A DNA stretch of 48,564 nt, counting the filler, from Catajapyx aquilonaris (Eukaryota): NCBI GenBank assembly GCA_000934665.2. It is 2 parts of 2 records of this genome, joined end to end, with 100 filler letters (N's around TTAATTAATTAA, not from the genome) between each part and the next. Parts side by side here need not be neighbours in the genome. Positions count along the whole stretch, not along the records: positions 1 to 24,231 come from JYFJ02005545.1; 1 more part is not named here. The stretch is one strand, 5' to 3'. The first letter of the stretch is position 1, and each line of letters begins with the position of its first letter. A model generated the notes under the pieces. The model ran no database searches and was not told the DNA's origin. It saw only the letters and a program-made list of their open reading frames with translations. Below are positions 1 through 48,564 of the stretch, piece by piece. Made by a program: the position numbers and the translations under genes.

Positions 1-1099
1 GGCCACACCGGCGGTGCGAACACAACGCTGCACCCGTCCCTCGGCCCAACTTGGCCTCCGCGAGTGGGAAAAATCGTCGTGATCGTGCGCCCTTAAGCAC
101 TGACTGTGGGAGAGAGAGAGAGAAAAAAAAACTTGGCAATTCCAGCTCTTCTATGAAGTAGACCTATAACAAGTGACGCCCTCCTCCAAATAACTCCCAA
201 AATCGAGAGTACTGTACCTATATCCAAAGCCTCAATGTTCACCAGAAAAGAAACACCTACCACTACGACATTTTAGAGTTATACATAAGTCGGGGTGGAG
301 GGAAAGGAAGCAGAGAGTTGACCATTTCCTATAGCCTTCAAAACTGAAAATTTTATAGTATAAAATTTTAAACTGTTTGGGGCTAACTTCATTCCACACA
401 TGAAAAATCAGCACACGCTGGGAAAAAATGCCACAAGTTGCAAAATGTTCATATTACCGCAACATGTGGTCCGGACGATCGGAACCCCCTAGGGGTAACA
501 TGAGCATAAATTATGATTAAAATATTTTACCCGGTCATGAATATGGCTTCCTTTCACACAACATCTTCCTAATGTTACACAGTATACACACAATACAGTA
601 TCTTTGTATTAACTTGTATTTTTAAAAACAATTAGGTAGAATGCGTGCCTCAAGAGGTATTGCACGGAGCTTATTATTTATACCATATGAACAATGCTAC
701 TAGCGTCAAGCCTGGCATTACTGACTTAAGTCATATCACATGTACTGTACATAACTCCGTTTCTAGGAGATTTTTGTTCTTCGTATCTCCCTGCATGATG
801 GGGTGACACCAATGCTTTTTTCCATAGCAGCATCCATTAACCAAAATAAATACGTGAATAAGCACTTTTTACTGCAGTTACTTACAGAAGACGGTTTCTG
901 CAGGTAGCTTTTTAAAAACTGAAGGAACGTATACATCAAATACACTGAATACTTACTAAATAACTGATCATACAAGTACGAATCGAGAAGGGGAAGGAGA
1001 ACTCTTGAAATGTAGGTGCAGCTTCACTGCGGGCCTATACTATACGCAAATACAGTATGTGGAAATCTTCTGCCTTCAGCTACTCTATGGGCCTTATGG

Positions 1100-1475
1100 G
1101 CCTATACCGGCGTATATTTTCTTGATCGGATATCGTCACCTTTTCTTAATTGCGGTTTCAGCAACTTCATCAAATGGGCGCTCACTGTCCAACCGTCGAC
1201 CAAATTCGACATGTAAAAAATTCGCGGCCTACTTAGCCAGCCTTTCGATGGCAGTCGGTTTCCAACAGATAGTTTTTGGGTTTAATTCGGTTGCAGTCGG
1301 AATATTCAGGGTCTGAATAGCTCGATTTATCTCCATACCTCAGGAAAAGTGCATAGGCCTACGTTATGCACATTTTAAGTTCAAATGTAGACAATAAGAC
1401 CTCAGATACTGTAGTATATTATATAGGATCAAAAACTCAGCTATAATCTTTACAGTCAGGTTCCGCTTCAAATAA
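1100..1475 (-). mobile_element. Possible decayed pogo/Tigger remnant
   Basis: Stop-riddled frame ..LDSER...V...I...KIY resembling a pogo C-terminus, and a TA-CAGTCAGGTTCCGCTT terminus-like motif. Confidence 0.3.
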
Positions 1476-1825
1476 GTCTAATTACTGCCTCGGCACATTA
1501 TTGTACTCGATGTTCGAAAAGTATATGACATGTCAGTCCGTAAATTACGCCGGTCTTACACAATATATGGTTGATAAAACAACCGCCTCCAGGTTTCTCT
1601 TGGGTGTATTGTACACGACTACAATATAACCACATTGTTAGAGTTTCAAATACCCCTCCTCGTACCTGCTGGAAACACGTTGATAGTATACGTACACTAA
1701 GAACAAAGAACACGTCCCACAAGAACACATTTCTGGAGAACTATCACCATCTACAATAATTACATTTACTATGTTATAATCAGAGGTTTCTCAACATATC
1801 CTGCTGGCTCGTCCAAAAAAGTAAG

Positions 1826-2175
1826 TTATTTATTTGTTTGTTTGTTTGTTTGTTTGTTTGTTTGTTTGTTTGTTTGTTTGTTTATTTATATTTACCCCGT
1901 TGGGAGAATCGGTGCTCCATTAGGGGGGTGGAATACCACCATTTTACCACTCAATTTTTCTGAACTTTTTCTTCACACATGGGTGGGGCCAAGGATAGAG
2001 AAGGAAGGAAGCGGCCCTGTGGCCTATTATATACGGAAGCGACCTTGGAATTATCCTGGGGGGACCGTGGAAAACCACAGAACACCACGTTCAGGGTCGC
2101 CGCCCCCCGGAATCGAACCCAGGACCTCCCGATTAGCAGTCGGACTCCTTAACCACTACACCAACCTGCTTCGGT
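1826..2175 (-). mobile_element. tRNA-derived SINE, family A, with (AAAC)n tail
   Basis: A box TGGTGTAGTGG and B box GGTTCGATTCC on minus; (GTTT)n at ~1835-1883; homologous copies at 25.3 and 44.5 kb. Confidence 0.88.
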
Positions 2176-5100
2176 AAATAGGTAAGTTTATTGGAAACGG
2201 TCACTGAGGAAAAACCGGCCGAACGTTTTAACCAAATTCCTCCTCCCCTTTCCCCTCTCCACTACACCCCGAAGGACGGAAAAGAAATGTAAATCTTTCG
2301 CACCACAGCACTCAAGGAGCGACGTGTTAGAAAAAGCAACAGGAGTACGTAAGGGGGGAAAACAGCTTTAAGGAATCCAGCATATAGTATAGGACTTGCC
2401 CTTAATGCATGTTAGCGGCCAAGAAACGGGGGGAGGGGTGCAAAACTACTGCACTGCAGATGCATGTGATTAAGCTCGACTCTCCCAAGTTTACCAACTC
2501 CCATTTTTCATGCTTTCACGGGCAAAGCCCTGCCACGCAGAAGAGGTGGAGATCGGTACTACAGCCACCGGAAGCAACACAGTGATCTGTACATAAAGGC
2601 AATTTCGCCTTGCAAAATAATATAAACTCTAAAATCTATCTGAAAAGTGTTCTATACAATGACTACCCCCCAGTTTATTTGAATCAGATGAGTGAAAAAG
2701 TAGCAAATTATGTATTAAACTATTGCTTATATGCACCTTAGAATAGTATAATTTCAGATAATCGTTATATACTGCTCGTGTAAGAAGGCCACTATTTATC
2801 GTGATAATCCGTGACCAATCACAATTCACCCCTACAAGCCTCTCTGTTTCTAGACCTCTATATCATATTAATCGATTCACCATCTCTTTAAACACAACCC
2901 TTCTGGCAGTAAATTAGAAGCAAATGCAATTAGAATATTGCTTTCTTCGTAAATAAAACAGGTGATTTCATCGCTGGCACGCGTAAGATTTCAAAATAAA
3001 ACTCAGCAATCTCTAAAGGGAATGTAATAATAAAAACCGGCAACACTCTATTCCCGATCTTGCTGTTGACAATAATTTGCTCTACGAGGTCATCACGAAC
3101 TCGGTCAAGAAACCACTAATTTCCACTTACGACCAGAAGTAAATCACACCAAATTCGCTGCAATAAAACCGCTTTCAGATACCTAAGAAGAGAAATTTCT
3201 TTTGCTCCCTTCTGTCAGGAAATAATTAAACATGGAGTCTCACGCAAGTGAGATTCTGGTTTATCTTTAAGCAGGAATGGATCATAAAGCGGCGTCACTG
3301 TAGAGTTTTTAGGTCCCTCCAAAGTGTGTTTACGACCATCACGCGCTGCGGATGTCACTGCTATTCCGCCATAAGAAGAGTAATTAGGCCAACCCTGACC
3401 AAACGTATATAAAAACGAAACAAAACGTCTAGAGGCTAGTGCTGGCTTCATATCCAATCATTCCTTAGATGCTTCCCTTCGGTGGTCAATGCATATCTCT
3501 TTTATTTGCTCTGCTTCCTGGAAACGGAATAAAGCCTGCATTTCCCTTTCCAGCGCAAGATTTTCCCATTCTATTCTTATAAGGCCCTCAAGGGCAATAT
3601 TTGAGAAATGCCTTCTGGCTCGACGCTCCCAAAACACTGCCGGCCGTTTCAATACGACGAATCGGGTCGGCACTCTTCGGATTCCTGCACAGTCCCGGTG
3701 GTAAAAATGCAAAATAGGGACCAAGTAACAATAGGCGACAACAGCTCCTCGCCCAAATCTTCTCTTTTCTAGCACGGCCATGGCGACTTTTTTTTTTTCC
3801 TCCATCCCACCAAAAGGTGGAAGGAAGTCATAAATAAAGGGATAGATCGATGCTCCCGAAACTAAGCAACAAAAAGGGAAGGACTAACGAGAAAATGGAT
3901 CTCAAAGTCACTCACAAAGAACCCCTTGGTTTCCAGCCAGGCTTCCTTTTAGAAACACGTTACAAAAGCATATCTCCTTTTCTTTGACCGCTTCCTTCTT
4001 TCTATACGCATTACTATACGGTAGTATAGCAGGGCGACGACTCTTTGCAGGCTGCAAAACAGTCCGTGCTATTACACAAAATACTATATATATTTGTAGC
4101 GCAGCTCAGAGTTGTATTTCACATGGTTTAACATTTCGACTGGAAACAATATGGATGGGATGCAATAGTTCATGTGACCGCTAATTAATAGGGGGTAACT
4201 GTATAATTGGCACGTAAATGCTTCATGGTGCGTTAAAAGTGGTCATACGTGAGCATAAAATTAATGAGATGTAATCAATATCCGATGAATTGGCCTAAAC
4301 ATATGAAAGAAAGTTCGTAAGACTGGATTTAGGAATCGCTTGAAAACTCTCTTTAGGGACGAAAAAAGCTTCCTTGCCCACATGCTGTTTTTCTCTCTCT
4401 TCCCCTTCCCCTGCTCTTGTTTCTTCTTCTTCTTTGGTCTTCTCCGCACGTAGCCTAAGCTAGCGTCCAAGTTTCAAGCTGCGTCCCCTCCTGTGGATCC
4501 TCACACCACGTGCTGTTAATACCGGGGCAGAAGCGCAACAGATGCTGCTCCGGAGGCATCCCTCAACTAGCCTACCTCAACACCACCGCTTCTTTAGGGC
4601 TCTCTCAACACCGGCCATGTATGCCCCACCAATCAGGGGGTAACATGTGCGGATAAAGCGTACTGCCTGTCTTGGGATACTACGTTGACTGTCGTTTCAG
4701 ACACTAATGCTAAGAATACCAAGAAGGCTAGCCAGCATTACATTTCTTTCGGTACCATGGGATCCACGGAATTGGCAAAAACAAAAAGGCGCATTGACGT
4801 GGCCAGCAATTACCTCATAACAGCGCTCGGCCTCTGTGTGCAACAACGCGACACCTGTGACAAATGAGACCCCGCATACAAATAGCAGCTGTCAGTATAG
4901 TTCCTGAAAGAGCTGGGTCCCTGCAGCACGCGGCTGGCCCCCCCTGCCCACGGCCCTGTAAATAATGACATCCCTCCGAATGCAATGTGCCATCTGAAAA
5001 CGAACAGTGTTCCCGCCGCAGATACACTGGTGATACTTGGAAACATGCACGCATGAAAACGACGTGTGGCTTACACGCTTGCTGACATTTTTAACGACCC

Positions 5101-8100
5101 CTAGAATTCCAGTCTTTTCGCCTGTTAGCACACACCCCACTCCATGCTCCACTCCAGATGCTGCTGAGACCGCTTTACATTAATCCCATCTTGATCGGGG
5201 CTTAGTTTAAATATGACCTAGGTATCCATTCCATAAGACGGGTTACTTCCTTATAAAACATTATGAAACTTATAACTCAAGGGCTTGGGAGTACCCTTTT
5301 TATGAGGCTATCAATTTGCGACGGAGGCTCCAAGTTGGTCCGAGGCTGGGGATGCAGCAGTATCTCCCGAGGAAAAAAAAGGGGGTAGAAAGAAAACACA
5401 GAGCAGCTTGTTGCCATAGGGAATCCTTCCGCACCATCAGGTTTGGTGCGCCAGAGGAAGCCAAGGGAGACTTCCCGATCAAAAAGCCGGCGACGACGAC
5501 AATCATTTCCTTGCCTCGGATCAACTGCCTCGGCATTCTAATAGGAATTTCAGGATGGAAACGAAGGCGGCGTCAGGCATTCGTGCAATCCCACGGGACG
5601 GACTAACATGCCCTTCTTCACGCCTGACTCCCCCACCCACTGCACTCCTGCTGCACCACTTGGATTCAAACGAACAAAGAAGAAAGCTGGACATGCATGC
5701 GTATCGTAACCGGAAGCAGGTGAGCTCCTAGTGGCACGACAATCCTCCAGCCACCTGTCAAACGGTTCAAATAGTTCATGTCTCTCTCCCATCAATCCCA
5801 ACGCGTTACACACCCTCCCTCGCATTATGAATTCGCCGATACCCCCCCCNCCCCCCCCCCCCTTCCTTGAAGAGCACCTCCTGACTCCCAAGTAGCATAT
5901 GCCATCACGCTAATACCTGGATCAAGTTGGAAGTGCAAGCCCCACGGCTGTATATTAGTTGGCCAACCCCCCTCCCCTATCTGCAATGCCCTCCAGGCTG
6001 GCCCGGATTGTTCCTATGCACTCCCCACTCCCTCTCTCCCGCCTCCACTTCCCTCCCACCCTTCCGCTGCCGCAACCAACCCACCGGATCGATTCCTGCA
6101 GGCCTTTCCCGCCTCTCTTCCATCTCGCACCCGCACCGCACCGCACATACCTACCTGATTTCCAGTCTCAACTATTGACGCCTCCTCTTCAAGCGAACCG
6201 CAACCACTCCTATCCTAAGTGACAGGCAACCCAGAAGACTTCGGCCGAGTGAGCCTTCCCTCCTTCCCTCTTTCCCTCCCTCTGCAGGAAGGCAATGGAT
6301 CCGAGGGGGGCATTTTTGCACACATTGATTGCGTACATGGCGTAAACACGACCTAGCTGCTACAACCTCTTCCTTTCCCTTGTTAATACTTGATGCGAAC
6401 ACGAATCTCTCGTGCCAACTACATAAAAGTTACAACGATTGTTGCGCTACCGTATCGCATCACGCCTATAAAGCCGCATCGGGTATTCCCTTTGACAGTG
6501 TGCGAGCATTCATTAACTTGCAACAGTCCCAGTATAAACAAAATGAATAAACAGAGGGTTGATACCCCTTCACCTTCCGGATAATCTCCAAGAGCAGTAG
6601 GCCACGTGAATAAGTGGCAAAGGTGGGTCCACGCCGTTGTGTATAGTTGCCTCCATTACAAGAGTCGAGGACCACGCCCAGAAATTAGCATTTACGGAGC
6701 CAACCACCGAAACCTGCCGCTGGACTTTCCCACCTGATATATGTGCTCGTTTTGCCAAATAACTCCCAAACTGAATTTGGTGTCTCGTTAATCCGGAGCA
6801 TGGCTGCGTGACGCCACAACGCTCCGTGAATGCGCAGCCTCCACTATACCAAGCTGCGGTACAGGATTAATTACAGGTGCCCTGGAAAAGAGACCAGGTC
6901 TACGCCCTTCCCCAGCTCTCTCCTACCCCCCCCCCCCCACAAAAATGACAGTCTTTTTCGGAGGGTCAAGTTCGCGCTTAATCCTACCCGTGGCGCAGAT
7001 AAATTCCGCCTGCTTGCCTCTAGCCTATTACATCTGAAACCACCAAAGGAACGCAGCTATAAATCCCTCTAGACAACTCACTCTTTCCGAGAGAAGCCGC
7101 CAGTTGAAAATAACGATCCGATTCCCTAGGACAACCAGCGTAAAATGCAAAGCGATGCCGCTATGTAAAGTGACTTTCTTGGCATTTCCCTGTTAATTGG
7201 ATTAAGCTGGTCAAAGAGGCTTCATTTGCAAGATAGGGAGGGGGGGGAGGAGGAGGAAGAACGGCAGGGAAAAGCTGAAAGGAGGAGGGGAACAGCTGTA
7301 ACCCGTGAAACTCATATTGAAGATGGAATCCGACCCTGGAAATTATTTTTCTAATTAAAATGTCGCAGCCCGGATTCTTCCCAATTGAACTTTCATCCTG
7401 CATACATTTTTTTCCATGGGGACAACTTGAACTCTTATTGGGAGAAAAAAAAACCCGGCTGGTGCCAGTAGTAGCAAAAACTGAATGAAAAACCAATCAA
7501 ATTTAATGATGAAATTGCGGTTCAGATGCCTAAACGGTAAACGTCCGGTAAAATCCGTTGCTCCAGTTTCACCCATCCCCGTATTGGTTACGGCGACGGT
7601 ATATGCCGAGTCAACTACAAAGGCCACCACTGGCAATTTTGTGTGTGCGAGAGAGCGTATGTGTGTGTGTGTGTGGGTATGCATGTGTGTGTCAACGCTC
7701 GTCCTTGTTTGGAATTTCAGCCGTTAATTTCCTTGCGGAAGCTTCCGGCCAACTTCAAAGGCAGATAGGGCCTAGGGAATTGACGCTGCGAAAGAATTAC
7801 AAAAGGTACTTTTAGTTTTAATGAACCGCCTGTGGTAATGACAAAGGCAGGCGTTCGGTACGTTTCCGGTGCCCAAAAATGCTGCACCAGAGTGTCTGCT
7901 GGAAATTCTCCGACCCCCTCAGACCAAACGCAATGTTGGAAGATAATTCGCAATTTCTCACCCACGTGTTGCCATTACTTGTGATTCCTCTCATCCCCCC
8001 CCCCNCCCCCCCCCCCCTATACTCTCCACGCGAGCCAAAGATCCCCACCTTCCCCGTCATCATATTGCCATTTTCTTAAACCAATCGCCAGATGTGCTGA

Positions 8101-11100
8101 AAATGTCATCCGTAATGGAAATTTCAATGGCTCCCACCCTCACCACTTGCTGCCGTTCTATCTCTTGGATGCTAATGCCTACCCCGCACAACTTTCATCA
8201 AGTTTCCCTTAAAGGTAATATCACTGAATACTTGGTGCAACTCAAAATGCGCTCTGCGCTACACTCATCAACAGGTGCATAGCTGCCCAAAATAACACAA
8301 AAACATACTGCCATTAGATGCGTTCATGAATAATCCCTGGGATATACGCCATACAGTGTCAGTCTAGCTCTAATCCCTAAAAATGCGGCAACAGGTGAAC
8401 CTAGCAAACATCCAGGGTGAAACTCAGTTGTAGACGCATTCAGTGAATATGTTGCTTTGGACTAGCCAGCACCAATGATAGGTTTTCAATAATGCAAACA
8501 TGTTACAGGTTGAATCGGGTGATCCGCGCTTCCATGGAACAACACGAGGCAATGTCGATATACCTGGCCGACAAAACCAACATGTGACAGATTGGAATTT
8601 GACACTCAGCACAATAAAATGAAAATAATAATGAGCGCCAATTTTGCGAGATGTCTGCTGGTTGTGTGCGACGGTATTGGCACATGTTTATCAATGCCAT
8701 GCTAGAAAGCCAGGCATATGACAACATTTGCATTCTCCCGCCCTTCTTTCGAGAGCCGATTAAAATATCACTTTTGTCACATGCCTAGTTTGCCAGTCAA
8801 GTGTCCATGTATTTAAATTCCGCATTGCGTTTTTATTAAATGTTTAACTTGATAACTTCAATGAACATCACAAACATTTCATCGTATCAGTGTAAAGATA
8901 CACTCGGTCAGTCAATTTTGGCTCGATTTACGAATGTACGAGTATGCATGAGTAGCCTTATACAATGGCCCATACATAATAATACTGTATTGCCCATTCA
9001 AACCCATGAGGCAGTCCTGACCACTCTGCTGAACTTAATTCCACCCACCATCTCAATCCAAACGCGATAACTTTAGGGTCATAAAACGCTCGCCAAGGCA
9101 CGGTGCGGAGTTGTCATGTCTTGCATGTCACCGAAGGTACAGTACCTCGAGGATATTATCATGTGCAAGACATGACAATTCCGCGCCTTTGCCAGGTACT
9201 TATTGCGCCAAGTTATCGTTTTTGAACTGGGATGGTGGTTGGTATTAAGATAAGGCGGCGGATTAGGACTGCCATATCGGCTTGAACGGGCTTTGCACAC
9301 AATTTTGCCTCGTTTTACACATGTAGTATGCTCAAATAAGTGTTGAACTGCCCAGATATTGTGCGATAGCAATGCTATTGTCAAAAGGATTTCCTTTTTT
9401 GTCTGAGGTGGGTAGACGCACACAAAATACAAAAAATATGGACAAGCAAAAATTCATAAATGGTTTCTTTCAGCATATGTGAAACAGTTTACGAGCAAAA
9501 TATCTACCCTGAACCCAGAAAAAAACTACTGTAATATTCTGAGTACATGAGACCCCCGGGGGTGCCGATCGTCTACTAGCTGAGCATTTCTATGAGCATG
9601 TACTGTACACTGCCTATGAAACATGCAGTATCAAGAGATTCCCAAGAATTAATGTTTTAAACTATGAATTCTTCATTCTGAAGGCTGTAAGGTATGCGAT
9701 ATCATAACCTCACCTACCGTTACCTTTGACATCTAACTTGCAGAACATGCAGCCCCATTGCAGATCTTCAAGGGTTACTGTACACGTAACATGAAATATT
9801 GAATTCCGTCTAATTGACCAGGCCTGACCTATACGTAAACAGGCACCCATATAGTAATTAAACCTCATTGAGTTAATGTATCTGCATAGCTGCTGGCACA
9901 GACTTGGGTTTCAACAGAAAGTAGCGTACCCACACCTTAGTGGGTAGGCATTGCAGAGGCATATCTTGCGCAAAGAGGTCACTGGAGCCCTTTCTCCGCG
10001 CATCTACACTCTGTGAACCCAATGGCGCGGCACATTACGCCACAAGACCGCAATGAAAACACTCGGAATGATCCCTGCCTGCTCGTAAATAACCTCCTCC
10101 GATACTGCCCCCTTCATTAACTCCAGAATCAGACTCCCAGCAATAAAGTCCGGATGCGGTACTTTGGGGAAATCTTGCAAAGAAGCTCATCCGACGTGGT
10201 TGAGCCCTTCCTTTTCACGTAGATATGGTGCAACATCGGGGAGCACCTCCATATTCATTTTGGTGCCAAGCGGTTCCAAGTCGAGCGGGGACAGAAGACG
10301 GCGGGCACAAATAATTATTCTCATCAGCTCATCCGGGAAGTATTGCAGTCAACTCCGACTACTTTTCCTGAAAAGATACTCGCTCCCTTAACCTAATAAA
10401 ATCGGGAATGATGAGACTCCGCTTCTGCAGAAAGTGTTCCGGTAACGAAATTAACCTCGGCAGAAATTGCCCCTTTTAGTCTTTCTTCAGTCTTCACTTC
10501 ATGAATCACTATATGTATAGCCAGGGGGCTACACGAGACAAACACGTAATAAACTAGACGGTACGGAATGTGGCAACTAAAACGCACTTGCACGCAGTCA
10601 GAGGGGTCAAAGGCACTCCCAAAAACTATTCTCGGCGGATTTCCTCGCCTGCTTCTGCTGCTGCAAGGAATGGTATATATGTGAGCACACAGAGCTTCAA
10701 AGCTACAGAAAGCAATCACGAAACTCCATGGGTGGGTAAGAAACCCTTGCAATCCACGCTAATCCCAAAGCGCTCTTAGGCCAGCCTCGATATAAGAAAC
10801 GGGTCCGTGGCTGGACCCACCCTCTTGTCCCCTAAACTTCGCTAATACCTCCTAGAACCTAGTGAGCCGCCACGTTGCCCGAATAATTAAATCCCACCAA
10901 CCGGCGCTCCCCTTCGTCTCCATATTCTCTTCTACCACNCCCAAGTAATAACCTCTCTGAAAAATTCCCAGTCGCCCTTAATTTTAATTCTTGGAAGAAG
11001 GGGCGGGCATGGAAGGAATGGAGGAAGGCCCTCTTTTTTCCCCCCCTTCTGGGCGCCATCAGGAACGCGTGAATAAATAAAGGGCCCGGCTTGGAGATGT

Positions 11101-14100
11101 CGAAGGACTCGATGGGCTGTCATGAGTGTGTCCGCATCAACTCCTGGGAGGACCAAAGGACGCAAATGAGACCCCCGGTGAAGTGCCGGCTAATGTTGCG
11201 CCTTTCTCTGTTCGGTTCTGAATTTTGCATGAACGTCGCATCCGCGCTCCATTACGACTAAAAGCTTTCCCGGGTGAGACAGACTTCTGGACTGCATCAC
11301 CCCTCCGCCTGTGTCCCCAGCCTATGCACACACCAAAAAAAAAAAAAAAAAAACACACACATTTGCTTCATAAATCGCTTTCCAGCAAGCTCGATACGAA
11401 TCCCATGGTATCACAGCCGGATCAGTAGTGCTTATGAAAAACAGGGTGTCTCACAATCGCCATTTTTTGAGCACACTCTGCACATTCCATAAGGTCCAAG
11501 TGAATAGCGTCTAACTTTCAGATCGTGCCCAATGACACTCCTCCTCGCCTTTTCAGCCGTTAACAATGCCCGTGCAAAGCTCTTGATTCCTTTCCGCACC
11601 CATTCCCCGCCGGAGCCTTCGGATAACAAGGGGGCGCGGGGCAAGTTGCGATAACAAGGGGCGTAAAACATCATCATAACCATCGATCCCGGGTCCGACG
11701 AAAAGTGCCTCCAGGCAGTGCGTTTCCACTTACGATATACTTTCCAACCCTCGTTACCAAACTCCGTATTCGGAATAATATGCATGATATTGCTTTAAGC
11801 ACACAGTCAGCAGGGTCCCTGAAGGTGGAGGGAGGGGGGGGTGCCCTTCCTTCTCCCCCCCCCCCCCCCCCCCCCCCCCCCNCTCCTCAAGTTTTATTCA
11901 AAAATTAAAGGCTGGTCGTGCTAGCTACTTGTTAAAGATTCCATTGATCGGATGATTTAACGGATGCTGCTGCATGGAGAACAAAAAAGAAGAAGGGGAG
12001 GAAGAAAGTGAAGGAGAGAGGGGGGCCCCTTTTGGTCTTTTCTCGCGTCTTTCCCAATAGTAGTTTGGCAGCAGCGGCGCCTCTCTAGAGCAGCGCCAGC
12101 CAGCGCCTACTGATAAGGCGCCTTCCTTCTGATATTGATTTTAGCATCAAGTTTCATGTTCACAGAATTCCGGGACAGCATTAGAAAGATTCCCGTTTTT
12201 TGGAAACACGGGGTGTAGCCCTACTCGTTCAGAGCCAATCAATTTGTTTGGAGGACAGTCACCTTCTCTACCACCCACTACCCCCCAAATCCTCCGAGTC
12301 TCGGGGAGGTGGGATCGAGTCTGGTGGCGCCTTGTCCCCCCCAAGTTTTATGCATTCCCTGGCTCATCTCATTTGGGGATTTACAACGCCTTGCGGGGGA
12401 GGGGCCAACATGGCGCGCCGAGATAAACAGGATGATGTCTTTAATCACCATTGCAGCTTATCAACGGAGAGAAAAGGGAGAGAGGGGGAGACTTGGCATC
12501 TACGAAAACGCACCTTACCCAAGGGAGATTATGGATACATAAACGCCGTAAAATACTCGCCGACTAATTAGTCCAGTCAACAAATGCTGATATACTGCTC
12601 TTTCGTGATATCAGGTAAACACTGTAATACCAGAAATTCGATTCGTTGCAACGGAGCTGCTCGATGTATACGTATAGGACTCTCGGATTCTGCTGCCCTG
12701 GCCACCAGCAAAAACGCCAGGGTTCTGCAGCAGATAAATGAATTTGCCCAGAGCGCATCTCGGCCAAAGTGCGATAGATACGTCTAGGTACCCATCTCCT
12801 GCCCCCCTCTGCATGCATAAATAAAGCCCGGCCATTCTTCAACTTCCCCTGAAACAAACTGCATACGTGCCAAGAGCGCCATCCTTCTTTGCATTTTGCC
12901 TCGTCGCCCCTTCTCCAAAAGGAGTAATTGGGCTTCAAGTCTGCATATGTTGTGGCCTTTTTTTTTACCTGTTGAATAACCCTCCAGGGAATTGGGGGGG
13001 AAAAAAACTCAAGATGACCCTACATTAAAACCGCACTGCTTGCAGCACGTGAATTGAGTCTCCACTGTATAGCTTCCCTGGTGGAAGCGAAACGATGAAT
13101 TTATATGAACTGCAAACCAAAATTTTAATACATGGGGCTGGGTTGGTTTAGCCCAGACAGCCCAGAACGCACAACCACATGCACATGTTGCTACACTCCC
13201 GGGATTGCAATTATCCAGACACGATCGGAATCAGTTTTTCAACCCAAATTCAATTACAGCCGTAGCGAACAACCACCAGGGTTAGAATCCACCTACCCCA
13301 CCCCACCCACGTTCGGTAGCCACACACTCCCGGAAAAAAAAGAGAAGCAATGTCCACATACATATAGGACGTGCACCTGCTCGGTAGAGTCTCGTTCCCA
13401 ACGTGCTGTCGCTATGCACACTTGGCCCTGCCGGAGTTTGGGCGATACGTGGGAACGACGTCCATCAGGCACCGGCCGTGATTCTATTAGATTATGTGCC
13501 CGGAGCATCCCAACAAGGATAATCGAATGCATAGAATTGCCCCTGGCCGCTCGTTCCCTCGCAACAAATTAAAGCGCCACTCAGATTGGCAGCCTTCACG
13601 CAATCCGTGGTTTCAAAACCTTGCAATTATTGCGGGCGTCGCTCCCAGAGCCTAGATGACTCGTCTCAATGGAAGTCCGAGCGTAGTCCGGCGGTAGTCT
13701 CGGGTAGTCCGTCTACACACAAAAATACGCGTGGAGCCCGAACCACTAGTTATACTTTTCAATTATTGGCCGCTATTTTAATGGCGGTGATCGCCACGTG
13801 TCATCAATCACCCCCACCTGCTCCGGGCCTCCACAAATTTCTGGCGTGACATTTGTCAGCCCCGTCAAACCTAGTCATTACCAAAAGTGAGGGTTGGGGA
13901 GGGATGATGATTCCAACCCCATCCTATCGTCAGCCTACAAGCCCTGCCTGCTGGTGCGAGGTCCTTAGGAATCCAGTGCAATTACCCACCCAACTCCCCC
14001 ACCAGCCAGCCAACCCAAAACCCCTACCATCCATCACTGAGGCGAGTCATAAAGCCTCCGGTCAGCTGCAGCGCAGAATGTATTATGCTCCACTCCATGC

Positions 14101-15609
14101 CAAATACTCCTGGCTGCTGTCACATGTGGTAAAGCAGCCTATCTGCCAAGTGCCTGGCTGGCTTTCACATGCGTCATGTCTGGCCCAAGACTCGTCCATA
14201 TATAGGGTGATTCATGGTCCAGCCACTGCTCCATTGACAAATGGATGCTTCCGACGATGAAAAAATATTTTTGCCCGGAAAAGCTTCAATGACCCTGGCT
14301 GCCCTTTGAATTATGCAGCGAGAGAGGGCGGATGGGAGGGGAAATGATGGGGAAGTGAAAGGAGATGATGACTGTGGGCGGGTTGAAGCAGCAAGGCCGC
14401 CAGATCGATTCAACCAAAGACGCTCCTGCTGCATCCAACTAGCCAAGGCCTGCGTCACCACTTTTCCTCTCTTGCATTTCTCTCATCATCTAATGATTTC
14501 TCACTGACGCCCATTTGTCCCCGCACTGGCCTCTCCCTGCTGGCCTTCAAGCCCACACCCTCCCCAGCCCACAGGTCATCCTGCACCTTGGTAACACCAG
14601 TATGAAATCCCTTGGCTCGGATCCATGACGTCGCCTGGCAACCCATCCAGATAGATCAATCGTCTCCTGGGATTTGCCGGAATACTCCTTCCGCTCCCTT
14701 GCACTCCACTTTGCTTGTCGGAGTTACCCCTGCTCACTTCAATCAACAAAGGTTGTCCACAAGCACGCTCAACTTGGATTCCATAATTCCTCTCGTTCGA
14801 GGCTTCGTTCCCAGTCATGTTGGTTTGCATAAATTAGTATTTGACACTGGATCCATGCCTGATGATTACAGGCCTATTCATGCGGAAAGTTAATTTTCCA
14901 CTGCCATCCCGCCCAGCCTGGCTCAAACCTGCTTTCAAATATACACTCGGTACATCATTTTCTCATGTGCCTGCTGCCGCGATAAATCAAACAATATCTC
15001 AGGTTGCTGTCCTCAATTTTTAAATTGCCGCCTGGCATGGCATGGCACACACAAATTATGCAGCCAACGTTTCAAGAAGACAAGGGCACGTTACTCAAAA
15101 AGCTGTTATCGTTCTGCCTACTTGGAATTGGATGTCCTGCTTAAGTCATACTTCATTTAGAAGGTAGCAACAAAAAAATCGGGTGGGTTTTAATCCATAG
15201 AAACTGCCCAGATTTGCCTTCAGAAAAAACCACAGTAACAGCCACGTAACAGCCAAACGAAGAGCGTCAGGTTAGTTTCTATGTCATGTACGTCAAGTGT
15301 GAACATGATCCAAAAATCCCAAGATAACAACATAAGCCCCAGTCAACTGCATCTTCATCCCAGCTTCCAAACTTCAACCAAAAAGTAGACTGAGAAACCT
15401 GGTACTGGAATGCATATAACTACAAGCCTGCATCCTGGCCTGTACATTACAGAGCCATAGGTATTTACACATTCAGCCCAGGTAGTATGTTCTGCTTTCA
15501 AGTAGTCTAACCAACACCAAGGAGATCCCATGCAAAAAAATAAAAACTCAGGAGCACATGATTTACTGTAAATGCTATTTTAATCCAAGCATCGATTCAT
15601 GCATATGAT

Positions 15610-18600
15610 TCTTGCCTGTTAGCGCCAAAGATTTTATTCACAGCAGGTTCCAGCTAAAGTGATGCAGTCTTTCAATAAAGAATATCATTCCCTGCTGGTG
15701 GCAACTCAAGCACGTGGTAGAAGAAGACAGGAAGTTGAAGGACCAAAGTAAGGTGGGTGAAGTTGGATGCATGCCTGCAGAGGGTATAGAACATGTTTTT
15801 ACATTTTACTGGAAACATTTTACATTGTAAAGGAACCAAAAGACACTTACCATTAAAATTGTGTGAACTTCATGAGTCTCGAAGGTGCATCTTTCTGCAA
15901 ATATAAATATCAGACATTAATTAAAAATAAAACACCCTTGTGAGACACTGCACTCATTAAAGACACCTGAAACTGCTGATACATGCTGTGGATGTTAGTC
16001 TGCCAACCCAGGTCAATATACTCAAAATAAGCAGATTAGTGTGTGTGCATAGCTGTGAATCTCAATTAACAAATCAATGAATTTTGAATTTTGAAATTTT
16101 TTTTATCCTATCAAAAGTCGATGAACCATACTCACATAGTATGTTTGCCTTTACTTAGCCAGTGCTTACAATAACCAACGATGGGAATCCTACACCAAGG
16201 ATAATTATAGTTCCACTTGGTAAGTGGACTGACATGGAACTATTTTTAAAATACAGGCTGTTACACTTAAGCATCACCTGCAACTCACACTAATAATGGA
16301 GGCTACGCAAGCGTAAGTGACATGTTCAATTATTTAATACCTGCTGTAGCATTGCATGTGGCTGCTTTCATGTTAAATTACATTGTACAACAGACTACCA
16401 CAATAAATAAATAACACAATTATATGCATATGGAATAAGTAGCCCTACAGAGGTCATGCAGGACTGTAGTCGTCCTCTTCAGCACAATGACATATTCCAA
16501 CACTACTTCATAACGTTTCCTGATATTTGTGACTTAGCTGCACATCAGGGCATGATAGATTCATGAATCCCTAACCCATATTTGCTGCATGTAACTGCTC
16601 AGGCAGGAAAAACCAGACAAGGAAGTGGGAAATAATATCTACAACTGAATTTCAACCATTGTAAACAGCCACTTTATATACTGCATTCGAACATTATTCA
16701 AAATGACACTGTTACACAGTCTGCAAACATTTTATACCATTTCTCCCCACCTTCTTGTCAAGGCTACCCTACATACACTACCAACTATGATGAGAGATGC
16801 AATGAGTCTCAAATTGGGCTTCATGAAGGCTACTTCTCAATTGATCATTCCAACCATATGTGAAATAGCCTCAACATACTGTCACTCAACCCAAGAGTTA
16901 GCACACAGCAATAACAAAAATTAACTTACCAAAGTTTAGCCTAATGCTGGAATTCTTGCATTACCACTATGTGTAAATAATTCTTTGAAAGGGTATCCAT
17001 AACTTTGGCATGTGCTCTGTGCTTACTACGTAAAATATGTAATCACTTCCACGAAACCATGAACTACAACAGCACAATATTGGTAATCCGAGGTTCCACG
17101 CAAGCAGTTAAGTCGGCTCACACTCATTTCGTTCCATACCAATGTGAGCAGAACCAGGCGTGAGTAGTATATGGGGAAATCTGACAGATGTCACTGGGGA
17201 GCTGGTTGAGGATTAGCAATGGAGAAGAGTCCTAGGGTCAGGGGGAAGTTGAGGAGAGTTGAAGGGAGGGGATGCAGAGTATTGGAGGGTAGAAGAGTTG
17301 GCAACTTGCCAACACCTGGTATTACCCACTCCTGCTCCCATTTACAGGGAACTAGATGACTCCAGTTCAGTCACATGCCTGCCTATATCCCTGGTGTGGA
17401 CTGGTTAAGAATTACCATTCATATGACACCTCTGAATGGTGTTACCCATGTAGGTGTGTCTTACGATAGTGCAGTGTAACTATCTACAACAGACCCTGGA
17501 CACTGCAGAAACTTGTCATACGATACCAGAATTTGTGATCCTGGCAGGTGATTTTTGTCATGTATAACAGTTCAGTGAGGAATATTTTTGCAGACATAGT
17601 GATTCCACTATTTTTCATGCCTGAAAACTGGATCTCCTACTCCAGGGTTATTATAACACATCAGCAAATGTACTAAAATCATTCCATTGCATTTTTAAAT
17701 ACACTTACAGTACACTGATCTAGTCCCACCTGAAAATTTGGTTTTGCACTATTTTCTAACACCAATCGAGGCTGCCAATTTATATTTATATTAACTATTT
17801 TATTCCTTGACATTCTCCTCAACATACACATATACTGAGTCTCCACCTGGACAGAACAGTGGGGTACACAGGCTCTGACAACCCTGAGAACTATGTCAAT
17901 TGCAGCTTAGCTATGGGTAGGACTTCCCTAGGCAGACAGGTCTTTGTGGAGTGCGAGTCAGATGAAGATACTTCCTCCCCATCCTCCAGTCTCCCTCTCC
18001 CTTCTTCCTCATAGATTCTTAGATGCATTGGCTACTTCTACAAAAAATAACTTAGCAATCCAATGTTACTGTGTATGCAGCTTTTGCCAGTTTCGTCCTG
18101 CACATGCCATCTACCTCGCTTCTGGCTTCATAAGCGAATTTCCTCTCTTAATTTCAAACCAATCTTAATTTTTACATGCTGCATGGTCTTAACCTGCTTT
18201 GGCTACTCCAATAAACATCTAATTTTTACAGTAAGATACTGTTGGTAAAAGGAATGCTAAGTTATTAATTCATTAAAGGGTGCCATTTTAATACTTTTCA
18301 CATCAGTGCAGCTTGGACAGTGAACCTGGATCACCTAGTGGAGACAGCTAGAACACTCGGATGCTACATTTATTGGCCATCATGCTAGCCTGTATAAATT
18401 CTGGCAGGCTTTCTGCCTGAATATCTGGAACTCTATTCTGCGATTGTCGAGCAGCTTATGCTAGCAAGCAGCGACGTAGAAGCGAACGACTTGGAATGAC
18501 TGCAGATGCATCTGGTTGGCTAGACAGCGAAGGTAGGCATGGCCAGGCCTACCTTCCTCCTGTCTGGTCAACCAATTGCAGCCATAAGAATTCTGGGCCG

Positions 18601-19570
18601 CTCACTCCTTTGTCAGTTTGATGTTGTACTCGCCAGCATGTGCCCCTCGACAACCCCAGAAAACAGGTTCTGGTCACCACCTGAAACAGTTACATAGTTA
18701 CATTACGAGTATATCTAGTTTTATCAGTTGCTACATGGTCATCTCAAATCGGGCCATACCGCAGTACTAGCTGTAGGTTCGGGAAAACCTAGTTTATCAA
18801 GTCAGCATTACATGCAACCTGGTGCTTAGCATATGTGGGCCTATGAACTCATATTTCCCATCAGCAGCCGCACATGCCGTAGCAGGACAGTCAAGGAGCA
18901 CCACATGGCGACGATTGCTACTCAGTTCGAGGCTGCAACAGATATATATTACAGTAGTGTCTGGCCCTCTCTGCCTGCAAAACACCAACAGCCCAAGCTC
19001 TGAAGTAGCAAAAAAAGGTACAGCAAGCAGGGTCGAAAGAAGTGACAGCAGTACAAACTGGTCATCATTTGAAGCAATTCAGTTGAGCACTCCTTAACTG
19101 CGCCTCATCCACTACCTCCGACCCTGCCCCTAGGCCAGCCAGCCCTGCCCTGCCTGCCCCTGTTGCGATCATCAGACAGCCTCTTGAAAGAAGTCACCCA
19201 CCTATATTCCCGCTGTCAAGCACCCACTCACAGGCTGCCCGCGGTGGTGGCGGCGGCGGCGACCCCACGGCGCACTCCGGATGGTCGGGAAGGGAGACCG
19301 GACGATGTCCTTCCGATCAACGAGTATGAACCCAAATCATGATAGCTCCTGCGATGAGTCTGGACAGCGAGATAGCGGGTTAGGAGGCAGGCGGGCAGAC
19401 ACCGTTTTTCATCCCGGAAAATAATATCCGACGGGCCGTCCACCGCTCGCAAGTCGGCGGCGACGTAGCCGTCATCTTGCGGGCACAAACAAAACTCCTC
19501 TCTTCAAGAGACCCAGGAATACCAACCAGGTGTAGTCACATAAGCGGCCATGTTTGATGCAGGCGTACTG
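15610..19570 (-). ncRNA. Candidate spliced, polyadenylated long non-coding RNA (exons approx. 19570-19232, 18680-18553, 17729-17709, 16966-16930, 15894-15851, 15774-15610)
   Basis: Minus-strand donors GTGAGT (19231), AAG|GTAGGC (18552), GTAAGT (17708, 16929, 15850), GTGAGT (16135). Acceptors TTTCAG (18681, 17730), TTGCAG (15895), CTGCAG (15775). AATAAA at 15638-15633. CpG-rich first exon; only very short ORFs. Start and end are approximate. Confidence 0.55.
18914..19078 (-). ncRNA. Candidate intronic box C/D RNA (orphan)
   Basis: Box C ATGATGA (19068-19062), box D CTGA (18925-18922), terminal stem ATTGCTTC/GTAGCAAT (7/8 pairs) with canonical 2-nt spacing. No target recognised. Confidence 0.3.
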
Positions 19571-19720
19571 CTCCCACCAGTTTCAAACTGGGAATTATGA
19601 AGTGTATGTGGCCACACCGGTAATCATGCTGTAATCCCACAAAATGTGTTACCATTTTTACAGTTATGGCTGGTTGGCATTGTGTATGCTAGCCATCTTC
19701 GAAGACGTCTCGCCGCCACC
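19230..19720 (-). promoter_or_regulatory. CpG-rich promoter-like region with YY1/Pho-like motifs
   Basis: High CpG density. Minus-strand AACATGGCCGC (~19544-19554), AAGATGGC (~19692-19699) and AAGATGACGGC (~19468-19478) resemble the YY1 consensus found near housekeeping TSSs. Confidence 0.45.
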
Positions 19721-19945
19721 AGCAGGTGAAGCTTTGCAGGTTCAGTGAAAGATAAGGTCTCTCCCAATTTTTATTATTATTTATTTTATTTTATTATTAT
19801 GCGGCAGATGAAATCAATACTGGATCAGCCAACTGGAACGTCACATTGTACAGGTGCATTTGGCAACAAGGAGACGGCAGGGGGAAAATTTACAGCATAA
19901 TATTGACGGGTGAGGTATAATGTTGCATTTTTGTGGATAGTTTTA

Positions 19946-20270
19946 CGAGGGGAATCAAAAAGTATGGACTACTCTTTTATTTCACTACTAAAACTGATAG
20001 ATACATATGATAGGGCAAGTCTTCCTCTATCAGTCACTATACATGGTGCTGTCCCAGCGGGACACTAGTTTTTCCATGTCACTTCAGAACAAAGCGTCGA
20101 GCTGGCCTCTTTGTCGCTGAAGTGCTGACCTACCTGACCGACCAGGTGCTTCTTCAGTGGTACGAAATGATGGTCTTTACCTTGGTCTACCGTCTACCCT
20201 ATCTTTGGACCAAGAAAGAAACACTGGCTTGCTAAGACTTCAGCGACATAGAGGAAGTGAAAGAGGTTAA
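19946..20270. mobile_element. Decayed mariner remnant
   Basis: TA-CGAGGGGAATCAAAAAGT terminus; mariner C-terminal FGP.KKH...F...EEVK remnants on both strands. Confidence 0.65.
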
Positions 20271-20291
20271 TAATATATTACAGTTAATATA

Positions 20292-20467
20292 CAGTTAAAT
20301 TCGGATATAACAGCCTCGGATGATACAGACTTTAGGTGATAACGGACTCGAAAGGCCGGACCCGGCAAACTTCCATATATGGATTTTTTATTCGGCTATA
20401 ACAGACCCTGGTTATAACCAACTGATTTCCTCGGTCGCTTGAAGTCTGTTATATCCGGATTCAGCTG
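20292..20467. mobile_element. Pogo/Tigger-like MITE
   Basis: TA-flanked CAGTTAAATTCGGATATAAC ... GTTATATCCGGATTCAGCTG with internal G(A/C/T)TATAAC repeats. Confidence 0.8.
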
Positions 20468-20856
20468 TAGTTATAATACTCTTTGATGTTGACATTCTGT
20501 GAAACTTTTACTTCTGTGGTTTTTGGCGATGCATGGATAATCCGCAACACGGATAATCAGGAGTTTGTGCAGTAAAATAGGGCACCTGCTGGATCAGGGC
20601 ACAACAAGAAACACAAAAACAACAGGGCAAAATCTCACAATGCACCCCACATACTTGGAACACCCTCTACGTGTACGTACAGGACATAATTGATCTATCC
20701 AAATTGGAAAAATCACCTTCACTTAGTGAATGAGGTTGTATAAAATCATAGCGATGTGTGAAAAGAGGGAAGCTTGTGAACACTTCAATAATTACTCAAG
20801 CTGAACTTGGGATGTGCCCAAGCACTCCGATACGGTATTATTAGGTGGGTAATAAA

Positions 20857-21245
20857 TACAGAGTCATCGAACAAAAATGTTCGGATTTTAAAAACCTATA
20901 ACTCGAAAAATTCTAAGAAGTGTTTACAGTTTTGGTCTCACGACTCTCACCATAGTTTGTTTCGTTATGAGCTCCATGTAAATACGGCGATCGGTGTCGT
21001 GCCTGACCCGGTCAGGCATGTCTGGAGTCACCATTGTGATCTTATCCCGTAGGTGTTGGTCTGCCGGATATTTTCACTACACTTGTATCTCCACACAAAA
21101 AAGTCCATCTGGATATAAGATCTGGGCTCCTGGTGGGACTAGGCATTGGGAAACTTCTCATTAAAGACTTCGCACACTGGGTGAACAAATGAAACTTTTC
21201 TATGGCAGGTTTGTTTCATGGATGAGGCGACTTTTTATGTGTAGG
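20857..21245 (-). mobile_element. Decayed Tc1/mariner fragment
   Basis: Frameshifted P.RSPDL..DFF.W motif on minus at ~21085-21137; TA-CAG terminus. Confidence 0.55.
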
Positions 21246-22274
21246 CCCTATCATCAAGAACCAGGGGTCCTTCCACGTGAAATCATCACGAGGTGTGCTC
21301 GTGAATTTTAGATTTCCAACATAATTTTGCAGGGAGATAATAAACCTATCCCTATATACACTCTAGATTTCCCAAGTATTTTGCTTCGCTGTCCTCAAGG
21401 TCATGAGAGGTGAGGGGATATGTCCTGGGAGGGGGGGGGGGGGGGCAAATTGCAACTTTCAAACCGAGCCACTTTCAGAATCGACGAATACCAATCAAAA
21501 AAACTACGCGTCGCGTAGTAGCGACTCTTTTCGTGTAACACTCGTTTCAGACCAAATATAGAAAGTAGAATTTGAAAATGTATTATTGTAATCACTTATG
21601 CGATATACCGTTGTGTAATGAGTTACAGCCTCCGCAATGTGTGTATTTTTGTCAAAATTTGCTCTCTTTCGGAATTCTTTACTGCCATACTATTGTATTA
21701 ATTTGCAAATATTATATACCTTGTCGGAGATATGTCGATGTACCTGATCTCTCGTAAATTATTTAGCGTTGTACAATATACTTATAAACTCGGAGAAATT
21801 AACATCACATTTTGAAGAAACCTCATTTTGGCAGTTATTGACGCCCAAAAAAAGGTATGTGGGACAACGACTAAAAATCAGGAAGTGAGTTATTCGGAAA
21901 GTCCAAAACGTGGGCCAACGATAGACACAATTCGTGTCTTTTGCTCCTCATCTTCGTCCACACTACGACTGGGTGTACGGCAACTACGTGAACGGCCTGA
22001 CGCCTGAGGAATGAGGATAGCCAACGGAGACAGTCACCGGGTGCTCAGTTCCACTGCGGAGACCACGTACAATTAGGCCGAAGGTGGGGGCGTGGTCATA
22101 CCCACTGGTTACTCCAGTCTGGTCCAGAGGATGGCTAATGAGCCAACTGCATCTTCTTCGACGCACCTGTCAACTCGGTACAATGGAACGGAGATGGGAT
22201 CGAGGTCAAGTACGGGTCAAGTGTCATAAGGACAAAGGCAGCCATCGTCACGGTCGATTAGGCATACTGTACAT

Positions 22275-22445
22275 TCCAATCAATCGAACGATCGATCAAT
22301 AACCCCAGTAATTAGTGATCAATCAATACATCGATCAACTTTCAGATAATTATCTGAAATAATCAATCACTGGCTTGTGCAGTTAATTACTTGCTCGATT
22401 GATTGATCAACTAATCAATCAATCCAATTCAATACAATCAATTCA
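22275..22445. repeat. Degenerate ATCA/ATCG simple repeat
   Basis: Repeated CAATCAATCGA / GATCAA units. Confidence 0.7.
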
Positions 22446-22562
22446 TTTTACCCAGTCATGTTTTACATTCCCATCTCCCCACCGCAAGTATGTACAGGAT
22501 GGTATGGCACAAAAAGGCCTGAGAAATGTTCAAATGAAGGTACAAAAACATGTCATGTAGAT

Positions 22563-23447
22563 GGGTCATTCCATGCTAATCCTGTAAATGATGGTGGCTC
22601 GACCCCTTCCGATATATAACTGAAAAAATCATGTAGGTAGGTATCCACACCTTCTTACGAAATCCTAAATTTGAGGCCGCTGGAGTCAAATCTCACGGAG
22701 ATATAACAATGGAAAGTTCAACAATGACGTCCATGTCAAGTATTTTTAACTGTTCAGACTGTTCTCCCAACACCAGCATGTTACATATCAAATGGAAGGT
22801 AATCCCGAGAAGAATAACATGGTTACAAAATATTTGACCTAACTCGAAAAACGAAGTCGAAAAACAATTCGCACATATATGCTGTACAAATCACTCTACA
22901 TTCCTGATAGCCGTAACTCATAACATTATGATTTTAACAAAGTGATATGTAGGATACAAGGTAATCAGCTTTGCCTAAACGGACATGCAAAACCTCATTG
23001 TGATAGGTCAAGCAGGGTTGGAAATAAAAAATCCCGAAAATATGAATTACCGCATTTTGCCGATTTTCGAGCTCCAGGTAGGACTGGACCGATTTGGACT
23101 TTTGGTATGTCAATCGATTCCTTGGATCATCCCCTATTCAGAAATGCATAAACCATTCTTTACCCGTGAGCAATAATTCATTCGCGAATTTTCAAACGTA
23201 TGGGTGCATAAGGCGGTGCACGGAATCATACACCCATGCGTTTGAAAATTCTCTGAAAAATACTTGACATGGACGTCATTGTTGAACTTTCCATTGTTAT
23301 ATCTCCGTGAGATTTGACTCCAGCGGCCTCAAATTTAGGATTTCGCAATAAGGTGTGGATACCTACCTACATGATTTTTTCAGTTACATCGGAAGGGGTC
23401 GAGCCACAACTTTTCAGAAAATTTATAGAATTGAGATGGAATGACCC
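22563..23447. mobile_element. MITE with long TIRs, GGG termini and 4-bp TSD (Sola2-like)
   Basis: GGGTCATTCCAT...ATGGAATGACCC; near-perfect inverted arms ~22595-22746 / ~23259-23407; TSD AGAT. Confidence 0.88.
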
Positions 23448-24231
23448 AGATAATAATATTTACTATCAGTAACGCAAGTCAACTAAACATAACAATGTCC
23501 AAAATATAATTAACTGCTAAATGGTAATCATCACAGTCCATGAAATGCTCCTATGAGTTATCCCTAATACGTAAGACGGGCGTATCATATGCTGATACGC
23601 TGGCTTTAAAAAATTCTGCTGGCGAAACTACAGTCTTCTCACTATGTAACGTAGTTTCTGTGTGGCTTTTTTAAATTTTCTCTCGCGTAAAAAATCGCGA
23701 ATTTTGGACTACAAAATCTTGCATAAATCAACCAGATTAACCAGATTAACTTGAATGACATCATCTTTTTGCGGCCCATGAAAAAAGCTCCCTAAAAATT
23801 ATCATGTAGGCCGGCAAATTTTGGCATACAGAGTTGCCCCCAAACCTCCTCGAGAGTTCCACCCTAAAATTAGTGCAAAAGATAATTCAATAGTTTTAAA
23901 ATAAATAAACAATGTTCGTAAATGACAATTATAGCGGCTAGCGGGCCACTGCGCAACTCTCGCCCGGCCTCCGCCAGGATGGAGGGGCGCATGCCCCACG
24001 GGGTTTTTGAACAGCTGTGGCGCAAGGGAGGTTCACACTCGGGTGGGGGTTGTATGTTTGTCTCTCATGTTGGTATGCCTGTCCTGTGACGTATTATTCA
24101 TGCATACTGGTATGTTCAGTAGCGCCAGCACGACACATCTAATATATATAAAGCCCCAATCCGAGGAGGATATAGGATGGAAAAGATCTCCCACTTCCCG
24201 AGGTCGTACAGACCTCGGACTTACGCCGTTG

Positions 24232-24331
24232 NNNNNNNNNNNNNNNNNNNNNNNNNNNNNNNNNNNNNNNNNNNNTTAATTAATTAANNNNNNNNNNNNN
24301 NNNNNNNNNNNNNNNNNNNNNNNNNNNNNNN
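24232..24331. other. Assembly gap with artificial TTAATTAATTAA spacer
   Basis: N runs flanking an all-frame stop linker; 100 bp total. Confidence 0.97.
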
Positions 24332-24422
24332 AATTAAAAAAAAAAAAAAAAAAAAAAATCAGTGTATTTCATAATTAAATAAGCGTAATAGTTGGCCGGC
24401 AGTATTCCAATTTCGAGTTTTA

Positions 24423-24427
24423 ATAAC

Positions 24428-24458
<31 letters not shown>

Positions 24459-25402
24459 TTCATACCCCGTTATCAGCCTTTTTCGGCTCTTTAGGGGGGA
24501 AGTTTTTCTTTTGCCTGGAACTCTTTGCTTTAATTTTACTTTACTTTTTGGCATGGGATAGGGACGGACGGAAGCGGCTGTGGCCTGTTAATGGGGAACT
24601 AGCCTTGGTCTGGGATTTGGGATTTTTGTTCATAACTAGCTAGCCCATGCCTGTAAACATACATTCCATCACTCTGTTGCATCAAAATGACATTACTGGA
24701 TAAATTACGGCACATTTAAAAGTGCCTTCAAAATTGGCGGGAAAAACGCTGGAGCCAATCGAAAGGGTACACTGAAATGCCTGGTTGACTGCGAGATATG
24801 AGGAATTTGACTTTGAATTAACCGCGGACACGACGGAAAGCATTCGCAAGGCGGCTGTAGGCCATCGAGGTGGAGAAAGGGGGCCTTCATGTGCCGAATT
24901 CGGGTGACAGATGATTCCTGCCAGTTGGCACCCCTGCCAGCCCCTAAGCTGATTGAGCGGCGTGAAGTAAAAACGCGCCCCGGCCGCTATCTTGCTCATG
25001 GAATGGGACGGTTGTTAACCACAGCGAAGCATTTTACAACAATGACGGGGCGCGTTCTATAACATCATTTTTGCGTTCATTTCACTTCGCGTGACGTCAA
25101 CATTTTCTAGGGAAACAGTGACGTCACCATTTCCCTACATAAAAACCCCAATTACTCCGGAACTAAAGCTGATATCTTAAAACGGAATATGCCAAAAAAA
25201 TCCCAAAAATATGGGCGAATTTATTATGTAGTTTCCAAAATGAAGGCTACTTCCCCATTACAGAAGCAATTCCGGAATTTTCCGGGAAGGACCGTGGGAA
25301 ACCACAGAAAACCACGGTCAGAGTTGCCGGCCCCGGGATTTGATCCCAGGACCTCCCGATTAGCAGTCGGACACCGTATCCCCTACTCCAAACTGCTTCG
25401 GT
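24423..25402 (-). mobile_element. SINE family A pieces: tail/body ~24423-24610 and head ~25262-25402, separated by unrelated sequence
   Basis: Both pieces align by eye to the 1826-2175 copy; (AAT)n tract at the tail end. Confidence 0.7.
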
Positions 25403-25959
25403 TATTTCGAGTTTTAAGGATGTCTTTTTGGAAATTAATATAGGGACTTCTAGAGTAAAATTATTCGCAACACATTCATAGTGTTTTTCATGAATGGGTA
25501 AATATAGCTGTTATTATTTGTAAAATATCTTGTCTTAATCTTCAGAGTAGGCGTAAGCGAAAATCTCGGCATTTTCTCCCTGTCTGGTAGCAAAGGGGTT
25601 AATTAATCCACTTTAGCATTGAATACTACCCATTATTCCTGGGTCTATTTCATTTCCTTCCTTACCCATTTATTCCAAGTTGTTTCATTTGTATTAATTC
25701 CATTCACTCCCATTTTGGCCTATTAATATCAATAATATGTCAGTTTATCAGTGAATACTATTCCCATACTATTCTTTTAAATGTCCAAGATTGAATTTAT
25801 TTGTGAATTAATTCCATTATGAACTGAATGGTGCCGATCACCACTTGAAAGAGTGAAGGGGGCCTAACTCTTCTTACGCTTTGCAGGGGTATGATGCAGT
25901 TTTGAGGGTACTCAGGCGAGAAGTTGTAATTTTTAGCCTATCCTGTTGCATTACACAGA

Positions 25960-26625
25960 ACAGCAGGCTGAGTGGGGTAGTGGGCGGGGGCAGTGGCCTG
26001 TGTGGAAACGCCATGGGTGCAACGGGTGAAAGGAGGTGGTAGATGGTCACCACCAGGAGAGAGGGAGTAAGTCAGTGGAGCTGAAGCCAAACCTCAGCCC
26101 ACATGGCCATGAACAACAAAGTTTTTCGCGATGTATTCCGGAGGGATGAAGCCCATTGTTCAATGGTGTATGGAGATGGGCCTCGTAGCAAGGAATTGCA
26201 CATATGAATGCTGCAGAGAGGCTGCCTACTGCGGTTGTTCCAAACTGTACCCTGTTTAATACATTTAAAATGAAGATGGGGCTCATTGTGTAGGTGTACC
26301 AGTACTGTCCTTTGTTGTGGTCATGCTACGCATGTCACGTCACATTGCATGATTTAATGGTAAATGCGAGTGATAGTAAGCTAGGGGCTTATTATGGGTT
26401 TGAATCCACCAACAATGGGATCCTCATTGTGCTCTGCAGGCCAGAGGATGTTATTGTGGCTTTGCCAAGCACCTAGCTTAGAATATGAACAGTCATGGCA
26501 TTCAAATCTCCCGGCAATCCTGCGTGGTGTCCATACCCAACCTCCTCTCCTCCACTGCACAGTCCCCATGGCTTTGCCACACAGGCCGCTGCCCCCAGCC
26601 ACACTACCATACCCAGGCTGCTGCC
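25960..26625. repeat. Diverged inverted repeat pair (old MITE) in the BCKDHA intron
   Basis: 25961-26058 is the reverse complement of ~26518-26622 (GGGGGCAG(T/C)GGCCTGTGTGG...GCCATGGG). Confidence 0.75.
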
Positions 26626-26692
26626 ATGGCCACCTTCCGATCATCATAAGAAAATGTATACTCACCCTAAATTATTTTATCTGCACTTTCAG

Positions 26693-27137
26693 GATAGGTC
26701 ACCATAGCACATCAGATGACAGCAGTGCATACAGATCAGTAGATGAGGTCCGTTTCTGGGATTCAACAGACCACCCTATCGCAAGGCTGAGGGCATACAT
26801 GATTGGGAAAGGTTGGTGGGATGAAGGCAGGGAGGAGGCGTGGAGAGGGGAGGCAAAGCAAAAGGTCATTACTGCCTTTGCCAAGGCAGAGAAGCACCTG
26901 AAGCATGATTGGAGACTCATGTTCACCGATGTCTATGACCAGGTGCCAGACAGCCTCAGGTTTGTAGGAAATTTGTGGCGTATCCTTTGAATAGATTTTT
27001 TAAAACTACTATAGTACTGTGGAAATATTTGATTACCTCTCAGGAACCAGATGCAGTATATGGAAGATCACGTGAACAAGTACCCAGAGCATTACCCTCT
27101 GAAGAACTTCACACAATCAAGCGGACCACTTGAGTAA
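26693..27137 (+). CDS. BCKDHA: Branched-chain 2-oxo acid dehydrogenase E1 alpha, last two coding exons (26693-26959, 27044-27137)
   Basis: Encodes (R)[20 protein letters not shown]...DHPI.RLR.Y...GWW.E..E..W...FTDVY...P and terminal [14 protein letters not shown], the BCKDH E1-alpha phosphorylation loop and C-terminus. AG/GT sites keep frame; TAA at 27135-27137. Confidence 0.96.
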
Positions 27138-27552
27138 TTTTCATGAATCTTATTGGAAGGAAATGAAGGCTTGGGACTCGGAAACAAAACTGATCAACCC
27201 TTGGGTCCTTGGTGATTTCTGGATGCCTTCCACAGACTTTGCCTTTTGTTTGAACCACTTTTACCTGATCTTGCCGGAGAAACAGAATTGATGTTGTATA
27301 GCTTAATACATGTGGTTTGATTCAAGGGCAATTGCAAGGGGGCTTGATCACAAGAGGCAAAATGTGTTAAGGCAGCCGTGGGAAGGAGGGTCAATGTACC
27401 TAATGGCTGAAGTCTGAAACCACACCCCTCTCTTCTTGATAAATGGTATTGCCCTCTTGTGGATATGATTTTAATAGGTTAGGGACCCATCTTTGCATTT
27501 AAGATAGTCTTCCCACTAATAAACACTATTTTTGAGAATGATTTTACTGATT

Positions 27553-27740
27553 TTTTATTATTCTTATTACTGGAGTTACACCTTCCCCATGTACACAGTA
27601 TGCACAAAGCTTGCCTGGCTCTTCCCCCTTTCACTTTTTCTCCATTTTTTATTATTTCTTATTACTGGAGTTACACCTGCCCCATGTACACAGTATGTAC
27701 AAAGCTTGCCTGGCTCTTCCCCCTTTCACTTTTTTTCCAT
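27553..27740. repeat. Tandem duplication, ~95 bp period, two copies
   Basis: TTCTTATTACTGGAGTTACACC...GCTTGCCTGGCTCTTCCCCCTTTCACTTTTT at ~27561 and ~27656. Confidence 0.93.
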
Positions 27741-28938
27741 GGAGGCACAAGGGCCTGAACCCCGCAGTCCCTTTGGTTCCACGACTAGCTCCGTGGCCTG
27801 TGCATACGGAAAATGAAGCTCGCAATTTGGCATCTTGACCCGCAGGGCTTGTTCCACCTTTTCCTTCTCCTCAATCTCCGGCAGGTCATACAGCATGAGG
27901 TACTGAAGGCTTTGCAGCTTGGGCAAGAACATGAGCCCCTCAGTGGTGATGTTCCCACAGCTGCTGACCTGCAAGTGGGTCAAGGTTGGGCCTGCAAAGA
28001 GGGACAGGCTGGAGAGGCAGTTGTCTTCCACATAGGGGCACCGGTGAAGGATGATTTTGCGCAAGTGTTGCAGGCCCCCTGGAAATAGAGAAGGTAGCAA
28101 ATTAATCCTGAGGCATTACCATCAATATTTGTGATGGCTTACTGAGATGAGGGAAGCCAATGTTCATGATGGCTGAAGAACTGGCATCAATGGCCTCAAT
28201 CTTGTGCACTCGGATGTTTGAACCAGGTAGGGAATTGTAGTCATTGAACCATGTCTCGGTGCCCTTCCACTTAACAGAAGCTCCACAACGGATCAACCAC
28301 TCAGCACAGGCCCTATCAGGACCCACATCCTGGATGCGCTGGGGGTCAACCCTGAAAAATAATGATAACGCATCATCAACTTGGAAGATTTGCAATCGGA
28401 CACTAAGCCTTTCAATGAAATGTAATGAAAATGCATGAAAATGGTGCAACATGGGGGGCACAGAGTAACACAAATGCAACGCGAGGAAAAACATTACGCA
28501 TTACGCATTACATTATTGCATGGCGTAATGGGCCAAAAATGGACGTGATGTCTCAAGTGTGTCTTGGGTTACTAGTTGTGGCAAGGTCCAGTATTATTCT
28601 TAAGTCTGGCTAGTTCTTAGGAGACTGCCATACAAAAGCATCACTGCATTGTTCATCGTAGGACCAGTTACTTGGTTGGATGGATCACGGTAACCAAATT
28701 ACTGGCAACCCTCATAGTTCTTCACCATAATTTAAACTGGCCCTTAATAGTGCCATCTCTGTGCTGCACTTATTGCACCAATGACACATAATTACGTGAC
28801 AATGATCGGATACGCATCCGATTGAATAATGAAGGTGTTTTACCTGTTGAAGATAGTGTTGAGCCAGCCCCAGAGGTGACGCTTGACCGGCTTCTGGGGG
28901 GAAGCCAGCACCAGGAAGGACCTGCGGAGGATGTTCAT
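27726..28938 (-). CDS. DMAC2L: ATP synthase subunit s (coupling factor B, ATP5S/DMAC2L); exons 28938-28844, 28351-28143, 28078-27726; 218 aa
   Basis: Spliced product has LWGWLNTIFNRVD..RI.DVGPDRACAEWLIRCGA...IEAIDA..S.IM.IGF...CPYVED.CL...SCGNIT.EG...L.DLP, as in ATP5S. Basic mitochondrial-type presequence; GT-AG introns; 657 nt in frame. Confidence 0.95.
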
Positions 28939-29706
28939 CCTTCCTTCTCGCCGGCTGACTGTTGGAGAAGCTGAAGCCCCAAACGAGAAACGGGGGAAAG
29001 AAGAAGGCGAACTGACAATTTCGAAGAGCCTCACTCTGTTCCGCTCTCGTCCGCTCTGTTCGAAGTCAAGGTTGCCAATAGGTATCCTAGCGATACTGTT
29101 TGTGGGTGCGTTCATATATTTTTGCGCATTTGGCAAAACGTCAAAACGCGACAAGTTTTAAAAATAAGAGTTGAAATATAATGTAATGGGACATGTAATC
29201 TTGACATGTTTTTCAGAATTCTGCTGTAAAAAGATGAACACAACATGTCTGACAACCTTGTTTAACTCAGTGACGTGTGATGTGCAAGGTTATGAACGAA
29301 TCCAGAGGAGACGGTGGTATCGGCGTAGATTGCGGCTTTCGGCGGCTTTTTGGGGTGTGATATCTGCATGACTGCATGGGAAAAGTCAGCGACTCATCAT
29401 CAGAGATCGGATTTCTAGGTTCTAAAAAAAAACCTCAGATAGGTAGGCATTTAGGTCCTGAAAACAGTTAAAATAGGCGCTAAAAATCAAGCTGGTCCTC
29501 ATTTATTTTAAGTCCCATGCAAAACCTTACAGCCTATGCTTGGCCATGTACCGTCAATCGGGGTTACTTAAGCCGGGTGGGTAACTTAAGCCATTTTTCT
29601 GCGTAAATTTCGGACACTGATTTGGGCAACACTGTTTTGAGTTGAAATGTTATTTTTCATGACATAAGTCCATATTGTAGTGCAGTTTTGGACTGCATAT
29701 TTAAAT

Positions 29707-30353
29707 ATTTATTTATTTATTTATTTAAAAAAAAATTTACCCCGTGATACAACCCTAGGCCGTTATAGGGGGGTGGCAGACCACCATACAGTTTTCTAAT
29801 TATTTTTTCTTCGGACACCGGTGCAAGGATTACTAGGAAATAGGGTAAGGGTTGGGGATTTGGGGAGGGGTAATTCCATGTGAGATCACCCAAAAAAAAC
29901 TAAGATTCACACCCTCTATTTTTTAATAAAACTGAAAATTGGAATATAAACTTACACCATGACAATGAAATATAACATATACATTCTTGAATCTTGAGGT
30001 CAATAGTTCACAAGTTACAAGCAAATGAAAAATTCCAAAAACCGAATACACGTGTTTCGAAATGGATTTATTCCTGACCCCAAGATTCAAGAATGTATAT
30101 GTTATATTTCATTGTTATGGTGTAAGTTTATATTCCAATTTTCAGTTTTATTAAAAAATAGAGGGTGTGAATCTTTGGGTGATCTCACGTGGAATTACCC
30201 GGAGGGGACACATGTGCAGGTGCATTGTCCAGCGGTGGGCCAGGTCACGACCCATTGACGCAAGCGAAAGGTTTGTTCCCGGGTGGGGATTTGAACCCGG
30301 GACCTTTCGCATAGCAAGCCGAGATGTTACCATCTCGGCCACCGTGCCTCCCC
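29707..30353 (-). mobile_element. tRNA-derived SINE, family B, interrupted by a MITE
   Basis: A box TGGCCGAGATGG and B box GGTTCAAATCC on minus at 30280-30345. The tail at ~29737-29790 resembles the family A tail and is followed by a (TAAA)n tract. Confidence 0.7.
29868..30200. mobile_element. Foldback MITE with GGG termini and 4-bp TSD (Sola2-like)
   Basis: TIR GGGTAATTCCA(T/C)GTGAGATCACCC extending ~130 bp; TSD GGAG. Confidence 0.88.
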
Positions 30354-31021
30354 CGCATATTTGAATATTGTGTTTGTGTCAAAGGTAACTTTGTAAAATC
30401 TTAATTATGTTTAGGATAATTGCATAATAAATTTATACCCTACGTAACTTTCATCGCCAACATCTTCTGTTTGAATTTAATTCGCTATAAAGATGATGAA
30501 ACATAACCTGCAACAGTCCTTTTAAGGTAGTTATACTACATAGCTTAAATTTCCATTTTGGTGTCAATATATACTTAAAAATTAATTGTTGCGTCATGTA
30601 TGGGGTAACATAGGCCACTTGTTCCAAGCCTGGCAGGAAGTGGGGGGATTAGCTTCTGGGGGTCAAGAGCGTATTGCCTAGTTAGGAGCATTGTTGATGA
30701 TGAAATGTATGTTTTTTTATCAGAAATGGGTTGTTCTGTACAGCCTGTGAGCATAAAGAGAGGCCGCCATACTTTCCCTTATATGAACTGAAATTTTGCA
30801 GAATAAATTTCTGGAGCGTACAAGCTGTGAGAATATGCAACTTCTGTTGCACAGTGCATATAAAAAATGTAGATTGTGTGACCAATCCCATCGTCAGCCT
30901 GCTTTGACAGGGGAACCCCCTGCTCTAACATACTGTTTAACCCTTAACTAGTAAGGTGAACTTGAGCAACGCAACTAGTAAGGTGGGGTCATTGGTGATC
31001 CCACGTGGTAATTGAATTATA

Positions 31022-31643
31022 CAGGGTGTATCAGAGTCACGAGTCAAGCGCGCACGAGGGGGTGGGGAAAAATAGTAGGTGGCGACTACCCCGGTCGGTT
31101 TTATAAAACAATTAGAAATACGGCGTGACGTCACGTCCTTTCTGTTTGAATTGAGCCTCGCGGGCACGGCAAATGCAAGGCAAGAGTGCAGTGGTTTGAA
31201 CGTGTTTGAAGCTGGTTTAATCGGTTTTTATCCTTGCTGGTTGCACTGAAAAAGGCGCTCTCATGCTACACCGGCAGGGTACTGAACAAAGTAGTGTACT
31301 ACTGTACAGTGGTATAAAGTCGCAGGGACGTTACCATACCGTCGTCCTCATGAGTTTATACGACGGTATGGAAACGGCCCCGCGAGTTTATACGGTTCCA
31401 TTGTTTGGTGAGCATGTGGGGGATGTCAACATGGCAATGCCTAGCAACACACCGCGTACGGTGGTGATACGGTAGTGTTTGAATTTCGCGGGCGGGTGTG
31501 ACGTCATGATTAGTCCCAAACTTTGGAGGCCTCGTGAGCCCTAACCAGGCCTCGTAGAGCAATAGGACCTTCACTTCCATATACTGGTTTTTCACAAGGA
31601 ATCTCGCTACCTGAAGCTTGTGCGCCATTTACCGACCACCCTG
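31022..31643. mobile_element. Tc1/mariner-type MITE nested in the piggyBac element
   Basis: TA-CAGGGTG ... CACCCTG-TA. Confidence 0.7.
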
Positions 31644-31674
31644 TATAAAGTCTTTATATTTATATTATACTTTA

Positions 31675-31746
31675 TATTTTGAAAGTATTACTTGTGTGGC
31701 ATTTAATGTAGACATTAAATGCCATACAAGTAATACTTTCAAAATA
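31675..31746. repeat. Near-perfect palindrome (35-bp arms, 2-nt loop)
   Basis: TATTTTGAAAGTATTACTTGTGTGGCATTTAATGT-AG-ACATTAAATGCCATACAAGTAATACTTTCAAAATA; one mismatch. Confidence 0.93.
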
Positions 31747-33167
31747 AGGGCTATATGACATTGTATAAGTATAGAGAGCGCAGGCCAAACCCATATCTGA
31801 AACTATTTACAATTTTTATTATTATTGCACCATCTATGACAGGTTTGCCATTAGTACATGCCTTGCCACCGTTTGAAGCAAAAAATATAAGCTTCTCACT
31901 GGCAGGCATGAATCCAAGAGCAATGAGGAATCCAAACGTAACTAGTAAGGTGGGGTCATTTTTGACCCCAGCCGCACATCACCTTCGTTATAGCCGTTTT
32001 TGGACCGCTATTAATTTTTTTTGTAAAATTTAAAGGTTATTAACACATAGCCAAAGATGTGATCGAGGAATACACGTAAGCTTTTGGCTCTTGATTAACC
32101 AGTTATTTGACAGTGCTAATTTCCCCAAGCTTGGGGTAAAAAATGACCCCACCTTACTAGTTAAGGGTTAAATAGAGATTATTGCCAAACACTGCAATTG
32201 AAAACAATATATGGATATTTGGAAAATGTGCCTTTTCAATAGCCTTATGTGAATTTCATTTTTCAGGCAAATGTCAAGTTCAGAAAGGATATACTGGCAT
32301 GTCCCCCATCATCAGAGATTCCATTTATTAGACTTTTTCGAGAAAAAAGTCTTATATAATGGCTCTGTCTGTCTGTCTGTGGACAGGTATCAGACAGACA
32401 GACAGATCCGTGCTGTAATAACTGGTCGACCTCACCTACACTGGCATGCCACAATATGAGAGGTAATACGGTAAGTTTTTTATTTCCAATAATTTTATGA
32501 GTTTTCTCTATTTTTCCCCCCAATAACTTATGGCCAATGTTCACTTCAAAATGTCATGTTTTGTCTTATTGAAATACCGTAGAATGGGACGACTTCGAAC
32601 GCATGACGTGAAATCAGACACTTCTTTGCTTGGGTCAGTGTGGAGACTGTATGGGAGTCCAAAAAAGCTGCTTGTCAAGGGTGTTGGACAGAGTGGGTTC
32701 GAGAGCTGCAGAATACAACATGAGCAAGCCAGCACATTGAGAGTACTTCTTACACACTTTTTCTCTGACGTAAAACGACATACAATGAAAATAACACTCC
32801 TCTGTTGCACGGAAGTAAACTGGAACACACCCGATTTGTAGTGTCATGATTCCGCTCCTTTCATTCAGGGTTGTAAATACGATAAGTTTTGTGTTTTTCT
32901 GTAATTTTGTAGGGTGACTTCGGACATAGGGAGGAAGAACATCAGAGTTGTAGGGGGAACCCTTACCAACATTACAAGACTGAGGACCTTGAATGGGCTG
33001 TGCCAGATGAGAAATGCAAAGTTCTTTACATCAGGGCAGCAAAAAATCAGCAGAAGAGGATTCCCAGGTCCCATGCAGCACCATTTCGGACATGTCCCGA
33101 AACAAACATGCAACGAAACACGAGGGAAACCTGTATTAACTTTTGAGGAGAAAAAGAAACTCATTAA

Positions 33168-33294
33168 CCCTGTAATGCCCCTTGGGTCACATCTGGCACA
33201 CCATTTAGTGCAATTTGGCACTTACAGGAAATATAAAAATTGCAAAAATTGCACTAAATGGTGTGCTAGATATGACCCAGTGGGCATTACAGGG
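33168..33294. mobile_element. 127-bp piggyBac-type MITE
   Basis: TTAA TSD; TIR CCCTGTAATGCCC extending ~48 bp. Confidence 0.9.
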
Positions 33295-34197
33295 TTAAAG
33301 GTAAAGACCCCGATACATGTTGAGTGGGCAACACGAAACGGGTCGAGGTCAAATAATTTATGTGCAAAAAATGTAGGCGAAAGAAACCACTAAAATATGT
33401 TTCTGTCACCAACTTTCATCATCTTGAATGCTGATGATGAATGTCTTGTGGTGCAGGCGTGCAGTCCCAGGTTGTTCGGAAATTGGTGAAGATCAGAGAC
33501 CTTCGCAGCAGTTGGAAGAATAATCACATCAAAAACAATCTCAATTTATTTTGCCTGAATTGTGGCAGCCCTGTAACATCTCTAGTTCTGCTGGTGACCT
33601 TTATTATTGCTGAAGGTATCATAATATTATTGATCTGAACAACTAATGGACAATAATGGCTGATGTCTTGCACATCAAGGGAATTAACTAAGGACCTTCT
33701 AATACTGCACAGTGTATACACCCTCCACTGGTAATGTTTTTACTATGAAAACTGGCATGCTACTAAACTCGTTGGTAATCAAACTGGACACCGCACCGCA
33801 CACCCCCTCATTGTACAAACCAATGCAAATATGAGATGTAGTACTTGAGACCCTACCTTCTCTCTCGCCAGCCAGTCAGCCAGTCAGATGAAATGGAATT
33901 GGAGCATTTACAATTATTTTATTTGCAAGAAATGATTGCAGTTAGTATAGTAACTATTTATAAAAGCAGTTTATAAATGAAAATCCATCTGTTAATGACA
34001 TGTGGGTAGAATGTAGAAGTAGGAACAAGAAGTTCCTATGTTGTCATGGAGTGTTTCAGGTATAAAGATCTTCCCTAATAGGGTACTTTTATTTACTTTT
34101 TTTGTTTGTTTCACTGACTTTCGTTGTCATTAGAAATTGGGAGGGCCAAATAGAGTACAATATTAGAAATAATTGAACCGAACTTTTTTTTTTCTCT

Positions 34198-34474
34198 CGT
34201 GAGATTTGCTCAAGGGTGGCGGCCTGGCTACCTGTCAGGGCATGACCATTGTCGCCCTGAGACTGCTTCAGGATTCCCTTCAGAGGTCGAGGAGCAGAAT
34301 GGTTGAGTTGATGTGTATGACTGTGTACTGAGCGTGTGTGATTAAATACAGTTTATACAGGAACTGTGTCTCCTTTGTTGGGTGAGTGGAACAAGGGGGT
34401 CTGGGGCTAGGCCTAGTGTGTGTCTGGGTCTGGTCCCATGTGTCGTGCCCTCTTTAGCCGGGCGGGCACGTCAC
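34198..34474 (+). mobile_element. Possible old solo LTR
   Basis: Ends in GTCACA, degenerate GTGA start, internal ATTAAA followed by GT-rich sequence; no TSD found. Confidence 0.3.
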
Positions 34475-34693
34475 AAGCGCAAAAGGGTCATTTCACGGCA
34501 CAGGGATTTCCCTTTTCCAGCATGTTGACTTAAGCTCAGTTACTCCATTGCAGCAGTCTGTTATTAATTATTTTAAATCATCTTGAAAGAAACTCAACGA
34601 TCTCCATGAAAGTTTCTCCTTCGTTCCTCCAGTGCCTAGCATCAAAAAATGTCCACCCATTCCTGCTGTACCTAGGCTACCCCTCCCCAGGGT

Positions 34694-35505
34694 TTGAGCA
34701 TCTCCTCAGAGGAAACTGTGTGGTGTGAGCACGTAGCGGCACATATTGATGGCGAATGTACCGGTACCGAAACTGACGACAATGGCGGTCCAGTGGGAGG
34801 TCCTGCCTTGGGTCCTGCTCTTTCCTGGGCAGCATATCACGGCCGGGAGCAAGAAGTTGTAGGTTCGTCTATAACGAAGTCAGCACTCCTTCCCCTGTTT
34901 CAAGAGGATTCCAAGTCAGTTGCTATGATGTGCCACGCCATGGAGGTGATAAAGATGGCCACCAGCCACTTAAATCCTGGACAAGTGCCTATCATGGAAT
35001 GCGATCAGCCTCTGTTCAGTCAGGCAAAGCAAATTCAGTGGGAATATCCAGAGAAATATGGAGAAGATGATTTCATCGTTCTGCTAGGGGGTTTGCATAC
35101 GAAGTTGGCCATTGAGAAATGCTTAGGCTCTGACCTGTCCATATGTCCGTTCTTTAAAAAAATTCGGAATTGACAGATTTCCGTTACACTCAGGGTCCGT
35201 TATGGACAGGTTTCACTTATAACGACATGATTTTTCCAGAATTGAGTTTCTCGACCCTGAAAACATGGGAAATGACACCAGAATGACCACCGTAGCCAAA
35301 CAAATACGCAGAAAACACGCGATTTTCACTTATGCCACATATAAAACCAGATAAAACTTTGCGGGGGTGTACAACAATTACCAGACACCTTTGGAGGTGG
35401 CTCCAACCCTCAAAATGCTCCTTATGGTGCGTACATCACGAAAAAAGAAATTAAAATCGCTTTTGGCTCGAAGTGCATAATACTTTCAATAAGCCGCCGT
35501 ACTAA
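34694..35505 (+). mobile_element. DNA transposon fragment: transposase piece plus probable terminal region; superfamily uncertain
   Basis: WAAYH...LLPLF.E....AM..HAM...LNPGQ.P...DQPLF..AKQIQW..P..YGE..F...GGLH, a motif set I recognise from an invertebrate transposase-like family; truncated on both sides. Confidence 0.7.
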
Positions 35506-35648
35506 ACCACCCGGGGGAGTTCACTAAAAATGGCCACGTTTAAGACATTGCACGGCTGCACCTTGCACATCCCCTCCTGTCATCCTGCCCGTGGGCCCGG
35601 GCGATTCGCTCAAGGTTCCAGCTTTGTACTGCATTGTACTTCAAGTAT

Positions 35649-38600
35649 TGTCAGGTTCCGCACTCTGCGGTACCGTACCCTGGCTAGCTCAAGTACTGGG
35701 TTCAGTAATGATACTACGGACTGGGGATAAATCAGTGTGTATTACGATTCAGAGGTTACAGAGCCCAACCCGCACACTCCTGCTCGGGTGGCAGACAGGG
35801 ACCGACTGGGGAAGGTGGGGCGAACCCCCCTCCTCCTTACAAAGGGTGAAAAGCAGGGGCAACCATGTGGCAGGGTTGCCACATGGTGTCACAATACCCC
35901 ACGTTACAAAAATCAGCAGACACCTGCTGATGTCACTTCAAAATTCCCCCTCCTACTACTAAAAGTTCAAATCACTTAACACATGTTCCATCCAGCGAGC
36001 TCAACTGGAAAGAAAATTTTCACATACACACACATGCACACCAACATGTAGATTCGTCCACGCTGCATACTACTGGATCCCAGTTCCGGCGTCCCGGAAG
36101 CAGCACACGCACACAGGCAGCCATGGTACAAAAGTCCAGGCAGCACACGCCAATCACACGCTTCGCAGGAGGTCCCATCTTCAGAAAGCTCCTCGAAGAA
36201 ATCAACAGCAGTGCCATTCCAAAACCACGGAATGCGCACAAGTCCAGGTCACGCACCTCAACAAGTGGCATATCCACTTATGACCAGTGCACCGGCTGAG
36301 AACCATCCCAACCACAACACACGCGACTCGCACGTGCCACAGGATAACAGCTAGTCTTCATCCACTACGTCACCACAGTTCAGCACATCAACGATCAACC
36401 ACATGCTCACCTCCTGGAAAGGTCCTTCCACGTGACGACGTCTTCTCCTCCTCTTCTTCTCTCCATCCAGCTGATCACAGCCAGAACAGCCAGCAGCACC
36501 ATCGTTATCGGTGGGACAGCAGCTGGCGACTCGAGAGATGACACATCACTCCAGCAGTCCATCGTAGCCCCCACAAGCAGCTAACGACAATCACCCCAGT
36601 GTCGACGGCCGGGTACGGTGGTCAGGTGTCCTAGGACCTCGCTCAAGGACATCTCAGCTCCTTTTTCCCGGCAGGAGTGGCACTTTGTGTTAACCACCCC
36701 CACCCTTCTCCCGGCGCCAGTCCATTGACCCCCAAACCCCCTCCTTATGGCCACCCGAAACCGGGTCTTGGCTACTTGCCGAACTTTCAGGCACACCAAA
36801 AACGCACACGGCTACTTAACAAGCCAACGTCAGGTGTCTCGACCCCTATGACCATAGAGTCGTACGACAAACCTACTATGCTACCCAGCCTCCGGGGACT
36901 TCCAGAGCGACCACTGTCACTCGAGCCCAAGCACATGGTAGCACCACCTTCCACGCGTAGGTACCCACAAGGGGATTTAACTGACAACAGGGCAGGATGA
37001 CTCGCATCCAAGTGGGCAGCGACCGTTTCGCTGGCCAAAGGTCAGGTCTCAAAATTCAAGACCATCGGCATACATTCAAAAATGTAGCCAATCCGTCCTC
37101 GACATCTTCAACGACGGTGTTCGCATCAGGATCACACCCGATGCAAACAACAACCCACCCGACAATAAGTCATTGGGTCGGTCAACATGTGGTCAGTCGA
37201 CCCAACATGTGACCTCAGTTCTGGTCCGTCCAACTCCGCTGGCACGACCCCGCAGGCACACGATGCAACCTTAGCATCCGCCCACAACAGTCAGTCCAAC
37301 AATCATCGTTGACTGACTCGGTACTCACATTGACGGAGTACACTCCCCCATCCTGCGACAACCAAGATGAGCATAGTAGCCAACAGTGTCCACTACTGAC
37401 TTTTCCGAATTAATGCCACGCATTAATTCAAAGGCATTGCGCTAACCAAGCAACTAATTACCTACATCTGGTCGAACTGCACATTCCAGTACAACCAACC
37501 CGACCAGATAATCCCACCGAATGCGTCACATTCAGCAACGTGGGTACGAGAAAAGAAACGTCCGTTTCTTCCTCCAGCAGCCAGATGACCCGATTTTCCG
37601 TTATCTGACAGGAAGCCAAATGCGGTACGCATTTATTCTCCTCATCGGCCGCATCATGCTTGCCACATGATTGAACGGCCACATGCCCAATATCAGCACA
37701 GTACTTACTGTGCTTCTCAGGACACACTTGCGTCAGAGAATATGACCATCCTCATCAACACTATTTCTGGGCGCCACTTCCGGTTAACTTTCCGGAAGAA
37801 TATCCGGTGACAAAATTGATAATTTTATCACGCAGGACTGTGTCCAACAATGGACACAACCGCCCCCTCTGGTATGGCAGCATCAGCCTCCAGAGACCAT
37901 GGACTCTGTTCCGGTGCAACCAACAGCACCCCGGAACTCTCCACCAGGGTGGAAGCAGCAGACTTCTGCTGACATTCCCCCCCAAGCCAGATGCGTCACA
38001 CAGCAAACTTACCATGTGTCACAACTTTAGAACTAGTTTGGAAACCAAAATGCTACTCGCACTTTTCTTTCCTTAATCGCCACCCCAAAAAGGGTCCTCC
38101 TGTTGACCTTCAAGAGCTGAGCTCCCAAGTCAGGCGAGATCGGAATGTGCCCACTCCTTTCTCCCCCAAGAAGGGTCCTCCTGCAATCCGCAAGAGCCCC
38201 TCCCTCCGCTGGCGCTGGTGCCACACCGCACCCCAGCTAACAAAGAAAGGCTGTGCATTCCTTCAATGCACTGTTGCCATATTTTTGTGCTGCATGTACC
38301 GGTACCGCAAATGTACATACATTTGGTACGGGTACATCCACACTAACTCGTGACGTAATTACGCCACAATCAGCACTGTTGCATTAGCAACATGGCGGCA
38401 ACAACGATTGTACGTGCTTCCAGCAAGTCAACCACGTCGTACAGCGGACTTTCATCAGCATGTGCCAATGTCCACTCCGACAATAGGTGGACGATGAGAC
38501 CACCGCTATGTCGGCGAGACATGTATGGAAGCGTACACCTTCCATACCATGTCTGCACCAGCCGGACAAATGTACGGGCACGCCCGCCATCTTGTCCTGC

Positions 38601-39152
38601 ATCTGCATGAGCGTTAGCTAACGGCCTGCAGAGCGTGCAACTGCGCCTCCGGAACCGGAATTTACCGACTCCGGATTTACAGCAGGGTCATTGAGGACGG
38701 CTTCGTCCCCCTCAACCCAACGTACGGCGGCAAGCCAACGCTGACTTGCCCACCCGGACCGACCCCAACACCCTTGCTCGAATTCAAGCAAGTGTATATG
38801 GTCACAAGTCTCAACCTCTTCCCGCAGTCCGCCATCACGAAAATACATACAGATATACTGTATGTACCCACGTTATGGGCGACATTGTCAGGTTCCGCAC
38901 TCTGCGGTACCGTACCCTGGCTAGCTCAAGTACTGGGTTCAGTAATGATACTACAGACTGGGGATAAATCAGTGTGTATTACGATTCAGAGGTTACAGAG
39001 CCCAACCCGCACACTCCTGCTCGGGTGGCAGACAGGGACCGACTGGGGAAGGTGGGGCTAATCTCTAGGTGGCCCTGGGCTAACCCCCCTCCTCCTTACA
39101 AAGGGTGAAAAGCAGGGGCAACCATGTGGCAGGGTTGCCACATGGTGTCACA
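35649..39152 (-). mobile_element. Non-autonomous Gypsy-like LTR retrotransposon (LTRs 35649-35893 and 38886-39152)
   Basis: TG...CA direct repeats; 4-bp TSD GTAT. Degenerate tRNA-Lys-type PBS (TGTCGCCCATAACGTGGG) inside the right LTR on minus; short purine tract before the left LTR. Decayed zinc-knuckle-like (KYCADIGHVAVQSC) and protease-like (VAAHLDAS) remnants. Confidence 0.92.
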
Positions 39153-39448
39153 GTATAATAAAGGTCCGTGCCGCATACCCTATAATAATAGGGTCAGGCA
39201 CTACCCAAGGATTATTATAATAATTATTATATAGGATTATAGTTCCAAAGTAATATTGTAATTTATACATGCTATATAGACCTGCCTGTACAACAGATTA
39301 TAAGTTATCACTTGGAGGCTTTGTTTGCCATACTTTCGATTTAAGCTTTGCCTAATCCTTTTGCCAAACTCTTCGCTCAATTTGCGTGATGGATAATTTT
39401 TTGTTATTCGTAGGGTGTAACAGTGCATCATCCTCAGATTTCCTCAGT

Positions 39449-39518
39449 GTTGCCCTGGCGATTATAAACAGGTGAGTCATGGAAACTGTTGAATTCATGT
39501 TGGCAAGAGTTTGTTTAC
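39449..39518 (+). promoter_or_regulatory. RFX X-box-like and forkhead motifs upstream of CFAP52
   Basis: GTTGCCCTGGCGAT (39449-39462), CATGGAAAC half-site (39478-39486) and TGTTTAC (39512-39518), 100-175 bp upstream of the ATG of a ciliary gene. Confidence 0.55.
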
Positions 39519-39623
39519 GTATCAGTTGGGCCGGAGGGAGTCATTAGAACGGACGTGTTTTTCGCGAGGAGCGGGTATCTACAGAAGAATTGCTATCGGT
39601 TTTTACAACCGTAGAGTGGAAAC

Positions 39624-42600
39624 ATGGAGCGAGCCGGCAAGAAACTAGAGCTGGTTTCCACTATCGGATTCGATGGTAGGTTCTTTCGGTTGAAAGGTAG
39701 AGGGGGAGGGAGGGGGGAAGCCAAGGGGGTAATCACTCGACTGAAAAGTGTACACTGGAGTACCAAATTCAAGGAGTACCACGGAGTAATAAAGAGTGAG
39801 GTGCCTGAGGAGTACCAGGGAGTACCACTCCCAGGTGTACACCGGAGTACCGAAGTGATTACCCCCTTGGGGGAAGCAGAATGGAACTGTGCCCTGCCCC
39901 TCCAAGAAGCATGTCCCATCTTTATTCAAATGTCAAAAATTCACACCCCTCTACTAGATAGACTAAGGTCCAGTTGCACCAGCCCAAGGTACAGGTTCAT
40001 GTGTGGGTTAATACTTGTTGACGACAATGAAATAATAACTAAGGTCAGACCCGGCCTGTACCTGAATCTTTTGCACATGTGTAATGGCCGTAAATGACAT
40101 TTCACTCCACTGGGGATGTAGTAAGTTATTGTTGACACATTAGTGCCAATAGTGCAGTTCATTACTTCAAACAAGTCATGGAAGTTGCCTCATGTGTGGG
40201 TGAAAGCAGGTTGACTGCCAGCTACTTGCCACTTCCAAAGGTGTACACATATTGAGGGTTAGCAATTTACATACATTTACATACAAGTAATTGACTGGCC
40301 ACCACCTTGGTAGGAAGTTGCTAACCCCTCAACAACAATAATTACTGAGTGGTTGCCAGCGGTTGCCAGTCAGTTACACTTGGCAAAGGTGTACACCAGT
40401 ATGGACGTGAAATCAATATGGGCATAATTATTGTTTTGGTCTGAATCTGGAATTCTGTCTGCAATTGGACCTGAACCCTTTATGTAGGGTTGACGACTAG
40501 AGTAGGCTATACTGTACATCAACATATTATGTCGGCAAAGAGGTCCACTTTAGGCGCCATAATACACCTGAACCATCCATATAAATCTAAAATATGTCAC
40601 CACATGATTTGCATGATTGCTATATTTTAATTTGATACCGGTGTCTGGTAATCTGATGTCACAGCACCACTGAAGGTCATTAGAGAGTACCCTTGGCCCT
40701 CATATTTTCGGAATGAGTAGTTTAAAAAAAATAACCAAGTAAACGGGGATTAACTAATAGCAGTTCTGAATATATAGTATACAGGGTGTTTCTTACTGGT
40801 GAATGGTTTCTCTGTCAGTGTAATCATTGGCCCAATGCACTAATTTTAAAATGTAGGGAGGAGAAATGTCAAGTGAGCAACTAGCAACAAGGTAGATGAT
40901 CAGACCAAAGGCAGGCTGTGGTTGTTTAGGCTTTAGGGAACAGGATTTGAATGTAATAATTTTTACTGTGCATCAGGTGGTGGCATTGCACCAAAGTAAT
41001 ATGCATCTCTTTCACATTAATCATCATCACAATCACATTCTGCTCCCTAGGCAACCATTGTTAATGATCTGGTTGTTCCACTAACGGTTCTGCCTGTCTT
41101 TGTCTGAAATGCGGGTTTCAGTTTGTGAATATAGAGGAAGACAAATATTATGCATCAGATTTGGTTTTCTATTTCATACCACCGACATTTCTCCTCACTA
41201 CATTTCTGACTTGCATGGGGTCAATTAATATGGCACGTTTCCATTAAAGGCACATCCCACGTACAGCCTTATCTGAATCCCACCCCATTGCCGAGTGCCC
41301 ACTCTGATAGCTGAGGGTTGGAAAGGCATGGAGTTGTCATCCCTTGATAATTGCCAAGATACCTGCCATCACATGCACGGAATATGACAACACCGCGCTT
41401 TCAAGTTTCAGTTATCCCTAATTGGGTGGGATTCAGATAAGGCCGTGGATAGGATGCACCTTTAAATGGAAAACAGACTATACCCTGTGGCAGGATCTTC
41501 CACTATTACCACTATTGAACATGTTACAAGTGCATGGATCAGTAATTCATTATGTGCTCTTATATTTTTCAGGAAAAGTAATTGGAGGCCTAATGGTTCA
41601 TCCAGACAAAATTCACTGTGTGTACCCTCTAGGAACCAATGTGGTCATATCTGACCTAAAGTCTCGCAAGCAAGATTTCTTGAGTGGGCATAGTAATAAC
41701 GTTACTTGCATAACCATCTCCAACAGCGGGAAGTTTGTTGCATCAGGACAAATGAATCATATGGGATTCCATGTGAGGCAAACCTTTGACATCTTCAGAA
41801 TAATGCGCAATACTAACAGTGCTATTATTTTATCCACAATCGGGACAGCATGGTGGTGTAGTGGTTGAATCACAGCTTTCCACCTCTGAAGTCACCTGTT
41901 AGATTCTTGGATTGGACAGATGAATTTCTCATGTAGAAAGAGTTTCAATGGGTTCTCTCTGTGCTTACATGGGTTTTCCAGGGTTCTCCTTTTACTTCCC
42001 ATAATAATACTAATCAAACTCCATCAGCTCTGCAATTTAATGAGGAGAGTGTATTATTTTTAAGAAGGGCCCCCCTAAGAGGCCACAGACCTATGGTGGG
42101 GTAACCAATTGAATATTAATTTATCCACAATCAAATATGAGTTCATTGTTTAATATCAAGACAGGTGATTTAATCCATTCATACATGCAAAAAAATCCTT
42201 GCCAACAGCTTGAGTGACTATCGTTGTACTGTACAATGTACAATGTACTACTTGTGTAACTACATAATTTGTTGATTTGAGTCTGTGAGATATGCACAGC
42301 TCATATGACAGAATATTATGTTTCAGTATCCCACATTTACATGTATGGTACTGTACAGGGTGTCCCTAAATGATTGTCAGCTTTTGAAAGTTGCTTAATT
42401 TCTATTAGTTGCGGTGTGCAATGACAAGACAGACATAGAACGAAAGAGGACATTATTTTGGGAGTTTTTATTGCACACACTACGAGTGCTCAATATGAGC
42501 CCCTTTCGTCACACGACATGATAGTCCAATTCTCTGCACACCCTGGTCAGCATCGTGTGATTGATTCCACAGCAGCAACAATCCTGCGTTTCAACTCTCA

Positions 42601-45600
42601 CAGGCTGGTAGGTAGCCGTGGTACGAAGACCTGGTCCTTTACATACCCCCAGAGGAAAAAGTCACACGGGGTGAGGTCGGGAGACCTTGGAGGCCACTGG
42701 AGAAAAACCAGATCTTGCTGACCGGCACGTCCGATCCACTACCGATCCTTGCCCTTGCAAAGGCAACCCGTCATCTGAAACTTCTGGAACCACCGTTGAA
42801 TTATTGTAGGGAGGGACGTAACGTCCTCCGTACTGTCGCCGGAAGGCCTGCTGAACAGCAAACTGCAGGACACGGAACACTTTCTGTTCGGGAGACACCA
42901 TTTTGTGGAGCCCTGTGAGCCTCGCGGCAAAGTGCGGAACCAACTTTTCAGTGTGCAATAAAAACTTCAAAATGTGCTCTTTCGTTCTATGTCTGTCTTG
43001 TCATTACACATAGCAACTAATAGAAGTTAAGAAACTTTCAAATGTTGACAATCATTTGGGACAAGTACCATGCAGTTTTTGACAATAACACATTACTTAC
43101 CTTTTTGTTCAAGTGATGTTGCCTTGTGGGAGATGAAGAGGACCAGTGTATGACCTAGGACCTAGCCCTAACCTTATGTCCCATTCCTTCCATCCTCCCC
43201 CCTGTAGGCTCCAGTGATCATCTGGGACTGGGAGAAGAGGCGCCAAATTGGCACTCATAAAGTCCATAGGGTCCGCGTAGAGTCAGTGGGAATATCATGC
43301 AAGGATAAGTACGTTGCTTCTCTTGGAGGAAGAGACGATGCTAACATCATAGTGTATGATTTGATCACAATGGAGCCCTTGTGTGGGCTGGAGGCTGCCT
43401 CAGGTGTTTGTGGATATGCCAAGGTCCTGCGATACCTTAATACTTCTGACAAACTATTTGTTACTGGTGGAGACCAGACCCTACGCATTTGGCAGCTGGA
43501 TACAAAGAAGCGGAAGATCCTTCTAGTAAATGCGAAGACAAGGAAGATTCGACGCCATGTGAGGTGAGTCAGCTGGAGATCTTCTGACACTTGATATAAG
43601 GGCGTTTAATAGAATTTCTGAATGCCAAGTTGTATAGTATCTATTTTTCTAGCACCATAGATACAACAATGTGACTCAAATGAATTGTATCAAAATGTTT
43701 CTTTTCTCAACTTGATTAGAATGACCAATGATCTTACTACTGAAAATCACTACAACCTATTTAACTTTCTTGCCAACGTCCTGTGCGCATGACAGAAGGT
43801 TCAGTCTTGTGTCCTTGTATTTTTTTAAAAAAATGTCTTTTTTCTTATTTTTTCTTTCTTTTTTCTCTTGTTAATTCACTGGTTCTTTGCAATGTATCTG
43901 CCTGGCAGCTGTTTCCCCCCAAAGGCAACTATGCCCATCGGGGAAGGAAAATAAAATAAAAAATAAAAATAAAAAGTTTCTTTTCTACTTTAAAAATAGC
44001 TTGTGATAGGCCTACCAGGAAGTTTTATTATATGAAAACTAGAATTAAAGAATGATTAGAGGGAGAGAGAGGGAGAGAGATTTGACTGATTTTGAGATAT
44101 GAAGGTCTTTGTAGATTGCATTATCCTTATTATATCCACAATGAACCTCCCTAGTTTTAACTTTCTACTATTACGCAAGTACCGTACCTGGACCATGGTG
44201 TCGAAATATTGTACTGTATGAACAAAAAGCAGTAGCCTTCCACGTGTGCTAATTTAATTTTAAAAAAAAGATTTTATTTGATACCCCGTGCTGGAGCCTT
44301 TTGGCTCCCTTTGGAGGTAGAATACCACCATTTCTTCTTACGAATTTTTTTTCTTTCGCATTTTTCTCTCCGGTGCAGGGATCAGGACGGATCAGGAAAG
44401 GGATTTGTGAGGATGGGGCACTGGTGCGAGTGCGTTGTCTTTATGTTGGGGGTCGTGTGCAGTCCCCCAGGGGGCCAGGTGCAATGTGGTGACTAGGTGC
44501 GGGTCAGAAATCCCCACCGACACCGAACCTCCCCATGGATGGGTCAAGGATAGGAAAGGAAGGGGGCTGTGGCTTATTATTCACGGAAGGGACCCCGGAA
44601 TTTTCCTGGGAGGACCGTGGGAAACCGTGGGAAACCACAGAAAACCACGGTCAGGATCGCCGGCCCCGGGACTCGAACCCAAGACCCCCCGATTAGCAGT
44701 CGGACGCCTTATCCACTCCACCAACCTGCTTCGGTTCGTGTGCTCATTTAGTAGCAAGCACAATGTACTTTAAGCCAATAATCTCCCACCCGGAAGTGCC
44801 CTCCAGCAAGTCGGGGGTGATGGAGGACACGTCATTATTTGAGCTGTTCACGTTAGTTGCACAGACTGTCTCTGTCTTGGAGCATGTCCAGCACTTCTGT
44901 GATCGACTACAGCTCAGCTAATCACCACACAACTTGCATTTCCCCCTCTGTAGATGCTATGTTTGCATCTTCCGACAGCATCCCCCACAGGAGCACCACC
45001 ACATCAAATTTATCTAGATCAGTGTGATTGCTATATCAAAAAACTGACCATTGACCTCTAGAGTTACATTACAGATTACACAATGCCTAACTCATTCTAG
45101 ACCTTACTGTGACTCTTACCGTTCTGAATTTCATCATAATCATCATCACCATCACCACGCCATTTCCCTATAAGGGGTAGTCAGCGATGACGGGATCCAC
45201 AAGCTAACCTAAAATATGAACTAAATTAAAACTTGTAAAAATAAACCTATAAACAACCCGTCCCGTCCCCCACCCCAGTCCATCTCAGACGATTCAACAT
45301 TAAATTTTTTATCCTCTTCCAGGGGGGTGGGGGACACTTAATTTCTCAAAGTACCGCATTGCATAGTGTTCTGAATAATTTCAAGTCTTCATATACCTTT
45401 GGGAAGTCCATTATTGGACTTTATGCCTAATGCTATTCCAAATGAATTGAGGCGTTCCCCACAAAAGAAGCCTATGTCATTGAGACAATTTTTTTCAGGA
45501 GATGAAAAAAACTGTCTATGTCAATGAGTTCTTTTCATGGAACCAGGTCTTTTTGTACCCTTCACAACTCCTGACTAAGGCACTTTTCACGGACATCGAT

Positions 45601-46828
45601 GCTACCGAACTGTCGGGCTGGTTGCGAACTATCAGGATATATGTTTAACTCAATTTCCGACATTTCATGACATAGGCTGTTTTTGTGGGGAACGCCTCAA
45701 TTGTCTGCCGAGGTTAGTGATTTTTTTGGGGGAGGCTTTAAGCTGCTTAGCTATTATGAAGCAGTTACTTGTGAACAACTGAAGACCTCGAGGAAAAATG
45801 ATCAAGATCCACCTCATGTGAAACTGAGATATTGCAATTTAAAACTTCATTTTAGGTCCCCACAGGGCCAAACAGCTTCACACATGAGAATATTACCGTT
45901 ACAGTGTGGACATGTCCCCACTATTTCGTTTTGCACGGTTTCACAAAAGTCCATTTCTCTCAGCCTAGGTTAGTTAGGGTAGGGTAGGTAGGGTAGGGCA
46001 GGTTAGGTTAGGTTAGGTTAGGTTACACTCGCTTTGAAAAGTTGTATTTTTTACGTCCCCACACCTTAGTGAAAAAACAGGTCTGTGTGTATGTGTATAT
46101 GTATGAGTACGTATGTAAGGATGTATATGAAAGGATATAAAGGATTTTGCATGTAGGTTGTATGTGTGTATGTTATGGAGGGAGAGGGAGATGACCTAAT
46201 TATTCATCCACTCTCTATGTAGCCATGCGACGATTTTGGCTGTTTACCTGATAACAAAAAGGCTTCTTTCATACTCTACTATTATCAGTTTATCACCTAA
46301 TAATATCTTAAAATAAACGATTCTTTATTGTCCAGGTGTATCCAGATTGATGCAGATGACAAATGGGCATACTGTGGCACAGACACCGGGGACATTCTTG
46401 AGTTTCGAATTGAAAAGCAGCGGTATGAGCCGGGTGTGGTTCCTCCAGGTGCCAGCTCTGGTGACAAGCCACCAAAGTATAATGTTGACATGGTCCTAGA
46501 TGACAATCTGATTCGGATCCCAAAGAATAATAAGCATGCCCAACCAGACTTCTATTCGAGAGGAATTAAGGCCGTCTTGCTCCTTGAAGAAGGATTGTTC
46601 CTGGTAGGATGTGGGGATGGCTGGATCAGTCAGGTAAAAAGGATAGAGGGTGCTACATCAAGGAGGCTAATACCCAAAGGAATCAAGTACACTTTGCCTG
46701 TGATGCAAGGCACTTTGACAGAGTTGAACGGAACATCTGTTGGTGCCGGAATCACTTCCTTATGCAAGTGCTGGGCAGCAGAACGAAAAAAACCCGCATC
46801 AGTACTTGCTGGTACTGAACGGTCAGAG
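39624..46828 (+). CDS. CFAP52: Cilia- and flagella-associated protein 52 (WDR16), exons 39624-39675, 41573-41772, 43208-43563, 46336-46828; gene continues beyond window
   Basis: LELVSTIGFDG / GL.VHPD...VYPLG..VVI...QDFLSGHSNNVTC...SG...ASGQ..HMGF / IIWD...H..RVE...ASLGGRDD..I.V / YCGT.TGDI are CFAP52 N-terminal WD40 motifs. All four exons join in frame at GT-AG sites. Confidence 0.93.
39722..39869. mobile_element. 148-bp MITE with 8-bp TSD (P-element/hAT-type) in CFAP52 intron 1
   Basis: TIR CAAGGGGGTAATCACT; TSD GGGGAAGC; internal GGAGTAC repeats. Confidence 0.88.
41248..41461. mobile_element. Kolobok-type MITE
   Basis: TTAA TSD with AGG...CCT termini; inverted GCCTTATCTGAATCCCACCC arms. 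Confidence 0.8.
41843..42001 (+). mobile_element. Old degenerate tRNA-SINE
   Basis: A-box TGGTGTAGTGG, decayed B box, and a GGGTTTTCCAGGGTTCTCC core typical of ancient SINEs. Confidence 0.5.
42356..43063 (-). mobile_element. Internally deleted Tc1/mariner element in CFAP52 intron 2
   Basis: TA-CAGGGTGTCCC start, ~95-bp TIRs; transposase remnants WPPRSPDLTPCDFFLWGYVKDQVF and N-terminal AVQQAFRRQY...RWFQKFQ.TG. Confidence 0.92.
44281..44735 (-). mobile_element. SINE family A, longer copy in CFAP52 intron 3
   Basis: Same head (GATTAGCAGTCGGAC...CCAACCTGCTTCGGT on plus) and tail (TACCCCGT...AATACCACCA), with extra central sequence. Confidence 0.85.
45967..46025 (+). repeat. Degenerate (TTAGG)n tract within a GTCCCCAC-bearing repeat
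   Basis: GGTTAGGTTAGGTTAGGTTAGGTTA plus TAGGG variants; flanking GTGGGGA.../GTCCCCAC motifs at ~45685-46062. Confidence 0.7.
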
Positions 46829-47829
46829 GTTAGTGCTGGAGAATACATAACAGAAATATGATTTTAGCTGACAACTGTATCGACAAGAAAAGTTGTGTAT
46901 GCTGACAAGTCCTGTTGACTCCAAGAGGGATGAAAATAATGTAAGGGAGAGAGGGATGTTGCATGTGACGAGGTGAGGTTATACTGTACATTCGGTTCTT
47001 CTCACTGTCTCATATTTGCTAGGTGCACTCAGGATCAGGAGTATAGGTACCAATTTGATGTGCCATTTCAACCGATATAAGGGCGAGCTAAATTATGAAA
47101 TCAACAGATTACTAGCTATCCATATGCTGCTTATGCATCCTACAAATAAAATAAAATAGAAGTTGACAAATAAGTTAACTAAAATAGTCTGACTTAGCAT
47201 GACAACAATGAAGTGTCTTTTCAACAAAACGCTATTTCAGAGTAGACTCATGAAGTAAAACTTCCTACAACTGCACTCGTAGTACTGTACAGATAGATCA
47301 CAGTAGCCTATATTTTCAATCAAAATGGGCTATGAAAATAATACAGATATGTCGCACTGATAGGAGGTAGGGGAGTTGACTTCATCTTGCCATGGAGGAA
47401 GGTACACAGCAGAGTACATTTTTGATATACCTTTTTGGGGTGGCCATCATGTCCAGTAAGCCTATGCAGGGTAGCGGTCCTTAAATCTGAAGGTCAGCAA
47501 ATATCAAGGTGCACCGCAGTGCACCCCGCCAAGTCATCACTCCACATCACTCCACACCACACACACAGTCTACATTTCGACACATCACCTACTGCCACTT
47601 GTCATGTAACCAGGCAACCAAATTAAACATGCACTGCTGTGGGCCTTTTACTATACCCCCTTCGTATACTACATTTGACCTCCTTCCAGCTCAGCTCGGG
47701 AAAACGCTGGAGATCTGAGCTTTACAAAATAGAATGGCATGGGCCCAGGGACCCTACAAAAAATATTCATAATTTTGTGACAAAAGGTTCTAGAGATATA
47801 ACACCTCAAACTAGGCCATTTTTCTTCCA

Positions 47830-48480
47830 ATAATATACACAAGAACGTCTCGGCTTAACACTAGCAACACCCTTAAGACACTGACCCACCTGGTCCAACC
47901 ATGTCTTCCTAGGCCTACCCTTGCCCCTCTTACCAACTACTCCACCCAAATAAACCTTCTTCACAATCTCCTCCTCCTTCATCCTCTCCACATGGCCACA
48001 CCACCTTAAAGTAGACCTACACACCTTATCTTTAACAGTCTCCTTAACATTACACCTCTCCAAAATCTCCTCATTCCTAATCCTATCGAACTTGGTAACC
48101 CCACAAACAGCCCGGAGATAACGCATCTCTGTAGCCAACACCCTACTCTTATGCCTATCTGACCAAACCCACGCTTCACTACCATACATAAGTGAAGGAA
48201 CAATAACGTGAGAACAGACAGACAACCTACAGGCAGAAGATAAGTCCTTATTTCTAGAAAACTTACTTGTGGCACCTATCACTTTCAACCCAGAACTAAC
48301 TCTCCTGTCTATTTCCCCATCTACCCCATCATTCTACCATTACTCTCAAGGACACTACCCAGGTATACAAACTGGCTGACCTGCTCAACCAGTTTTCCTC
48401 GTACCAGCAACGTACAAGGAGAAACCTGCTGTCCCCTCTCAAATACCAATACCTTAGTCTTATCTACGTTAGGGAGAGTA
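47830..48480 (-). mobile_element. RTE-clade LINE fragment (RT C-terminal region)
   Basis: KTKVLVF...YLG...EIDRRV...P.LMYGSEAW...EMRYLR..CGVT..DRIRNE.I...LRW.GHVERM...GKR..GRPRKTW; frameshifted. Confidence 0.92.
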
Positions 48481-48564
48481 AGAAGCGGGTAGATCTAGAG
48501 GAGAGTGAGAGGCTGGAGAAGGCCTTCAAGGAGGATGAGAAGTCTTTTTGGAAGACTGTTAGGA

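Follow-up and report, generated by a model that had tools for sequence, protein, structure and literature searches.

A CpG-depleted interval near ATP5S and BCKDHA in Catajapyx aquilonaris as a candidate lineage-specific non-coding transcription unit

Drosophila Uhg genes are non-coding snoRNA hosts. Among the features of snoRNA hosts, PMC6954239, which cites Smith & Steitz 1998, names a 5'-TOP/TCT polypyrimidine initiator. The methylated gene set of arthropods is described, in the abstract of Lewis et al. 2020 (PMC7343188), as similar and conserved across arthropods and as made up mostly of conserved, expressed genes. The other systems relevant to the present locus are lncRNAs that start in a promoter island, either intergenic or antisense in a host intron, and the hosts of primary microRNAs. 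The locus lies in a window of 48,564 nucleotides, by which we mean the whole stretch of DNA analysed: two parts of assembly GCA_000934665.2, joined by 100 filler letters and not necessarily neighbours in the genome, with positions 1 to 24,231 taken from JYFJ02005545.1.

Like promoter-island lncRNAs, the candidate combines a CpG-rich start, few short exons and a canonical poly(A) signal, and it is without coding capacity or detectable conservation; compared with them it shows nothing distinctive, and its transcription is putative. Like the methylated 'housekeeping' genes of arthropods, of which ATP5S and BCKDHA serve as examples here, it has a CpG-poor, TpG/CpA-rich body and an undepleted start, but unlike the conserved, expressed set described in that abstract it has no recognisable protein or homologue. 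A lineage-specific non-coding unit would be unexpected in such a conserved set, and this counts against an lncRNA. Our tentative reading, which we hold to be plausible rather than probable, is that the interval at 15.0-19.5 kb is an ordinary lineage-specific lncRNA candidate, that is, a small independent Pol II unit on the minus strand. Should it prove real, it would add one lineage-specific lncRNA to a neighbourhood of housekeeping mitochondrial genes, in an arthropod genome whose annotation is poor; this would be of value for annotation and no surprise. We infer transcription itself, its strand and each splice junction from features of the sequence.

The initial annotation had described a spliced minus-strand gene with micro-exons, and the individual motifs on which it relied were recovered (Table 1). 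The CpG-rich exon 1 ends in a GTGAGT donor (...GCAGCCT/GTGAGT at 19232, minus strand), acceptor and donor motifs flank the proposed exons of 128, 21, 37 and 44 nt, and an AATAAA signal is present. The last intron is also present and of typical size, as the verified introns of BCKDHA and ATP5S measure 84 and 67 nt.

Table 1. Features of the candidate unit, with positions counted along the window and splice-site scores in bits; a slash marks an exon border
Feature	Position	Strand	Details
CpG-rich block, putative promoter-proximal part and first exon	19233..19520	-	31 CpG, GC 0.61, o/e 1.17
Proposed exon 2, 128 nt	18680-18553	-	TTTCAG/exon/GTAGGC
Proposed micro-exon, 21 nt	17729-17709	-	TTTTCAG/exon/GTAAGT
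Proposed exon, 37 nt	16966-16930	-	CATAG/exon/GTAAGT; acceptor 3.3 bits, donor TTG/GTAAGT 8.7 bits
Proposed exon, 44 nt	15894-15851	-	TTGCAG/exon/GTAAGT; acceptor 6.5 bits
Proposed last intron, 76 nt	15850-15775	-	GTAAGT...CTCTGCAG/15774; acceptor 8.9 bits
Proposed last exon	15774-15612	-	44-codon ORF 15772-15641, stop 15640-15638; AATAAA 15638-15633
CpG-depleted, TpG/CpA-enriched domain	15001..19232	.	o/e 0.32
Long imperfect hairpin across the exon-2 donor	18485..18602	.	predicted fold

In this mosaic-methylated genome, transcription units (ATP5S, the 3' end of BCKDHA, a WD40 gene) are picked out far better by CpG/TpG wear than by splice-motif chains. Over the body of the candidate, the CpG depletion is accompanied by TpG and CpA values of 1.36 each; in the flanks, the CpG o/e was 0.79 (1-13500) and 0.85 (19601-24200), with TpG and CpA at about 1.0-1.2. 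The CpG-rich block spans 288 bp and begins at the base adjoining the proposed exon-1 donor, its left edge coinciding with the GTGAGT at 19231 and the putative exon 1 ending at 19232. The signature of arthropod methylated gene bodies, namely a body poor in CpG and rich in TpG/CpA behind a start region that is not depleted, is thereby present as far as composition can reveal it, and we infer from that composition that the CpG-poor domain is a historically germline-methylated gene body. ATP5S, 9 kb from the candidate and mapped with six homologues as three exons (28938-27795), has a body with a CpG o/e of 0.41 and TpG/CpA of 1.45/1.44 and an upstream o/e of 1.02, and the 3' exons of BCKDHA have an o/e of 0.28. 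The CpG-depleted body, the CpG-rich putative 5' end and the likeness to ATP5S lend indirect support to a Pol II unit on the minus strand. Strand-composition skews were left out of the strand assignment because they are inconsistent among the known genes of the window.

Under the lncRNA reading, transcription would start in an unmethylated CpG-rich region at about 19.23-19.5 kb, and the transcribed body would have been methylated in the germline and would have lost its CpG through that methylation. The 3' end would fall close to the AATAAA (15638) or a further 50-450 nt beyond it, where more A[AT]TAAA signals occur at 15584 and 15194. The product would be a spliced, polyadenylated, non-coding RNA of about 0.5-0.7 kb with no role as a snoRNA host.

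The same composition bears on the main rival view, that no gene exists here, which we consider rather unlikely. On that view, the splice-like motifs, the AATAAA and the short ORFs arose by chance in intergenic DNA or in a very long BCKDHA intron, and methylation of the CpG-poor domain had a different cause, for example an ancient unrecognised repeat or spreading inside a host gene. Of BCKDHA, which lies downstream on the plus strand, the window contains no more than the final 117 residues (26685-27122), so that 1-26.6 kb may indeed be intronic; with the upstream exons of BCKDHA outside the window, the candidate unit may be either nested in that gene or intergenic. However, the rest of this putative intron (1-13.5 and 19.6-24.2 kb) is not CpG-depleted, and spreading from the host gene therefore fails to explain a 4-kb island of depletion. 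At 32001-34500 lies a second CpG-poor stretch (o/e 0.47), to which no exon was mapped and which holds transposon-like, inverted-repeat sequence; CpG depletion is not restricted to verified exons here, a point against the lncRNA reading and for the absence of a gene. Against the absence of a gene stand the sharp boundary of the domain, which meets the GC/CpG-rich block exactly at the first donor, its resemblance to the verified ATP5S, and the failure to find repeat features in the candidate region. A transposon origin was rejected, since the candidate has no second copy in the window and searches for repeats, whether direct, tandem or terminal inverted, found none.

Splice sites were scored with a generic matrix. 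Ranked among all GT on this scale, the proposed donors occupy the 96th-99.7th percentile; ranked among all AG, the proposed acceptors occupy the 80th-99th. In strength, the proposed sites equal verified ones (6.4-10.1 bits for donors vs 3.9-6.8 bits for verified donors). Exon 2 has an acceptor of 5.9 bits (94th percentile) and a donor, AAG/GTAGGC, of 8.6 bits (99th percentile), and the donor of the 44-nt exon, ATG/GTAAGT, reaches 10.1 bits (99.7th percentile). The 21-nt micro-exon is the least secure part, with a weak acceptor of 2.8 bits (80th percentile) and a donor GTAAGT of 6.4 bits; the CAG/GTGGGA at its acceptor is also an 8.8-bit donor for an alternative exon of 117 nt (17846-17730). 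Of the junction elements, the donor of exon 1 (19232) and the last intron of 76 nt deserve most credence, and the micro-exons of 21 and 37 nt least.

The claim of a micro-exon architecture thus stood as regards the presence of its motifs, but not as regards their density, which is at chance level on both strands. On the minus strand of 15400-19800, GTRAGT occurs 6 times vs 3.0 ± 1.7 in dinucleotide shuffles, a count reached by 83 of 1000 shuffles; among the 4.4-kb stretches of both strands of the window this density is the highest, which speaks for the lncRNA reading. Within the region, the minus strand carries 9 donors and 6 acceptors that score 7 bits or more, where the rest of the window would predict 6.7 and 7.8, and the plus strand carries 8 donors and 10 acceptors; splice-like sites of similar quality are equally common on both strands elsewhere in the window. 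Across the window, 253 donors score 6 bits or more, and 92 of them (36%) are preceded by an acceptor-like site at a distance of 15-50 nt, so that 'micro-exons' can be drawn almost anywhere. The chain of splice sites is not statistically separable from background. This background-level density, together with the 41 minus-strand copies of AATAAA in the window, favours the absence of a gene. So does the search for core-promoter motifs, which found no TATA, Inr, DRE or TCT on either strand of 19150-19900, and so does the lack of conservation in any comparison made: no look-alike stretch was found in the other windows or genomes compared, and a metagenome collection yielded no exact match to a 55-nt stretch of the last exon. 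The splice chain at background and the missing core-promoter motifs also count against the lncRNA reading, as does the ill-defined 3' end, which follows from the gradual leftward tapering of the CpG-poor zone (o/e 0.3-0.7 over 13750-15000). Micro-exon 'architectures' drawn from raw sequence are not to be trusted without reads.

The initial annotation had regarded the unit as non-coding, with only short peptides, and this description agrees with the coding tests. The four internal exons allow 16 combinations, and in every one of them the longest ATG-initiated ORF is 44 aa. We consider improbable the alternative of a protein-coding gene, in which the unit would be a uORF-rich 5' leader to coding exons outside it or would encode a small lineage-specific protein (the 44-aa ORF or a 31-aa ORF in exon 1). 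In its favour, the TGA stop of the 44-codon ORF overlaps the AATAAA, and methylated arthropod genes are mostly conserved and expressed according to the abstract of PMC7343188. Nevertheless, no homologue candidate for the 44-aa ORF was found among proteins of 24-77 aa, and Pfam was negative for all ORFs of at least 28 aa in 14.9-19.8 kb, with no match better than E 0.017 for the 108 ORFs of 28-77 aa and none for those of at least 78 aa. No open frame of exon 1 with an ATG reads into exon 2, and the well-spliced open exon candidates on either strand gave translations that, judged by eye, are unlike proteins. The 91-aa open frame of exon 1, compared with 1.84 billion proteins, had one match, to a 2200-aa tandem-repeat protein (E 2.7e-19 over 15 stretches); this was dismissed as an artefact of summing over repeats, since pairwise BLASTP gave E 11. 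For the suggestion of a 5' leader belonging to some gene on the left, no candidate was found: ORFs of at least 78 aa in 1-15 kb had no Pfam match, and the leftward 1-13.5 kb is not CpG-depleted (o/e 0.79). For ORFs of at least 28 aa and recognisable peptides, all tests run (ORF, homologue and Pfam) agree and fit a unit that would have no protein-coding capacity.

With its several short exons, a poly(A) signal, no ORF longer than 44 aa, and short upstream ORFs of the kind that would attract nonsense-mediated decay, the candidate resembles GAS5/UHG, and the initial annotation had drawn this analogy. Unlike those hosts, however, it yielded no intronic snoRNA, and the analogy is not supported. Rfam 15 at gathering scores gave no match in the whole window, and at E up to 10 it gave four weak matches in 15000-20000, none of them to a snoRNA family. 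A scan for box C...D pairs with a terminal stem found nine pairs in the whole window; the one that falls in the region, 208 nt long with a stem of 4 bp, is not convincing as a snoRNA. The Rfam and box C/D scans are blind to novel H/ACA RNA. The TCT/TOP consensus YYCTTTYY was not found on either strand of 19150-19900, the start site being putative. Judged from the introns, in which no snoRNA was found, the feature that gives snoRNA hosts their function is absent from the candidate. A further box C/D candidate, noticed by eye in intron 1 (ATGATGA at 19068...CTGA near 18925, with ATTGCT/AGCAAT ends), was rejected: its stem is offset from the boxes by 4 and 2 nt, it would give an RNA of about 165 nt, and the stretch 18900-19090 folds no more stably than its shuffles (z +1.79).

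The exon-2 donor is spanned by a long hairpin, with an MFE of -58.7 kcal/mol over 131 nt on the minus strand (z -4.94; none of 200 shuffles as stable) and a core in which a stem of ~25 bp closes a loop of 8 nt. When the 100-nt segments of the window are ranked by stability, the top 25 include no other strong hairpin from the CpG-poor domain. In the predicted fold, the exon-2 donor sits in the 5' arm, buried inside a 10-bp perfect stem, which is a further point against the lncRNA reading. A stable hairpin of ~70-130 nt within a putative non-coding unit is reminiscent of pri-miRNA hosts, and we regard it as quite improbable that the hairpin is the functional element and the unit a primary microRNA-like transcript on either strand. 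The stability, the stem and loop and the sole Rfam match, a weak one to mir-763 (E 0.0076), speak for this possibility. Yet that match reaches 28.3 bits vs a gathering score of 100, so that the hairpin is not a member of the mir-763 family, and the known-family match looked for in a miRNA precursor was not found. Unlike pri-miRNA hosts, moreover, the hairpin spans an exon/intron border and its 71-nt core folds better on the strand antisense to the proposed gene (-43.7 kcal/mol on the plus strand vs -34.3 on the minus). Stronger hairpins are frequent in the window, probably as transposon palindromes, and a 24-nt hairpin arm had no exact match in the metagenome collection. A 9-nt resemblance between the 21-nt exon and the seed region of miR-279 was dropped, as Rfam gave no such match.

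A more elaborate version of the minus-strand lncRNA, possibly nested antisense in a >26-kb BCKDHA intron, would carry a 'splice-or-dice' switch at the exon-2 donor; we give this almost no credence. In it, the exon-2 5' splice site would be locked in the 10-bp perfect stem of the 130-nt hairpin, the 3' arm would mimic the 5' end of U1 snRNA, and the cell would choose between splicing the RNA and excising the hairpin as a small RNA.

The greater stability of the hairpin on the plus strand, together with the plus-strand orientation of the downstream BCKDHA, also raises the possibility that the unit is real but belongs to BCKDHA pre-mRNA or to another plus-strand gene, which would make the minus-strand model wrong. 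An open exon candidate at 15644-15747 (acceptor 6.1 bits, donor 7.7 bits) points the same way, but Pfam for 15623-15748 was at chance level only (E 0.04-0.09). The idea that the candidate region holds upstream BCKDHA exons was rejected: tblastn with six homologues found no conserved BCKDHA exon in 1-26.6 kb and nothing better than E 0.67 outside 26685-27134, and a search of the candidate region for short BCKDHA motifs gave no match. We consider a plus-strand unit very unlikely, as the CpG-rich block would then fall at its 3' end, and strong donors number three on the plus strand vs six on the minus.

The window was a mosaic of CpG-undepleted DNA (observed/expected ratio, o/e, about 0.8-1.0) alternating with CpG-poor domains, and came from an arthropod-like genome. 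Deamination of methylated cytosines leaves low CpG and a reciprocal excess of TpG/CpA. The candidate, a proposed spliced non-coding gene on the minus strand at about 15.0-19.5 kb, is compared with its flanks and with the other genes of the window in the table. The depleted domain ended abruptly at a CpG-rich block (31 CpG, GC 0.61), the first base of which came directly after the proposed exon 1 donor, in line with the CpG-rich first exon of the initial annotation; the left edge was gradual (o/e 0.3-0.7 over 13750-15000). In its base composition, the CpG-poor domain looks like a gene body with its start at the right end, which would place it on the minus strand. Lewis et al. 2020 (PMC7343188) describe intergenic DNA and transposons as generally depleted of methylation. 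We tentatively read the candidate as an ordinary lineage-specific lncRNA transcribed from the minus strand, its start CpG-rich and its body methylated in the past; its transcription, strand, splicing and conservation are all predictions. A caveat is that the same paper describes methylated genes as a conserved set. No look-alike sequences were found in the other scanned windows or the metagenome collection. The candidate stretch was unique within the window and free of repeats, whether tandem, direct or terminal inverted. As further caveats, no TATA, Inr, DRE or TCT core-promoter motif was found in 19150-19900, and 32001-34500 was likewise CpG-poor (0.47), with transposon-like inverted repeats and no mapped exon; CpG depletion here is therefore not confined to verified exons. 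That stretch is probably a transposon, since it carried mirrored ORFs and, at about 33181-33280, a long hairpin that was nearly perfect.

Proposed gene model of the candidate (minus strand; a slash marks the exon boundary) and dinucleotide o/e ratios across the window
Feature	Position	Sequence read	CpG o/e	TpG/CpA
Exon 1 donor	exon end 19232	GCAGCCT/GTGAGT		
128-nt exon (exon 2)	18680-18553	TTTCAG/exon/GTAGGC		
21-nt exon	17729-17709	TTTTCAG/exon/GTAAGT		
37-nt exon	16966-16930	CATAG/exon/GTAAGT		
44-nt exon	15894-15851	TTGCAG/exon/GTAAGT		
Acceptor after last intron (76 nt)	15774	CTCTGCAG/exon		
AATAAA	15638-15633	AATAAA		
Candidate body	15001-19232		0.32	1.36/1.36
CpG-rich block	19233-19520		1.17	0.74/0.94
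Left flank	1-13500		0.79	1.12/1.03
Right flank	19601-24200		0.85	1.13/1.16
ATP5S coding span	27795-28940		0.41	1.45/1.44
ATP5S upstream	28941-29500		1.02	1.15/0.97
BCKDHA 3' exons	26693-27400		0.28	1.25/1.47
WD40 gene	41400-46900		0.50	1.19/1.22

Every motif claimed for the model was present on the minus strand at its stated position, and the chain of splice motifs was no more than expected by chance. On the minus strand, 15400-19800 held six copies of the strong donor GTRAGT, making it the densest such 4.4-kb stretch in the window on either strand; dinucleotide-preserving shuffles gave 3.0 ± 1.7, and 83 of 1000 reached six. With a generic splice-site matrix, the proposed sites scored 6.4-10.1 bits (donors) and 2.8-8.9 bits (acceptors), and the verified BCKDHA and ATP5S sites, mapped by homologues, scored 3.9-6.8 and 7.3-12.2 bits. 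At a threshold of at least 7 bits, the region had 9 donors and 6 acceptors in minus-strand orientation (6.7 and 7.8 expected) and 8 and 10 in plus-strand orientation, a frequency not above that of the rest of the window. A plus-strand unit is highly improbable, the right-end CpG boundary pointing to the minus strand. Across the window, 253 donors reached 6 bits or more, and 92 of them had an acceptor-like site 15-50 nt upstream, so that a micro-exon could be drawn at nearly any place. The acceptor of the 21-nt exon was the weakest of the set (80th percentile), and its sequence, CAG/GTGGGA, scored higher as a donor; the window's minus strand had 41 copies of AATAAA. These counts are what chance motifs in non-genic DNA would give, an explanation that we consider only somewhat less likely than the lncRNA reading.

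Read as minus-strand RNA, 18485-18602 folded into a long imperfect hairpin (MFE -58.7 kcal/mol, z -4.94, none of 200 shuffles as stable). The proposed exon 2 donor lay inside its perfect 10-bp upper stem, which weakens confidence in that donor. The hairpin may represent a precursor of small RNAs or else a short inserted palindrome. Its match to a miRNA model was weak (28 bits; gathering score 100), its 71-nt core folded better on the plus strand (-43.7 kcal/mol) than on the minus strand (-34.3 kcal/mol) because of two G-U pairs, and several stronger, transposon-palindrome-like hairpins occurred elsewhere in the window; that the whole candidate is a hairpin-centred small-RNA precursor appears quite improbable. 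Almost perfect hairpins of very high stability at 9101-9200, 11781-11880 and 31661-31760 (-50 to -55 kcal/mol per 100 nt) are probably inverted-repeat transposons or palindromes.

The initial annotation had likened the candidate to GAS5/Uhg-type snoRNA-host genes, which PMC6954239 defines by intronic snoRNAs and 5'-TOP/TCT initiation. The exon pattern may be alike, but the candidate is not a member: no Rfam family reached its gathering score in the whole window, and at E up to 10 the only four matches in the 15000-20000 interval were weak and involved no snoRNA family, in tests that are blind to a novel H/ACA RNA. A scan for box C and box D with a terminal stem returned one unconvincing pair in the region, and 19150-19900 held no TCT-like initiator. 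A box C/D pair seen by eye in intron 1 was ruled out by geometry and fold.

No sign of coding capacity emerged, and the claimed lack of a long ORF held: whichever of the four internal exons were joined (16 combinations), the longest ATG-initiated ORF was always one 44-codon frame of the last exon. That the candidate belongs to a coding or micropeptide gene is improbable. The 44-aa ORF had no homologue candidates among proteins of 24-77 aa. On the two strands of 14.9-19.8 kb, the 108 stop-to-stop ORFs with lengths of 28-77 aa gave a best Pfam E of 0.017, all matches being far under their cutoffs, and the region's ORFs of at least 78 aa gave no match; across 1-25 kb, ORFs of that length gave only one chance-level match (4895-5179, E 0.004, under its cutoff). 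By our judgement of their translations, candidate exons that were open and flanked by good sites, whichever the strand, were unlike proteins. Against 1.84 billion representative proteins, a 91-aa open frame of exon 1 that lacks an ATG had a single match, a 2200-aa tandem-repeat protein, rejected as a homologue (BLASTP E 11; an artefact of 15 summed weak repeats).

Only the last about 117 residues of BCKDHA were in the window, in two plus-strand exons (26693-26959 and 27044-27134) split by an 84-nt intron with a weak donor, GTTTGT; the best-matching proteins were 2-oxoisovalerate dehydrogenase alpha subunits of crustaceans and other arthropods, which were 59-70% identical over 89 aa. No further BCKDHA exon was detectable in 1-26.6 kb. 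The upstream exons therefore lie beyond the window, so either the assembly is broken or the intron before these two exons is longer than 26 kb, and the candidate may be intergenic or may sit inside a very long intron of BCKDHA. Runs of N occurred at 24232-24275 and 24288-24331, within AT-rich simple sequence. ATP5S/DMAC2L, mapped with six homologues, was complete on the minus strand (27795-28938) in three exons (ATG at about 28938 to a donor at 28844; about 28365-28144; 28078-27795), with introns of about 480 and 67 nt, and its best protein matches included molluscs (65-70%) alongside arthropods. It is convergent with BCKDHA, the stop codons being about 650 bp apart, so that the two 3' UTRs may overlap.

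A plus-strand WD40-repeat gene spanned about 41-47 kb. ARAGORN called a tRNA-Ser(GCT)-like element at 44658-44729 (minus strand), inside a repeated unit found on the plus strand at 1701-2174, 25111-25440 and 44411-44770, the translation of which recurs three times (...NHRKPRSG.P.PG.EPRTSRLAVG...); the unit is probably a tRNA-derived SINE family. A 175-aa open frame on the minus strand at 47809-48333, for which Pfam returned nothing at E 0.01 or better, looks similar to the C-terminal region of reverse transcriptases from non-LTR retrotransposons.
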